Source: Syntrophales bacterium
Lineage (GTDB): Bacteria; Desulfobacterota; Syntrophia; Syntrophales; UBA2210
Reading direction: 5' to 3'
NCBI GenBank assembly: GCA_963662405.2
Contig: CAXXKT010000003.1
Coordinates: 384,001 to 448,000 of the forward strand
Length of the DNA stretch: 64,000 nucleotides
The translations under genes and the position numbers were made by a program. Shown here in pieces: positions 1 through 64,000 of this stretch (positions within the stretch are counted from its first letter, which is position 1; each line of letters opens with the position of its first letter). Below the pieces are notes generated by a model, which did not search any database, was not told the origin of the DNA, and saw nothing but the letters and a program-made list of their open reading frames with translations.

Positions 1-76
1 GAAAGCGCTCTTTCTCACGGAGCGGTTCGATATGTCGCAGTTTCGAAAACGTCAACACAGAAAGGAGGTGACAGAA

Positions 77-382
77 GTGGCATTCGATTTTTTCGAAAAG
101 GAGGTGGAACGATTACAGAAGAGATTCAACTATGTCTTCGGGGAACGAACGGTATTCGACATTCGGACCCGACAGCTGTGCATCCTGGCGATCTGCCGGG
201 CAGGACTGTTGTCCCGACAGATCAGCACCAGCAGCGATGCGAAGGAAACCAAAAAGATGACCCGGGAGTTTCGCCGTATCCGGGAAGGCCTTCATCGGTG
301 TTTCGATCGCATGGCCAAGGAGCCGGAGATGGAAACACATGCCCCGCATGCGGATGCCGAACGCGTCATTGCCGGCGCCTGA
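77..382 (+). CDS. hypothetical protein
   Basis: AGGAGG RBS before GTG at 77; ORF co-oriented with the cassette. Confidence 0.55.
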   Translation: MAFDFFEKEVERLQKRFNYVFGERTVFDIRTRQLCILAICRAGLLSRQISTSSDAKETKKMTREFRRIREGLHRCFDRMAKEPEMETHAPHADAERVIAGA

Positions 383-515
383 TCGGGGAATTCGAGACAC
401 GCCGGAACTGTGTACCTGATCAACAGAAACACCCGAAGAAGAAGTGACAAAAAAACATACCAATACCCACATGAGCCTCCCGGTGAGGCTCATGTGCATT
501 ACAGGAGGTGAAAAC

Positions 516-1112
516 ATGCAAGAAGCAGCACATCAACAGAACGAAAGAAGGGAGTTGCGAAAGAGCGGAGTGGATACGGTGCCGGTGGTGAGAAACTTCC
601 GGCAGGTCATCGGGTCCCGGGACATGTCCCTGATGAAGAAGGAGCTCTACCAGTTCCTGCATCTCCACTGCGGCTTTATCGCCCATTACAACATCCACGG
701 GTTTCAGGAGACCTACGCCGCGCCAACAGACTTCGCCGATATCTTTATCCGGCACTTCGATGAAGACCATCGGTACTTCTGCGGCAACTACGCCTGCCAT
801 GAGGAACCCTATCGAGAGAGCGGTTACACGAAGGCGGAGATCAAAGAGGCGTTCTTCCGGATCGTGGCGAGCCATAAGGACGCCATCGAACGATGGGCCC
901 GTGATGAGGAACGGAACCATCGCTTCGCCGCCTTCCAGGTGCTCAGGAAGGAGTTCGAGCATGAGGAGAAGAGCATTCACATAGTCTGCGAGCTCTGCGG
1001 CGAGGAGATGGACCTTCGGATCGAAGGGTGGGACCACAGCAAGGGCGTGCCGGACAACCTGTGCTGTCTCTTCTGCGGGCATCCCATTGAAACAGAGGGT
1101 GAAAGGAGGTGA
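516..1112 (+). CDS. hypothetical protein with C-terminal CxxC..CxxC Zn ribbon
   Basis: AGGAGG RBS; CELCG and CLFCG motifs. Confidence 0.7.
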   Translation: MQEAAHQQNERRELRKSGVDTVPVVRNFRQVIGSRDMSLMKKELYQFLHLHCGFIAHYNIHGFQETYAAPTDFADIFIRHFDEDHRYFCGNYACHEEPYRESGYTKAEIKEAFFRIVASHKDAIERWARDEERNHRFAAFQVLRKEFEHEEKSIHIVCELCGEEMDLRIEGWDHSKGVPDNLCCLFCGHPIETEGERR

Positions 1113-1117
1113 TACAC

Positions 1118-1498
1118 ATGTGGAACATACCGTCACAGGACAGATTGGACAAGATTCCGAGACTCTATGAAACGGAACCGGTCGCCCTTCAGGACAAGAT
1201 GATCCACCTGCATTTTTTCATCGGCGGCTGCGACTGGTACGTCGCCGAATATGACGGAGAGGATCTCTTCTGGGGATTCGCCTGCCTGAACGGCGACCTT
1301 CAGAATGCAGAGTGGGGATACGTCTCTTTCAGGGAACTGCAAGAGATACAGGTCCAGGGCTGGCTTGAAATCGATTGTGAAACGGAGGATTCCTGGAGGA
1401 TCCGTTCCGCCTCGGAAATCGAACTGATCCGCCAAGCCCACGGGTGGCCTCTGCACAAGGACACACGACAATTCGACAATACCATCCGCCCCGCTTGA
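1118..1498 (+). CDS. DUF2958 family protein
   Basis: IPRLYETE..HFFIGGCDWYVAEYD..FWGF..EWGYVSFREL pattern, typical of DUF2958 on mobile elements. Confidence 0.8.
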   Translation: MWNIPSQDRLDKIPRLYETEPVALQDKMIHLHFFIGGCDWYVAEYDGEDLFWGFACLNGDLQNAEWGYVSFRELQEIQVQGWLEIDCETEDSWRIRSASEIELIRQAHGWPLHKDTRQFDNTIRPA

Positions 1499-1631
1499 AG
1501 TTTAGAGGGTGACATACGGGAGGTCTTCGGGAAAGACGATCCGGAGCCGTCGCGGATAGCGGCCATCCCCGGTTCCCTGATTCCCTCACATCATCTCAAC
1601 AATCAGTCACAACAAGAGAAAGGAGTGATCT

Positions 1632-1838
1632 ATGGCCTACACACCTGAGCTCAGCCAAAGGCACAGCGGCGCCTTGCGCAGGATCGCCTGGGCGCTCGAT
1701 CGGCCCATGACGAAGAGTCTTGAGGAGATCTTCGATTGGATAGGACAAACGGCGGATTCCCAAAAGGTCTGCCGGTCCTGCCGCGACAGGACGTTCTGTT
1801 CACAATGCGTCTTTCATCGTGAACGCAATGAAGGATGA
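1632..1838 (+). CDS. small Cys-rich hypothetical protein
   Basis: AGGAG RBS; CRSC..FCSQC. Confidence 0.65.
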   Translation: MAYTPELSQRHSGALRRIAWALDRPMTKSLEEIFDWIGQTADSQKVCRSCRDRTFCSQCVFHRERNEG

Positions 1839-1941
1839 AGGAAGAATGCAAAATTCTATAACGCAGACTTGGCGATGCGATGAATGATTACCCCATCGCC
1901 GGGTCCCAAGACAAACAAAACGGATGAGGAGGTGAACATCC

Positions 1942-2130
1942 ATGACACAGATCGTAATTGAAATAGAAGGCGGACTGGTGCAGGCGGTCTGGTCCACCGA
2001 CAGTGCCCTTAGGGTTTCCGTTCTGGACAGAGACCTGCCCGACCATGAAGAGGATCACCGGTCCTGCCTCGATGAAATCGAGAAGCTGGAGGCACACATC
2101 AAGGAGCTCGATATGGTGGATGTATCGTAG
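1942..2130 (+). CDS. small hypothetical protein
   Basis: GAGGAGG RBS; IVIEIEGGLVQAV motif. Confidence 0.65.
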   Translation: MTQIVIEIEGGLVQAVWSTDSALRVSVLDRDLPDHEEDHRSCLDEIEKLEAHIKELDMVDVS

Positions 2131-2220
2131 AAGCGGACTTTGAAGTCCAATGAAAAAACACAGCGACACCATGTCCCTTTCGTCATGGTGTCGCAAGAAC
2201 ACCTATGGGAGGAACAAAAA

Positions 2221-3861
2221 ATGGAATACATACAGGCATGCGTCAATCAACGGCTGCTGACCAAGGCCGAGCGGCTCTTTACGGGTTCGTTGAACGGCAG
2301 GATCATCGAACTCCTGCAGAACGCAAGGCGGGCAGACGCCACAAAGGTCGAAATCACGAACGAGGGCGGCTGGGTCACCGTTTCGGATAACGGCCGGGGT
2401 GTCGACGACTTCGGGAAACTTCTCGATCTCGGCGGATCCGGCTGGAACGAGGCCTGCGAGGAAAGCGAAGACCCCGCAGGCGTGGGCATATTCTGCCTGG
2501 CGCCCCGTGAAGTGACCATACGATCCCAGGGCAAAAGGGCGGTAATCATGAAAGAAGGCTGGACAGGCACTCAAGTGGAAATATCGGCCGATACGAACCC
2601 AGTGCGAAAAGGAACGATCCTGCGGTTTCAGGACGAACCCTGGGAAATGGGTGAGGTTGAGAAAAACGCAGTCTTCTCCGGCATGGAGGTGGTGGTGGAT
2701 GGAAAGATCTGCTCCACCCTGCCTTTTGTATCCGAAACCGCCCTGCATCATCCCGAATTGGGCTGCCGGATAGAGGTCTGCGAATCCCGGAAACTGAACC
2801 AATTGATCAACTCCTGCCGGCGGGGACAATGGTACAACAGCGGTGGTATCCTCAACTTCCACGGTCAACTCGTCGTGTTCGACTACCGGCCGTTGAGTGA
2901 TCGTGATCTGCACTTCCTGGTGGATCTCACGGGAGAGCCGACCGGTATCCGCCTGATGCTTCCGGCGCGAACGCGACTGGTGGAAAACGAAGCATATAAA
3001 AAGCTCCTGCAGGCGATCGAGCGTGCCGCCTATCGATATGTGCAAGGAAAAGGCGAACACCGGCTGCCCTATAAGGAGTTTCTCCGGGTGAAAGAACTGG
3101 GCATTACCCTCCCTGAGGCAACCCCCACCTTCACCGTGGGACTGCTTTCGAACTCGGACGCGCCGGAACCGGCAGAAGTCGTCATGCCGGAAGAGTTTCC
3201 GCTGGAACGATGTTATCGATTCGATCCGAACGTATCGGGAAACGAAGGGGGTGAAACGAACGCACATCTTCTGGCGGCACTGGGCACATTCAGTGATCCC
3301 TTCGTTCCCGTGGAGATCCGATCGTCATACGATGGGTATGCCTGGGCGAAGCTTCCGGTCATAGAGAAGGTCGAAGTGAAGTCCGGTAAGGAACTGTACA
3401 GCGACTGGCTCTGGGCCGGCAAACTCACCTGTGTGGATGCATTGACCATCGTTGCGCACACCAGCGACGGCAGGATATTTTCCTCGCCGGTCTGCATGGC
3501 CATGGCGCCGCAGCCGCCGGAAGAGGGACCGGGATGGATTGACGATCACATGCTGGTCACTCCTCAGGCGAAGAAGCGTCTCCAGGCTTCCGAGATCTGG
3601 CACCACTTGGGCGGCTGGTATGATGAGGGGGACACATACGATACACAACTTGCCGCCTTCGAAAGGGACCTCGATATCTTCTGGGCATACCTTGTCGGGC
3701 CGGACGAATATCTTTGGCAGACCATCATCGAGCCGCTCTACCACATTACGCCCGAATGGAAGGCGACACACATCTATGCAGACGGTCGAGTCCGGATCGA
3801 ACACGCCGATGGAAGCGAGAAGGTGATGCAACCACCCCCGCAAGAGGCCTCGGCTGCATAG
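2221..3861 (+). CDS. GHKL (HATPase_c/Hsp90-like) ATPase domain protein
   Basis: ELLQNARRA (N box), DNGRG (G1 box), GVGIF (G2 box), GT motif; long unknown C-terminus. Confidence 0.8.
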   Translation: MEYIQACVNQRLLTKAERLFTGSLNGRIIELLQNARRADATKVEITNEGGWVTVSDNGRGVDDFGKLLDLGGSGWNEACEESEDPAGVGIFCLAPREVTIRSQGKRAVIMKEGWTGTQVEISADTNPVRKGTILRFQDEPWEMGEVEKNAVFSGMEVVVDGKICSTLPFVSETALHHPELGCRIEVCESRKLNQLINSCRRGQWYNSGGILNFHGQLVVFDYRPLSDRDLHFLVDLTGEPTGIRLMLPARTRLVENEAYKKLLQAIERAAYRYVQGKGEHRLPYKEFLRVKELGITLPEATPTFTVGLLSNSDAPEPAEVVMPEEFPLERCYRFDPNVSGNEGGETNAHLLAALGTFSDPFVPVEIRSSYDGYAWAKLPVIEKVEVKSGKELYSDWLWAGKLTCVDALTIVAHTSDGRIFSSPVCMAMAPQPPEEGPGWIDDHMLVTPQAKKRLQASEIWHHLGGWYDEGDTYDTQLAAFERDLDIFWAYLVGPDEYLWQTIIEPLYHITPEWKATHIYADGRVRIEHADGSEKVMQPPPQEASAA

Positions 3862-3930
3862 GTTCGGTCGTTCTGTGCATCGTACTCAAACCATCTGACG
3901 GAATCACTGAGAAGACAATAACAACCTGAG

Positions 3931-3965
3931 AAGGCCCTCTGGAAACCATATCCAGAGGGCTTTTG
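3931..3965 (+). terminator. intrinsic terminator-like hairpin
   Basis: GCCCTCTGGA-loop-TCCAGAGGGC followed by T run. Confidence 0.6.
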
Positions 3966-3997
3966 TCATTAAGACCTTTGGAAAGGAGGTAGTTGAA

Positions 3998-4846
3998 ATG
4001 CAAGATCGAGTAAAGCAGGTACTGAACACCATCGTCGAGAAGTTTAAATCCGGGGATATCCCCGAAGCGATCGCCATGGCGACCTACCCGGCGGCCAATG
4101 TGCCCAGCAGCAAGTGGTCCTTTCTGAATCGGACACTCATGTTTCTCTCCGGCACGGGAGACGCCAGGGGATTCAGGCAGTGGCAGGAGGTCAGGCGAAA
4201 GGTGCGGAAAGGGGCCAAGGCCATCTACATCCTGGTTCCATGTTTCAGAAAAGTGACCGATGAAGAAACCGGCGAAGAAGCACTCGTTCTGAGAGGATTC
4301 AAGCCGTCTCCCGTATTCATGGTTGAGGATACGGAAGGGGAGAAACTGGATTACGAACTTCTGAAAGTCCCGGATGTTCCGCTTCTGGATAGGGCCAGGC
4401 AGTGGGGATTGTCGGTAAAAGCCATTTCGGATAACTACCGGTATAACGGATACTACTCCCCTCGGCGAAAGGAGATCGCTCTCGCATCCCCGGAAGAGAA
4501 GGTCTTCTTCCATGAGCTCTCCCACGCAGCCCATGACAGGCTGATGGGCGGAATCAAAAACGGACAGGATCCCTTCCAGGAGATTGTGGCGGAACTCAGC
4601 GCCCAGGCCCTGTGCAGATTGGTGGGAAAAGAGCCCGACCGCTCTCTGGGATACTCATACCGATACATCGAACGGTATGCGGAAGAGATGCACGTGACGC
4701 CTCATACAGCCTGCCTGAAGGTGCTGTCCGACACAGAAAAGGTTCTGAATCTGATACTGAAGGGAGATGACGAACAGATAGAAAACAACGATCTCTCCAT
4801 TGAACCCCCTGTCCATCAGACAGAATCGGTCGTTGCGACAATGTAA
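3998..4846 (+). CDS. ArdC-like antirestriction / ssDNA-binding protein with zincin-like domain
   Basis: WSFLN..RGFRQW..VRKGAKAIYILVP N-terminal domain; HELSH (HExxH) and EIVAEL in C-terminal domain. Confidence 0.8.
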   Translation: MQDRVKQVLNTIVEKFKSGDIPEAIAMATYPAANVPSSKWSFLNRTLMFLSGTGDARGFRQWQEVRRKVRKGAKAIYILVPCFRKVTDEETGEEALVLRGFKPSPVFMVEDTEGEKLDYELLKVPDVPLLDRARQWGLSVKAISDNYRYNGYYSPRRKEIALASPEEKVFFHELSHAAHDRLMGGIKNGQDPFQEIVAELSAQALCRLVGKEPDRSLGYSYRYIERYAEEMHVTPHTACLKVLSDTEKVLNLILKGDDEQIENNDLSIEPPVHQTESVVATM

Positions 4847-4875
4847 TCCGCCGCCCGCCATAAAATACCACTTGT

Positions 4876-4910
4876 GCCCCTCGATGAGAAATCTTCGAGG
4901 GGCTTTTTTT
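4876..4910 (+). terminator. intrinsic terminator
   Basis: GCCCCTCGA-loop-TCGAGGGGC-TTTTTTT. Confidence 0.85.
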
Positions 4911-5354
4911 ACGAGAAAGGAGCGAATCGATCTATAATTCTTGAGGACTGACTTGAAAAGGGCACATACACGATTTCTTAAAAATATGGGAGACTCTCAA
5001 GACTTCAAATACAAAGATGCATGTCGGATTTTTTGATCAGATCAATGAATACGGGTGGAAACACGCAAAGGTGGGATAGCCTATTTTCAATTCCTGTGGA
5101 ATCCAGATGCCTTCCTGAAACAAATAAAACTTGTCTTTGATTGTTTGTTGTAGATTACCTTTGATAATTAACATGAAAATCACAGGCACCAGCAATTTGG
5201 TGTCCTGCGTATTTTGTAGTTCGGCAAAGCTGTTTTTCCCAATTCTGTCAAGAATGAAGACCTGAACCCGCTATTCCCATATAAGAGCTAATAGGAGGCT
5301 TGACCCCTTTTTTATTTACAGACCTCTCGGCCGATGGCAGTTCTGTCGATTTTT

Positions 5355-6164
5355 CTAAGGACAAGTTACCGGCTCGAATGTCATACCATAATTCCCGATG
5401 CAATGATATGTTAGGCCTCCTTCCATTCCTCCATTCAACCTGGAGTTGGCTATATATATATCTCCAGTGCCACCAATCGAACCATCGAAAAGGCTATTAT
5501 GTATAATAGGTGATGAAGGTGAATAACCATAAATCGAGTAACTGGACCCTTTCAGCGTGCAGTTGCGGATGAGTGGCGAGGAATACCAGTTGTAGACGCC
5601 GTATCCGGAAGAGCCTCCCGACGCCGTGGCCGTGACGTTGGTCATGATCGGCGAGGAGGAGTAATTGTAGACGCCGCAGATGGAACTGCCTCCCGAAGCG
5701 TTCACGGCAATATTGTCCAGCACCGGCGAGTCCTCGGAGTTATAGATGCCGACACTATAGAGACCACCGCCCGTATTCTCAACACTCAGTTGCGTCAGTG
5801 CGGCGTTGTCCGCCCCCAAGATGACGGCTGAAGAGGACGAGTCTCCTGTACTGATCGCCCCTCTGAGCAGTGTTGCCTCCCTGCCGCTACCCGTGACGGT
5901 CACATGGGCCTTGAGCTGAATCGGGCTGGTTACGGCGTAAACCCCTGGTCCGATATAGACCAGGTAGGGATTGTCGGCACCGGCATCGTTGATGGAATCG
6001 ATGGCGGCTTTGACATCGGTGTACTGCCCTCCCGATTTGGCAACGGTCACGACGTTCTTCAGCTTCCGTCCTGCGGCTACAACGTAGAAATCCTGAGCCC
6101 AGGCAGAAAGACTTAAGCTCCAAAACATAGCAACGCTGAACAAAGTCCAAAGTGCCCTTTTCAT
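5355..6164 (-). CDS. secreted pectin-lyase-fold (beta-helix) protein
   Basis: Signal peptide; VAKSGGQYT..AAID..YIGPGVY and repeated GIYN/GVYN..SP motifs. Confidence 0.75.
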   Translation of the reverse strand: MKRALWTLFSVAMFWSLSLSAWAQDFYVVAAGRKLKNVVTVAKSGGQYTDVKAAIDSINDAGADNPYLVYIGPGVYAVTSPIQLKAHVTVTGSGREATLLRGAISTGDSSSSAVILGADNAALTQLSVENTGGGLYSVGIYNSEDSPVLDNIAVNASGGSSICGVYNYSSSPIMTNVTATASGGSSGYGVYNWYSSPLIRNCTLKGSSYSIYGYSPSSPIIHNSLFDGSIGGTGDIYIANSRLNGGMEGGLTYHCIGNYGMTFEPVTCP

Positions 6165-6683
6165 ACAGTACCCCCCTTCTTTGTTGGTGTGTGATGTGGT
6201 GAAAATTGAAATTCTCGCATGTATCTACCATTCGCATCCATGTGATCGGGCCATCAGCGAATAGGGTCGTGTCACGCTATCCATCCGATTTTACCGGACA
6301 AACTTCCAAAAAGTTCCGATTTTGGGGAAGGGGGCACGTCCTTAAACATTAAAATAACTATTTTATTATGCAAATATTTGATTATTTAAGGGCGTCCCAT
6401 CTTCCATTTTTTTACAGCCAAAAAAGCAAAATTGGCGACGGCAAATATTAAGATGTTCACAAAAAACAAAAGCCCTATCTCTCATTTCAAGAAACAGAGC
6501 TTTAGATAATCAGACCATAATCCCCCTTGGTTACAACTGTTCGAAAGCACACAATATATGTCAAGATCATTAAGTGTTTTTTATCCACTACCTCTATAAT
6601 GATATCTTGTCAAGGGATATTAAAATGAGACTTTCAAACGCAAATATTCTATTTTTCCCTGAAAATAGTTCGAGTAATTGTAG

Positions 6684-6775
6684 ATACCGTACAGGGATGT
6701 GGGCGGAAAGATCATCGGCATCCTCTCCTTGGCTTTTCCATCGACATCACCCAGCGGAAGCAGGCTGAAGAGGCG
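6684..6775 (+). pseudogene. frameshifted PAC-motif remnant, truncated 5' part of the GGDEF gene
   Basis: IPYRDVGGKIIGIL in one frame continues as GFSIDITQRKQAEEA in the GGDEF frame; a stop lies immediately upstream. Confidence 0.6.
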
Positions 6776-7672
6776 ATGCGGGAGAGCGAATCGCGTATGC
6801 GCGCCATTACCGACTCCGCCCAGGACGCTATCCTCATGATGGATCCTGAAGGTAGGATATCCTATTGGAACCCTGCCGCTGAGCGTATTCTCGGCTACAC
6901 GAGCGCCGAAACCATTGGCAAAAAACTACACGCATTAATTGCGCCCCAGCGTTATCACGAAGCGCACCATGCCGCCTTCCCACTGTTTCAGCAGAAAGGA
7001 CAGGGGGCCGCCGTGGGTAAAACACTCGATCTGGAGGCCATCCGGAAAGGCGGGAAGGAAATCTCGGTACAGCTTTCGCTTTCGGCGATACATATGAAGG
7101 GCGCCTGGCATGCCGTAGGGGTTCTCCGTGACATCACCGAGCAAAAACAGGCGGAAGAGAAGATCCAGCAGATGGCCTACCATGATTTCCTGACGGGCCT
7201 TCCCAACCGGAAGCTATTCTCCGATCGCCTGGGTATTACCTTGACCCAGGCCCACAGGAATAAAAAAGAGGTAGGAATCGCCATGCTCGATCTCGACAAT
7301 TTTAAGGACGTAAACGACACCCTGGGCCATGATGTGGGTGATCTCCTTCTCAAGGCAGCGGCAGAGCGGCTAAGCGTAACGTTGAGGGAGGGTGATACCG
7401 TCGCGCGCTTCGGTGGCGACGAGTTTGTGTTGATCCTTCCTGAACTGAAGGCTCCAGGAGATGCGATCTATGTTGCACAGAAGATTGTTGACAGTTTTCG
7501 TAAGCCCTTCCTTATTGACACCCATCAACTCGTTGTGACAACGAGTATCGGCATCGCCGTCTATCCCGATGATGGAACAGATGAAGATACCCTCATGAGA
7601 AATGCCGATATCGCCATGTATCAGGCAAAGCAAGCGGGGCGGGACCGATACCAACTCTATGAGAAGGCATGA
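6776..7672 (+). CDS. PAS-GGDEF diguanylate cyclase
   Basis: PAS/PAC domain, HDFLTGLPNR, intact GGDEF. Confidence 0.9.
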   Translation: MRESESRMRAITDSAQDAILMMDPEGRISYWNPAAERILGYTSAETIGKKLHALIAPQRYHEAHHAAFPLFQQKGQGAAVGKTLDLEAIRKGGKEISVQLSLSAIHMKGAWHAVGVLRDITEQKQAEEKIQQMAYHDFLTGLPNRKLFSDRLGITLTQAHRNKKEVGIAMLDLDNFKDVNDTLGHDVGDLLLKAAAERLSVTLREGDTVARFGGDEFVLILPELKAPGDAIYVAQKIVDSFRKPFLIDTHQLVVTTSIGIAVYPDDGTDEDTLMRNADIAMYQAKQAGRDRYQLYEKA

Positions 7673-8047
7673 CGATGCAGTACTATTGCAGTAGCTGTTC
7701 AAAGATTTTCAACTCGAATAGTCCTGATTTAACGGGGTTAAAACCGCCCCTACCCCTACGCCATACAGTACAAGGCAGATTAATATTTGATACCTGAGTT
7801 GCTGTGCTGCAAGTTACTTCCCACAATAATCCCGATACTCAGGGATAAAACAGATTTTCACAAAGCATTGGTACTTGAGATATTTATTCTGATTATATAG
7901 TATATACAAAGTATTTTTGCATGACCCAAAGACCATTCTTGCTCAACTGAATAGAACTATCCTGACTGGAGGCTCCCATCGGGCGAGCCTGAAACTCAGC
8001 GACACGCTCACAGACATGATTCAAAAGGATTTTCAAAGGAGCGAGCG

Positions 8048-10816
8048 ATGAAAAAGCAAGAAATACCCAAAAACCCACAGGCCAAAACCGGCAATAATGT
8101 CCGTAAAAAAACACCTCCTCCGCAATCGGATGACTCTCTCGGCGCTCTTCACCACTTCCCCATTGTGGGTATCGGCGCTTCCGCCGGCGGGCTTGAGGCC
8201 CTGGAAGTGTTCCTGAGAAACGTGCCGGTGAAGAGCGGCATGGCCTTTGCCATCGTCCAGCACCTGGACCCGACACGCAAGGGCATCATGGCGGAGCTGC
8301 TTCAGCGCTCCACCCCCATGCCGGTGGTTCAGATCAGGGATCGAATGAAGGTCGAGCCGGATCACGTCTATGTCATCCCCCCCAACCGGGACCTGTCCAT
8401 CCTGCACGGGATTCTGCACCTCCTCGAACCAACGACGCCCCGAGGTCTCCGTCTGCCCATCGATTTCTTTTTCCGTTCCCTGGCGGATGACCTGCTGGAC
8501 AAAAGCATCGGCGTCATCCTTTCGGGCATGGGCTCCGACGGCACGCTGGGTCTCCGGGCCATGAAGGAAAAGGCCGGGGTGGTTTTTGTTCAGGAACCGG
8601 CCTCGGCCAAGTTCGACGGCATGCCCCGAAGCGCCATTGACGCGGGACTGGCCGACGTCGTCGCCCCGGTGGAGGAACTACCCGGCAGGATCATTGCCTA
8701 TCTCAATCACATGCCCCTCAGAGCCGCCCGGACTGACCAGCCCCTGGAGGGTAAAACCCAGAGCGCCCTGGAGAAGGTCTTGATCCTCCTCCGAACACAG
8801 ACCGGACATGATTTCTCTCTGTACAAGAAAAGCACCGTTTACCGCCGGATCGAGAGGCGCATAGGCCTCCACCAAGTGGACGGAATCGCGACCTACGTCC
8901 GGTATCTGCGGGAGAATCCCCAGGAAGCGGAACTCCTCTTCAAGGAGCTTCTGATCGGCGTGACCAGATTTTTCCGTGATCCGGAGGCGTGGGAGTACCT
9001 TAAGGGGAAGATTATTCCGCAGCTTCTGGCGGCCCTCCCCGCCGGCGGGGTAATTCGTGCCTGGACGCCCGGTTGCTCCACCGGTGAGGAGGCCTATTCC
9101 CTTGCCATTATCTTTAAGGAGGCGCTGGAACAGGTAAAGCCGGCCGGCAGCTTTTCCCTCCAGATCTTTGCCACCGACCTGGATAAGGACGCCATCGACA
9201 AGGCCCGCAGGGGCATCTATCCGGCCAACATTACGGCCGACGTCTCGATGGAGCGGCTGCGCCGTTTCTTCATTCAGGAAGAGAGAGGCTACCAGGTGGG
9301 AAAGGAGATCCGTGAGATGGTGATCTTAGCCTCCCAGAATGTCATTATGGACCCGCCCTTTACGAAACTCGACATCCTGGTCTGCCGGAACCTCATGATT
9401 TATCTGTCCATGGAACTCCAGAAAAAGCTCCTGCCGCTCTTTCACTACAGCCTGAACCCAAGCGGCATTCTGTTTCTCGGGAGCGCTGAGACCATCGGCA
9501 CCTTTACCGATCTTTTCAGCCCGCTGGATCGCAAGGCGCGGCTCTACCGCAGGCTCGATTACGCCATTGGTACCGAGCCGGTTGAGTTCCCCCCCTCTTT
9601 TTTCCCCGCTGTAGCCGCGACGCCCGGACAGGTCACAGCTCCCAAGCCGGTTCCCAACCTGCAGACGCTGGCTGATCAACTGCTCCTCTCTCACTATACC
9701 CCGGCTGCCGTGCTGACGAGCGACAAGGGCGACATCCTCTACGTCAGCGGGCGGACGGGGAAATATCTTGAGCCGGCGGCCGGCAAGGCCAACTGGAACA
9801 TCTTCGCCATGGCCCGCGAAGAGATGAGCTACGATCTGACGGGCGCCTTCCAGAAGGCGCTCCGTCAGCAGGATGCCGTCACTCTGAAGGGCGTGCAGGT
9901 AAGGAACAACGGCGGGGTGCAGGCGGTGGACGTCACCCTTCAGCACATCACCACGCCGGAGGCCCTTCGAGGGACGGTCATGATCGTTTTCAAGGACGTG
10001 GCCGCTCCTCCCGAAAGGATGGCGACGGGCAAGCCCGTCAGGGCTTCATCACGCAGTACCCGGGTGGCGGAGCTGGAACTGGAGCTTGAGCAGGTTCGGC
10101 ATGAGTTGCAGACCACCCGCGAAGATATGCAGACCTCCCGCGAGGAACTCAAGTCCGCCAACGAGGAACTGCAGAGCACCAATGAAGAGTTGCAGAGCAC
10201 CAACGAGGAGCTGACCACCTCCAAGGAAGAGATGCAGTCCATGAACGAAGAGCTGCAGACGGTCAACAACGAGTTGCAGGCCAAAGTGGACGAATTGTCC
10301 CTGGCCGGCAACGACATGAAAAACCTCCTCGACAGCACGGACATCGCCACCCTGTTTCTGGACGAATCACTCAACGTGCGGCGCTTTACCAGCCGGACGT
10401 CTCAGATCATCAATCTGATCCCCGGCGACATTGGGCGGCCTATCACCGACATTGCCTCTGATATGATCTATGACGAACTGGCCGGGGATGCGAGGGAGGT
10501 GCTCCGGTCCCTGGTCTCCATAGAAAAGCCGGTCGGCGGCGACGGGCGCTGGTTTCTGGTCCGCATCATGCCCTACCGCACCCTGGATAACCGTATTGAC
10601 GGCGTGGTGATCACCTTTACGGACATCACCGTTTCCAAAAAGCTGGAGGCGCAACTGCGCAAAACACAGGCCGCTCTGGAAAAACGGATCGTGGAACAGA
10701 ATGCTGACCTGGAGGAGCGGTCCGAAGATCGTTTCCGTGCGGAAGGAAAACGCGGACAAAGCGCGAAGACCGCCGGAGCAGCCCGGTCACGGCAAAAGAA
10801 AGGGGAAACGCCATGA
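8048..10816 (+). CDS. CheB methylesterase-CheR methyltransferase-coiled coil-PAS fusion
   Basis: GASAGG, VQHL, GMGSDG (CheB triad); GCSTGEEAYS (CheR); NEELQS repeats; PAS. Confidence 0.93.
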   Translation: MKKQEIPKNPQAKTGNNVRKKTPPPQSDDSLGALHHFPIVGIGASAGGLEALEVFLRNVPVKSGMAFAIVQHLDPTRKGIMAELLQRSTPMPVVQIRDRMKVEPDHVYVIPPNRDLSILHGILHLLEPTTPRGLRLPIDFFFRSLADDLLDKSIGVILSGMGSDGTLGLRAMKEKAGVVFVQEPASAKFDGMPRSAIDAGLADVVAPVEELPGRIIAYLNHMPLRAARTDQPLEGKTQSALEKVLILLRTQTGHDFSLYKKSTVYRRIERRIGLHQVDGIATYVRYLRENPQEAELLFKELLIGVTRFFRDPEAWEYLKGKIIPQLLAALPAGGVIRAWTPGCSTGEEAYSLAIIFKEALEQVKPAGSFSLQIFATDLDKDAIDKARRGIYPANITADVSMERLRRFFIQEERGYQVGKEIREMVILASQNVIMDPPFTKLDILVCRNLMIYLSMELQKKLLPLFHYSLNPSGILFLGSAETIGTFTDLFSPLDRKARLYRRLDYAIGTEPVEFPPSFFPAVAATPGQVTAPKPVPNLQTLADQLLLSHYTPAAVLTSDKGDILYVSGRTGKYLEPAAGKANWNIFAMAREEMSYDLTGAFQKALRQQDAVTLKGVQVRNNGGVQAVDVTLQHITTPEALRGTVMIVFKDVAAPPERMATGKPVRASSRSTRVAELELELEQVRHELQTTREDMQTSREELKSANEELQSTNEELQSTNEELTTSKEEMQSMNEELQTVNNELQAKVDELSLAGNDMKNLLDSTDIATLFLDESLNVRRFTSRTSQIINLIPGDIGRPITDIASDMIYDELAGDAREVLRSLVSIEKPVGGDGRWFLVRIMPYRTLDNRIDGVVITFTDITVSKKLEAQLRKTQAALEKRIVEQNADLEERSEDRFRAEGKRGQSAKTAGAARSRQKKGETP

Positions 10817-12630
10817 AAAAAAACCCTGTCCCTCCGGCGGATGCCGCACGGTTGCGCCGCCTGGCGGAAGAGCGGCTGAAAAAAAATCAGCGACTTGGGG
10901 CCGGGAAATATGCGACACCTCTTTCGGCGGATAAAACACAACGGCTCTTCCAGGAACTGCAGATCCACCAGATCGAGCTTGAGATGCAGAATGAGGAGCT
11001 GCGTCTCGCACAGAGAGACCTTGAAGCTTCACGGGCGCGGTATTTCGACCTCTATGACCTGGCGCCGGTGGGCTATTTTACTATCAGCGAGGCGGGGCTT
11101 ACCCTGGAGGCCAATCTCACCGCCGCTACCATGTTGAGCCTGGCGAGAGGAGCCATGCTCAATCAGCCGTTGACACGCTTGATCCTCCCCGAGGACCGGG
11201 ACATCTGCTCCCAGTGCCTTAAATTGCTTTTTAAAACGGGCGCGCCGCAGATGTGCGAACTGCGGATGGTGAAAAAAGACTCTGCACCCTTCTGGGCGCA
11301 GATGGAGACTCGCTTGGGGCAGAACGCCGAGGACGCTCCCATATGCCGCGTTGCAGTGAGTGATATCACCGTCCGCAAGCGTGTGGAGGCGGAGCTGCAA
11401 CAGTTGAACGATGAACTGGAACATCGTGTGAGAGAGCGGACTGAGGAATTGATGCGGGCCAACGAGGAACTGCGGATGGATATCATCAACCGCAAGCGGA
11501 TGGAGAAGATATTGTACCGAACGGAAGAGAACTTCCGCAGTTCTCAGGAAAACTCGCCTCTGGGTATACGCATCATGACCGAAGAAGGCGAGACCATTTA
11601 TGCCAATCGGGCTATTCTGGATATCCATGGGTACGACAGCATCGATGAACTGAAAGCAACACCTGTCATAAAACGCTATACTCCGGAGAGTTTTGCCGAG
11701 GTCCAGATACGAAGGGGAAAAAGAAAACGAGGTGAAAATGGGCCGGGTGAATACGAAATTCGCATCGTACGGAAAGACGGTGCAATCCGCCATCTCCAGG
11801 TCTTCCGCAAAGAAGTGCTCTGGGATGGTGAAAGACAGTTTCAGGTAACCTGCCAGGACATCACCGAGCGCAAGCGGGCGGAAAAGGAAGTTGCCAAAAC
11901 CTTGCACCAATTGCAGGAAACAAGAGACATGCTGATCCAGTCCGAAAAACACGCGGCTGTCGGGCGCCTGGCAGCCGGTGTCGCCCATGAAATTCTCAAT
12001 CCTGTGAGCATCATCTCCTCACGACTTCAATTTCTGGAAGAACAAAATCTTTCGGATCAGGCCCTGGAAAACGTGAGAGTCAGCCGGGAACAGCTTCAGA
12101 GAATTGTCAAGATCAGCCATGATTTGTTTCAATCCTCAGCTAAAAAGACAAGGGCGCTTGTTGGCGGCGACCTCCGCAGAGTCATCGAAGTGGGTCTGCA
12201 AATGACGGAGCGCAGGAGGAAAGAGGATAATGTCCAGACCGAATACAATCCCCTGCCGGAGACCATCCCCGTCAAAATGGAAACGGACAGCATGGTGAAG
12301 GTTGTCGTTCATCTTATCCTCAACGCCTGTGATGCGATGACAGGGAACAATTCGAAACGACTGATTGTTGCCACACATCATCCGGAAGTTGTTTCGACGA
12401 AACCATCCGTCCGTCTGATTTTCGCCGACAACGGTCACGGTATCCCTGCGGGAGATTTTAACAAGATTTTCGATCCGTTCTTTACCACCAAAGCCCCAGG
12501 CAAAGGGACGGGACTGGGTCTGTCTGTCTGCAATGGAATCATCCAGGAACACGGAGGCACGATTCGAGCGGAAAGCAATGACGTAGGGGGGGCATCCTTT
12601 GTCGTGGAATTGCCTCTTTTCTATCCATGA
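10813..12630 (+). CDS. PAS-domain sensor histidine kinase
   Basis: AHEILNP H box, N box, DNGHG, FDPFFTTK, GTGLGL. Confidence 0.93.
   Translation: MKKNPVPPADAARLRRLAEERLKKNQRLGAGKYATPLSADKTQRLFQELQIHQIELEMQNEELRLAQRDLEASRARYFDLYDLAPVGYFTISEAGLTLEANLTAATMLSLARGAMLNQPLTRLILPEDRDICSQCLKLLFKTGAPQMCELRMVKKDSAPFWAQMETRLGQNAEDAPICRVAVSDITVRKRVEAELQQLNDELEHRVRERTEELMRANEELRMDIINRKRMEKILYRTEENFRSSQENSPLGIRIMTEEGETIYANRAILDIHGYDSIDELKATPVIKRYTPESFAEVQIRRGKRKRGENGPGEYEIRIVRKDGAIRHLQVFRKEVLWDGERQFQVTCQDITERKRAEKEVAKTLHQLQETRDMLIQSEKHAAVGRLAAGVAHEILNPVSIISSRLQFLEEQNLSDQALENVRVSREQLQRIVKISHDLFQSSAKKTRALVGGDLRRVIEVGLQMTERRRKEDNVQTEYNPLPETIPVKMETDSMVKVVVHLILNACDAMTGNNSKRLIVATHHPEVVSTKPSVRLIFADNGHGIPAGDFNKIFDPFFTTKAPGKGTGLGLSVCNGIIQEHGGTIRAESNDVGGASFVVELPLFYP
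10971..11075 (+). repeat. 105-bp direct repeat, copy 1 (copy 2 at 30418-30522)
   Basis: Identical except one mismatch. Confidence 0.9.
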
Positions 12631-12638
12631 AGTTATAG

Positions 12639-12654
12639 AGGCACGATTCATGCA
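12639..12654 (+). promoter_or_regulatory. candidate sigma-54 (-24/-12) promoter
   Basis: AGGCACGATTCATGCA, GG-N10-GC, upstream of the first gas vesicle-associated operon. Confidence 0.5.
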
Positions 12655-12826
12655 ATTTAGTGGGAAGTCATCATGACTGCGTTAAGGGAAAAACCGGCGG
12701 TAAGTGACGGTATACGGAAGATAATCATGCTGATGCGGTTTTGAATAATCTTGACTTACCGGAATTGATTCCATACAATTGAGGAACTGCTTCCCTGGAA
12801 ATTATCCCATATTGGGAGGATGCCCC

Positions 12827-13462
12827 GTGGAGAAAGCCATAGCATCAAGAACCCTCCTACACATTCCCATCGTCCACAGCCAGTCGGATATGGGCACTCT
12901 GAGTGAGTCTTTCCGCAAGATCACCCTGCAAAAGCTCGGCGCGCGGGTCTGGCATCAGAAAGTAAATCTGGTCGATCGTTTCTGGACCATGGTTGAAGAT
13001 GCCCTGAACAGCCTTTCTATTGTCTATGAACAGACCCGCCTGTATCAGGATGGCGTCCCTGTCTGTGGCAAAGAATTGGACATTGTCAAGGAGCTGGCAA
13101 AGAAGGGCAGTCTGAATCACCAACTTCTGGTTCGCCTCATCGAAAAGGGCGCAACCATCATGGGAACGGAATCTCCGGACTTGCTGATTGAAGAATACCA
13201 GCTCACCCATCTCATTCTTGAATCCGGAGATCTAAAAGAAGCGATTCGAATGGAAGACAAGCAGAAGGCAGCCAGCAACCTCTTGCTTACCAAACGGGAT
13301 GCATTTATTGCCGCGAGAATCGATCATACCCTTTCATCCGGAGAGACAGGCATCCTGTTTCTGGGCATGCTGCACAACATAGCCGGTCTGCTGCCGGCGG
13401 ATATAACGATATCTTATCCCATAACCCGTACCTTTGATAAAAAGGAAAATCAATATGGCTGA
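12827..13462 (+). CDS. conserved hypothetical protein of gas vesicle cluster (possibly GvpY-like)
   Basis: GGAGG RBS; overlaps the regulator start; position next to gvrA-like gene. Confidence 0.6.
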   Translation: MEKAIASRTLLHIPIVHSQSDMGTLSESFRKITLQKLGARVWHQKVNLVDRFWTMVEDALNSLSIVYEQTRLYQDGVPVCGKELDIVKELAKKGSLNHQLLVRLIEKGATIMGTESPDLLIEEYQLTHLILESGDLKEAIRMEDKQKAASNLLLTKRDAFIAARIDHTLSSGETGILFLGMLHNIAGLLPADITISYPITRTFDKKENQYG

Positions 13463-14876
13463 GCATACTCCCTGCGTCCTTGTCGTCGATGATGAAAAAG
13501 AAATCCGGAAGATCCTGAGCAACATCCTGGAAAAAGAAGGTCTCAAGGTCATCACTGCATCCGATGCTAAACAGGCCATGGAGAAAATCTGTTTTGACAC
13601 CCCGGACGCCGTGCTGCTGGATATACGCATGCCGGGCCAGAGCGGCATGGATGTCCTCAAAACAATCAGGGCGATAGATGACTATCTTCCGGTAGTACTG
13701 ATTACGGCCTATGCGAATACCCATCAAGCCGTAGAAGCGATGAAGGAAGGGGCCTACGATTATCTTGCCAAACCTTTCGACAACAAAGAGGTCGTCTGGA
13801 TTACCTGCCGCGCTCTGGCGGAAGGGAAATTACGAAAAAATCTCAAATCCGTAAATGATCGTAATAAAGGAAACTTCAGTCTTATCGAGAGTATGGGACC
13901 AAGCGACAGCATTGGCTACCTCGCGGCCGATGTTCACCGGGTTGCAAAGTCGGACTTTTCCGTGATCATCATGGGCGAAACGGGTTCAGGCAAGGAACTT
14001 GTCGCGAGGGCGATTCACGGGGACAGTGCCCGGGCGGGAGCTCCCTTTATGCCGGTGGATTGCGGGGCCATCCCTGAGAACCTCCTGGAGAGCGAACTGT
14101 TTGGTCATGAGAAGGGATCATTTACCGGGGCGGACCGTCAAAAGGCGGGCAAGCTCGAATTGGCCCATGGCGGCACCCTTTTCTTGGATGAGATCGGGAA
14201 CATGCCGCTCGGCTCCCAGGCAAAAGTACTCCGGGTCACCCAGGAACGGAAGCTCTATCGGGTGGGAGGAAACAATCCCATACCGGTTGATGTCCGGCTC
14301 ATTGTGGCCACCAACCAGGACCTGCTTGACATGGCGTCAAACGGTACATTCAGAAAAGATCTCTATTACCGCCTGAGTGAATTTACCATCTGTGTGCCGC
14401 CCCTCCGAGAGCGCAAAGACGATATCCCCTATCTTGCCAAACGTTTTCTGGATATGGCCAACATCGAGCTGAACAAGATGATCGCCGGCTTTACCGACGC
14501 AACGGTAGAGGCGTTGATGGAGTACAATTGGCCGGGGAATGTCCGCCAGATCCGGTCGGTTATCAGGCGGGCCACTTTGGTAGCGAAAGACGAGATCACT
14601 GAAAAGGATCTCGGCATCACACGGTCTGAGGTGCCCGGACTTGCCTTTTCCCCGAGGATTCAGGGAATTCCCTGGAAAAACGCATCTCTTCGCGAGATTG
14701 TCCAGCAGAGCGTTGTTGCCGTGGAGAAGGCGGTACTGAAGGAAGTCCTGCGCTTCACGGGCGGAAACAAGGCCAGGGCGGCAAGATTGCTGCAGGTGGA
14801 TTATAAAACTGTCCATACGAAGGTAAAAAAATTCGGCATCCAACAGAATGGAGAAAGCCATGGCGACAAAGCGTAA
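13455..14876 (+). CDS. NtrC-family sigma-54 response regulator (GvrA-like)
   Basis: Receiver, GETGSGKE, ESELFGHEKGSFTGA, Fis-type HTH. Confidence 0.93.
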   Translation: MAEHTPCVLVVDDEKEIRKILSNILEKEGLKVITASDAKQAMEKICFDTPDAVLLDIRMPGQSGMDVLKTIRAIDDYLPVVLITAYANTHQAVEAMKEGAYDYLAKPFDNKEVVWITCRALAEGKLRKNLKSVNDRNKGNFSLIESMGPSDSIGYLAADVHRVAKSDFSVIIMGETGSGKELVARAIHGDSARAGAPFMPVDCGAIPENLLESELFGHEKGSFTGADRQKAGKLELAHGGTLFLDEIGNMPLGSQAKVLRVTQERKLYRVGGNNPIPVDVRLIVATNQDLLDMASNGTFRKDLYYRLSEFTICVPPLRERKDDIPYLAKRFLDMANIELNKMIAGFTDATVEALMEYNWPGNVRQIRSVIRRATLVAKDEITEKDLGITRSEVPGLAFSPRIQGIPWKNASLREIVQQSVVAVEKAVLKEVLRFTGGNKARAARLLQVDYKTVHTKVKKFGIQQNGESHGDKA

Positions 14877-15558
14877 GTCAGCCGGCAAGAAGCCGGACGA
14901 AGGTTTGGGAGATCTCGGGGGAGGCATTTTCAGCAGTTTGTCGGGCTTTATAAATAATTTAGGAGAACTGGCCGAAGCGGGAGAACGCCTTTCTCGGCGC
15001 CGTGCGGCAAAGCAGGACCGTGGGGACAAAGTGGACGCCGGAAACCGGGAGCCGACGGAAGGCGAGAATCGTTTCGGTCGCATACTGAGCGGTCTGACCG
15101 ACATTGCCGAAAAACTCAGCGAGATCTCGGAGAAAGGGGAAACCGTCACTAAAAAGGGGGAATTCACGGTCCCGTCCAAAGAAGGCGGTGTCAAGGGAGT
15201 CTACGGTTTCAGCCTGAAAACAGGCCTCGGCGGGAAGGATGATGCCATCAAAGTGGAGCCCTTCGGCAATATCCGCAAGGACAAAAAAACCGGCGAAGCG
15301 GTGGTTCAGGAGATCCATGAACCCCTCATTGATGTCTTCGAAGACGAGAACGCAACGACTCTGATCGCGGAAATGCCCGGTGTGGGGCCGGATGATATAA
15401 AAATCGATGTCCGGGATGATGTCCTGACGATTTCAGCCGACAAGGGGGAGAAGAAATACCGGAAAGAAATCCTCCTGCGTCATTCCCCCGCCAAAGACAG
15501 GATCAAGGTGACTTGCAACAACGGTATTGTGACCATCCGCTGTGAAAAAACGGGATAA
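14860..15558 (+). CDS. Hsp20/alpha-crystallin family gas vesicle protein (GvpH-like)
   Basis: EPLIDVFED..AEMPGV..NNGIVTI alpha-crystallin domain; gvp context. Confidence 0.8.
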   Translation: MATKRKSAGKKPDEGLGDLGGGIFSSLSGFINNLGELAEAGERLSRRRAAKQDRGDKVDAGNREPTEGENRFGRILSGLTDIAEKLSEISEKGETVTKKGEFTVPSKEGGVKGVYGFSLKTGLGGKDDAIKVEPFGNIRKDKKTGEAVVQEIHEPLIDVFEDENATTLIAEMPGVGPDDIKIDVRDDVLTISADKGEKKYRKEILLRHSPAKDRIKVTCNNGIVTIRCEKTG

Positions 15559-15575
15559 ACAACAGGTGAGAATCC

Positions 15576-17714
15576 ATGAAAGAGAATGAAAAACCGTTTA
15601 TCAAGCTGAAGGTGACGGAAGCCCTGACCAAGGATGTCGGTCGCGCCCTCGCCAGGATGGGGCCGGAAGACCTCGAACGACTTCAAGCCGCCGTCGGAGA
15701 TACGGTGGAAGTCGAGGGAAAACGCAAGGCCCTCTGCAAGGTCATGCCTGCCTATCAGGAAATCCGTGGTCAATTGCGGGTCCAACTCGACGGCCTGACC
15801 AGAGAGAACGCCGGTGTCGGTCTCGATGAAACGGTGAAAATCAGCAAGATGACCTGCCGTCCGGCGGAACGGATCACCCTGACACCGACCAATGTCACCC
15901 CGGCGGAGCGGGATCTGCAATACATCGGGAGTCTTCTGGACGGTCTGCCGGTCATGGAGGGGGCAAAGATCCAAGCAGCCCTCTTCGGTAGCCGCGCCGC
16001 CTTCTTCAAGGTCGAAGCCGTGACGCCCAAAGGGCCGGTTATCATCAATCCGGCCACCATCCTCGTCATCGGCAAGTCCCAGGGAGAAGGAGCAGAGGGC
16101 GGCCGAACCCTCGCCTATGAAGACATCGGAGGCCTGAAATCCCAGCTCCTGCGGATCCGGGAGATGATCGAACTGCCCCTGCGTTATCCCGAGGTTTTTG
16201 AACGCCTCGGGATCGAAGCGCCTAAGGGCGTCCTCCTCTACGGCCCTCCCGGCTGCGGGAAGACCCTCATCGCCAGGGCCATCGCCCACGAGACGGAGGC
16301 CAGTTTCTTTTCCGTCAGCGGACCGGAGATCATCCACAAGTTTTACGGCGAGAGCGAGGCCCATCTCCGAAAAATCTTCGAAGAGGCGTCCCGGAAGGGA
16401 CCGAGCATCCTGTTCCTCGACGAGATCGACGCCATCGCCCCCCGCAGGGAAAACGTCGTAGGGGATGTGGAAAAGCGGGTTGTCGCCCAGCTTCTCGCCC
16501 TGATGGACGGCCTTAACAAAAGGCAGAACGTGATTGTCATTGCCGCTACTAACATCCCCAATGCCCTCGACCCGGCCCTGCGGCGTCCGGGCCGGTTCGA
16601 CCGGGAGATCGTCATTCCGATCCCGGACCGGCGCGGCCGTCTAGAGATCCTTGAGATTCACAGTCAGGGGATGCCCCTGGCGGAAGACGTCCGAATGGAG
16701 TATCTTGCAGAAATCACGCATGGTTTTGTCGGCGCGGACCTGGAGGCCCTTTGCCGGGAAGCGGCCATGAGTTGTCTGCGCCAGATCATGGGGGAGATCG
16801 ATTTCGGCCAAACGGGGATTCCTTACGAAACCCTCTCGAAACTCGAGGTGCGCATGGAGGATTTTCTGGCTGCCCTCCGTGAGATTGAGCCCTCCGCCAT
16901 CCGGGAGGTGTTTGTCGAATCCCCCAATATCCACTGGGACGACGTGGGAGGAATGTCTTCCCTGAAGGAGCGCCTGATCGAGGCCGTGGAATGGCCCCTG
17001 AAGTTTCCCCACCTTTTTGAAAAAGGAGGCGTGACGCCGCCCAAGGGGATTCTCCTGGTCGGCCCTCCGGGATGCGGAAAAACCATGATGGCCAAGGCGA
17101 TTGCCACTGAGAGTCAGGTGAATTTCATCTCGGTTAAAGGGCCCGCCCTGATGTCGAAATGGGTCGGAGAATCTGAGAAGGGTATCCGGGAAATCTTTCA
17201 GAAGGCAAGGCAGGCGGCACCCTGCATCATCTTTTTCGACGAAATTGACTCTCTCGTACCGACCCGGAGCGCCGGGGCGTCGGATTCCCATGTCTCCGAA
17301 CGGATCCTCAGTCAGTTTCTTGCAGAGTTTGACGGCATCGACGAACTCAGAGGGGTCCTCGTTCTGGGGGCGACCAACCGCCTGGATATCCTGGATGCCG
17401 CGGTTCTCAGACCGGGCCGCTTCGACGATATCGTGGAAATGATAATGCCCAGCCGGGAAGACCGGGTGGAGATCTTTGACGTCCATTTTCGTCGGAAACC
17501 TCTGGCGGAGGATGTTCACAGTACGGAACTGGCGGAACGGACAGAGGGGTTCAGCGGGGCCGACATTGCAGCTGTCGTGCGGAAAGCTGCCATGATTGCG
17601 GTGCGCCGCGCTGTTTCGTCCATGGAGAAGGCCGGGGCCGGGGAACCTGACATCCTCATCCGGCGCCAGGATTTGGAGGACGCATTGGAAGAAGTCCGCA
17701 GGGGGATGGGATGA
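15576..17714 (+). CDS. CDC48/VCP-family AAA+ ATPase (GvpZ-like)
   Basis: CDC48 N domain and two AAA modules (GPPGCGKT x2, RPGRFD x2). Confidence 0.93.
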   Translation: MKENEKPFIKLKVTEALTKDVGRALARMGPEDLERLQAAVGDTVEVEGKRKALCKVMPAYQEIRGQLRVQLDGLTRENAGVGLDETVKISKMTCRPAERITLTPTNVTPAERDLQYIGSLLDGLPVMEGAKIQAALFGSRAAFFKVEAVTPKGPVIINPATILVIGKSQGEGAEGGRTLAYEDIGGLKSQLLRIREMIELPLRYPEVFERLGIEAPKGVLLYGPPGCGKTLIARAIAHETEASFFSVSGPEIIHKFYGESEAHLRKIFEEASRKGPSILFLDEIDAIAPRRENVVGDVEKRVVAQLLALMDGLNKRQNVIVIAATNIPNALDPALRRPGRFDREIVIPIPDRRGRLEILEIHSQGMPLAEDVRMEYLAEITHGFVGADLEALCREAAMSCLRQIMGEIDFGQTGIPYETLSKLEVRMEDFLAALREIEPSAIREVFVESPNIHWDDVGGMSSLKERLIEAVEWPLKFPHLFEKGGVTPPKGILLVGPPGCGKTMMAKAIATESQVNFISVKGPALMSKWVGESEKGIREIFQKARQAAPCIIFFDEIDSLVPTRSAGASDSHVSERILSQFLAEFDGIDELRGVLVLGATNRLDILDAAVLRPGRFDDIVEMIMPSREDRVEIFDVHFRRKPLAEDVHSTELAERTEGFSGADIAAVVRKAAMIAVRRAVSSMEKAGAGEPDILIRRQDLEDALEEVRRGMG

Positions 17715-18499
17715 ATCCGGGAATCTATCTTTTTTGTTTCACTCCGGCCGTTCCCCATCCGGAGATCTCAGGGACAGGGATCGACAGAGAACAGCCGCTT
17801 TTTGTCGAGGTCATCGGGGATGTTTCAGCCGTTCTTGCCACGGTTGATCTTGACGACTTCACCGGCCCCGAGTCCCAGGAGAAAATGGAAGATCTGAAGT
17901 GGGTGGCGCCCCGGGCGCTCTGCCATGAAGAGGTCATCCTGACTGTGATGGAGAAAGGTCCCGTGCTGCCCGTCCGTTTCGGAACGGTCTTTTCTTCGAT
18001 GGAAGCCCTGGCGGAGTCCCTGCGGGGGCATGCCGAAACGCTGGCGAAGTTTTTTCTTGACGCCGCCGATCGGAAGGAGTGGACGCTCCGGGGATACGTC
18101 AACATGCAACAGGCCCGATCGGATATTATGGCAGCTCGCATGGCTGCGGAAAAGGAGCAGCTTGCCGGAATGACCCCCGGCAGACGCTATTTTCAGGAGC
18201 AGAGGATCAAGGGGGCGGCAGACAAGGATGTGGCGTCCTGGCTGAAAGAGATGGGGAGAGACATCTTAAGCGTCGCTACGAAGATATCCGTAGGATTCAG
18301 TGAATGCCGTCTCCAGTCGAGAGATGTCACGGCAAGGGACGATGAGATGTTTTTCAACGGCGCCTTGCTCGTCCCCGACGCGTCCAGGGAGGACCTGCAG
18401 TGCCTGCTTTCCGACTGGAACGCCGCCCATCAGGACGCAGGACTCCTGCTTGAGCTTTCCGGCCCCTGGCCGCCATACCACTTTACCCCGACTCTTTGA
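17711..18499 (+). CDS. gvpF: GvpL/GvpF family gas vesicle protein
   Basis: VLPVRFGTVF and SGPWPPYHF motifs. Confidence 0.88.
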   Translation: MNPGIYLFCFTPAVPHPEISGTGIDREQPLFVEVIGDVSAVLATVDLDDFTGPESQEKMEDLKWVAPRALCHEEVILTVMEKGPVLPVRFGTVFSSMEALAESLRGHAETLAKFFLDAADRKEWTLRGYVNMQQARSDIMAARMAAEKEQLAGMTPGRRYFQEQRIKGAADKDVASWLKEMGRDILSVATKISVGFSECRLQSRDVTARDDEMFFNGALLVPDASREDLQCLLSDWNAAHQDAGLLLELSGPWPPYHFTPTL

Positions 18500-18723
18500 G
18501 AGGGATATGGTTCAATGAACTTAACCACTTCAGGAGAGTGACCTCACATGAACGATCCGATGCAAACCGACAGAGATCTGAACTTTCTGCTGTCCATTGA
18601 CGAAGATGATCTTAAGACGCTCCTGGTCCTTCTCCGGGAAAGAATCAAGAACATGAAGTAGCTGAATATTGTAATTCCGGTCATATATATCCCCGGAATG
18701 AATTGTAGGGATCAAGAGAGATC

Positions 18724-19428
18724 ATGGTTTATCTGATATACGGCATTATGAAAGACCCGGCGGTTGACGGCACGTCCATGACGGGGATGAAGAGCCGGGC
18801 GGTGTCTTTTGTCGCCGGTCATGGACTGTGCGCGGCCGCATCGGAACTGGATGTCGCAGAGGGCGCGCCGCCCGTTTCGGAACTCCTGACCTACAGCAAG
18901 GTTGTGGAGGATCTCCATCGCCTGCAGCCGGTTGTCCCCATGCGTTACGGCTGTTTCCTCAACGGAATGGAATCGATCCGGAAGATCCTGGGAGAGAGGC
19001 AGCGTCAGTACCATGCGCTGCTCGAGGAACTGGATGGTCGCGTCGAGATGGGAATCCGCATCCTTCTTCCTGAAGAAAGGGCAGATCCGCGACAGGAGGA
19101 ACAGCCGGCAGATGGACGCAACTACCTCCTTCAGCGAAAGACTCATTATCGGATGAGAGAAAGGGCGTCCCGGCAGCAGGAAATACTGGTGGAGGATTGT
19201 CTCCAAGCCTTTGCCGGTTTGTACGGAAGGCATCGAACGGAAACGGCGGTAAAAAACGGAACGGTAATCCTGTCCCTGTATTTCCTGGTTTTAAGAATCC
19301 ATGTCGCTCGCTTCCAGGAGGCCTTTGGAAAGCTGACGGCAAACGGAAAGGCCCTGTCCCTGCTCAGCGGTCCCTGGCCGCCTTATAATTTTGTCACAAC
19401 CGATCTTGGTAAATATGGGAGGGAATAA
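18724..19428 (+). CDS. gvpF: GvpL/GvpF family gas vesicle protein
   Basis: VVPMRYG, LDGRVEMGIR, SGPWPPYNF. Confidence 0.88.
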   Translation: MVYLIYGIMKDPAVDGTSMTGMKSRAVSFVAGHGLCAAASELDVAEGAPPVSELLTYSKVVEDLHRLQPVVPMRYGCFLNGMESIRKILGERQRQYHALLEELDGRVEMGIRILLPEERADPRQEEQPADGRNYLLQRKTHYRMRERASRQQEILVEDCLQAFAGLYGRHRTETAVKNGTVILSLYFLVLRIHVARFQEAFGKLTANGKALSLLSGPWPPYNFVTTDLGKYGRE

Positions 19429-19507
19429 TATTCCCTCCCATTGACGGTGGAGGGGAAGAAAGTGGAAAGCGTCAATATTGATTTCTCAGTAAAAGGAGGG
19501 GTTTCCG

Positions 19508-21004
19508 ATGGAAAACAAAATCCCGGTTGCAGCAGACCCTGACCTTTCGGGGCGATACGAACAACTCTACACTATGCTCCTGGATGCCATCCCCTCGTCC
19601 GTCCTCCTGATCAATCAAAATATGCGCATTGTCTCGGCGAACCGCAATTTCCTCGAAAAAAGCCAAAGGACCCTCTCAAATACCATCGGCTACCGGCTGG
19701 AAGAGGTATTTCCCACCATCATCCTCGACCAGATGGGTATTACCAAGCGCATCCACCAGGTTATTGAAAAAAATCAACCGTCCAGGGGAGAGCGGATGAC
19801 CTACCGCGCCCCCGGAGTGCCCATCCGTATCTATTATTACAGCATCCTGCCCTTCACTTGGCAGGGACAGGTTGAAGGAGCCGTCCTCCTCATGGACGAT
19901 GTGACGGAGCAAGTACGTCTGAGCGAGGAAGTGCGGCAGGTGGAACTGCACCTGGCCAGCATCGTGGAGAGCGCCAGCGATCTCATCCTGTCCACAGACA
20001 TGAAAGGCCGGATTCTGACGTGGAACACGGCGGCTGAGAGACTGTCCGGTTATCCCGCCTCGGAGGCACGGGAACACTATTTTATCGACTTCTGTACCGA
20101 TGAGGAGCGCAAGGATATCCAGAATATTTTTTCCCGCATCGATACCCGTAAGTACATCCAGACGAAGGAATGCCCGTTGCTGACCATCAAGGGGACCCCC
20201 ATTCCTGTTTCCTGGGTTTTTTCGCCCCTGAAGGACAGCTACAACCAGACGGCGGGCGTCGTGGCTGTGGGTCGGGATTTGACGGAAAAACGGAAACTTG
20301 AGATGGCACTGCAGCAATCCCAGAAATTTGCCGCCCTCGGGGTCATGGCGGGCGGCATCGCCCATGAAATCAGGAATCCTCTGGCCATCTGCTCGTCCAG
20401 CGCCCAGTTTCTTATGGAAGAGGACGGCACGCCGGAGTTTCGCCGGGAGTGCGCGGAAAAGATCCAAAAAGGCATCCAGCGGACTTCGGCCATCATTGAG
20501 AATCTCCTCAGATATTCCCATCCTTCCAAGACGACCCGGACAACCCTGATCAATCTCGCGTCCCTTATCCAGGAAACCCTGACCCTCGTAACTTATCACG
20601 CCAAGATCCGCAAGATTGAAATGACCCCATCCTTTCCCAAAAAACCAATCATGGTTCAGGGGGTGGCCACCCTGCTCCAGCAGGTTTTCATGAATCTTTT
20701 TTTGAACGCCATCAATGCCATGCCCGCGGGTGGAAGCCTGGGAATTGACGCGAAGATGGATCATTCTGAAGTCCGGGTTCAGATAACGGACACCGGTTGC
20801 GGCATCGCCCGTGGCGAAATAGAAAAGATCTTCGATCCTTTCTATACGACCTCCATCGTGGGACAAGGAACCGGCCTCGGTCTGTCTCTCTGTTATTCTA
20901 TTGTTAAGCAGCACCGGGGGACCATTGACGTGGAAAGCCTGGAAGGCCGAGGCAGCATCTTTACAGTCAAATTACCGGCACGTTTTGGAGGAGGTGAAGC
21001 ATGA
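19508..21004 (+). CDS. PAS-PAS sensor histidine kinase (GvrB-like)
   Basis: AHEIRNPL, N box, DTGCG, FDPFYTT, GTGLGL. Confidence 0.92.
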   Translation: MENKIPVAADPDLSGRYEQLYTMLLDAIPSSVLLINQNMRIVSANRNFLEKSQRTLSNTIGYRLEEVFPTIILDQMGITKRIHQVIEKNQPSRGERMTYRAPGVPIRIYYYSILPFTWQGQVEGAVLLMDDVTEQVRLSEEVRQVELHLASIVESASDLILSTDMKGRILTWNTAAERLSGYPASEAREHYFIDFCTDEERKDIQNIFSRIDTRKYIQTKECPLLTIKGTPIPVSWVFSPLKDSYNQTAGVVAVGRDLTEKRKLEMALQQSQKFAALGVMAGGIAHEIRNPLAICSSSAQFLMEEDGTPEFRRECAEKIQKGIQRTSAIIENLLRYSHPSKTTRTTLINLASLIQETLTLVTYHAKIRKIEMTPSFPKKPIMVQGVATLLQQVFMNLFLNAINAMPAGGSLGIDAKMDHSEVRVQITDTGCGIARGEIEKIFDPFYTTSIVGQGTGLGLSLCYSIVKQHRGTIDVESLEGRGSIFTVKLPARFGGGEA

Positions 21005-21381
21005 ACGAAAAATATGCCCCGATTCTTGTTGTTGATGATGAACCCGAGATGTGCTGGATTCTTGATAATATTATCCGAAGGTCGGGCCTTGTCTGTATGA
21101 CGGCCTTGAGTGCCAGCGAAGCCATGGACCTGGCAAAAAGCAATACATTCCACATGGCCTTTTTAGACGCCAAACTTCCGGACATTGATGGTCTCGAATT
21201 GGCCCGGAAGCTCCGCAAAATCAATGCCCATCTGCCGATTGTCATCGTCTCCGGCTACTTCTACAAGGATGATCCGATCATTCAAGGGGTCCTCCAGGAT
21301 GGCCTTATCGCAGCTTTCGTAGATAAGCCCTTCGATCATGATGAGATCGTACGCATCATTACCCGCAACACCCAGCGGTAG
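21001..21381 (+). CDS. single-domain response regulator (GvrC-like)
   Basis: VVDDE, D-x-x-LP, KPF receiver motifs. Confidence 0.9.
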   Translation: MNEKYAPILVVDDEPEMCWILDNIIRRSGLVCMTALSASEAMDLAKSNTFHMAFLDAKLPDIDGLELARKLRKINAHLPIVIVSGYFYKDDPIIQGVLQDGLIAAFVDKPFDHDEIVRIITRNTQR

Positions 21382-21524
21382 GGAAAGCCTTCCCATCATA
21401 GCAGGAATGGTTACCATAGCCACGATTCCCCTACCCTCTCTGAGAAAGATGCAAAATCCTTCTCTTCTTCAAAAATATTCTTTTAATCCGACAAGTTAGT
21501 ATTTATCATGCCCGCCCCGGCGGA

Positions 21525-21540
21525 TGGCATGTATCTTGCA
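21525..21540 (+). promoter_or_regulatory. sigma-54 promoter for gvpA operon
   Basis: TGGCATGTATCTTGCA, near-consensus TGGCAC-N5-TTGCA, 75 bp before gvpA. Confidence 0.8.
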
Positions 21541-21615
21541 CCTATTCAAGACAGGCATGCCTGCTAAGAATTATCGGTACAAATACGGTAACAACCTACA
21601 AAGGAGGAAACAATA

Positions 21616-21834
21616 ATGGCTAAAGTACAGAAATCGACGGATTCATCGAGTCTGGCGGAAGTAGTCGACCGGATCCTCGACAAAGGCATCGTGATCGATG
21701 TCTGGGCGAAGGTATCTCTGGTTGGAATCGAGCTGCTTTCGATCGAGGCGAGGGTTGTGATTGCTTCGGTTGAGACCTATCTCAAGTACGCAGAGGCGAT
21801 TGGTCTGACGGCCAGTGCCGCAGCTCCGGCATGA
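21616..21834 (+). CDS. gvpA: gas vesicle structural protein GvpA
   Basis: [40 protein letters not shown]. Confidence 0.97.
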
Positions 21835-21935
21835 GACTGACCTGAATAAAGGGATACCCATGGGGCGGTGCTGCTTTTTAATGCGCCCGCCTTCATGGGT
21901 GTGCCGGTTTCAGAACAAGGTAAGGGAGGATCATT

Positions 21936-22226
21936 ATGGGTAATTTGACTGATGACATGACCCGTTTACGCGGGGAGGTCGATGCCTTGCGGAGTGATCG
22001 GGGGGCGCTGATGCAGGAGCTGGCGCGTGGGGCCAGGGATCTGGCCTCTACGGTTTCAGCCATGCAGGCTGACTTTGCCGCCGCCCGCACCGCAATGGCA
22101 AAAAAAACGGGGAAAGCGCGGGCCTCGTATGTAGCAAGGATCAAGAAGCAGGTTGGCCGGATAAAAAAAGAGACAGCGGCCGATCTTGCAGGCGCTCGCC
22201 GCGCCTGGTTGGGAAAAACAACATAA
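21936..22226 (+). CDS. short GvpC-like helical protein
   Basis: Ala-rich amphipathic helix protein right after gvpA; paralog of the N-terminus of 22577..23530. Confidence 0.6.
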   Translation: MGNLTDDMTRLRGEVDALRSDRGALMQELARGARDLASTVSAMQADFAAARTAMAKKTGKARASYVARIKKQVGRIKKETAADLAGARRAWLGKTT

Positions 22227-22256
22227 ATCAATACAAGTCTGAAGGAGGAAACAACA

Positions 22257-22475
22257 ATGGCTAAAGTACAGAAATCGACGGATTCATCGAGTCTGGCGGA
22301 AGTAGTCGACCGGATCCTCGACAAAGGCATCGTGATCGATGTCTGGGCGAAGGTATCTCTGGTTGGAATCGAGCTGCTTTCGATCGAGGCGAGGGTTGTG
22401 ATTGCTTCGGTTGAGACCTATCTCAAGTACGCAGAGGCGATTGGTCTGACGGCCAGTGCCGCAGCTCCGGCATGA
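22257..22475 (+). CDS. gvpA: gas vesicle structural protein GvpA (identical copy)
   Basis: Identical to 21616..21834. Confidence 0.97.
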
Positions 22476-22576
22476 GACTGACCTGAATAAAGGGATACCC
22501 ATGGGGCGGTGCTGCTTTTTAATGCGCCCGCCTTCATGGGTGTGCCGGTTTCAGAACAAGGTAAGGGAGGATCATT

Positions 22577-23530
22577 ATGGGTAATTTGACTGATGACATG
22601 ACCCGTTTACGCGGGGAGGTCGATGCCTTGCGGAGTGATCGGGGGGCGCTGATGCAGGAGCTGGCGCGTGGGGCCAGGGATCTGGCCTCTACGGTTTCAG
22701 CCATGCAGGCTGACTTTGCCGCCGCCCGCACCGCAATGGCAAAAAAGACCGGCGCGGAGCGGGAGGCTTTTGTGGCCGCCGTGATCAGCGAGGTGAACTC
22801 ACTGTTGAGCGCCTTTTCCCGGGACAGGGACGATATGGCCCGGAAGGGAAGACAAGACCGGGGAGTCTTCCTGTCGGAAATGAGAAGACAGGTTTCGGAC
22901 ATGTGCAAAGAAACGGCGGACGACCTGATGGGGGTACGGCGTGCCTGGCGCGGCGAGAGTTCCGGAAAGTCCCGGCCAGTTACGATGAAGAAAGAACCGG
23001 TGGTCGTAAAGCCCATACCTCCCTCGGTAGAAACAGTAATGAAGAAGACGGTGGCACCGCCCGAGATCAAGACAGCAAAGTCGCCTGTCACATTCAAGGA
23101 AACGGTGAAAAAGAAAGAAGAGAAAAAGACGGTAGCACCGCCTGAGATCAGGACGGAAATGCCGCCGATCGCATTCAAGGAACCGGCGAAAAAGGAAGAA
23201 GAAAAAAAGACGGTGGATCACCTCAGGGCAAGACAGGAAAGTCTCCGTTCACATCCACAAGGAACCGCTGAAAAGAGTAGCGGAGAAGAAGACGGTGTAG
23301 CGCCCGAAATCAGGACGGAAATGCCGCCTGTTACATTCAAGGAACCAGTGAAAAAGGAAGGAGAGAAGAAGAAGGTGGCACCGCCTGAGGCTCCGGCGGT
23401 CGAACCCACCGGGGGCAAGGTTCCGGCGCCTGTCCGCGCCTCTGTGCCGCTTCGGAAGAAAACAGAAAAGCGGCGGCCGGTTGAGAAGCCCGCAAAAAAA
23501 GCAACCAAAGGAAACCGGGGCAAGAAATAG
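22577..23530 (+). CDS. GvpC-like protein with Lys/Pro/Glu-rich 27-aa repeat tail
   Basis: Between gvpA and gvpN; helical N-terminus; KKTVAPPEI..FKE repeats with ~81-bp period. Confidence 0.65.
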   Translation: MGNLTDDMTRLRGEVDALRSDRGALMQELARGARDLASTVSAMQADFAAARTAMAKKTGAEREAFVAAVISEVNSLLSAFSRDRDDMARKGRQDRGVFLSEMRRQVSDMCKETADDLMGVRRAWRGESSGKSRPVTMKKEPVVVKPIPPSVETVMKKTVAPPEIKTAKSPVTFKETVKKKEEKKTVAPPEIRTEMPPIAFKEPAKKEEEKKTVDHLRARQESLRSHPQGTAEKSSGEEDGVAPEIRTEMPPVTFKEPVKKEGEKKKVAPPEAPAVEPTGGKVPAPVRASVPLRKKTEKRRPVEKPAKKATKGNRGKK

Positions 23531-23674
23531 CGAAACACGCTGCCCGGATCGTATCGACCGGACAGCTCCCAAACAAACGGATGCTCTTTGATGGGTTGAC
23601 ATGAAAAAGACACGTCTGAAATTCCGGGAGACCGGATGGATGATGGAACAACGTAAGGAAGGAGAAAGAGGTTC

Positions 23675-24673
23675 ATGAATAAGAATGCCGTAAGAGTCGT
23701 CAGTTCATCAACCGTGCGTGAATCGGCCGGGGAAGACAGCGTTCAGCCCGAGCCCAGCGACAGCTTTATTTCTTCTCCCCATGTGGAGCAGGTCACACAG
23801 CGGGCCATGGCCTATCTGGTGGCCGGTTATCCCGTCCATTTTTCCGGCGTGGCTGGAACGGGAAAGACGACCATGGCCTTTCACGTGGCGTCCAAACTGG
23901 GACGGCCCGTCACCCTGGTCCACGGGGACGATGAATTCGGCAGTTCAGATCTCGTGGGCAAGGACTCCGGCTACCGGAAAAACAAACTGGTCGACAATTA
24001 TATCCACTCGGTCCTGAAGACCGAGGAGGAGATGAAAAGCCTCTGGGTGGACAACCGGTTGACCACGGCCTGTGAGAGAGGGGAGATCCTTATTTATGAC
24101 GAATTCAACCGTTCCCGGCCGGAGGCCAACAATGCGCTCCTCAGCGTCCTGTCCGAGGGGATTCTGAATCTGCCGAAACTGCGCCGCTCCGGAGAGGGAT
24201 ACATGGCCGTGCATCCCGAGTTCCGGGCGATCTTCACCTCCAACCCGGAAGAATACGCGGGTGTCCACAAGACCCAGGACGCCCTGATGGACCGCTTGAT
24301 TACCATCCACCTGGAGCACTATGACCGGGATACGGAAATCATGATCGTCATGAAGAAATCGGGACTCCCCCGTATCGATTCCGAGCGGATCGTGGACATC
24401 GTGAGGGAATTGAGAAGTTTCGGGGTGAACAATAACCGGCCCACCATTCGGGCGGGGATCGCCATCGGCCGGATACTCGCGTCTCAGAATCGGCTCGCCC
24501 GTGGAGAAGATATGTTTTTTCAGATGATCTGCCGGGATGTCCTGGCCACGGACACCGCCAAGATAACCCGCGGCGGCCAGCCGGTCATGATGCAGAAGGT
24601 GGAAGAGGTGATCCGTAAATTCTGCGGGTCCGCAAAACCGGCCGGGGGAAAAATTAAGGAGGATCGACAATGA
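23675..24673 (+). CDS. gvpN: gas vesicle AAA ATPase GvpN
   Basis: GVAGTGKT, YDEFNRSRPEANN, TSNPEEYAGVHKTQDAL. Confidence 0.95.
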   Translation: MNKNAVRVVSSSTVRESAGEDSVQPEPSDSFISSPHVEQVTQRAMAYLVAGYPVHFSGVAGTGKTTMAFHVASKLGRPVTLVHGDDEFGSSDLVGKDSGYRKNKLVDNYIHSVLKTEEEMKSLWVDNRLTTACERGEILIYDEFNRSRPEANNALLSVLSEGILNLPKLRRSGEGYMAVHPEFRAIFTSNPEEYAGVHKTQDALMDRLITIHLEHYDRDTEIMIVMKKSGLPRIDSERIVDIVRELRSFGVNNNRPTIRAGIAIGRILASQNRLARGEDMFFQMICRDVLATDTAKITRGGQPVMMQKVEEVIRKFCGSAKPAGGKIKEDRQ

Positions 24674-24990
24674 CGAAAAGGGTTATGAGAGGCATACAGG
24701 ATATCAAGACACTCACCGGCCGTGCGGATGAAGGCGCAATTCCTTACAAGGCCTATATGAAGCTCAGCATTCTTGAGATGGAAAAGTTCCGCCGGGGGAA
24801 AGAGAAGACGAGCGCCCTGGCCAGGGTGAGTCATATTGATCAGCGCTTCCGGGACATCGAGGTGGAAAGGGAAGAAATAATGACCGTACTGGAATCCAAG
24901 GGGATCCGGTGCCGACGCCCGTCGGGCCTTGAAGAGTCCCCGACCGCGGCGCCTCGAACAACGACGGGGCCGTTCAAGATCCGGTATTGA
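24670..24990 (+). CDS. gas vesicle accessory protein (GvpV-like)
   Basis: Coupled to gvpN by ATGA overlap; helical; position matches gvpV. Confidence 0.6.
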   Translation: MTKRVMRGIQDIKTLTGRADEGAIPYKAYMKLSILEMEKFRRGKEKTSALARVSHIDQRFRDIEVEREEIMTVLESKGIRCRRPSGLEESPTAAPRTTTGPFKIRY

Positions 24991-25016
24991 ATCGAAGCCT
25001 TTGTGGAGGTTACCAT

Positions 25017-25160
25017 ATGATTAAAATCATCATCTTGAGCATTATCATTGCAATCGGTGTGTATCTCATTTTTACCCTCTATTGCGTACTTGCCATCAAG
25101 AAAACGACGCCGCGCCCTGCCCGGAATGTTATGAGTCATATGAGGGGCGGTGTGGCTTAA
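25017..25160 (+). CDS. 47-aa single-TM small protein (not in ORF track)
   Basis: GGAGG RBS; MIKIIILSIIIAIGVYLIFTLYCVLAIKK... Confidence 0.45.
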   Translation: MIKIIILSIIIAIGVYLIFTLYCVLAIKKTTPRPARNVMSHMRGGVA

Positions 25161-25269
25161 GGAAGCCAGGGAAAGCCATTTGAGTCGCTGCGCCCGGAGG
25201 TAAGAATGAGATATCCCGTTAACACCCTATAAATCGGTCCAACCGACGTAAGCATAGAAAGGCGACGGG

Positions 25270-25686
25270 ATGTCGAACGTATCGGATACAGAAAAAATGT
25301 CGAAACCGGAGCTCTCCCCGGCCGGCCCTGAAACAGAACGGAAGTTGCCTCCTATTGAGGATGTAAGAGATGCTATCTCCAACTTCTTGGCGCAGATGGT
25401 GGACGCTCAGGAGGTGAGCGTTACAAAGATGGTGCTGCTGGATGCCGAAAAGGTAACGTGGGAGGCCGAAGCAGATGTCTATGTACCAAATAAGACCATA
25501 AGGGCATTAGAGTTGCCCACGGAGAAAGAAGTACTCGATTGCCAGAAATACTTACTCCGGATGGATAAGCACCTCAACATTGTTGCTTACGGACGCAGAG
25601 ACCCGCTTAGAGATGAAGACTCGGGTGAAGACAGGTACATTGTTGAAGATAGATACTCAGTGATTGAGAGGGAGGATAGAGAATGA
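25270..25686 (+). CDS. GvpO-like gas vesicle protein
   Basis: WEAEADV...Y.LRMD..LNIVAYGR resembles the GvpO pattern; context. Confidence 0.5.
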   Translation: MSNVSDTEKMSKPELSPAGPETERKLPPIEDVRDAISNFLAQMVDAQEVSVTKMVLLDAEKVTWEAEADVYVPNKTIRALELPTEKEVLDCQKYLLRMDKHLNIVAYGRRDPLRDEDSGEDRYIVEDRYSVIEREDRE

Positions 25687-25862
25687 ATATCAGATGCTTG
25701 TCCTGCGGTCACACCATCGATCTCGATGACGCGTACAGTGATTATGATGGGCAGATAAAGTGTTATACATGCAGCGCTTTGTTGGAAATAAAACTGGAGG
25801 AAAGTCTTGTAAAGTCTGTCAAATTCCTCAGGCTGACACGGAGTGACGATGACGAAATATAA
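25683..25862 (+). CDS. 59-aa zinc-ribbon protein (not in ORF track)
   Basis: MNIRCLSCGHTIDLDD..IKCYTCSALLEI; ATGA overlap with upstream gene; GGAGG RBS. Confidence 0.7.
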   Translation: MNIRCLSCGHTIDLDDAYSDYDGQIKCYTCSALLEIKLEESLVKSVKFLRLTRSDDDEI

Positions 25863-25892
25863 CACGGAGGTAATTGCAAGAGTACCCATAAA

Positions 25893-25999
25893 TCCCCTCC
25901 CCCCTGGCGGGGGAGTGTTAGGGTGGAGGGTGCCATGAAATCAGCATATTGCAATTTCACCCTCCCCCTAATCCCATCCCGTCAAGGGAGGGAGGGGGA
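25893..25999. repeat. pair of inverted GC-rich REP-like palindromes
   Basis: TCCCCTCCCCCCTGGCGGGGGAG..GGAGGGTG and its imperfect reverse complement CACCCTCC..GGGAGGGGGA. Confidence 0.65.
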
Positions 26000-26040
26000 A
26001 CATATTTTCCGAGGCAGATCAGAATTAGGGGGACGGCAAT

Positions 26041-26802
26041 ATGGGCGGTAAGAAAATGAAAATCGAAGGGAAATATCTCTATGCCGTCATCCAGGAGGCG
26101 GATGACCTGGAGTACGGCAATATCGGCATCGACGGGGAGTCTGTTTATCTTATTTCGGGTAATCAGATCGCCGCGGTGGTCAGTAATTTCAGTAATGGGA
26201 AGATCCGCCCGGAACGCCGCAATATCGCGGCGCACCAGGCCGTTCTGAAACGACTTATGGAAAAAGAAACACCTCTGCCCATCACTTTCGGTGTCATCGC
26301 TGAAGGAGAGAAGGAGATTAAACGAATCCTGTCGCTTAACCGAAAATCCTTTGCCGAACAGCTTCGCCGCGTCAATGGTAAGGTGGAGATGGGATTGCGA
26401 GTCACATGGGATGTGACTAATATTTTTGAGTATTTTGTTAACACCCATGCGGAGATACGGGTGGCGAGGGACCAGTTTTTAGGGAAAAATCGCGTCCCCA
26501 CCCAGGAAGAGAAGATCGAAGTGGGGCGTCTCTTTGACCGGACACTTCAGGAAGACCGGGAAGAACACACGGACAGGGTTGAGGCAATCCTGTCTTCCGC
26601 CTGTTATGAAATCAAGCGAAACGCCCCCCGGACCGAGCGGGACGTCATGAATCTGGCCTGTCTGGTCGGACGGGAAGCGGTGGATAAGGATTTCGAGGCG
26701 GCCGTATTCGAGGCGGCGCGCGGATTCGATAACAATTTCTCCTTCGATTTCAATGGTCCCTGGGCGCCGCACAATTTTGTGGACGTGGAACTCACCATCT
26801 GA
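26041..26802 (+). CDS. gvpF: GvpL/GvpF family gas vesicle protein
   Basis: GKYLYAVI, AHQAVL, LPITFG, GKVEMGL, GPWAPHNF. Confidence 0.9.
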   Translation: MGGKKMKIEGKYLYAVIQEADDLEYGNIGIDGESVYLISGNQIAAVVSNFSNGKIRPERRNIAAHQAVLKRLMEKETPLPITFGVIAEGEKEIKRILSLNRKSFAEQLRRVNGKVEMGLRVTWDVTNIFEYFVNTHAEIRVARDQFLGKNRVPTQEEKIEVGRLFDRTLQEDREEHTDRVEAILSSACYEIKRNAPRTERDVMNLACLVGREAVDKDFEAAVFEAARGFDNNFSFDFNGPWAPHNFVDVELTI

Positions 26803-26855
26803 AGCTCTTACCGGAAGGAGTTTCTCATTCACCATCGACCATGCGGGAGGCAGAA

Positions 26856-27164
26856 ATGTTTCTGATTGATGACATCCTTATGGCGCCGGCGCGGGGCCTC
26901 TTCTGGATCTTCAAGGAGATCCACCACGCCGCCGAGGAAGAACAGGAGAACGAGGCAGCGGGCATTACGACCAGGCTCAGCGAACTCTACATGATGCTGG
27001 AGACCGGACAGCTGACGGAGGCGGAATTCGATGCCGAGGAAAAGACGCTCCTTGACCGCCTCGATGCCATAAAAGAGAAAGGAACCGGCGGGGAAGAAGA
27101 TGAGGATGAGGATGAAAAGGTCGTTATCCGGAAAAGACGTCCAAATCGACGAGCAAAACGATGA
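26856..27164 (+). CDS. gvpG: gas vesicle protein GvpG
   Basis: MFLIDDILMAP.RGL.WI..L..GQLTEAEF..EE..LLDRL. Confidence 0.88.
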   Translation: MFLIDDILMAPARGLFWIFKEIHHAAEEEQENEAAGITTRLSELYMMLETGQLTEAEFDAEEKTLLDRLDAIKEKGTGGEEDEDEDEKVVIRKRRPNRRAKR

Positions 27165-29164
27165 AAAACCGCGATGAGTCACCATTTTTTTTATCAGATA
27201 CGGAAATCCAGCTTCTGCTGTTCGGCGGCAAGGGCGGTGTCGGCAAAACCACGGCCTCGGCGGCAACAGCGCTGGAGATCGCCCTTCGTCATCCTGATAA
27301 ATCCCTGCTTCTGGTTTCCACCGATCCGGCCCATTCCCTTCAAGACAGTTTCTCCGGGGCCGAGCCACCCCCCAACCTGAAGGTCCTTGAATTGGACGCA
27401 CAGGCCTACCTCCACGACTTCCAGGAGAAAAACCGGCAGCGTCTCGGGGAAATTGCCTCCCGGGGGACCTTCCTTGACGAAGAGGACATTAACCGTTTTA
27501 TGGAGCTTTCTCTGCCGGGGATGGACGAACTCATGGCCTTCCTGGAGATCAGCCGCTGGGTCAAGGAAGGGGCCTATGACAGGATCATCATGGATACGGC
27601 GCCGACGGGGCACACCCTGCGCCTCATGGAAATGCCCGACATGATCCGGAAGTGGCTGGAGGCCCTCGACACGCTCCTGGCCAAGCACCGGTACATGAAG
27701 AAACTGTTCCGGGGATCCTATGAGCGGGACGACCTCGATCACTTCATAGAAGGTCTCGCCGCTTCCGTCAAGCAGATGGAAAAGCTCCTCAAGGATCATC
27801 AGCAGTGCCGGTTTGTCCCGGTCATGCTGGCCGAGGCTTTGAGTATCGAAGAGACACTGGATCTGATCTGGGAATTGCAGCACCTCCGCATCGGCGTCGT
27901 GGACGTGATTATCAACCGCCTGTTCCCGGAAAGTCCGTGTCTCACCTGTCGTCATATCCGCGCCCTCCAGCTGCAGGAACTGGCCCGGATCTTCAAGGAG
28001 CCGGGTTTTTCCAAGCTCCGCCTCTGGGGGGTTCCCATCTATCCCGAGGAAATCAGAGGCATGGAATCGCTCCGGACCTTCTGGGACGGTCTGAAAGAAG
28101 TAACGCCGACCCCCGGTGAAGCCCCTGTATCTCTGCCTCCGGTAACGCCCAGCGTCGACAGCCCCGTCCCCCTGCCCCCGCCGGAAACGGCGATGCTCGT
28201 CTTTGCGGGCAAAGGGGGGGTCGGCAAGACCACCCTGGCCTGCGCCACGGCCCTGCATCTGGCTCAGGCCTATACAGAGAAACGGACTCTGCTGTTTTCG
28301 GCCGATCCGGCCCACTCCCTTTCCGATTGTCTGAACATGCGCCTCGGTCCCGAGCCAATACAGGCGGCGCCGGGACTGTGGGTTATGGAAATGGACGCCA
28401 CCGCCGATTTTGTTGCCCTGAAAAATCAGTACCGGAAGGAACTTGCGCGATTCCTCTCCCAGTTGATGCCGAACCTCGATCTGACGTTTGACCGTGAAGT
28501 CATGGAACGGATCATGGATCTGTCGCCCCCGGGGATCGATGAGCTGATGGCGCTGGCGGCAGTGATGGATTTCCTGACCCCGGCGGGCTACGACCTCCTG
28601 ATCCTCGACGCGGCACCGACGGGTCACCTGATCAGGCTGCTGGAATTGCCGGAGATCATCGAGAAATGGTTAAAGGCGTTCTTCACCCTCTTCCTTAAAT
28701 ACCGGAACATCTTCCGATTGCCGGGGATCTCAGAGCGCCTGGTCAGGCTGTCAAAGGATTTGAAGCGTCTGAGAGCGATCCTGCGCGACCCGTCCCGGGC
28801 GGCCCTCTACGCTGTCAGCATTCTCACGGAGATGTCCTTTGCGGAAACGATGGATCTTATCGCCGCCTGCGGGCGTTTGGAAATTCCGGTTCCCTGTCTG
28901 TTTTTAAACATGGCGACGCCGGACGGCTCTGATCCCCTCTGTCATTCCCTGTTCCAAAGAGAATCAGTTGTGCGGGAAAAGTTTGGCCTGACCTTCCCCG
29001 GTATCCTCCGGCCGGTGGTGTATCGGCTGAGCGATCCCCGGGGAGTCGAAAATCTCGAAGCCCTGGGTCAGATCCTATACCGGTCTGCCGTCTCAGAAGG
29101 AACAAGCAGGAAGCAACGGGCAACCGGCAAGAGAAAAAAAGAAAACAAGGTGGAATATGTCTGA
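27161..29164 (+). CDS. ArsA/Get3-family tandem ATPase (GvpW-like)
   Basis: Two GKGGVGKTT, two DPAHSL, DTAPTGH/DAAPTGH. Confidence 0.9.
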   Translation: MKNRDESPFFLSDTEIQLLLFGGKGGVGKTTASAATALEIALRHPDKSLLLVSTDPAHSLQDSFSGAEPPPNLKVLELDAQAYLHDFQEKNRQRLGEIASRGTFLDEEDINRFMELSLPGMDELMAFLEISRWVKEGAYDRIIMDTAPTGHTLRLMEMPDMIRKWLEALDTLLAKHRYMKKLFRGSYERDDLDHFIEGLAASVKQMEKLLKDHQQCRFVPVMLAEALSIEETLDLIWELQHLRIGVVDVIINRLFPESPCLTCRHIRALQLQELARIFKEPGFSKLRLWGVPIYPEEIRGMESLRTFWDGLKEVTPTPGEAPVSLPPVTPSVDSPVPLPPPETAMLVFAGKGGVGKTTLACATALHLAQAYTEKRTLLFSADPAHSLSDCLNMRLGPEPIQAAPGLWVMEMDATADFVALKNQYRKELARFLSQLMPNLDLTFDREVMERIMDLSPPGIDELMALAAVMDFLTPAGYDLLILDAAPTGHLIRLLELPEIIEKWLKAFFTLFLKYRNIFRLPGISERLVRLSKDLKRLRAILRDPSRAALYAVSILTEMSFAETMDLIAACGRLEIPVPCLFLNMATPDGSDPLCHSLFQRESVVREKFGLTFPGILRPVVYRLSDPRGVENLEALGQILYRSAVSEGTSRKQRATGKRKKENKVEYV

Positions 29165-29351
29165 TTATGAACTGGATGAAAAGGAACATGTCAGCCTTTG
29201 CGAGGCACTGGACCGGATCCTCAACAAAGGCGCCGTGATTGTCGGCGACGTCATGATCTCCGTTGCCGATATCGATCTCGTTTATCTGGGCCTGCAGGTC
29301 ATCCTGACCTCCGTGGAAACGGCCCGACACGAGGAAGGTCTGGTGCTATGA
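29157..29351 (+). CDS. GvpA-family minor protein (GvpJ/S-like)
   Basis: LDRILNKGAVIVGD..ISVADIDL. Confidence 0.88.
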   Translation: MSDYELDEKEHVSLCEALDRILNKGAVIVGDVMISVADIDLVYLGLQVILTSVETARHEEGLVL

Positions 29352-29737
29352 ACATGAGCGCGGGTTCCGGATTTTCCGATTTGGACAGATTTGAAACCTG
29401 TCCCCAAAGTGTGACGTCGCCGGCCATAAGCGATTTTGCAAAAACCATGACGCCACGGGCCAGGCAGGCATCGTCCGGTCATGTGAATCTTGATGGGGAT
29501 AAGAAAAAAAACGGTCTGGCCCAGCTTGTACTGACCGTGGTCAAACTCCTCCATGAACTCCTGGAGAAACAGGCGATCCGCAGGATTGACGGGGGAGGCC
29601 TTACAGATGAAGAGATTGAGCGTCTCGGTTTCACCCTGATGCGTCAGTCAGAGGAAATCGCGAGGATCGCCCTCGAATTCGGTCTCGAAAGCGACGATTT
29701 GAATCTTGATTTGGGACCTTTGGGAAAATTATTATAG
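29348..29737 (+). CDS. gvpK: gas vesicle protein GvpK
   Basis: GLAQLVLTVV.LL.ELLEKQAIRR..LNLDLGPLGKLL. Confidence 0.93.
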   Translation: MNMSAGSGFSDLDRFETCPQSVTSPAISDFAKTMTPRARQASSGHVNLDGDKKKNGLAQLVLTVVKLLHELLEKQAIRRIDGGGLTDEEIERLGFTLMRQSEEIARIALEFGLESDDLNLDLGPLGKLL

Positions 29738-29750
29738 CAGGAGGCAAAAA

Positions 29751-30068
29751 ATGGCAGTCCAACAACGCGCGCGACATTCTCTGGAAAGTACGAATCTTGC
29801 GGATCTTCTCGAAAGGATCCTGGACAAGGGGATTGTGATCGCCGGCGATATACGGATCAACCTGGTCGACGTTGAATTGCTGACAATCCAGATCCGTCTC
29901 GTCATCTGCTCCGTTGATAAGGCCAAGGAGATGGGCATGGACTGGTGGGTGAACAATCCCGCGTTCTGTTCCGGGGCCAAGAAGCAGCAGGCTCTTCCGG
30001 AGGTGATGGACAGGCTCGAAGAACGCCTCGCCCGGATCGAGACCTCCCTGGCCGCCGGGGCGAAATAG
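29751..30068 (+). CDS. GvpA-family minor protein (GvpJ/M-like)
   Basis: [38 protein letters not shown]. Confidence 0.9.
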   Translation: MAVQQRARHSLESTNLADLLERILDKGIVIAGDIRINLVDVELLTIQIRLVICSVDKAKEMGMDWWVNNPAFCSGAKKQQALPEVMDRLEERLARIETSLAAGAK

Positions 30069-30259
30069 CGGAGGCGCGAATCAAAGGGGAACTGTTTTTA
30101 CTATATGGGTAGGGGAGGTTTTAACCTCCCATCATGATCAATCCTTTAATTGTTGGATTTATTCATTTATTGGTGCCCCTTGTATTGTGGCCACTAAGAG
30201 GGAACGAGGCCTGGAGGACCGGGATGCGGTTGGCAAGATCATCAGAAAAAGAAACGTCC

Positions 30260-31451
30260 GTGATTAACAGAGAGAGACGTTCAGGCCGGACCACGGATCT
30301 GCGCCGGCGGGCGGAAAACCGTCTGAAAGAGAAGGAGAAAACCCGGCGTGCGGATGCGGAAGATCGGATAAGCGAGTCGGAGACGAAGCGGCTTATCCAC
30401 GAACTGCAGGTGTACCGGATCGAGCTTGAGATGCAGAATGAGGAGCTGCGTCTCGCACAGAGAGACCTTGAAGCTTCACGGGCACGGTATTTCGACCTCT
30501 ATGACCTGGCGCCGGTGGGCTACATTGAGTGATAAAGGGTTAATCCTGGAGGCCAATCTCACGGCGGCCACCCTGCTGGGTGTGGCGAGAAACGCCCTGG
30601 TCAAAGAGCGTTTGGACAGCTTCATTCTCCCTGAAGATCAGGACATCTACTACCTCCACCGCAATCTGCTTTTTAAAACCGGTGAGCCGCAGGCATGCGA
30701 ACTGCGGCTGCTGTCCACCAGCGCAACTCCCTTGTGGGTGAGAATAGATGCGGCCTTGGCAACGGAGGAGGAGACCGGCAAACCGGTATGCCGCGCCTTG
30801 ATGAGCGACATCACCCAGCACAAGCAGGCGGAGCAAAATCTCCAGGATATCCTCGAAAGTCTCAGGAAGGCCGTCAGATCAACTATTCAGGTAATAATAT
30901 CGACCGTGGAGGCAAGAGATCCCTATACCGCCGGCCACCAGCGCCGGTCCGCGGATCTTGCCCGTGCCATCGCCACGGAGATGAAACTTTCCCAAGACAG
31001 GATTGAAGGCATCAGGATAGCCTGTTCCATCCATGACCTCGGGAAGCTATCCATACCTGCGGAGATATTGTCCAAACCAAGAAAGCTAACGGAAGACGAG
31101 TTTTCCCTGATTAAAGAACATGCAAGGAAAGGCTACGACATCCTGAAAAATGTAGAATCCTCGTGGCCGCTGGCGGAGATTGTCTACCAGCACCATGAAC
31201 GGATGGATGGTTCGGGCTATCCGAGAAACCTGAAGGGTGACGAAATACTCATGGAGGCCCGCATTTTGGCCGTTTCTGACATAGTCGAAGCCATGGCCTC
31301 CCACCGTCCCTATCGCGCCGCTCTTGGTATTGACGCGGTCCTGAAAGAGATTGATGACAACCGGGGGATTCTGTACGATCCCGAGGCGGTGGATGCCTGT
31401 CTGAATTATTCCGGGAAAAAGGTTTTCAATTTAAAGGTGCTTGATGATTAG
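30260..31451 (+). pseudogene. PAS-HD-GYP phosphodiesterase, frameshifted near 30521
   Basis: The LAPVGY frame stops at 30532 while the LSDKGLILEAN-PAS-HD-GYP continuation is in another frame. Confidence 0.75.
30418..30522 (+). repeat. 105-bp direct repeat, copy 2
   Basis: Matches 10971-11075 with one mismatch. Confidence 0.9.
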
Positions 31452-33521
31452 AGGAAATAATTGCTTCCATTCATGACCGAAAGTTGCAGTTTCGTAGGTG
31501 GACTCAAGATCCGGACAATGTCATTTATCCATGAACCGCACTCACTCCGTTCAATTAAAAGGTGCAGGTCAGCTGATCGGATCAGATTGTTGGATACGGG
31601 GTGAAAGGTGCTACTACCTGACAGCGTGTTTTCCGCTCATCCAGGCTAATGTCTTCCTTTCTAAGTTAGTAAACAGCATAAGTGAGGAAAAATTGCTGAT
31701 ATTAATCGGAAGTCAACAGCTAATGGCCATGTATTTTTTGACTTATGATATTTTTATGTAAAATAAGAAAATCGAAAATATATGTTAACGAACCGATCTG
31801 ATTCGCCAACTTCAGTTGTAATGGTCTTACATCAAGGATGGCTCGTGTCTAAGCGAGTTCATTATAATCTTAGTAGCTCAGATAAACCCATCCCACACCA
31901 CGGCAGTAACTCACCTATTTTCATAAGTTCTTGTATTCAAAAAGATATATTATTTTACCACCGTTGCGTTTCAACAGCGGTACATAGGACTTTTACAAAT
32001 TCGTGCAGACTGCACGCTTTTTATCCAGATTTCCGTAGGTAACCTTATGAAAGATGATAATAAGACGAATAGACAGCTTGTACATGAACTGACGGAATTG
32101 CTCTCGCAAAAGGCCGAGGAGGCCCTTTGCTATGCCGAAAGCATTGTGGAAACTGTTCGAGAGCCTCTTCTGATCCTGGATGCGAATCTAAGGACAATCT
32201 CGGCGAACCGCAGCTTTTATAAAACCTTTAACGTAACTCCTGGTGAGACGATAGGACGTCTCATCTATGACCTTGGAAACAAACAATGGGACATCCCCAA
32301 ACTTCGACAGTTGCTTGAAGGAGTTCTTCCTGAAAAACAAGTGTTCGACGATTTCGAGGTTGCCCATAATTTCCAGGACATCGGTCATAAAATCATGCTG
32401 CTCAATGCCCGCCAGATATATCGGAAGGACATCGGCGCAGAGATGATCCTTGTCGCGATTGAGGACATAACCGAGCACAAGCGACTGGAAGATCTATTAG
32501 CTGAGGCCGAAGGGCGCTACAGGCGTGTTTTTGAGACCGCAAGCGACGGGATAGTCTTTTTCGAACAAAGAGAAGGGAATATAACCCATGCCAATTCGGC
32601 CATCGAGAAGATGTTGGGCTATACCAAAAAGGAGATCATCGGTAATAAGCTTCGGGACATAGGTGTTTTGCTCGATATGGGTGATTTACAAACGACACTG
32701 CAAATGTTGGTTAAGAGCGGCATTAGTAATTACGATGCTATTCCGGTAAGAACCAAGTCCGGGCAACATATCGATACGGATATATATCTCGCCAACAGGG
32801 CAAGGTTGGTACAATGTAATATTCACGACATATCCAGTCGCATACAGGCGGAGGAGACACTTCAGCAAACCCTGGAAAGTCTTAGGAGTGCTGTCAGATC
32901 AACTATTCAGGTAATAATATCGACCGTGGAGGCAAGAGATCCCTATACCGCCGGCCACCAGCGCCGGTCCGCGGATCTTGCCCGTGCCATCGCCACGGAG
33001 ATGAAACTTTCCCAAGACAGGATTGAAGGCATCAGGATAGCCTGTTCCATCCATGACCTCGGGAAGCTATCCATACCTGCGGAGATATTGTCCAAACCAA
33101 GAAAGCTAACGGAAGACGAGTTTTCCCTGATTAAAGAACATGCAAGGAAAGGCTACGACATCCTGAAAAATGTGGAATCCTCGTGGCCGCTGGCGGAGAT
33201 TGTCTACCAGCACCATGAACGGATGGATGGTTCGGGCTATCCGAGAAACCTGAAGGGTGACGAAATACTCATGGAGGCCCGCATTTTGGCCGTTTCTGAC
33301 ATAGTCGAAGCCATGGCCTCCCACCGTCCCTATCGCGCCGCTCTTGGTATTGACGCGGTCCTGAAAGAGATTGATGACAACCGGGGGATTCTGTACGATC
33401 CCGAGGCGGTGGATGCCTGTCTGAATTATTCCGGGAAAAAGGTTTTCAATTTAAAGGTGCTTGATGATTAGAGGAAATAATTGCTTCCATTCATGACCGA
33501 AAGTTGCAGTTTCGTAGGTGG
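30873..33521 (+). repeat. ~629-bp direct repeat of HD-GYP domain and 3' flank (30873-31501 / 32893-33521)
   Basis: Offset 2020 bp; one mismatch seen (31154/33174). Confidence 0.92.
32047..33471 (+). CDS. PAS-PAS-HD-GYP c-di-GMP phosphodiesterase
   Basis: RDPYTAGH, IHDLGK, HHERMDGSGYP. Confidence 0.9.
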   Translation: MKDDNKTNRQLVHELTELLSQKAEEALCYAESIVETVREPLLILDANLRTISANRSFYKTFNVTPGETIGRLIYDLGNKQWDIPKLRQLLEGVLPEKQVFDDFEVAHNFQDIGHKIMLLNARQIYRKDIGAEMILVAIEDITEHKRLEDLLAEAEGRYRRVFETASDGIVFFEQREGNITHANSAIEKMLGYTKKEIIGNKLRDIGVLLDMGDLQTTLQMLVKSGISNYDAIPVRTKSGQHIDTDIYLANRARLVQCNIHDISSRIQAEETLQQTLESLRSAVRSTIQVIISTVEARDPYTAGHQRRSADLARAIATEMKLSQDRIEGIRIACSIHDLGKLSIPAEILSKPRKLTEDEFSLIKEHARKGYDILKNVESSWPLAEIVYQHHERMDGSGYPRNLKGDEILMEARILAVSDIVEAMASHRPYRAALGIDAVLKEIDDNRGILYDPEAVDACLNYSGKKVFNLKVLDD

Positions 33522-33709
33522 CGTCAATACCCGGCCCATGTCCTTTTTTCTTCGATTACATATGCACAGTATGGGTTGAACTCTACTACCTGAAGATGTT
33601 CATCCAAAAACAAGACTACAATAAATAATCAATAACCTCATGGCACACTCAAGAGTGTAGATACGTGCTTATTAATATACAAGAAATAGGTATATCTTCA
33701 CTTGACTAC

Positions 33710-34873
33710 TCATGTTTCTTTTTCCTCTTTCTTGAGCAGTTTTTCTTCTTTTCTTGATAACTGAAACAATTTATCTTCAAGGTGTTTCATTTTATCCACT
33801 ATTCCAACAACATCCTTTAGCGTCGCCATTGCGCCAGATAAAGCCTCAACCGCATCCGCTGGATATTGAGAACCATTGAGAGTTCTTATTGATTGTCGTA
33901 TCAGATCATTAAAACGATTCACCCTCTTCTCAAGATCACGTTCAAGCACTATAACATTTTGATCAGTTTCTATTTTTTGTTCTTCCAGATATATTTCTTT
34001 TTGCAACTCCTCCTTTTCCTTGCCAACGCTTTTCTGAAAACGATTCTTCATTTCCATCAATTGTCTATCGTCCAAAACAGAAAGGCGTCGCAAAATCTTC
34101 TTGAGGTTTTGAATGGTCTTAAGGAATATATCCTCAGAGTTAGAAATTTTTTTAAGCTTATTTGAAATACTTTCTCTGTCCTTGGTAGTAAGATTAGCAT
34201 TGTCCGCCTGAATAATACGGATTATTTCAACAAGAGATTCTTCCATGTCCGAGATACTCTTAACCTCAAGCCTGGTAAATCTGTTTTCTTGTTGCCTGAT
34301 AACTTTCGATTCTTGGTTCTGGATATCGATTTCCTCGCTGATTTCCTTTGTCAATGGATTTTTCTTACTGAATCCGCTGGCGAGATCACTACTCGATTTC
34401 CATCCGGCGAGTATCTTGTAGACGGAGTAAATGAAAAGGACCAGCAAGGCGAGATTGACAAGCCCCATATTGTTATTGCCGAGATAGGAATAGATAAAAG
34501 GAAATTTCATCCACGAAAGAAGATAGAAGAGGGCATATACAACGAAAAAAGCCCGCTGGCCTGACATCCCGAATCCCCGGCACAATGCATAGGGTATCGT
34601 CGCGACGATAAACACGAGTAGCAGCGTTCCGATAATGCCCCAGCCTTCAAAGAGGATCGTCAACATATCCTTCCACATGAACGTCCCGGCAGTCATCATA
34701 AGTCCTACGGCCACGATCAACGGTTTCGCGTAGGCCCTGTCGAAGTGTTTTCTCAGTGCCAGGCCTGTCAGAGAAATAAAAAAGATCAGAAGGAGTGTAA
34801 AATAGACCCATTCGGAATACTGCGCCAGAAGATCGCTGGGGCGGATGGTATCAAGAGGAGACAGCAGGAACAT
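33710..34873 (-). CDS. multi-TM membrane protein with long C-terminal coiled coil
   Basis: About five hydrophobic helices, then charged helical region. Confidence 0.75.
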   Translation of the reverse strand: MFLLSPLDTIRPSDLLAQYSEWVYFTLLLIFFISLTGLALRKHFDRAYAKPLIVAVGLMMTAGTFMWKDMLTILFEGWGIIGTLLLVFIVATIPYALCRGFGMSGQRAFFVVYALFYLLSWMKFPFIYSYLGNNNMGLVNLALLVLFIYSVYKILAGWKSSSDLASGFSKKNPLTKEISEEIDIQNQESKVIRQQENRFTRLEVKSISDMEESLVEIIRIIQADNANLTTKDRESISNKLKKISNSEDIFLKTIQNLKKILRRLSVLDDRQLMEMKNRFQKSVGKEKEELQKEIYLEEQKIETDQNVIVLERDLEKRVNRFNDLIRQSIRTLNGSQYPADAVEALSGAMATLKDVVGIVDKMKHLEDKLFQLSRKEEKLLKKEEKET

Positions 34874-34985
34874 GACATTCCATGAAACCTTGGTATTTAT
34901 AAAGTTTACTATTTCAAAGGAATGATCGGTGAATCGTCATAAGTACGGCTATGGACCTGCCCATACTGCATCGTAGTAAATCTTG

Positions 34986-35627
34986 TCACGAATTGGCGGG
35001 GCATTCTCTATACAGTGAACCCCTATCGTCCTGACACAGAAGAGGATTGGAAGAACACTGAGTCTGGGCCGTTTTTGAACGGGTGGAATTCTCGATTGTA
35101 AATGCTCCGACCATATATTGGTAGTCGCCTCCCTGGAAGGCGATTCTGAGAGAAAGGTCTTGACAGTCAAACTCGTAAGGAAGGGGGGCGCCAACCGTGC
35201 CGTTATAGGATGTTGCAGGGATGGCAAATGCGTATTGTCCTTGGGGAAGGCACGAAAATGTAAAGCCCTCGGTTTCATTGACGGTTGTCCAGTCCATGGG
35301 GTGTGTTGTCCTGATGCGGTTCATGACAACCGAATAATTCGTGCTCGGTGTCTCGTAAAGAGAGACCTTTGAACCGGGAATTATGTTTCCCGAGACAATA
35401 CCGCCAACATCGATGCATGCGCCGTCGGATATTCTTGAAGGCGTGGATGCCTGTTCAGACGATGGGACACAAGGTACAAGTATCGTGATCGTGATGGGAA
35501 CGTTGAGAGGGCTGGGTTTTCCATGCTGAAGCACGCATGTGCTCTGTATCGCCAGTATGACGATCAGGAGAAAGATGGCACATTCGATTTTGTACTGTCG
35601 AAAATATGTAATGAACCTTTTGTGCAT
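34986..35627 (-). CDS. membrane-anchored Cys-containing beta-sandwich protein
   Basis: N-terminal TM; G.FTFSCLPQGQY motif resembles carboxypeptidase-regulatory-like folds. Confidence 0.6.
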   Translation of the reverse strand: MHKRFITYFRQYKIECAIFLLIVILAIQSTCVLQHGKPSPLNVPITITILVPCVPSSEQASTPSRISDGACIDVGGIVSGNIIPGSKVSLYETPSTNYSVVMNRIRTTHPMDWTTVNETEGFTFSCLPQGQYAFAIPATSYNGTVGAPLPYEFDCQDLSLRIAFQGGDYQYMVGAFTIENSTRSKTAQTQCSSNPLLCQDDRGSLYRECPANS

Positions 35628-35669
35628 AGGTCCGGTTTAGGATCTCATGGTATTTATATTTTTCGGTGA

Positions 35670-36527
35670 TCAGTTGATTTGAAGGGATGCAGCCACAGAC
35701 CGGCCGATCTCATCATAGCCGGTTATGGTGATGGAAACTCGTTCTTTCGAACCCAACAGGGCCGCTTTCAGCAGTCCCCTGTCGATCGAAAGGGGTATCG
35801 TCGTTTGGACTGAGCTGTTGTTGAGACGGAGAGGACGAGGCAAGGCGCCCTCATATTCTGCGCTCTCCAATTCAGGTACTTTCCAAAAGAACAGGGTGAT
35901 GAGCTTTGCATGGCGATACCTCGTATCCATAGTCATTCGATATCCGGTCATGGTGACGCCTATGCCATTGGTCTCATGTATCTCGATGCATACCCGGTTT
36001 CCGGTCTTGCTGATCAGCCGCGCCGAAACCCTGGCACCGATGGTAAGTCTCTTGAGCCTCTCCAGATCACGGGGACTCATGCGAACGAGCACAAAGCAGA
36101 TATGGCCGTCACCGGTGTTACGGAAGGCATATTCCTTGATGCCCTGCTGTATGGAGTTCAAAAGCCATCTGGCGGTATAGCTGAGCCTTTCTTCGATATC
36201 ATGGTGTGTGTGATCGAGATCCCCGGATAATCGTGATTCATGGGATAAACGATACTCCGCACCCATTGCCTGGAGGATCTGACTGACAGCCGAATCGAGG
36301 GCCTGCCGCCGCGCCGCCTCGATCGAAGGGCAGGCCCGGGAGATACCCACAAATGAATCTGCCGGTATTGCGATCGCCCAATCGGGAATGTGCAGTGACA
36401 CCAATTTGGCTATGGAAGCGGATTCAGTTTTGAGGACAGCCGCCAAGGCCCCACCGGCATCACTTGAACCAAGGCTGACAGATGCCAGGATCGAAAGAAT
36501 GCAACATATACGGCGCAAGAAGGTCAC
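35670..36527 (-). CDS. secreted hypothetical protein (LPP20-like N-terminus)
   Basis: Signal peptide; P.W..FVGIS..ARRQALDSA. Confidence 0.6.
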   Translation of the reverse strand: MTFLRRICCILSILASVSLGSSDAGGALAAVLKTESASIAKLVSLHIPDWAIAIPADSFVGISRACPSIEAARRQALDSAVSQILQAMGAEYRLSHESRLSGDLDHTHHDIEERLSYTARWLLNSIQQGIKEYAFRNTGDGHICFVLVRMSPRDLERLKRLTIGARVSARLISKTGNRVCIEIHETNGIGVTMTGYRMTMDTRYRHAKLITLFFWKVPELESAEYEGALPRPLRLNNSSVQTTIPLSIDRGLLKAALLGSKERVSITITGYDEIGRSVAASLQIN

Positions 36528-36530
36528 CGC

Positions 36531-37169
36531 TTAGACCTCGTTCCTCAGGCGTTCCAGCATTTCCAGGGCCTTTCGTTTGGCTTCCGCATCTTGATCCCGG
36601 ATGGCTTTTTTCAGAAGTCGATCGGCGGCATCGGTCTTTGCGGTGCGATAGTCTGCACGGCTGATTGCGAGATCGACCCAGGCATTATAGCGGAGGCGGT
36701 TCGCGATGGGATCAAAGACCCGCTCGTAATAGATGCTCTTCTGCGAGATGCCGCCAATCCGAAGATTCTCCACCGTCCAGGGCACGGCGTCGGTTACGTA
36801 GCGCCCGATGTCATCGCTGCCGTAATTGCCATGCATCACGGAACTGAATTCACCTCGCGCCTTGACTTCAACTGACTCAAGGAGATTCTTGACGGCCTCA
36901 CTTTTTGCCAGCCGGATCGTCAGGGCGTAATCACTCCCTCCCATGACACCGCCGGTGAAATGAAGACCCTCGTCATTTTCATAGAACGTGGTCCGGCTTG
37001 TCCACTCGGGACGATCAGTCGCGCCGGTCTTTTCCATCACCACCGGCCTGGTGAGCTCCGCCATCGCCTGATTCTGTTTGACTGCCTTGCCTCCTCCACA
37101 CCCGATAAGCACCACGAGGAATGGAACCAAAGACCAACCGACTGCCCATACTGTTACGTGCGTTTTCAT
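36531..37169 (-). CDS. lipoprotein (LPP20-like)
   Basis: Lipobox LIGC; RPEW..A..LAKSEA. Confidence 0.7.
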   Translation of the reverse strand: MKTHVTVWAVGWSLVPFLVVLIGCGGGKAVKQNQAMAELTRPVVMEKTGATDRPEWTSRTTFYENDEGLHFTGGVMGGSDYALTIRLAKSEAVKNLLESVEVKARGEFSSVMHGNYGSDDIGRYVTDAVPWTVENLRIGGISQKSIYYERVFDPIANRLRYNAWVDLAISRADYRTAKTDAADRLLKKAIRDQDAEAKRKALEMLERLRNEV

Positions 37170-37190
37170 CTCTTTTTCCCTCCTGTATAT

Positions 37191-37230
37191 TCTTTTATGC
37201 TAAATTAATTTCTTTAATGCTAAATGTCAA
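37191..37230. promoter_or_regulatory. operator-like direct repeat overlapping a minus-strand TTGACA
   Basis: TCTTTTATGCTAAAT / TCTTTAATGCTAAAT with 20-bp period, in the divergent intergenic region. Confidence 0.5.
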
Positions 37231-37296
37231 GGAAAGTTTTCTCCCCCAGAGATTTCTTTGGTGGATATTCGATTTCTTTTTTGCTACATTTTCACC

Positions 37297-37566
37297 ATGA
37301 AACTGCAACGGTTATCTCCCGAATATCTTTTGGAATTGGGAACCCGCATCAAGACGATACGGACGTACCTGAAATACGATCAGCGGCGGCTCGCCCGGTA
37401 TCTGCAAACCGCCGCCTCCCAGCTCTCGAAAATAGAGGCAGGCAAGGCGGAACCGGGCATCTACCATCTGCTGATGATTAAAAAGCTTGCGGACACAGAC
37501 GACTATTTACGGGAACACCTGACCTGGTCATGGCTGCTCGAAGGCAAAGGGAAAGGGGTCTTTTAG
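37297..37566 (+). CDS. XRE-family HTH regulator
   Basis: RIKTIR..DQRRLA..ASQLSKIEAGKAEP. Confidence 0.85.
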   Translation: MKLQRLSPEYLLELGTRIKTIRTYLKYDQRRLARYLQTAASQLSKIEAGKAEPGIYHLLMIKKLADTDDYLREHLTWSWLLEGKGKGVF

Positions 37567-37572
37567 ATTGGT

Positions 37573-38808
37573 ATGGCGCACCGGCATTCGGGAGAAATTC
37601 AGCAAAGGGTCCGGCAGGCAGACAGAGATCTTTGGAATGCCCTGAAGAAGGAATCGACCGTTTCTCTCGTCGAACGAATCGTTGAAAACGCCGATGAGGA
37701 TGCGTTGGCAGTCCTTCATGATACGCGTACCGTTTTCTGCTACATGGGGAAGCGATTAAGGTTTGTCGAATTCCTCAATATACTGAAAGAGAAAAAAAGA
37801 AATGACCTGATAAGGTCCGGTTCCCTGATCGATGTTGATTACGTGGTGGAACGGGTCTATGATCTGACGGTGGCCAAGTTCCAGAATTTTCCCGTAAAGG
37901 ATCAAAAGAAGAAAGATCGAAAGAAGAAAGATCGAAGGAATGAGGAGGAAAAGCCAGATCGAGAATTCGCCGAAAATGTGGATTGCAGAAACTATTTCAA
38001 TGCATTCTTGATCAAGATGGAAGAGGTGCGGCGTGAGGGGAAGATAACATCTGAAATCGATGAGGAACAGGCGGCCGGTGAAATGCTGAAAATTCTGGTG
38101 TTCCGGCACTTCAGGCTTTCACTTAAAGAATGTCTTCGAAACAATGCACACTCTGTCCCTTATCAATGGAAGGTGGCCAGCACGAAAATCACCCTCTACT
38201 ATCCCCGGCATATGGGACCGGATCAATTTAAAACATGGCTTGAAGAAAATATCGACGTTCCTGGACCGAAGACAGATGTGAGATTGGAAAAGAAGCGCAT
38301 ACAACAGCGCATCGATGAAGAACTGAAAACAGGATACAGCGTTTCCTGCGATGAGCCATCTATCAATACTGAATTGAAAAGCGACGACAATCGGGCTCTC
38401 GAGGATCGCGAGGGGCAAAAATTTGTCGTGTCCTTGAGTGAGTGTGTGGCACGGGAAAAATCGGAGCATTTCACAGAACTGCGGCCAGCTATCAGGGCCC
38501 TCGGCTCGAAAGGCGTGTATAATCTGGTCCTCCGCATCTTTGCCGATATAACCGAGGGCGCCTACAACCTAAAAGAGGTCGCACAGAGCTTCGGGCTCAG
38601 CAAGGCATCTCTGAGCCGGTTTGCCGGTCCTGCCTGGTCGGGGAACGCTCGGCAGGAGATCCCCGATCTCTGGGCCAATACCGCCCATGTGCTTGCGGGG
38701 AATACCTTGTTTTCGGAAGTAGTCGAGAATGCAGGATTCGCAGGCGTAATCGATGATGTCTTGACCATGATCGCACCGGGGGAGGAGTGTGAAAATGGAT
38801 ACACGTAA
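37573..38808 (+). CDS. hypothetical helical protein with C-terminal sigma4-like HTH
   Basis: YNLKEVAQSFGLSKASLSRF HTH; otherwise unrecognised. Confidence 0.6.
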   Translation: MAHRHSGEIQQRVRQADRDLWNALKKESTVSLVERIVENADEDALAVLHDTRTVFCYMGKRLRFVEFLNILKEKKRNDLIRSGSLIDVDYVVERVYDLTVAKFQNFPVKDQKKKDRKKKDRRNEEEKPDREFAENVDCRNYFNAFLIKMEEVRREGKITSEIDEEQAAGEMLKILVFRHFRLSLKECLRNNAHSVPYQWKVASTKITLYYPRHMGPDQFKTWLEENIDVPGPKTDVRLEKKRIQQRIDEELKTGYSVSCDEPSINTELKSDDNRALEDREGQKFVVSLSECVAREKSEHFTELRPAIRALGSKGVYNLVLRIFADITEGAYNLKEVAQSFGLSKASLSRFAGPAWSGNARQEIPDLWANTAHVLAGNTLFSEVVENAGFAGVIDDVLTMIAPGEECENGYT

Positions 38809-39502
38809 GAATCTCTATTTTCTTCCTCTTATTGATGAGGCCCTGGGCAGTCATGAGCCGGAGGAAGCGTTGAAGAATGCCTTCACCGCCATACGCAGAC
38901 TCGGCAGGAAGCCCGAGTATGAAAGAGGATATACCCAGTTCAGGAGATTCATGAAGGCATACGTCGAAGCCTATTCGCACGTGCCCGGGTACGAACTCAT
39001 TATGCACGAAGCCATCTATCATCTGATCGACGATCTGGCCGCGGACACATACGAGGGATCAGAAGAGGAGAAACCGGCGCTCATTGAAGCATTGTCAAGA
39101 AACCCACAATGGCGGACTGCATACGAGCATGCGAAAGAGACACTGGCTGAGTTTCGCGCCCCTTCTCCTGAGTTGGCCATCGAGGTGTTGAAGGATGGCG
39201 AGACGATCGCCTCTCTTCCTGTATCGGAGATCCCCTTCAGCCTGACGGATATCGAGCCGGGGCGCTATACGGTACGTCTCTCCAACGGCAGGGTTCTCTG
39301 GGAGGGCCTCCTGGAAAAGAAGCACCTCCTCTGGTGGGAAGCGTATGGCCAAAGCGATCTTCCGATGGCGGCGAAAACCGAAGAGGATGCCCCTCGACCT
39401 ACGGTATCCGAATCTCTTATGGGCGGCGATGTGACAATGGATGTGATTCCTGATCTTCAAAGCGGGGAGATACGCTTCAGTCATGGAGAGCAAAGACGAT
39501 AA
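38795..39502 (+). CDS. hypothetical protein, helical N-terminus and beta-sandwich C-terminus (anti-sigma-like)
   Basis: Overlaps upstream gene; FSLTDIEPGRYTVRL motif. Confidence 0.55.
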   Translation: MDTRKNLYFLPLIDEALGSHEPEEALKNAFTAIRRLGRKPEYERGYTQFRRFMKAYVEAYSHVPGYELIMHEAIYHLIDDLAADTYEGSEEEKPALIEALSRNPQWRTAYEHAKETLAEFRAPSPELAIEVLKDGETIASLPVSEIPFSLTDIEPGRYTVRLSNGRVLWEGLLEKKHLLWWEAYGQSDLPMAAKTEEDAPRPTVSESLMGGDVTMDVIPDLQSGEIRFSHGEQRR

Positions 39503-41174
39503 CAGGACCATCGGCAAAACAAAGACCGCAATCCTTTTGAAAGACACACGGGAACCGATAGCGATCATCACCGAGATATACGCGCAGGCTACCTCAGCAG
39601 ACCCTGAAGTGAAGATCACTTTTCATGGTCCCGTCACAGTCGAGGACAAAACGATTGTGCACCTTGAAACGGTCATCTTCCCGATCGTCAGCACCATATC
39701 GCATTCTCTCGGCCTTCCATCCCGCAACTTTGACATTTCCATTTCGAATGTGGGCGCCTCGTCAGCGAGAGATCTGGGCCTGAAGATCGCGGGTTTCTCC
39801 GCAGACGTTCCTTTCTTTCTGTCCATGCTCTCCGCCGGCACAGGAGCTGGTCTTCGACAGGATGTGATCGCTACGGGGCACATTGCCTCACTGGCCGGAG
39901 ATGTCGCGCCGGTTCTGGGTATCCCAGCCAAGATGGAAGCCGCCGTCGCTGCCGGCACTATCTCGGAGTTCCTCTTCCCGGATATTGAACATGATATGTC
40001 CGCAGCGCTCCTCATACCGAAAGACGAATTGAGTGCAGCTAAAAAATCCTTCTACCGATACAAAGGGGAAATCGGCCTCACAACCATCAGAGATATCCAT
40101 GACGCGATACAGATCTTTTTCACCGACGATGCCGTCGCCGTGTCTGCCCTTGCGAAGGGATTTTTCGACGGAAAAGCCGAAGCAACAAGGGACAACACCC
40201 CCCTGAACCGATCCGTCGCATTCTTTCTCGATGACAACGAAAATCGTTTCTGGCGCACCTTGAAAGACCTCCTGTTCCGCAAAGAATCCGAAAAGGCACG
40301 ATCCCTCATCCAGACTTTCATCGACTACCATCGTGCGCGAGAACGGTACCCGCGCAATTTCGGCGAGCGGCTGTACCGGCTGGCCATGTCACTGCCGCTT
40401 TTGGTCAGGAAACTCGATGGCCTCTTCCCGCTTCTCTCGGTCGATCAATGCATCGCCCTGTCTCGCCATGCGAAGCCAGCGGACCACACCGATGTCCAGC
40501 TGCTCTATCGACTGACATCACCGAATGAATTCACGAAACACATAGCTGACGAGAGTTCGGAAGCCGCAGGTACAGCACATGAAGAGGATCCGGAAGATCA
40601 GATGGTACGGAAGGTCCTGTTTGAACTGAGCGAGGTACATCTTGCACGAAAGATCGGCATGCCTCTGGATGAAGCACGGGCAAGCTATTTCCCCGGTACG
40701 ATCACCATAAAGGATGCTTTTGAATTCAACCAGGCAATTACCAGCTTCTATATTCACCTGATGCGGCATACGCAGTCACCCGAAGGTCATGTGTCATGGG
40801 ACGCCGCCGCATCCGAGGCATTAGATCGGTTGGAGGATTCATTTCGCAACAGGGGAGGCTATGCGACCGCCCTGACCGAAGCAAAAACGGGTATAAAGGG
40901 AGGCCTCCGTTTCGTATTCGACGTGATGACCGATAGCGAAAAATCGGTCATGAAGGCAAAGTATACGGCCATGATTCTCAAGGAGGCCATCGGTTCACTC
41001 GACTGGGAGGCGAAGGTTCGATGCGCCCGGCATATGCAGGATAGATACGGGCGGCATTTGCCGGAAGCATTCAAGGAAATACAACCCGAACAGCTTGCCC
41101 ATCGTTTGGAAGAAGCTCTGCGGTTTCTGTCGGAAGGAGAGAAAGATATAGATCACTGGCTGAGAACACACTAA
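39483..41174 (+). CDS. Lon/S16-type protease domain fused to C-terminal helical domain (paralog 1)
   Basis: GFSAD (Ser106), ATGHI, APVLGIPAK (Lys150) match Lon proteolytic motifs; no Walker motifs seen. Confidence 0.75.
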   Translation: MESKDDNRTIGKTKTAILLKDTREPIAIITEIYAQATSADPEVKITFHGPVTVEDKTIVHLETVIFPIVSTISHSLGLPSRNFDISISNVGASSARDLGLKIAGFSADVPFFLSMLSAGTGAGLRQDVIATGHIASLAGDVAPVLGIPAKMEAAVAAGTISEFLFPDIEHDMSAALLIPKDELSAAKKSFYRYKGEIGLTTIRDIHDAIQIFFTDDAVAVSALAKGFFDGKAEATRDNTPLNRSVAFFLDDNENRFWRTLKDLLFRKESEKARSLIQTFIDYHRARERYPRNFGERLYRLAMSLPLLVRKLDGLFPLLSVDQCIALSRHAKPADHTDVQLLYRLTSPNEFTKHIADESSEAAGTAHEEDPEDQMVRKVLFELSEVHLARKIGMPLDEARASYFPGTITIKDAFEFNQAITSFYIHLMRHTQSPEGHVSWDAAASEALDRLEDSFRNRGGYATALTEAKTGIKGGLRFVFDVMTDSEKSVMKAKYTAMILKEAIGSLDWEAKVRCARHMQDRYGRHLPEAFKEIQPEQLAHRLEEALRFLSEGEKDIDHWLRTH

Positions 41175-41188
41175 TCGAGGAGGAGAAA

Positions 41189-41770
41189 ATGTCTACGATA
41201 GATAGTCTTTGTGATGCCCTGGATGAAGTGGCAATTGCTCAACATGTGGGGATTGCCCATGATGAAGCACGGGCTTTTTACAGCCCGCGGAAAAACACGG
41301 TTTCCAGTTTTGATGAATTCAGCGATATGATCGGCGAGTATTACAGCTATCACATCGGGAAATGCGTCGTTCAAGGCGGCAGAATTGCGAGCTATGAAGC
41401 GGTGGGCCGGGCCAGCGAAATTGTGGAGAATGCATACAAACGCCAGGGAGGCAATCTCATGTCCGCCTACCGGAATGCGAGCGATGGAACCAACGGGGGC
41501 ATGAGGGTCATATTGGATGTAATCGCCGATCGGCTGAAGGAAGAATCAGTCGAACGATATGTCCGGCATGCCTTTAACAGGCATGTCGATCCGAGCTCAT
41601 GGGATCAGAAAGTAGGGATCATCCGACAATTTATTGACCGGAACCGGCATCTGCTTGGTTCGGCTATCGATTCTTCGCATCCGGAACGGTATGCGCAGAA
41701 TTACGACGAACTCATACGAGCGTTCATGGATGCACTGAAAAAATCATCGAACCTCTTCAGAAAATATTAG
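41189..41770 (+). CDS. uncharacterised helical protein (paralog 2)
   Basis: GAGGAGG RBS; aligns by eye with the C-terminus of 39483..41174. Confidence 0.8.
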   Translation: MSTIDSLCDALDEVAIAQHVGIAHDEARAFYSPRKNTVSSFDEFSDMIGEYYSYHIGKCVVQGGRIASYEAVGRASEIVENAYKRQGGNLMSAYRNASDGTNGGMRVILDVIADRLKEESVERYVRHAFNRHVDPSSWDQKVGIIRQFIDRNRHLLGSAIDSSHPERYAQNYDELIRAFMDALKKSSNLFRKY

Positions 41771-41781
41771 GAGCAGGGGCC

Positions 41782-42351
41782 ATGTCGACACGGTTGGAGG
41801 AACTTATCGAGAGTATTGATCCGGTAAACATTATAGACAGGGTATCCATCGCTGTAGATGAAGCCTTCAATTCCTTTAAGTATGACAGACCCATAGGGTC
41901 ATTCGACGATTATGAGAAATACATGTCCGAATTTGTGCAACACATAGAACAGGTCGTCATCGGTTACAGGACGACCCATCCGGACGCCAGGGATTTTTTC
42001 TGGACACGGTATTCGAATCTTGTAAACAGGAAACAGGGACCGGATGCATGGAAGATGAACTACGAAAAGGTCCTTACCGGTAAGAGCGGCGGAACATACC
42101 AGCTTCTCAAAGATGTGGCTGCTATGATCCTGGAGGAGCAAAGCGGGCGACAGATCTCGACAAGAGTCTGGAACTTCTGGAATTCCCTGGACAACGATGA
42201 AAAGCTGGATACGGTGAATGAATTCTTGCGTAAATTCGGGCGAATTTTGCCGTCTGAGTATACCAGTGGGGTTTACTTGAAAATAAATTTCCCCCAGGTG
42301 CTGGAGAAATATCCGCAATTGCTGTTGGAGATCAGACGTGCTGTGGGGTAG
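41782..42351 (+). CDS. uncharacterised helical protein (paralog 3)
   Basis: VDEA..SF..TGKSGG..SLD..EK..FGRILP aligns with paralogs. Confidence 0.78.
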   Translation: MSTRLEELIESIDPVNIIDRVSIAVDEAFNSFKYDRPIGSFDDYEKYMSEFVQHIEQVVIGYRTTHPDARDFFWTRYSNLVNRKQGPDAWKMNYEKVLTGKSGGTYQLLKDVAAMILEEQSGRQISTRVWNFWNSLDNDEKLDTVNEFLRKFGRILPSEYTSGVYLKINFPQVLEKYPQLLLEIRRAVG

Positions 42352-42431
42352 GGGAACAAAAAAAGGCTACAAGCAGTTTTTATTGCAGATCTTACGTCTT
42401 ATAGCTTTGCATAAACAAAGGAGGTGACTTG

Positions 42432-43577
42432 ATGCATCAAATTATTTTCTATCCCGTGGGTAACGGTGATACCAGCCAAATCATACTAGAGAATGGCAAG
42501 CGAATCCTGTTCGATTTTAGGCATCTGAAGAAAGCGGAGGACGGAAAGGAACCGGAAATTGATTTGGCTGCTCGCTTAAAAAAAGAATTGAAGGATTGCG
42601 ATAGGACGTCTTTCGATGTCGTCGCCTTCACACATGGAGACGCTGATCACATCGAGAACAGTACGGAATTCTTTGAATTACTCCATGCTGAGAAGTATCA
42701 TGGTGATGGTCGAATCAAAATTAATGAGCTCTGGGTCCCCGCGGCAATGATCCTCGAAACGGCGGCGAATGATGAACAGAGCGCCGAATTCGTCACCTGG
42801 AGGCAAGAGGCTCGTTACAGATTGAAAGAGGGGAAAGGCATCAGGGTTTTCTCAAAGCCAGACAAGCTGAAAGAATGGTTGAAAGAAAACGATCTAACGG
42901 TTGACTCCCGGCGGCATATGATCACCGACGCAGGACAACTTGTTCCCGAATTCACCATAGGGAACGATGGAGTTGAATTCTTCTGCCATTCCCCATTTGT
43001 CATGAGCGTTGATGATTGCGACGAAGGTCAAAGAAATGAAGCTGCCCTCATCTTCAATGTCCGTTTCCAAGCAGGCTCAAACATTTTTGACTATTTTGCA
43101 GTCGGCGACTCCGAATGGGAAACACTGGAAGAAATCATCCAAACAACTAAGAATCATAATAATCAGGATCGGCTTGCATGGGACATCTACAGCTTGCCGC
43201 ATCATTGTAGCTATAAAACCCTGAGCGACGAAAAAGGGGAAAAGGAGACTATACCCAAGCCTTTGATCAAAGAGTTTCTATTGCAGGGAAAAGACAATGC
43301 CTACATCGTTAGTTCTAGCAACCCTATCGAAGATACGAAGGAAGGTCTGGAACAAACACAGCCACCTCATATCCAAGCGAAAAAGTGCTACGAGCGTTAC
43401 CTTACGGAAATCGGAGGGGCAAAGCTTCTGGTCACTATGGAGGAACCGAATAGAACAAAGCCAGAGCCTCTGATATTTGAAATCGATAGTAACGGTATCA
43501 GCCGAGGAGGGAAAATCCTAGGCTCAGGAATAACCGTCATAACCTCCAGACCAGCACCGAGGGCTGGTGTAAAATGA
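42432..43577 (+). CDS. metallo-beta-lactamase-fold hydrolase with C-terminal PRAG tail
   Basis: VGNGD, THGDADH, GD, PHHCS; ends SRPAPRAG-VK. Confidence 0.85.
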   Translation: MHQIIFYPVGNGDTSQIILENGKRILFDFRHLKKAEDGKEPEIDLAARLKKELKDCDRTSFDVVAFTHGDADHIENSTEFFELLHAEKYHGDGRIKINELWVPAAMILETAANDEQSAEFVTWRQEARYRLKEGKGIRVFSKPDKLKEWLKENDLTVDSRRHMITDAGQLVPEFTIGNDGVEFFCHSPFVMSVDDCDEGQRNEAALIFNVRFQAGSNIFDYFAVGDSEWETLEEIIQTTKNHNNQDRLAWDIYSLPHHCSYKTLSDEKGEKETIPKPLIKEFLLQGKDNAYIVSSSNPIEDTKEGLEQTQPPHIQAKKCYERYLTEIGGAKLLVTMEEPNRTKPEPLIFEIDSNGISRGGKILGSGITVITSRPAPRAGVK

Positions 43578-45961
43578 CTGTCGAATTCATCTTTTTCGGA
43601 GATCCATATCCTGACCTCAGCCCTGATAATTTGAGGCAGAATGTATCAAAAAAGATTTTAAAGCTCTGCAAGGCAAGCAAAGAGTTTCGGATCGTTGAGC
43701 TGCGGTATAGAAGTCAAGATGCAAGGGTTTCTGACATCATCATCGTCGATTGTATGAACGATCAGATCCCTACTAGGAATCCCCACGGCATTAAAGTGCG
43801 GGAAAGGCTCGCTCTTGTTTTTACCCCAGAGATACTGCCAGAAGTAAGGGCTCTAAGGGCTAACTTTCCGATACTCCCACATATGATTTACGTCTCGCCG
43901 GGTGAACCAGCATTGCTGTGCCTGTATACGGACACGTGGCAGGCACTGGAGAGGACCTGGACACCACATAAACATCTGCAGCAGATACTATCGTGGCTCT
44001 CTGATTCGGCCAAGGGAACACTGCACCGGGGTGATCAACCCTTAGAGCCACTCTATTTCGAGAGTCTTTTTGAGATCGTATTGCCCCCTGATCTTGATGA
44101 AAAGGTTGAAAACCCCAATTTTGTCTTAATCCCTCAAGCCATAAAGATTGAGCGACCACCTTTGAATTTCAAAGTAGTTCGATGCTATTTCCAAGATAAA
44201 AAGTTGATATCAGCACAAGGGAAAGTGAAGGATAAAGTGTCAAGGATACCACTAATCGGAGCTCCCTCCGGGAAATACATATTCGTTGATTCATTGTTTG
44301 TACCACATGAGAGCAATGAAAATAAGAAGCTACCTCGCTTTGAAATCTTGACGGTTACCGGCCCATCTATAGTGCACGGCATTATCGAGCAGTATCCTCG
44401 GACACTAGGAGAGCTTGACGATCAAATGATGGCGCGAGGTGGTTCAATCCTAGAGTCGCTGAAAAATGTAATTCAAGAGAAAGCTCATGGCGGAATAATC
44501 TGTGAGGATTCAAGTGAATGCTTACTCATCCTGTCAATGCAACTGAAACGCGCAGCTGATGCCCAGCCTGAAGAAAAACACAAGAAAGCATTTGAAATCA
44601 TATCCGATCTTGCCGGACTCGGTGAAAAAACAGGTGCGTTGACGAAGAGCCCCACTGACGAAAAGTGGTACAATATTCCTACAGATAACAAGCAAGACTG
44701 GCGCAAAATCAAGATATGGCCCATCGAGGTTAAAACCGCCAATACGCAGGATTTAGCCCGTGTTGCGTCTGATGTTGACTTATTGACGGCAGATTTCATG
44801 GGAGTGTTAGCCGGTGTTGGTGCCTTGGGAGGATCTTTGGCAGAAATCTGGTCAAAGGAACGCTGGGGGGGGTGGAGCTTCATCGATCCGGATATTGTAA
44901 AATCACACAACATTATACGCCATATTGCCAGAGACTTTCATGTCGGTGCTTTTAAAGCCGATGTAGTTAAAGACATGGTGGCATACAATTATCAAGACGG
45001 TTATTATCATGCCTTCTCCATTCACAGAAGCGCCAATGATTTTAATTCAGATGTTGTTAGAGAAACTATTTCAAAAGCAGAGTTTCTTGTGGATGCCACA
45101 ACGACCATAGAGATACCTCGTGATTTAGCTCAGAAAGATGATGTGCCTCGCTCAGTGTCCGTATTCCTAACTCCTAGTGGGAAAGGGTCCGCTCTTCTAA
45201 TGGAATCGGAGGATCGTTTGCTGAGGTTGGATGCCCTTGAAGCACAGTATTATCGTGCTATTGTCAATGAGGAATGGGGAAAAGATCATTTAGAGGGACA
45301 CAAAGGAAATATAAGAGTCGGAGCCGGATGCCGCGATGCATCCGCCATTATCTCCTATGAAGCTATCCAGTTACATGCTGCCGTAATAGCACGCCAAGTT
45401 AGGCTATTACGAGATAAGGCTGCGGCACGCATCCAGGTGTGGTCTGGCAACTCTGTTACAGGTGCGCTTGCAGCTTATACGATTCCCGTTTATGCAGTCA
45501 ATAGATTTAACTGCGATGGTTGGCGTGTGATCATGGACTATGGCTTAAAAGAAAAACTGGCTGCAATAAGGATGTCTCACCTTCCCAATGAGACCGGGGG
45601 TATTATACTTGGGTATATAGACCACAAATTGAACCATATTTACATTGTTGATGTCCTTAACGCACCTATTGATAGTGAGGCAGATCTGACAGGGTTCACA
45701 AGGGGAGTACAGGGCTTGAGGGCTGCACTCGGTGAGGTTTGCCAGAGGACAGCTGGCATCGTCGGCTATATTGGCGAATGGCATTCCCATCCAGAATTTA
45801 CATCTGCCTATCCTAGCTCACTCGACCGCACTCTTATCAAAGAACTTGCAGCTGGTTTGGAACTAGACGGACATCCTGCTTTGATGATCATCGTTGGACG
45901 AACCGGAGAAGTTTCTGTGTCGGTTAAAGAAGCAGGGACTCGTGAATGTACAGTTATGTAA
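43574..45961 (+). CDS. prokaryotic E2-E1(ThiF)-JAB fusion protein
   Basis: E2 PEV..FP..PH..LCL; E1 GVGALG, DPDIVKSHNIIRH, GAGC; JAB ETGG, GEWHSHP..S..D. Confidence 0.88.
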   Translation: MTVEFIFFGDPYPDLSPDNLRQNVSKKILKLCKASKEFRIVELRYRSQDARVSDIIIVDCMNDQIPTRNPHGIKVRERLALVFTPEILPEVRALRANFPILPHMIYVSPGEPALLCLYTDTWQALERTWTPHKHLQQILSWLSDSAKGTLHRGDQPLEPLYFESLFEIVLPPDLDEKVENPNFVLIPQAIKIERPPLNFKVVRCYFQDKKLISAQGKVKDKVSRIPLIGAPSGKYIFVDSLFVPHESNENKKLPRFEILTVTGPSIVHGIIEQYPRTLGELDDQMMARGGSILESLKNVIQEKAHGGIICEDSSECLLILSMQLKRAADAQPEEKHKKAFEIISDLAGLGEKTGALTKSPTDEKWYNIPTDNKQDWRKIKIWPIEVKTANTQDLARVASDVDLLTADFMGVLAGVGALGGSLAEIWSKERWGGWSFIDPDIVKSHNIIRHIARDFHVGAFKADVVKDMVAYNYQDGYYHAFSIHRSANDFNSDVVRETISKAEFLVDATTTIEIPRDLAQKDDVPRSVSVFLTPSGKGSALLMESEDRLLRLDALEAQYYRAIVNEEWGKDHLEGHKGNIRVGAGCRDASAIISYEAIQLHAAVIARQVRLLRDKAAARIQVWSGNSVTGALAAYTIPVYAVNRFNCDGWRVIMDYGLKEKLAAIRMSHLPNETGGIILGYIDHKLNHIYIVDVLNAPIDSEADLTGFTRGVQGLRAALGEVCQRTAGIVGYIGEWHSHPEFTSAYPSSLDRTLIKELAAGLELDGHPALMIIVGRTGEVSVSVKEAGTRECTVM

Positions 45962-45988
45962 TTTCTTCCTGGGGGAAAGGAGGACCAT

Positions 45989-46486
45989 ATGAAGGATATC
46001 CTAAGCAAAATTTCGTCATACAATCTTTTCAATTACCTTCTACCGGGCATTATTTTTGCGGTTCTTGCCGAACGAATTACAGTTTACAAGATAATCCAGA
46101 GCGACATAATCGTTGGGCTATTTCTCTACTATTTTTTAGGCTTGGTGATCAGTCGTATAGGATCGTTAATAATTGAGCCCGCTATGAAGAAGGTCTCTTT
46201 CGTAAAGTTTGCTTCATACAAAGACTATGTCAGTGTTTCCGCTAAGGACCCGACTTTAGAAACATTATCTGAAGTCAACAACATGTATAGGACATTATGT
46301 GCCCTTTTTTTAATGCTCCTCGCGACTAAAGCTTTCGAATCCATCACGATGTGTGTCAATATGAGCGGCAAAATATCAGCATACATCCTTTTTGTTGTGC
46401 TTTTAGTGCTATTCGCACTTTCCTACCGTAAGCAAACAAAATACATCACCAAACGCATAGAGGCTGGCAAAGATGAGCATCGTTAA
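45989..46486 (+). CDS. multi-TM membrane protein
   Basis: AGGAGG RBS; about four hydrophobic segments. Confidence 0.75.
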   Translation: MKDILSKISSYNLFNYLLPGIIFAVLAERITVYKIIQSDIIVGLFLYYFLGLVISRIGSLIIEPAMKKVSFVKFASYKDYVSVSAKDPTLETLSEVNNMYRTLCALFLMLLATKAFESITMCVNMSGKISAYILFVVLLVLFALSYRKQTKYITKRIEAGKDEHR

Positions 46487-47328
46487 ATCGCTGTCCGTCG
46501 GAGACGGGGACATGTTTTATATCAAGCACGGTACAGACAATTTTACGATCATTGATTGTTGCTTGGAAGAGGCATGCCGTGAAGAGATCGTATCAGAGTT
46601 GAAACGCGAAAGCGCTGATAAATCGATTAAGCGGTTTATCTCAACCCACCCGGATGACGACCATACTGAACTTTTACTGTGTACGGAATGAGGCGACCAA
46701 GAAAGATTACACTGATGATTTCGACCGGTATTGCAGTTTAAGGGACTCCGACAAGGCCTTTTACCTCTATGAAGGCTGTACGCGAAAGTGGTTAAACAAG
46801 AACGACGAAGGAGAACACGGTAGCTCCGGGATTACTATTCTGTGGCCAGACAGGACAAACGAGTATTACAAGGCCGCTTTGGTGGCTGCCAAAAATGGAA
46901 AGGATCCAAATAATATCTCGCCGATTATCAAGTACAATCTGCGTGGTGGAGCCACATTCTTGTGGATGGGCGATATGGAATCCGATTTTATGGAGAACAT
47001 TGAGGATAGTCTCATCCTTCCGGCGGTAGACATATTATTTGCACCACACCATGGGCGAGACAGCGGCAAGATCCCACAGTCACTTCTTGATCAAATGTCT
47101 CCTAAGATCATCCTTATCGGGGAAGCGCCATCAATGCATCTGAATTATTACGACGACTACAACTCTATCACTCAGAACTCTGCAGGGGATATCATATTTG
47201 AGTGTACTGGTACACTGGTCCACATATACGGTTCTAATGACTCATACGAAGTTGATTTTTTAGAGGACTACTTATGTGACAATACTCATGGGTACTACAT
47301 CGGAACGCTCGACTCCTTTCAGCGATAA
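46473..47328 (+). pseudogene. second MBL-fold (ComEC/Rec2-like) hydrolase, frameshifted near 46665
   Basis: SVGDGD..IIDC..THPDDDH in one frame; MGD and APHHGR in the next frame. Confidence 0.78.
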
Positions 47329-47367
47329 TAAAAAAACCTTCACATATTTTTCAAAAAGGCACTATCT

Positions 47368-47395
47368 TGAAACAATAATTCGTTCCCCTCCGCTT
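47368..47395 (+). promoter_or_regulatory. TGAAACAAT-N12-TCCGCTT motif, copy 1
   Basis: 22 bp upstream of the ATPase start; same motif and spacing at 50542. Confidence 0.55.
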
Positions 47396-47417
47396 ACTGG
47401 GATAGAAAGGAGGTTCC

Positions 47418-49889
47418 ATGAGCGAAGAAAAGGCGATTATCAAAATGGCAATGCCCTTGATGCTCAGAGCAAGGGTTGAAAATTTTTTGCATGATGAAAA
47501 CAGAAAAGGGTGTGATCCCCGGCTGTTTCCCGCTCCCGTTTCTCTGGAGCCGCCCTTTTCCCCCATTACCTATTCCGATAATTTTCAGAACAGTTCATTG
47601 TGTGATGAAATATCCTACGAGGCAATTCCTGACAGCAGGCAGTTGGTACGTCTTCAGGTTTGGCTTTCCCCGGATCAGAAATATGATTGGCTGAAGACAG
47701 AGATCTTTCTGAAGCAGCTGTCCCAGATATCTCATCGCATCGGATTCGAAATCATAGGCAACAGCGGGAAAATCCATATTGGTTTTTTGGTTCATCAAGA
47801 TGATATCCCCTTTCTTGACATCAGTTGCCGGGGTATGTTCGAGCGATGCGAATTAACACAAGCCCCATCAGTGGAAGGATTTGATGCATTAGTAGACCCC
47901 AAAGCACAGGTCAGCTTCATGGACTATTATCCGCCTCCTCCCTATTCACACTTGCTGACCTCTCCCAATGAATTCAAAGTGAGTCCATATCGATCGCTCA
48001 TTGCGGCTCTCATGACGATTGATCCTCCCGATTGGGGGTTTTACCAGGCACTGTTTCAACCGGTGCATCCCGATCACAACTGGCACAGGAATGTCGAAAC
48101 GCTTCTGGATGTCGAATATATGTTCAAGCTCATAAGCAGCCAAAACTCTCAGCGATACCTTCAGCAAGCGCCTTCCGGCGATCTTCGACAGATGGCCAGA
48201 GAGGTGGAGACCAAGTCACATAACGATAAGCCATTTTATTTTCTTGCCTGCAGGGTAGGTGCAATTTCATATCGAGATCCGCAGCGATATTTGAAGTCCC
48301 TGTCCGTGTTTTTTAACTTATTCCAGCATGGCAGAAGACCCATGGGGGTTATAACTGACCGTGAATATCGTCTTCACCTATCAATCGAAGAGATCAAGAC
48401 CATGTTCCAGCGTGGAGTAACCTATCGACCGGGATTCCTGGTAAATTCGTTTGAACTTTCAGGCCCTGTCCACATCCCCAATGCCGACATATTGGAATTC
48501 AGAACCCCTCGACTCAATCTGATCAATACCGTACCGGTTCAAAATGAGGATATCCATGAAGGGACCCCGATCGGGACCTACGAATATACCGGCACGGTTT
48601 ACCCAGTGTGTATTCCCTTGCATCTGCGACCCCGCTCTACCCATATCATTGGAAAATCCGGAATGGCCAAATCCACGACAATGGCGCATATGATCCTCGA
48701 TGATATCAATCGAGGTATGGGCGTTGCGGTAATCGATCCCCATGGGGACCTTATCGAAGACCTGTTGATCCGCATTCCTGAAGAACATATCGAAAGAACG
48801 GTCTACTTCGACCTGACCATCCCGGATTATGTCCCTATCTGGAATCCTCTCCAGAGATCGAGGGGACAGGACATCAGCCGTACAACCGAAGACATCATCT
48901 CTGCACTGAAAACGGTATTCCATTCCGGCTGGGGAGACCGAATGGAACATCTTCTCCGCCACGGACTGTATGCCCTGCTGCATATTCCGGGAGGCACCCT
49001 CCAGGATCTTTCCAACCTTCTCTTCAAGAGGGACAAGAAACGGTTGATTCGCGATGAACCTTTATTAAAGCTGCTTTTGCAGGCTGTGGATAATGATGTA
49101 TCAAGACGCTTCTGGGAATTTCATGTGCGAAATTATACTGCCGAGGCCTTCGACCCTCCGAAGCATAGACTGGATAAAATCCTTCTGTCAGGGAAGGCGG
49201 CGGTGATGCTTTCTCAACCCGACAACATGATCGATTTCAGACCAATCATGGATGAAGGCCGTATTCTTCTGGTGAAGCTTTCCCTGATAGGGAGAGAGCT
49301 GATGAAGGTCCTGGGCTGCTTCATTCTGTCTCTTCTGCATTTGACCGCCCTGGGAAGAAGCGACGTCCCGGAGGATCGCCGGAGACCGTTTCAGATATAT
49401 GTCGATGAGGCCCACCGGTTCGTCACTGATACCCTGGAAGACCTGATCGTCGAAACGAGAAAATTCAATGTGGGGTTGACGCTGGCACATCATTTTTTCA
49501 GCCAGTTCGGAAATATAAAGGTCGATGCCTTGTCCAGTGTGGGCACGACTATCATCATGAATGTCGATAGAAAGGACGCTGCATACCTCGTAAAGGACCT
49601 CAGGGAAGAAGTCTCCGCAAACGACATCACACAACTCAATCTGGGCGAAGCCATTGTGCGCATCGGCACCGATGTCGTCAAAATCAACACTCTGGGAAAA
49701 TTGACTGTTCCCTCGGACAACTTCAAAGATCAGATACTGCAACATTCATTGAGTCATTACTATCAACCAGAAAAGCTTGTCCGGGAGCGTATCCGAAACA
49801 AGAACGATCGATACAGTGTAGCCAATACTCATGCCATTCCCCCCAAACAGTACGATGAAGAAGAACTCACCTATGATGACGGATTCTGA
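47418..49889 (+). CDS. HerA/FtsK-VirD4/TraD-like P-loop ATPase
   Basis: THIIGKSGMAKST (Walker A variant), VIDPHGDL, IYVDEAHRF (Walker B), ETRKFNV.LTLAH. Confidence 0.85.
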   Translation: MSEEKAIIKMAMPLMLRARVENFLHDENRKGCDPRLFPAPVSLEPPFSPITYSDNFQNSSLCDEISYEAIPDSRQLVRLQVWLSPDQKYDWLKTEIFLKQLSQISHRIGFEIIGNSGKIHIGFLVHQDDIPFLDISCRGMFERCELTQAPSVEGFDALVDPKAQVSFMDYYPPPPYSHLLTSPNEFKVSPYRSLIAALMTIDPPDWGFYQALFQPVHPDHNWHRNVETLLDVEYMFKLISSQNSQRYLQQAPSGDLRQMAREVETKSHNDKPFYFLACRVGAISYRDPQRYLKSLSVFFNLFQHGRRPMGVITDREYRLHLSIEEIKTMFQRGVTYRPGFLVNSFELSGPVHIPNADILEFRTPRLNLINTVPVQNEDIHEGTPIGTYEYTGTVYPVCIPLHLRPRSTHIIGKSGMAKSTTMAHMILDDINRGMGVAVIDPHGDLIEDLLIRIPEEHIERTVYFDLTIPDYVPIWNPLQRSRGQDISRTTEDIISALKTVFHSGWGDRMEHLLRHGLYALLHIPGGTLQDLSNLLFKRDKKRLIRDEPLLKLLLQAVDNDVSRRFWEFHVRNYTAEAFDPPKHRLDKILLSGKAAVMLSQPDNMIDFRPIMDEGRILLVKLSLIGRELMKVLGCFILSLLHLTALGRSDVPEDRRRPFQIYVDEAHRFVTDTLEDLIVETRKFNVGLTLAHHFFSQFGNIKVDALSSVGTTIIMNVDRKDAAYLVKDLREEVSANDITQLNLGEAIVRIGTDVVKINTLGKLTVPSDNFKDQILQHSLSHYYQPEKLVRERIRNKNDRYSVANTHAIPPKQYDEEELTYDDGF

Positions 49890-50502
49890 AATGCCAGGCG
49901 ATTGCAAAAGCATCGTTGAGACAGTAATCGGGCTTCTCGAAGAGGACACCATAGCCCGGGAAGTAGAATATCCTGTCAACCAGGCAACAAAAGAATTTGA
50001 ATTCGCCTTTGAGGAACCCATAACTCCGGCAGGATTCAACGGGATCATTGCATCCTTTGTCACACACATCAATAAGAGAGGCTTGCGTTTTCCCAGAATG
50101 TTGACCGATCGGGAAGCTCTGGCGGAAGCAGTGTATTTACTGGACCGTTATTCCGACGCGGAAGGGCCCGATCGGTATGCGGCGATCATGACTATCGTCG
50201 GAACCAACGGCCGGGAGGAAATGGAGAAGAAACTTCTTATGCTGGCAGAGATTATAAAAGTAATCGAGAGAGAAAAATATCGCCAGTGGGTGTTTCATCA
50301 CCATTTCCGGAGCCTGGAATGGGAATGCCGGTGCCGAATCGTATCGCTGCTTACAAAATCGCTGTCTCATAGTGCCTTTCCCGAATTGGAACGTCTCAAA
50401 CCGGCACAGCTGGTGGAATGCTTCGAAGAACTGATTGACATAGATCTTATCGGTCAAAACATCGTGAAACAGCTCGGCTGTGAAAAGGAGAAACAAATAT
50501 AG
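49873..50502 (+). CDS. uncharacterised helical protein (paralog 4)
   Basis: LLEEDTIAREV..FNGIIASF..EKY..SLEWE..PAQL aligns with paralogs 1-3. Confidence 0.75.
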   Translation: MMTDSEMPGDCKSIVETVIGLLEEDTIAREVEYPVNQATKEFEFAFEEPITPAGFNGIIASFVTHINKRGLRFPRMLTDREALAEAVYLLDRYSDAEGPDRYAAIMTIVGTNGREEMEKKLLMLAEIIKVIEREKYRQWVFHHHFRSLEWECRCRIVSLLTKSLSHSAFPELERLKPAQLVECFEELIDIDLIGQNIVKQLGCEKEKQI

Positions 50503-50541
50503 AAAGATTCATTATAGTCCCACACTTCTAAAAGAGCATTC

Positions 50542-50569
50542 TGAAACAATGCCTACGGTTCATCCGCTT
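50542..50569 (+). promoter_or_regulatory. TGAAACAAT-N12-TCCGCTT motif, copy 2
   Basis: Upstream of the primase-xis-int genes. Confidence 0.55.
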
Positions 50570-50620
50570 CATAGGTAAAGACCTTTGACGAACAAGGGAA
50601 TCTGACCGGTGAGGCTACCT

Positions 50621-51631
50621 ATGAAATCCGTTAGCCACAAAAGAACGACTGCATCAAAGATCGGTCTTTTTCGATCAGTCTTTTCCGGTTTGCCCCATGT
50701 CTATGGAACATATGATGTTGATACAAAACGTTCCTGGCAAGTAAAGGAATCGGTAACGGCCAGGACTATCCTTGATCATCTCAAGGGCAATAAACATTTC
50801 GGCCTCTATCTGCTTGTTAACGACACTATCTGGGCCATTGCAGCCGATTTCGATCACCATGACCCGACAACCCCTTTAGACTTTATCAGGAAAGCCGGGC
50901 ATTATCGATTGCCCGCCTACCTCGAGATCAGCAAATCCAAAGGATTCCATGTATGGATATTTTTCCAGGAAGGTGGGGTCAAGGCATACAAAGCCCGGTT
51001 AGTGGTGAAGGCCATTCTTGAAGAAATAAAAGCCGTCGACACAGAAGTATTTCCGAAACAGGACTTTCTTGATTCACTGTCTTCTTACGGCAATTTCATC
51101 TACACTCCCTTATTCGGCCGGCTTGTTCCGGAAGGCAGGACTGTATTTGTCAATGTGGATACCTTGAAAGCCTTTGAAGACCAATGGAAGTTTCTCGCAA
51201 CCATTCAGAAGGTCGATGAAGCCCTTCTGGATGAGGTTATTGATATAAACAACCTCTCACGATCAAATCAAACGGACCTGAAAAAAGTCTCTCTAATAGA
51301 TAGCCCTGTACATTATCATACAGCCCTCCCACCCTGCATTCAGAGCATGCTCCAGAACGGCGTGAGGAGATTCCAGCGCTCCAGTTGCTTCAGATTAGCC
51401 GTGCAACTCAGAAAAACAGGCTTACCTTTTGATGCTACACTCGCGGTTCTCCAGGCCTGGTCACTCAAAAACAAACCGGAAGATGGAAAGCGGATAATTA
51501 CTGCCGAGGAAATCATGGAACAAACATTGTGCGCGTACCGTAAATACTATTCAGCGTATGGATGTGAAACGCCCGAAATGAAACCGTTTTGTCACGAAGA
51601 CTGCCCGGTAAAAAAGAAAATAAGCATTTGA
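50621..51631 (+). CDS. archaeo-eukaryotic primase (TOTE-primase-like) with Cys-rich C-terminal domain
   Basis: ADFD, SKSKGFHVWIFF, EVFPKQ, GNFIYTPL; PPC..C..C..C cluster like PriL Fe-S domain. Confidence 0.8.
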   Translation: MKSVSHKRTTASKIGLFRSVFSGLPHVYGTYDVDTKRSWQVKESVTARTILDHLKGNKHFGLYLLVNDTIWAIAADFDHHDPTTPLDFIRKAGHYRLPAYLEISKSKGFHVWIFFQEGGVKAYKARLVVKAILEEIKAVDTEVFPKQDFLDSLSSYGNFIYTPLFGRLVPEGRTVFVNVDTLKAFEDQWKFLATIQKVDEALLDEVIDINNLSRSNQTDLKKVSLIDSPVHYHTALPPCIQSMLQNGVRRFQRSSCFRLAVQLRKTGLPFDATLAVLQAWSLKNKPEDGKRIITAEEIMEQTLCAYRKYYSAYGCETPEMKPFCHEDCPVKKKISI

Positions 51632-51643
51632 GGAAGAGAGAAC

Positions 51644-52030
51644 ATGGAAGTGGATTTCGATCTTGAAGCAATCTATGGACATTCTATCAGTTCCAAAGAA
51701 CTTGCCAAATTTCTTGGACTTGACCGGCGCACAATAGTTAAGTATGCTGCCTTATGGGGTGGTGTGGAAGTTGCACCCGGCATCTGGCGGTTCTTTGAAA
51801 AGAGAATAGAGGAGGTCCTCAATGCCGAGCAAAGTTTTGAAAAGAGGAACATTGCGATACCGGGCAAATGTAAATGTGCAAGGCCAGAAGAGGCAAAAGT
51901 TGTTTCCAGACGACAGCAAGAAGTCTTATCAGGCGGCTCTCTTTTGGGAAAAAGAAACAAAAATCGAATTGGAGAAGCAGTTATCCCAGATAAATTCGGT
52001 ATCTTTAGCGATAGGACAATGGTCGAATGA
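51644..52030 (+). CDS. excisionase-like HTH protein
   Basis: SSKELAKFLGLDRRTIVKY..GIWRF; directly upstream of integrase. Confidence 0.72.
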   Translation: MEVDFDLEAIYGHSISSKELAKFLGLDRRTIVKYAALWGGVEVAPGIWRFFEKRIEEVLNAEQSFEKRNIAIPGKCKCARPEEAKVVSRRQQEVLSGGSLLGKRNKNRIGEAVIPDKFGIFSDRTMVE

Positions 52031-52946
52031 GTACTTGACAGAAGCTGAAAACCGATTTGTCAGAGATACCTTCAAAGAAAAAAAAGCTGCCTTTGCTAAG
52101 TTTTACAAAGATGCAGGCCTACCACGCGAATTTCTCATTCACGATCTCACAATTACAATTTGCAGGAAATTTCTGCTAAAGCAAATGAAGGAGAGATCAG
52201 GCTATGCCGCCAATAAGGACAGAAAAAATCTTGGAGCCGCATGGAGATGGGGCTTTGATAACATGGAGGGATGGCCTAAAGGCGTAAACCCCTTTTTAGC
52301 TATCAAAAAGTTTCCCGAAAAGAGAAACCCGCGATATGTGCCACCTGAAGATGACTTCTGGAAGGTCTATGAACAGGCACAAGGTCAAGACAAAGTCATG
52401 CTGTTAGTATTTCTTCATCTGGCAGCCAGAAGATCTGAGGTATTCCGGATGAAGTGGGCCGATGTTGATTTTAAAAACAACCGCATCTGTCTCTGGACCC
52501 AGAAGCGAATGGGCGGTCATACAGAATATGACTGGCTGCCTATGACGTCTGATCTTCGGAACGCGTTACTGCAGTGGTGGCAAGAACGGCTCATGCAAAC
52601 AGGCGTTGATAAAGAACATGTCTTTATCTGCCTTGCAGAAACTTGCTTTTGCGAAGACTATTACGGAAAGCCCTTTACAGTCAGGCAACATTTTATGGAA
52701 AGCCTGTGTAAGAAGTCGAAAGTAAAACCTTTTGGGTTCCATGGAATAAGACATTTGACTGCATCAATCCTTTACAAGAAAGGCTATCCTTTGGCCGTCA
52801 TCCAAGCGATATTGAGACACGCAAATCCGAATACGACAGCGCGTTACATTCATAGCCTTGGATTAGAGGAAACGAGGGAAGCACTTGAGGAAGGTCTGAA
52901 AGGTCCTGCTGAAGTGATTGAATTTCAGAAAACAAGTATCATATAA
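51822..52946 (+). CDS. tyrosine recombinase/integrase
   Basis: AARRSE, HGIRH, LRH, TARY catalytic residues; adjacent to tRNA. Confidence 0.95.
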   Translation: MPSKVLKRGTLRYRANVNVQGQKRQKLFPDDSKKSYQAALFWEKETKIELEKQLSQINSVSLAIGQWSNEYLTEAENRFVRDTFKEKKAAFAKFYKDAGLPREFLIHDLTITICRKFLLKQMKERSGYAANKDRKNLGAAWRWGFDNMEGWPKGVNPFLAIKKFPEKRNPRYVPPEDDFWKVYEQAQGQDKVMLLVFLHLAARRSEVFRMKWADVDFKNNRICLWTQKRMGGHTEYDWLPMTSDLRNALLQWWQERLMQTGVDKEHVFICLAETCFCEDYYGKPFTVRQHFMESLCKKSKVKPFGFHGIRHLTASILYKKGYPLAVIQAILRHANPNTTARYIHSLGLEETREALEEGLKGPAEVIEFQKTSII

Positions 52947-52978
52947 AAAAGCCCTCAGAGGTTACGTCTCTGAAGGCT

Positions 52979-53002
52979 ATGTGTGTCCGGATGTGTGTCC
53001 GG
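52979..53002. repeat. tandem 12-bp repeat ATGTGTGTCCGG (candidate integrase arm sites)
   Basis: Two perfect adjacent copies between integrase and tRNA. Confidence 0.55.
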
Positions 53003-53012
53003 AGAAAAATGG

Positions 53013-53038
53013 CGGTGACTGAATTTTGTAAGTCACCG
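53013..53038 (-). terminator. hairpin downstream of tRNA-Glu
   Basis: CGGTGACT..AGTCACCG inverted repeat with T run on the minus strand. Confidence 0.55.
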
Positions 53039-53046
53039 ATTTTATT

Positions 53047-53121
53047 TGGTAGTCCCACGGGGAATTGAACCCCGGTTTCCGGCGTGAGAGGCCAGCGTCC
53101 TAACCGCTAGACGATGGGACC
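53047..53121 (-). tRNA. tRNA-Glu(CTC)
   Basis: GGTCCCATCGTCTAGCGG..CTGGC-CT-CTC-AC-GCCGG..GGTTCAATTCC..ACCA cloverleaf. Confidence 0.96.
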
Positions 53122-53124
53122 ATA

Positions 53125-53198
53125 TGGCTGGGGGACCAGGATTCGAACCTGGGTTGCAGATTCCAGAGACCTGAGTCCTACCGCTAGACGATCCCCCA
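53125..53198 (-). tRNA. tRNA-Gln(CTG)
   Basis: TGGGGGATCGTCTAGCGG..CAGGT-CT-CTG-GA-ATCTG..GGTTCGAATCC..GCCA cloverleaf. Confidence 0.96.
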
Positions 53199-53455
53199 AT
53201 GGAACCGTCCCGAACGTGCGGTAACTAGACAAATAGCTCTCAAATGTCAAGTTTATTTTATCACTACCTTGCTCTTTTAAGGGACTTTCTGAATAATTTC
53301 AAGTAAAAAATAGTAGCCGACGAGAGGACTATCCCTGCTTCGGAGGTCCTGCTTGATAGTTTGCCACGGAGGATAGTTGTAAAATTTCCTTGACACTCAA
53401 CCGATTTTGTAATTATGTTTCATTCTTTTTTTAGTTAGTCATAAGCAGGTGCGTT

Positions 53456-53992
53456 TTGCAGATCACTATCTCGAACATCCCTGAAGAGGGGGTGCATCTT
53501 CAGTTCTCTCGAAGTGGAGAGTGGTTTGACCGGTTGCTGCCGGTGGGTGATGACTGCGGTTTACATGTTCGGAAGATCGATGTGCAGTGTCGGGTTGAAA
53601 AGGTCTTGAAAAATGTCTCTGTGAAAGGCAGAATCGAGGCCGAAGGTGGACTCGACTGCTCAAGATGCCTGGAGCCGTTTGATTTTCCCGTAGATGTTGC
53701 ATTCCAGTACATCTTGACGCCGGTGGAAGAACGGGAAGACGATGAGCTGGAATTAACCTATGATGATCTGGAGTACAGTCACTACAACGGCGATACCATT
53801 GACCTGGGAGAGCTTGTCGTCGAGCAGATTCTACTCCAGGTTCCCATTAAGCCCCTGTGCGACGATTCCTGTAAGGGGCTGTGCTCGGTCTGTGGAATCA
53901 ATCTGAATAAAGAGTCGTGTGATCATACAGTGGAGCAGGTGAGAGCTCCGTTTGCTGCTTTGAAAAATTTTAAGGTGAAAAAGGAAAGGTAA
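53456..53992 (+). CDS. yceD: DUF177/YceD family protein
   Basis: CSRCLE, IDL..EQILL..KPLC..CKGLC..CG; precedes rpmF. Confidence 0.92.
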   Translation: MQITISNIPEEGVHLQFSRSGEWFDRLLPVGDDCGLHVRKIDVQCRVEKVLKNVSVKGRIEAEGGLDCSRCLEPFDFPVDVAFQYILTPVEEREDDELELTYDDLEYSHYNGDTIDLGELVVEQILLQVPIKPLCDDSCKGLCSVCGINLNKESCDHTVEQVRAPFAALKNFKVKKER

Positions 53993-54000
53993 TCAGTACC

Positions 54001-54177
54001 ATGGCAAATCCAACCAATAGGCATTCAAGAACAAGGAGAAACAAACGGAGGTCTCACGACGCACTTGCGTCTGTTACCACCTCCATATGTCCGCAGTGCA
54101 GCGAACCGAAGCTGCCCCACCGCGCGTGCCCCCATTGCGGTTTCTACAAGGGGCGTGAAGTCATCTCCGTCGAATAG
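54001..54177 (+). CDS. rpmF: 50S ribosomal protein L32 (not in ORF track)
   Basis: MANPTNRHSRTRRNKRRSH..CPQC..PHRACPHCGFYKGREV. Confidence 0.95.
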   Translation: MANPTNRHSRTRRNKRRSHDALASVTTSICPQCSEPKLPHRACPHCGFYKGREVISVE

Positions 54178-54213
54178 ATATACCTAAAATCCGTGCCCTG
54201 AGGGCGAAAGAGT

Positions 54214-55167
54214 ATGGATAATATAGGTGTCGTTTTCCCGGGTCAGGGTTCACAATACGTAGGGATGGGCGGGGACCTGTACGAAAAGTTTCCTGTGGTA
54301 CGGGAGGTTTTTGATCAGGCAACGGAAGCCCTCGGTACCGACATTGCCCGGCTTTGTTTCGATGGTCCGCAGGAGGTCCTTGATCTGACGCCGAATACCC
54401 AGACGGCTATTTTAACCGTCGACGTTGCCTTCTACCGGGTCTTTGAGAGTGTTATAGGGTTGACACCTGCGGTTGTTGTTGGGCACAGTTTGGGTGAGTA
54501 TGCCGCGCTCTGCGCCGCCGGGGCCCTTGATTTCTCTGATGCGGTCAGTCTGGTGTATGCGCGCGGACGGTATCAGCAGGAAGCGGTTCCTCCGGGAGAA
54601 GGGTGCATGGCGGCCGTTGTTGGCCTCGACAGGGGAGCCGTCGAAGCCTTATGCCGGGCGGTGAGCGGGAGTGGTGGAATCGTCGAGGTGGCGAATGACA
54701 ACAGTCCCGGCCAGTTTGTCATCTCCGGAAATACTGCGGCGGTGGAGCGTGCCATGGAACGTGCCAAGGGGGCGGGTGCCCGGATGGTAGTCAAGCTTCC
54801 CATCAGTGTGCCTTGTCACTGCAGTCTTCTTGACGGGGCGGCGCAGAGACTGAACAGATATCTCGGTATGATCCCCATACACGACTGCCGGATCCCGGTT
54901 ATCCCGAACTGTGATCCGGAAGCCCTGCATTCGGAAGCTACGACAAAAAAACTCCTGGTCCGGCAGTTCAGCGCGCCTGTCCGATGGCAGGAAACGGTCC
55001 GGCGCATATCCCGAATGGGGGTGCAGGCGGTTGTCGAGATAGGGCCGAAGAAGAAATTGTCTGGTCTTATCAAAAGGATAGAACGAGGTATCAAAACCCT
55101 CAACATAGAAGACACCGTCTCCCTGGATTCGACGGCCGAATTTTTCGATAGGAGCAGGGCGGTATAG
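54214..55167 (+). CDS. fabD: malonyl-CoA:ACP transacylase
   Basis: FPGQGSQ, GHSLGEY. Confidence 0.96.
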   Translation: MDNIGVVFPGQGSQYVGMGGDLYEKFPVVREVFDQATEALGTDIARLCFDGPQEVLDLTPNTQTAILTVDVAFYRVFESVIGLTPAVVVGHSLGEYAALCAAGALDFSDAVSLVYARGRYQQEAVPPGEGCMAAVVGLDRGAVEALCRAVSGSGGIVEVANDNSPGQFVISGNTAAVERAMERAKGAGARMVVKLPISVPCHCSLLDGAAQRLNRYLGMIPIHDCRIPVIPNCDPEALHSEATTKKLLVRQFSAPVRWQETVRRISRMGVQAVVEIGPKKKLSGLIKRIERGIKTLNIEDTVSLDSTAEFFDRSRAV

Positions 55168-55218
55168 AAACCGGTGTCGCTCGTGATACAATCTTGGGTT
55201 ATGCAGATGGAAAAGCCG

Positions 55219-55968
55219 ATGAAAACATCTCTGGCGGGAAAGACGGCTTTAGTCACCGGGGGATCGAGGGGTATCGGAAGGGCTGTCGTTTTGGAGCTTG
55301 CTCGCCTGGGGGCCTTTGTTTGCATCAATTATGCCCGCAATGAGACGGCGGCCCGCGATGCCCTGAACGTTGTGCGGGATCAGGGGGGACGGGGGATGCT
55401 TGCCCGGTGTGATGTGTCGAATTTCGATGCCGTTCAGGATATCGTGAAGCGTATCGTCGATGAGACGGGACGAATCGATATCCTGATCAATAACGCCGGC
55501 ATTACTCAGAACGGTCTCTTTGTCAGGATGAAACCCGAGGCATGGAGCAGTGTTATTGATATCAATCTGACCGGGACGTTCAACTGCAGCCGGGCGGTAA
55601 CCCGTTATATGATGAAACAGAAGTGGGGGCGGGTTATTAATATGACATCCGTGGTGGCCCTCGCGGGCAATGCCGGGCAGGTGCCATACGCTGCATCAAA
55701 GGCGGGGATTGTCGGGCTTACCAAATCCCTGGCGCAGGAGCTTGGCCCGAGGAATATTTGCGTGAACGCCGTCGCACCCGGTCTTATCGAAACCGACATG
55801 ACCGGATCGATGGAGGATACGATGAGGGGGGAAGTACTAAACCGGATCCCGCTGGGGAGAGCGGGAAGACCTGGCGATGTCGCCGGTGTCGTGGGATTTC
55901 TGGTTTCCGGGAAGGCCGACTACATAACGGGACAGGTGATACAGGTCAACGGCGGGCTGTATATGTGA
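55219..55968 (+). CDS. fabG: 3-oxoacyl-ACP reductase
   Basis: TGGSRGIG, NNAG, YAASK. Confidence 0.95.
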   Translation: MKTSLAGKTALVTGGSRGIGRAVVLELARLGAFVCINYARNETAARDALNVVRDQGGRGMLARCDVSNFDAVQDIVKRIVDETGRIDILINNAGITQNGLFVRMKPEAWSSVIDINLTGTFNCSRAVTRYMMKQKWGRVINMTSVVALAGNAGQVPYAASKAGIVGLTKSLAQELGPRNICVNAVAPGLIETDMTGSMEDTMRGEVLNRIPLGRAGRPGDVAGVVGFLVSGKADYITGQVIQVNGGLYM

Positions 55969-56006
55969 CGCAGGCTGCAATCTGAACAGACGAAGGAGGA
56001 AACGGA

Positions 56007-56246
56007 ATGACCGCGAATCTTGACGAAAAAATCAAGGCTATTATTATTGAACAATTGGATATCACAGAGGAAGAGTGCATTCCTGCTGCTGCGTTTATCG
56101 ATGACCTCGGGGCCGATTCCCTCGACATAGTGGAACTGATTATGGCGATGGAGGATCACTTCGGGCTGGAGATATCGGATGACGATCTGGAAAAGATCCG
56201 AACCGTCAAGGATATCACCGATTACATCAAGGAAAGAATATCATAG
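56007..56246 (+). CDS. acpP: acyl carrier protein
   Basis: DLGADSLD. Confidence 0.97.
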
Positions 56247-56248
56247 GT

Positions 56249-57496
56249 ATGATATCAAAACGGAGGGTTGCCATAACAGGCCTCGGAATTGTGAGCCCTC
56301 TCGGTAATTGCCTGGAGGATACCTGGGAGGGAATCTGTTCCGGACGATCCGGTGTCGCGGAGATTACCCGGTTCGACACCGCCGGTTTCAAGACCCGAAT
56401 TGCGGCTGAGGTCAAGGGATTTGATGCCCGAGCCTTTGTCGATGCCAAAGAGTTTCGCAGACTGGATGACTTTATCATCTATGCCCTTGCCGCCTCGGAG
56501 ATGGCACTGCACGATGCCGGCCTGGTGATAGGCGATAGAAATGCCGAGCGGGTCGGGGTGATCCTGGGGTCCGCAATCGGGGGGTTGACGACTATCGAAA
56601 AGGAGAAGGAAATCCTCCTCAATCAGGGGCCGGGGAAAATCTCCCCCTTTACCGTTCCGGCGATATTGGCCAATCTGGCGGGGGGGCAGGTATCCATTCG
56701 TTTTGGTGCCAAGGGGCCCATCAACTGTTCCGTCACGGCGTGTGCCGCCGGGAACAGTGCCATCACCGATTCGTTTCGGACGATAGCCGGTGGATACGCG
56801 GACGCGATGATCACCGGCGGTACGGACGCGGCCATTGCGCCCTTGGCCGTTGCGGCATTCGGAGCCATGAGAGCGATATCGACACGAAACGATGAGCCGC
56901 AGCGGGCGAGTCGCCCCTTTGATAATGAGAGAGACGGGTTTGTCATCGGCGAGGGGTGCGGTGTCATCATTCTCGAAGAGATGTCGTGTGCCCTCGATCG
57001 GGGAGCCCGCATCTATGCCGAACTCGTGGGAGCAGCCTCGACATCCGATGCCTTTCACATGGCGGCGCCTCCCCCCGGACATGACGGGGCCGTGAGGTGT
57101 ATGCGGCTCGCCCTCCAGGATGCTGGTATGAAACCCGCGGATATCGATTATATCAACACGCACGGTACCTCTACCCCCCTGAACGACAGCGCTGAAACGT
57201 TAGCGATCAAGGAGGTCTTCGGCGAGCACAGTTCCACGGTCGCGATCAGCTCGACCAAATCGATGACAGGTCACATGCTGGGGGCTGCGGGAGGGGCCGA
57301 GGCCATCTTCTCGATCAAGGCCCTCCGGGAAGGGGTGATTCCGCCGACGATCAACCTGGATCATCCCGATCCGGTGTGCGATCTGGATTATACGCCGCAC
57401 CGGGCAATACGCAGGGAGATCAAGACCGCCATGTCGAACGCCTTCGGGTTCGGCGGGGTCAATTCAGTTTTGATATTCAAGAGGTTTGAAGGTTGA
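56249..57496 (+). CDS. fabF: 3-oxoacyl-ACP synthase II
   Basis: TACA, HGTST, GHMLG, FGFGG. Confidence 0.96.
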   Translation: MISKRRVAITGLGIVSPLGNCLEDTWEGICSGRSGVAEITRFDTAGFKTRIAAEVKGFDARAFVDAKEFRRLDDFIIYALAASEMALHDAGLVIGDRNAERVGVILGSAIGGLTTIEKEKEILLNQGPGKISPFTVPAILANLAGGQVSIRFGAKGPINCSVTACAAGNSAITDSFRTIAGGYADAMITGGTDAAIAPLAVAAFGAMRAISTRNDEPQRASRPFDNERDGFVIGEGCGVIILEEMSCALDRGARIYAELVGAASTSDAFHMAAPPPGHDGAVRCMRLALQDAGMKPADIDYINTHGTSTPLNDSAETLAIKEVFGEHSSTVAISSTKSMTGHMLGAAGGAEAIFSIKALREGVIPPTINLDHPDPVCDLDYTPHRAIRREIKTAMSNAFGFGGVNSVLIFKRFEG

Positions 57497-57942
57497 AAGA
57501 CGCTATTCTGAAGATTATCATCGGTTCCGATCATGCCGGGTTCGCCTTGAAGGAGGAACTGAAGAAGGCCGTTGCCGGGATGAAGGATATCGGTACCGAC
57601 GGCGAGGATTCGGTAGATTATCCCGATTTTGGTGCCCGGGTGGCCCGCGCGGTCTCATCGGGGGCCTTTGAGCGGGGGATCCTGGTCTGCGGTTCCGGTG
57701 TGGGAATGTCGATTGTTGCAAATAAATTCGCCGGTGTCAGGGCGGCCCTCTGTACGGACGTAGAAACGGCCCGCCTGAGCAGGATGCATAACGACGCCAA
57801 CGTCCTCGTTCTTGCCGGTCGGCGCACCGATACGAAAACAGCCGTGGCTATCGCGGAGGTGTGGCTGGCGACCCCTTTCGAAGGAGGGCGACACGAACGG
57901 AGGATCGATAAGATACGGAAAATTGAGGAGGAATTAAGATAA
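57493..57942 (+). CDS. rpiB: ribose 5-phosphate isomerase B
   Basis: GSDHAG, DYPD, CGSGVG, HNDAN. Confidence 0.95.
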
Positions 57943-59186
57943 TGTCCATATTGCAGAAAACGGATCCGGAAATCGCCCGGGCCATAAGTGATGAAACAGG
58001 GCGACAGGCCGGCAAGCTCGAACTGATTGCATCGGAAAATTTCGTAAGCGAGGCGGTCCTCGAGGCCCAGGGTTGTATCATGACGAACAAGTATGCGGAG
58101 GGATACCCCGGGAAGCGATATTACGGTGGATGCGAATTTGTAGACGTCGCCGAGACCCTCGCCAGGGAGCGGGCAAAGAAACTTTTCGGTGCCGATCATG
58201 TCAACGTCCAGCCCCATTCCGGGAGCCAGGCGAATATGGCGGTGTATTTCGCCACCATCCAGCCCGGCGATACGATTCTGGGAATGAATCTCTCTCACGG
58301 TGGTCACCTGACCCACGGAAGCCCCGTCAACTTTTCGGGGAGGCTCTACAATGTCGTTTCGTACGGCGTGGACAGGGAGACGGAGACCATCGACTTCAAC
58401 GAGGTCGAGGCCCAGGCCAAAAAACACAGGCCCAAGATTATCGTCGTCGGTGCGAGTGCCTATCCACGAACAATTGATTTCCAGTCCTTCCGTGAGATAG
58501 CGGACAAGGTCGGAGCGGTTATCATGTCTGATATCGCACACATAGCCGGTCTGGTCGCCGTCGGTTTGCATCCCTCCCCTGTCCCGGTCTGTGAGTTTGT
58601 CACGACGACGACCCACAAGACGCTTCGCGGCCCGCGGGGCGGCATGATCATGTGCAAGGATGAATATGCCAAGGTGCTGGACAGTCGCATTTTCCCCGGG
58701 AGCCAGGGGGGACCGCTGATGCATGTCATTGCGGCCAAGGCGGTGGCCTTTAAGGAGGCCCTCGAACCGGGATTTAAGGAATACCAGACCCAGATCCTGA
58801 AAAACGCTACCGCCCTGGCGGAGACGCTGATGGAAGGGGGGGTCCGTCTCGTTTCGGGAGGGACCGATAACCACCTGATCCTGATCGATCTGACCGATAA
58901 GGGGGTCACGGGAAAAGAGGTTGAAGCGGCGCTTGATCGGGCGGGAATCACCACGAACAAGAACGGCATTCCCTTTGACACCCAGGGGCCCATGGTTACC
59001 AGCGGGATACGACTCGGGACCCCGGCCCTGACGACGCGGGGGATGAAAGAAGGGGAGATGGAAACGATCGGGCGCCTTATCACCTCGATCGTTAACGATG
59101 TCACCAATGAAGACCTCATCGGGAAGGTGAGGGAAGAGGTGACGGCCCTGTGTGAGGCATTCCCTCTGTATCGGGATCGCCTGTAG
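57942..59186 (+). CDS. glyA: serine hydroxymethyltransferase
   Basis: [19 protein letters not shown]. Confidence 0.98.
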
Positions 59187-59254
59187 GATAACCGTTGTTT
59201 CCTCATATTTCCGCCGTGACTATGAGAGAATGACGGCACAAGGAACGGCGAACA

Positions 59255-59713
59255 ATGAAATCTGAAGTGCGGATCGAACGTCCCTCGTGGGATCAGTATT
59301 TCATGGATATCGTGGAGTTGATTTCGAAGCGCTCCACCTGTCTGCGACGGAAGGTCGGCGCCATCCTGGTGAGGGATAAACGGATACTGGCGACGGGATA
59401 CAACGGTCCGCCGGCGGGGATCACCCACTGCTCGGAAGTCGGGTGTTTGCGGGACGAACTGAACGTTCCCTCGGGCCAGCGGCATGAGCTGTGCCGCGGG
59501 CTTCATGCCGAACAGAACGCTATTATCCAGGCCGCGCTCCATGGGGTGAGTACAAAGGGGGCGACGATCTACTGTACCAATCACCCCTGTATCATATGTG
59601 CCAAGATGATCATCAATTCAGGGATCGATTCCTTCGTCTACAAGGAGAAGTATCAGGACGAACTTGCCCGGGAGATGCTTCGGGAGGCGGGCGTAGAGGG
59701 GAGAATGTTATGA
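59255..59713 (+). CDS. deoxycytidylate deaminase family protein
   Basis: RPSWD, HAEQN, PCIIC. Confidence 0.92.
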
Positions 59714-60168
59714 ACTGTCCTTTCTGTTCAAACGGGGAGAACAAGGTGATTGACTCGCGCATCAGCAGAGACGGCACCGCGATACGGCGGAGGAGAGAGT
59801 GCCTGAATTGCAAGAAACGTTTCACCACGTACGAATATGTGGAGGATGTTATCCCTGTTGTCGTCAAAAAGGACGGCAGAAGGGAAGAGTTTGATCGAAC
59901 AAAGATCTTCGTGGGGTTGAAGAAGGCATGTGAGAAACGCCCGATCAGCATAGAAGCCATAGAGGGTGCGGTTGACAGGATCGAGCAGGAGTGTCAGGAA
60001 CTCCAGATGAAAGAGATTCCCACAAGTGTCATCGGCGAAAAGATCATGACGGTTCTCCATGATCTCGATGCGGTTGCCTATGTCAGGTTTGCCTCCGTGT
60101 ACCGCGAGTTTCGGGATGTGAATGAATTTATGGAAGAATTGAAGGGGTTTCTTAAAAAGGACGGCTGA
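59710..60168 (+). CDS. nrdR: transcriptional repressor NrdR
   Basis: CPFC..VIDSR..RRRREC..RFTTYE, ATP cone. Confidence 0.96.
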
Positions 60169-60803
60169 TGTTTACCGGGATTGTTGAAGACGTGGGTATT
60201 GTGCGAGAGGTAACCCGGAGGGGTAATGACGCCATCCTTGCCGTCAATACCTCAATGGACCTGAGTGCCGTCAAGATCGGAGACAGCATTGCGGTGAGCG
60301 GGGCCTGTCTGACGGTTGTATCCCTCGCGAATGGCTGTTTTTCCGCAGATGTGTCGGCGGAGACCCTAGCACGTACAATCTTAAAGCAATCGAAGGCGGG
60401 GGACCGTGTAAATCTGGAACGGGCCCTGACCTTGAATACGCCCCTGGGCGGGCATTTCGTCCTCGGGCACGTCGATTGTGTCGGTCATATTCGTGAGCGA
60501 AAAGAACAATCAAACTCCATCATATTCGGGATCGAGATCGAAGAGGAGATAGGCAGGTATATCGTCGCAAAGGGTTCAGTCGCGGTCGATGGTATCAGCC
60601 TCACCGTTAACCGATATGAAAACAGCAGATTTTATGTTAATATCATCCCTCATACCGCCCGTGAGACGACTCTCCGCTTCAAGAAGGCCGGAGAGCAAGT
60701 GAACGTGGAGACCGATATCCTGGGTAAGTATGTTGAGCGGTTTCTCCGTCCCGGCGTGGGAATCGATGAGAATTTCCTCGCGAAGTATGGATTTTTGAAG
60801 TAG
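60168..60803 (+). CDS. ribE: riboflavin synthase alpha chain
   Basis: MFTGIVE, GDSIAV.G.CLT, KGSVAVDGISLT. Confidence 0.96.
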   Translation: MFTGIVEDVGIVREVTRRGNDAILAVNTSMDLSAVKIGDSIAVSGACLTVVSLANGCFSADVSAETLARTILKQSKAGDRVNLERALTLNTPLGGHFVLGHVDCVGHIRERKEQSNSIIFGIEIEEEIGRYIVAKGSVAVDGISLTVNRYENSRFYVNIIPHTARETTLRFKKAGEQVNVETDILGKYVERFLRPGVGIDENFLAKYGFLK

Positions 60804-60838
60804 TACGGCAATAAAAAACATGAGGTAAAGGAATCAAA

Positions 60839-62038
60839 ATGGTTAGTACAATACAAGAGGCCATTGAAGATATCAAAAATGGCAAGATGGTGATACTGGT
60901 CGACGATGAAGACCGGGAGAATGAGGGAGATTTGTGCATGGCCGCTGAGCACATTACGGCGGATGCCATCAATTTTATGGCGACGCATGGCAGAGGTTTG
61001 ATCTGTCTCTCCATGGCGGGTGAGTTGGCGGATAAATTGGAACTTCCCCTGATGACGAGGAATAACGAATCACGGTTCGGGACGGCCTTTACCATTTCGA
61101 TTGAAGCACGGACGGGGGTGACCACCGGTATCTCGGCGAAGGATCGGGCGACGACGATCCTGACGGCGGTTGACGACGGAGCCAGATCCGGTGATCTGGT
61201 CAGCCCGGGGCATGTTTTCCCCATACGGGCCCGCAAGGGGGGTGTCTTGGTCCGGACGGGACAGACCGAAGGGTCGGTGGACCTGGCCCGGCTGGCATAT
61301 CTCAAGCCCGCGGGAGTTATCTGCGAGATAATGAAGGAAGATGGTACCATGGCGAGGATGCCCGATCTTGAGCTGTTCGCCAAGGAGCACGGCATCAAGA
61401 TCGTTACCATCGCCGACTTGATCGATTTCAGGATGCAGCATGAGCGGCTCATACGGAGGACCGCCGAGGCAAGTCTTCCGACCAAATACGGGGGAGAATT
61501 CAGGATCATTGTGTATGAAAACGATGTGGACGACATGAAGCATATCGCCCTCGTCAAAGGAGATATCAACCCCGATGATGAGGTGCTCGTCCGGGTACAT
61601 TCCGAGTGCGTCACCGGTGACCTTTTCGGTTCGCTCCGCTGTGATTGCGGTGATCAGCTCCACAAGGCCATGGAGATGGTGGAGGAGGAAGGGAAGGGGG
61701 TCATCGTTTATATGCATCAGGAGGGGAGGGGCATCGGAATAGTGAACAAGGTCCGTGCCTATGACCTCCAGGAGAAGGGGCGCGATACCGTCGAGGCGAA
61801 TCTTGAGCTGGGATTCAAGGAAGATCTCCGGGATTACGGGATCGGGGCGCAGATCCTCGTTGATTTGGGGGTCAGGAAGATGCGCCTCATGACCAATAAT
61901 CCCAAAAAGATCGTCGGGGTCGAGGGGTACGGTGTGACGGTGGTCGAACGGGTTCCGGTCGAGATTGAGCCGAATGAGAGCAACGTTCGCTATCTGAAGA
62001 CGAAAAAAGAAAAAATGGGGCATTTACTGGAAATATAG
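60839..62038 (+). CDS. ribBA: bifunctional DHBP synthase / GTP cyclohydrolase II
   Basis: [23 protein letters not shown]. Confidence 0.97.
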
Positions 62039-62129
62039 CGATGACGACTTCGGCTGTGGGTGTCTTTGCCGCGATGTCTCAACCGGTCGGTCCGCGCCGA
62101 AGCTGTCGGAAATGGGTGGAGAGAGAGCT

Positions 62130-62594
62130 ATGCCGAAAATCATAGAAGGGAAGATCGTTGCCAAGGGGCTGAAATTCGGGATCGTGGCCAGCCGGTTTAA
62201 TGATTTTATCTGCGGGAAACTCATCGAGGGGGCACTGGATGCCCTGAAACGGGCAGGTGCGGATGAAAAGGATATCAGCCTTGTCCGGGTTCCCGGTGCC
62301 TTTGAGATCCCACTCATTTCAAAGAGACTTGCCAAAAGCGGTTCGTTTGACGCGATCATATGCCTGGGGGCTGTCATACGGGGTTCCACGCCACATTTTG
62401 AGTATGTCAGCGCCGAGGTTTCCAAAGGCGTTGCACTGGTGACGCTGGAAACGGAAACGCCGGTCGCATTCGGCATTATTACCTCTGACACGTTGGAACA
62501 GGCCATTGAGCGGGCCGGGACCAAGTCGGGGAATAAGGGGTGGGATGCCGCCATATCAGCCATTGAGATGGCCAATCTTATGCAGCTGGTATAA
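62130..62594 (+). CDS. ribH: 6,7-dimethyl-8-ribityllumazine synthase
   Basis: [19 protein letters not shown]. Confidence 0.97.
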
Positions 62595-62624
62595 CAAATC
62601 CCAGTATTCAACCCGAGGGAATTA

Positions 62625-63044
62625 ATGGGTCATAGAAGAAAGGCACGGGAGATCGCCTTACAGGTTCTCTACCAAATTGATGTTACCAAGATCGATTCCG
62701 ATGAGGCCATCGATCTCTTTCGGGATAACTTCGGGATGTCCGAGGAGACGGCGGAATTCTCCACGCAGTTGATCCAGTGCACCCTGGCCCACCTGAATGA
62801 AATCGACGAACTGATAAAGAGCTGTTCCCAGCACTGGTCACTGGAGCGGATGTCGAAGGTAGACCGAAATATTCTCAGAACGGCGGTCTGCGAATTTCTC
62901 TATTTTGATGATATCCCCCCAAAGGTAACCCTCAACGAAGCGATCGATATTGGGAAGAATTACGGCTCGGATAATTCGGGCTCTTTCATAAATGGTATCC
63001 TTGATGCCATGTATGTACAACTCTGGGGAAAAGATGAAGATTAA
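62625..63044 (+). CDS. nusB: transcription antitermination factor NusB
   Basis: RRKARE.ALQ.LY, DRNILR, FINGILD. Confidence 0.96.
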   Translation: MGHRRKAREIALQVLYQIDVTKIDSDEAIDLFRDNFGMSEETAEFSTQLIQCTLAHLNEIDELIKSCSQHWSLERMSKVDRNILRTAVCEFLYFDDIPPKVTLNEAIDIGKNYGSDNSGSFINGILDAMYVQLWGKDED

Positions 63045-63606
63045 GGTGTCGTCCGGGTCGATCGATATGTTGGCGTATGACGGCCTGGCCTTCGGTTTTT
63101 TCTCCGATGAACGTCCTCCGAGAGGGTATTGTGGCCTTGTCGATTGGCGCTTAAACGGATTGATATCCAACCTGATCGCCGCAGAAAAACTCACCGGTGC
63201 CTTTATGGAAAAGGTGCTTATTTCCACAAACTACCGTATTCCTTCCCCCAAGATACTCCTTGTAGGGTTGGGGGAATCGACCCAATTGACATATGAAAAA
63301 TTGTACACCGTCGGGTATTCTACGCGCCAGACGCTGATGGGGATGGAGTGTGTTGATTTTGCCTTTGATATACCTGTTTCGGACAGATGTGACTTGGCGG
63401 TTCCCCGGATGACCGTGGCGATGGTGTCGGGAGTTGTCGAATCCGGGGGTATGGGACAGGGGGATGATGTCTCAGACCTCGTTGTATTGGGCAGCAGGCT
63501 GTTTTTTGATGAGATTGTCCTGGGAATGCACGAGTTCAAGGTCAGCGTCAAGGGGAGCATTTCCGTTGATATTATAGCTGATGAGGGGCGGGCGGAGGCG
63601 GAATAG
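63034..63606 (+). CDS. M17 peptidase N-terminal-like hypothetical protein
   Basis: DERP..G..GLVDWRL.G..KILLVGLG. Confidence 0.65.
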   Translation: MKIKVSSGSIDMLAYDGLAFGFFSDERPPRGYCGLVDWRLNGLISNLIAAEKLTGAFMEKVLISTNYRIPSPKILLVGLGESTQLTYEKLYTVGYSTRQTLMGMECVDFAFDIPVSDRCDLAVPRMTVAMVSGVVESGGMGQGDDVSDLVVLGSRLFFDEIVLGMHEFKVSVKGSISVDIIADEGRAEAE

Positions 63607-63608
63607 CC

Positions 63609-64000
63609 ATGAGGGTCATTGTAATCGGAGCCGGTGAAGTCGGCTACAATATTGCGGATATCCTCTCCAAAGAAGGGAACGATATCATCATTATCGATAC
63701 GAACGAGGAACGCCTGAAAAGCATCTCGGAGAATCTGGATGTGCAGACGATCACCGGGAGCGGGAGCAGCCCTCAGGTACTGAAAAAGGCGAAACTCAGC
63801 CAGGCGGAAATGGTGGTTGCCGTTACCGACAGCGATGAGACCAACATCGTGGCGTGTCTCCTCGCCTCCGCACAATCCACGTCTCCCTTCAAGATTGCAC
63901 GCATACGGAACCCCGATCTGAACAGAGAATCGGCCCTCTTCGACAAGGCCCATCTCAATATCGACCTGTGTATCAATCCGGAGCGGGAGGCGGTCAACGA
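63609..64000 (+). CDS. trkA: Trk potassium uptake NAD-binding subunit (partial, runs off window)
   Basis: MRVIVIGAGEVG..AVTDSDETN..KIARIRN. Confidence 0.92.
   Translation, partial: MRVIVIGAGEVGYNIADILSKEGNDIIIIDTNEERLKSISENLDVQTITGSGSSPQVLKKAKLSQAEMVVAVTDSDETNIVACLLASAQSTSPFKIARIRNPDLNRESALFDKAHLNIDLCINPEREAVN

Follow-up and report, generated by a model that had tools for sequence, protein, structure and literature searches.

Which protein does a bacterial ubiquitin-type ligase conjugate when its only operon partner is a hydrolase? The question is raised by a gene pair in a 64,000-nucleotide stretch of DNA from a Syntrophales bacterium (the window; all positions below are positions in it unless marked otherwise), in which a gene for an MBL-fold hydrolase is followed by a gene for a fusion of E2, E1, and JAB domains. 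The earlier note on this DNA had proposed that the MBL itself is the probable modifier. The analysis described here lends this view comparative support and one weak complex prediction, and the reading is already in print.

The gene pair and its assignment to 6A-MBL

The pair comprises the following features.

42420–42424, + strand: ribosome-binding site GGAGG, 7 nt before the ATG of the MBL gene (read directly)
42432–43577, + strand: 6A-MBL MBL-fold hydrolase, 381 amino acids (NCBIfam, AF2 model)
43512–43568, + strand: flexible C-terminal tail of the MBL, residues 361–379, with the end P-R-A-G379, presumed activation site (AF2, homologues)
43569–43574, + strand: two-residue cap V380-K381 after the Gly, presumed propeptide (translation, relatives)
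43574–45961, + strand: E2-E1-JAB fusion ("cap2_3"), 795 amino acids (NF058523, AF2, Foldseek)
43688–44089, + strand: E2 (UBC-like) domain, residues 39–172, with candidate Cys-116 (codon 43919–43921) and His-103 (Pfam)
44771–45448, + strand: E1 adenylation domain, residues ∼400–625, with candidate Cys-586 (codon 45329–45331) (Pfam, profile)
45518–45934, + strand: JAB/JAMM metallopeptidase domain, residues 649–787 (PADLOC, Pfam, PDB)

The MBL gene starts at the ATG at 42432, one codon downstream of the TTG at 42429 given by the ORF lister, and its product ends in ..TSRPAPRAG-VK. The stop codon of the MBL gene (TGA, 43575–43577) and the start codon of the fusion gene (ATG, 43574–43576) overlap as ATGA. 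Both the tail and this coupling had been described in the earlier note and are found as it gave them. The gaps around the pair (42352–42431 and 45962–45988) are too short for another gene.

Both proteins score well above the curated equivalog cut-offs of NCBIfam. The MBL matches NF058524 ("6A-MBL_enzyme") with 406.9 bits (7e-122; cut-off 220 bits) over profile positions 1–346 of 346, and the fusion matches NF058523 with 597.5 bits (3.6e-179; cut-off 320 bits). Because both cut-offs are exceeded, the pair is, as judged by sequence, an ordinary copy of the already known, named anti-phage 6A-MBL system; with such E-values, the pairing is far beyond chance. It has the same two genes, the same MBL-first adjacency, and the same E2-E1-JAB domain order as 6A-MBL, the catalytic and metal residues are retained, and nothing essential is different here.

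This arrangement corresponds to operon type 6a of Iyer, Burroughs and Aravind (2006), an excerpt of which speaks of a "specialized version" of the MBL (PMC1779556). Excerpts from later papers name van den Berg et al. (2024, Cell Host Microbe 32:1427) as the source for its anti-phage activity, and one of them counts 6A-MBL among "known jumbo phage defense systems" (10.1101/2025.09.30.679545). Conjugation by MBL pathways is already stated in an excerpt of PMC11601596, whereas the Ledvina 2023 preprint does not mention MBL or lactamase. The earlier description of such operons as known from comparative genomics was correct, but "poorly characterised" is partly out of date for what is now the named 6A-MBL system.

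The pairing is kept in related genomes. Among the best 80 of 196 loci, the fusion gene lies directly after the MBL gene on the same strand in 79, and in this same set the window's copy falls into a small 6A-MBL clade, the nearest members of which are MAGs of Syntrophaceae and Smithella with at most 85% identity. In a sample of 151 genomes of the order, only 5 have the fusion family over its cut-off; in the genus, 0 of 3 do. A metagenome scan with P0126, aimed at the surroundings of tail-less long forms, returned a normal tailed 392-amino acid MBL followed by a fusion and a 379-amino acid ORF.

The AF2 model of the MBL (pLDDT 91.2, pTM 0.90) shows the α-β sandwich of MBL enzymes. All residues of the metal site (H68, D70, D72, H73, H186, D226, H257, and H258) are present; in an alignment of 64 sequences (alignment A2), H68, D72, D226, and H258 are invariant, and D70, H73, H186, and H257 are kept at ≥90%. 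The best fold matches are the MBL nuclease domain of ComEC (9ic4, 7.3e-13) and the pneumococcal phosphorylcholine esterase Pce (1wra, 4.5e-11; also 2bib), which point to phosphodiester hydrolysis, at an identity of only 15–16% and TM-scores of 0.45–0.69. A single-sequence search of the PDB gave one marginal match only, which was judged spurious. Unlike the window's MBL with its Gly tail and putative conjugation partner, the ComEC domain and Pce have neither. Its model and the best matches of that model are of the MBL type and not of the β-grasp type; as modeled, the protein could work like a ubiquitin-like protein (Ubl), yet outside the Ubl fold family.

In the fusion, Pfam recognizes Prok-E2_A at residues 39–172 (4.7e-24) and Prok-JAB at residues 660–779 (7.6e-12; PADLOC JAB, 8.5e-24), whereas the ThiF match at residues 411–518 (2e-5, 24.3 bits) stays under the cut-off of 28.1. 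The candidate catalytic residues proposed earlier, namely the cysteines in LCL and GAGC and the HxH..D motif of the JAB domain, turned out to be unchanged throughout 35 aligned homologues (43–78% identity). These are L115-C116-L117 together with H103 in the E2 domain, G583-A584-G585-C586 together with the Gly-rich loop G414/G416/G419 in the E1 domain, and H737-S738-H739 and D751 together with E673 and S748 in the JAB domain. The AF2 model of the fusion has a pLDDT of 82.5, and Cys-586 lies within a low-confidence loop (residues 579–590).

The C-terminal glycine of the MBL and a proposed conjugation cycle

The MBL is predicted to end in a disordered stretch of ∼20 residues with an exposed Gly: in the AF2 model, tail residues 364–378 have a pLDDT below 50, whereas the rest of the protein is modeled with confidence. 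The earlier note had made its proposal depend on conservation of this Gly in the tails of homologues, and the Gly is conserved. An [RK]-x-G motif is kept at or near the C terminus (Gly-379) in 120 of 120 closest cluster representatives, 85 of which stop exactly at [RK]AG and 35 of which carry 1–6 further residues. The motif is likewise present in 79 of 80 loci (65 stopping at Gly, 14 extended by 1–6 residues); as this set comprises the best 80 of 196, it is made up of nearer relatives. Among 67 diverse, near-full-length representatives at ≤50% identity, [RK]xG occurs within the last 14 residues in 49 (background 0.093 per 14-residue window) and is absent from them in 18; 34 of the 67 have a C-terminal Gly (background Gly frequency, 0.060). 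Gly-379 is also invariant, and Arg-377 kept at ≥90%, in alignment A2, the rows of which were picked for having tails and are hence biased; the unbiased counts are those from the 120 closest representatives, the 67 diverse representatives, and the 80 loci.

Most 6A-MBL members end at the Gly, whereas the window's MBL and its clade carry a two-residue cap after it (VK, AK, AR, and similar; the closest relatives have AR, AK, VK, VR, or IK). A Gly that is usually terminal and sometimes followed by a short variable cap is a ubiquitin-like pattern. This pattern fits trimming of VK by the JAB domain and activation of the Gly by the E1 domain, and we infer that Val-380 and Lys-381 are removed by the JAB domain.

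Type II CBASS offers a structural parallel. The model of the fusion matches Cap2 along the E2, linker, and E1 parts (7to3, the top Foldseek match, 9.1e-24 over 661 columns), and its JAB domain aligns with Cap3 in the Cap3–CD-NTase complex (9ild; 3.8e-8 by sequence, 5.7e-9 by fold). The 9ild entry was also the sole match in a single-sequence PDB search with the fusion. The NCBIfam match to Cap3 (1.2e-9, 38.6 bits) stays far from the cut-off of 200, so that the fusion is not an equivalog of Cap3, and by sequence the fusion resembles Cap2 only marginally (5e-4 with a profile). In both systems, an enzyme of the operon itself and not a β-grasp protein would offer its C terminus. Unlike type II CBASS, the window's pair unites the equivalents of Cap2 and Cap3 in one chain, and the enzyme proposed to be conjugated is a hydrolase, whereas it is a signal synthase in CBASS. 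Neither a CD-NTase nor a cyclic-nucleotide-sensing effector was found by Pfam, PADLOC, and NCBIfam among 12 proteins (37573–51631), and the same searches found no ubiquitin-like gene in or beside the operon; the absence of a CD-NTase and of a ubiquitin-like gene had been pointed out before.

The bacterial ubiquitination-like pathways Bil and Bub, as described in excerpts of PMC11601596, share the logic of E1, E2, and JAB with the window's pair and lie within phage-defence loci. Their JAB can cut a pre-protein and thereby expose a reactive C terminus, which parallels the proposed removal of VK. According to the same excerpts, they possess a true β-grasp Ubl, their E1 and E2 are not joined in one protein, and Bub acts via serine oxyesters; in contrast, the window's pair has no Ubl gene and retains both catalytic cysteines.

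On the basis of sequence, models, and the analogy with these systems, we consider it probable that the window holds a 6A-MBL system on an integrated genomic island, the MBL of which is trimmed, conjugated, and deconjugated by the fusion, and is thus "ubiquitin" and enzyme in one. By analogy with type II CBASS, the JAB domain would first remove V380-K381 and bare the carboxylate of Gly-379, which the E1 domain would then adenylate with ATP. The MBL would move as a thioester to Cys-586 and from there to Cys-116 of the E2 domain, and an isopeptide bond would finally join it to a lysine of a cellular or phage protein. The JAB domain would also undo the conjugation. The MBL would keep its own activity, probably that of a phosphodiesterase or nuclease, and conjugation would prime, place, or restrain it in infection.

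If this mechanism holds, 6A-MBL would be a second bacterial immune enzyme that acts as its own ubiquitin, beside that of type II CBASS, and would thereby bear on the first uses of ubiquitin-type ligases. The window's copy adds little there, as the family is named, cited as phage-tested, and covered by annotation models. Modestly useful are the family-wide tally of Gly-ending and capped tails, the clade with the two-residue cap, which is suited to testing maturation by JAB, and the recurrent third genes 3′ of the fusion (see below).

Complex prediction and alternative readings

We predicted the complex of fusion residues 230–795 with ATP, Mg, and the MBL alongside three controls. The median ipSAE was 0.54 (best control, 0.00), graded as "weak support," with at least 76% of contacts in common between runs and a partner pLDDT of at least 83. 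Of 157 solved complexes, 116 attain the mark applied, as do 2 of 215 mismatched pairs; scores of ≤0.60 were given by just 18 of these solved complexes and by both passing mismatches. The prediction returned no interface and hence does not place the tail in the E1 or the JAB site.

The E1 domain might instead activate the Gly for other chemistry (ThiS/MoaD-like thiocarboxylation, an MccB-like peptide-nucleotide, or self-cyclization), or the tail might be an autoinhibitory plug that is cut by JAB to switch the hydrolase on. Among the profile matches of the E1 domain in the PDB, MccB (2.8e-5) indeed ranks before Cap2 7to3 (5e-4), and MoeB and ThiF-type enzymes are matched as well; the two-residue cap, moreover, makes at least one proteolytic step necessary in the window's clade. 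Adenylation-only or sulfur-transfer chemistry, however, needs neither an E2 domain nor the E1 catalytic Cys, and His-103, Cys-116, and Cys-586 are kept in 35 of 35 homologues. Pfam detected no rhodanese or sulfur-transfer domain. As most family members are uncapped, JAB cannot be solely an activating protease. These variants are thus unlikely.

In a different role, the MBL would be only an effector or regulated partner and its tail would merely dock it to the ligase, whereas the target of activation by the fusion would be an unlinked Ubl or another protein, either cellular or of a phage. In favor of this role, the complex prediction returned no interface, the tail is missing in some family members, and further ThiF-like and JAB-like matches lie ∼15 kb to the left of the window (G000:C3:366934–367281 and 369618–369950). 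Against this stand the lack of a ubiquitin-like gene in the operon and its surroundings noted above and the fact that, among the best 80 of 196 loci, no ubiquitin-like family is recurrent among the families that flank the pair. A docking peptide, furthermore, need not stop at Gly, as the tails do in 65 of these 80 loci and in 85 of 120 close homologues, and Cap2, the closest solved relative, was solved bound to the C terminus of the neighboring enzyme, as stated in the titles of 7tsx and 7tsq. We regard such a docking role as quite improbable; judging from the tails and the retained catalytic residues, it is very probable that the part of "ubiquitin" is played by the MBL itself.

That the cassette is a decaying island passenger without function in this genome, as the broken gene PDC-M48B close by might suggest, is very improbable, given that both 6A-MBL frames are intact, full length, and equivalog-scoring, keep all conserved catalytic residues, and preserve the ribosome-binding site and the ATGA coupling.

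The genomic island and genes 3′ of the fusion

Two genes of uncertain membership follow the pair.

45989–46486, + strand: PDC-M48A, 165-amino acid hydrophobic protein (PADLOC PDLC04670, 2e-65)
46473–47328, + strand: PDC-M48B, second MBL-fold gene, broken (PADLOC PDLC04673)

PDC-M48A starts 28 nt past the stop codon of the fusion. Among the best 80 of 196 loci, it directly follows the fusion in one close relative (L004) and in none of the other 79. PDC-M48B is split by a 38-bp deletion into two frames, 46473–46691 and 46654–47328, which match positions 1–66 (6e-34) and 76–291 (7.4e-98) of PDLC04673, respectively; the gap was seen in an alignment with an intact 292-amino acid homologue in locus L085. 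One sample, from which the window itself may derive, provided contigs of three runs; these showed no differences from the window, which argues only against an assembly slip at this deletion.

Together, the two genes match A and B of PDC-M48, a candidate defence system of PADLOC. Both also occur without a 6A fusion over the cut-off in another genome (G098), on a contig of only 2.5 kb, and PDC-M48 may be a system separate from 6A-MBL. In a wider and doubtful reading, 6A-MBL would be a modular sensor–effector pathway instead of a nuclease system complete with two genes; the conjugated MBL would sense or make a signal upstream, and the third gene would kill. In the window's clade, JAB would then be the obligatory maturase of a capped pro-enzyme and not only an off-switch, and PDC-M48A and the broken PDC-M48B would be the remains of such an effector module.

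The pair lies in a defence context: its flanking genes are PDC-M48A/B, an AEP-TOTE primase, a HerA-like ATPase, and a tyrosine integrase that adjoins tRNA-Glu. A direct repeat of the 3′ end of tRNA-Glu, by which the left border of the island could be placed, was looked for and not found. Promoter and terminator counts were within the expectation from shuffled sequence. The ORF at 41782–42351 ends in ..RRAVG, similar to the MBL tail, but was rejected as a second substrate, as only 1 of its 38 homologues of ≥184 residues has a C-terminal Gly, the last residue of most being Arg or Lys. Both this ORF and that at 41189–41770 were also rejected as parts of the system, with no homologue in the best 80 of 196 loci, no family match, and no Atlas lead.

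In 76 related loci whose sequence extends past the fusion, we inspected the third gene, taken as a co-directional gene that starts ≤200 nt behind the fusion. Three types are the most frequent: a patatin-like phospholipase in 21 loci, a second, M48B-like MBL in 11, where a four-helix membrane protein usually comes next, and another four-helix membrane protein in 9. These classes recall the effectors of CBASS.

Identity of the Gene Pair

The MBL-fold hydrolase (MBL) and the E2-E1-JAB protein (the fusion) are encoded by two co-directional genes within 42432–45961.

42432–43577, plus strand: MBL gene (381 aa), with the ATG 7 nt downstream of GGAGG
43574–45961, plus strand: fusion gene (795 aa), with its ATG overlapped by the MBL TGA stop as ATGA

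The MBL protein terminates in ..TSRPAPRAGVK. Pfam assigns a Prok-E2_A domain (residues 39–172, 4.7e-24), a ThiF domain (411–518, 2e-5, below the cut-off), and a Prok-JAB domain (660–779, 7.6e-12) to the fusion, and a Pfam search of the MBL protein returned no domain match. In PADLOC, the MBL matches defense-associated MBL proteins (RTasMBL, 1.8e-12; LmuA, 2.5e-11), and the fusion matches CBASS-type E1-E2 and JAB models. The earlier note had described the gene pair, the tail, the ATGA coupling, and the domains from the sequence alone, a description that reading frames, Pfam, and PADLOC bear out throughout.

Both proteins score well above the cut-offs of dedicated NCBIfam models. The MBL belongs to NF058524, “anti-phage 6A-MBL system MBL-fold protein” (7e-122, 406.9 bits, cut-off 220), and the fusion to NF058523, “anti-phage 6A-MBL system cap2_3 protein” (3.6e-179, 597.5 bits, cut-off 320). 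By all features tested, the gene pair falls within the 6A-MBL family; it is real and not novel, being an already-named system. Operon type 6a was defined in 2006 in row 6a of Table 1 of Iyer, Burroughs and Aravind (PMC1779556), and a passage of Lau et al. (10.1101/2022.04.27.489752) describes the “6a” system as a metallohydrolase and an E2/E1/JAB protein with flanking hypothetical proteins. According to a passage of a 2026 review (PMC13276650), van den Berg et al. 2024 showed that 6A-MBL is a phage-defense component, and one passage of a 2025 preprint (10.1101/2025.09.30.679545) places 6A-MBL among “known jumbo phage defense systems.”

The C-terminal Glycine Tail and the Fold of the MBL

The earlier note, which read the MBL tail (..PRAG-VK) as that of a ubiquitin-like modifier handled by the neighboring fusion, had named a lack of conservation of the tail Gly as refuting this reading. 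Counts over homologous tails show that the Gly is conserved, in the pattern of a ubiquitin-like C terminus. All 120 closest cluster representatives (69–91% identity) carry ..[ST]xPxP[RK]AG. The tail stops exactly at the Gly in 85 of these 120, and 1–6 residues follow it in the other 35, with extensions such as VK, AK, VR, AR, IK, Y, C, KA, SR, KDE, and KCQPNL, among others. A more diverse set of 150 representatives came from a library with a clustering threshold of 50% identity, and 67 of these are near full length. Within the last 14 residues, [RK]xG occurs in 49 of the 67, whereas internal windows of 14 residues give a background of 0.093. Gly is the final residue in 34 of the 67, compared with an overall Gly frequency of 0.060. 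Relatedness among the sequences means that the binomial significance of these counts is overstated. The motif is absent from the last 14 residues in 18 of the 67, and MBL relatives of 482–660 aa possess another C-terminal domain instead of the tail motif. Among related loci in other genomes (the best 80 of 196), 65 MBLs have the Gly as their last residue and 14 continue beyond it; the MBL of L023 is truncated.

The AF2 model of the MBL (pLDDT 91.2, pTM 0.90) is confident to about residue 360 and disordered at 364–378. The conserved end motif is therefore positioned at the tip of a flexible linker, as for a recognition peptide.

Several MBL-related proteins show variant C termini. P0182 (660 aa) is extended at the C terminus by a region that contains a metal-binding-like motif, CPCGSG..HCH; in P0199 (442 aa), an MBL part and a JAB domain share one chain; and P0161 continues after PASRAG into a 30-residue hydrophobic extension. 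The MBLs of three related loci (L048, L052, and L079) end in a doubled motif, ..PRAG[WY]RAG.

In the homologue alignment, the MBL metal-site residues H68, D72, D226, and H258 are invariant, and D70, H73, H186, and H257 are conserved at ≥90%. The folds nearest to the MBL model are the β-lactamase-like domain of ComEC (PDB code 9ic4, 7.3e-13) and the phosphorylcholine esterase Pce (PDB code 1wra, 4.5e-11), so that a phosphodiesterase or nuclease activity is our best guess from the modeled fold.

The E2-E1-JAB Fusion and a Proposed Conjugation Mechanism

The fusion was aligned with 35 homologues that are 43–78% identical to it. Invariant residues are found in all three parts, namely H103 and C116 in E2; G414, G416, G419, and C586 in E1; and E673, H737, S738, H739, S748, and D751 in JAB. 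The fusion profile matches a Cap3-type peptidase (9ild, 4.8e-10), MccB (2.8e-5), and Cap2 (7to3, 5e-4) in the PDB. The best structural match of the AF2 model (pLDDT 82.5) is Cap2 (7to3, 9.1e-24), over 661 columns comprising E2, linker, and E1, and the JAB part of the model matches a Cap3–CD-NTase complex (5.7e-9). C586 lies within a low-confidence loop (579–590), as expected for the mobile loop that carries the catalytic cysteine of an E1.

In 79 of the best 80 of 196 related loci, the fusion gene comes immediately 3′ of the MBL gene and is read from the same strand; L016 and L054 have it in two frames, and a contig edge cuts it short in a few others. A complex of fusion residues 230–795, ATP, Mg, and the MBL was predicted with a median ipSAE of 0.54, against 0.00 for the best of three controls, and was rated “weak support” with no interface returned; in the calibration of the method, 116 of 157 solved complexes and 2 of 215 mismatches attain the mark applied, and scores of ≤0.60 belong to both of these mismatches but to only 18 of the 157 solved complexes. 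The runs have at least 76% of contacts in common, with a partner pLDDT of at least 83. The predicted complex slightly favors binding of the MBL by the fusion and does not give the position of the tail.

The coupled gene pair thus combines conserved active sites with a flexible, Gly-ended tail that bears a variable cap. By analogy with type II CBASS, we infer a conjugation mechanism in which JAB would take Val-Lys off the MBL end, E1 would adenylate Gly379, and the MBL would be transferred via C586 and then C116 onto a lysine of a target; JAB would also undo the conjugation. The MBL as the probable modifier is the accepted working model, for which comparison among homologues provides good support. 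Whereas the proposed way of working resembles that of type II CBASS, the pair in the window is not CBASS, because it comes without a CD-NTase. The likeness to Ubl pathways is likewise one of working, but the putative 6A-MBL modifier is not a β-grasp protein.

Downstream Genes and a Probable Surrounding Island

Two PADLOC candidate defense genes follow the fusion.

45989–46486, plus strand: PDC-M48A, a hydrophobic 165-aa protein directly after the fusion
46473–46691 and 46654–47328, plus strand: PDC-M48B, a second MBL-fold protein in two frames

PDC-M48B is broken by a 38-bp deletion just past the HPDDDH motif, as seen against the intact 292-aa homologue of a related locus (L085:1140–2018), and the sequence of the window at this site is reproduced in contigs of three runs from a single sample. 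We surveyed 76 related loci with downstream sequence for genes starting ≤200 nt after the fusion. The first such gene encodes a patatin-like phospholipase in 21 loci, an M48B-like MBL in 11 (usually with a 4-helix membrane protein, ∼237 aa, next in line), and, in 9 (cyanobacterial loci such as L024, L027, and L037), a ∼267-aa protein with four membrane helices; no gene starts within this distance in 16 of the 76. These three classes resemble CBASS effector classes, and the third genes may belong to the 6A-MBL system.

The gene pair is located inside a ∼20-kb block of mostly unassignable genes, with a gas-vesicle cluster to its left and, to its right, a tyrosine integrase abutting tRNA-Glu, followed by housekeeping genes.

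47418–49889: HerA/FtsK-like ATPase, in the block
50609–51631: AEP-TOTE primase, in the block
51822–52946: tyrosine integrase, directly beside tRNA-Glu
53047–53121, minus strand: tRNA-Glu
53125–53198: tRNA-Gln, beside tRNA-Glu

The region of integrase, tRNAs, primase, and ATPase has the appearance of an integrated mobile island's right end; a search for a matching att repeat gave none, and the left border was not located. Matches to the fusion family above the cut-off occur in only 5 of the 151 genomes sampled across the order, and none of the 3 from the genus has one. These features together fit an integrated mobile island with defense cargo.

Immediately upstream of the MBL gene, 41189–42351 encodes two paralogous ORFs of ∼190 aa, for which family, PHROG, and Atlas comparisons all came back empty; neither accompanies 6A-MBL in the 80 other loci (best 80 of 196). 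The second ends in ..RRAVG; this was rejected as an MBL-like Gly tail and is a chance resemblance, as its homologues mostly end in R or K. Further upstream, 37573–41174 holds three co-directional ORFs of 411, 237, and 563 aa that match no PADLOC model, the 563-aa ORF showing a weak match to a Lon protease C-terminal domain (2.2e-4). The gene that comes next contains, at 41235–41274, a copy of the 40-nt stretch 40642–40681 with 70% identity.

On the same contig, ∼15 kb left of the window, the minus strand carries further matches of ThiF-like (1.8e-15) and JAB-like (8.4e-14) type (G000:C3:366934–367281 and 369618–369950, in the window's own genome), which may represent another E1/JAB pair. The gas-vesicle cluster (15576–29737) includes GvpL/GvpF at 17711, 18724, and 26041 and GvpK at 29198, together with a CDC48-like AAA ATPase at 15576 and an ArsA-like ATPase at 27161. 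It is followed by two PAS-HD-GYP genes that have a 300-nt repeat in common (30806–31105 and 32826–33125, 93% identical).
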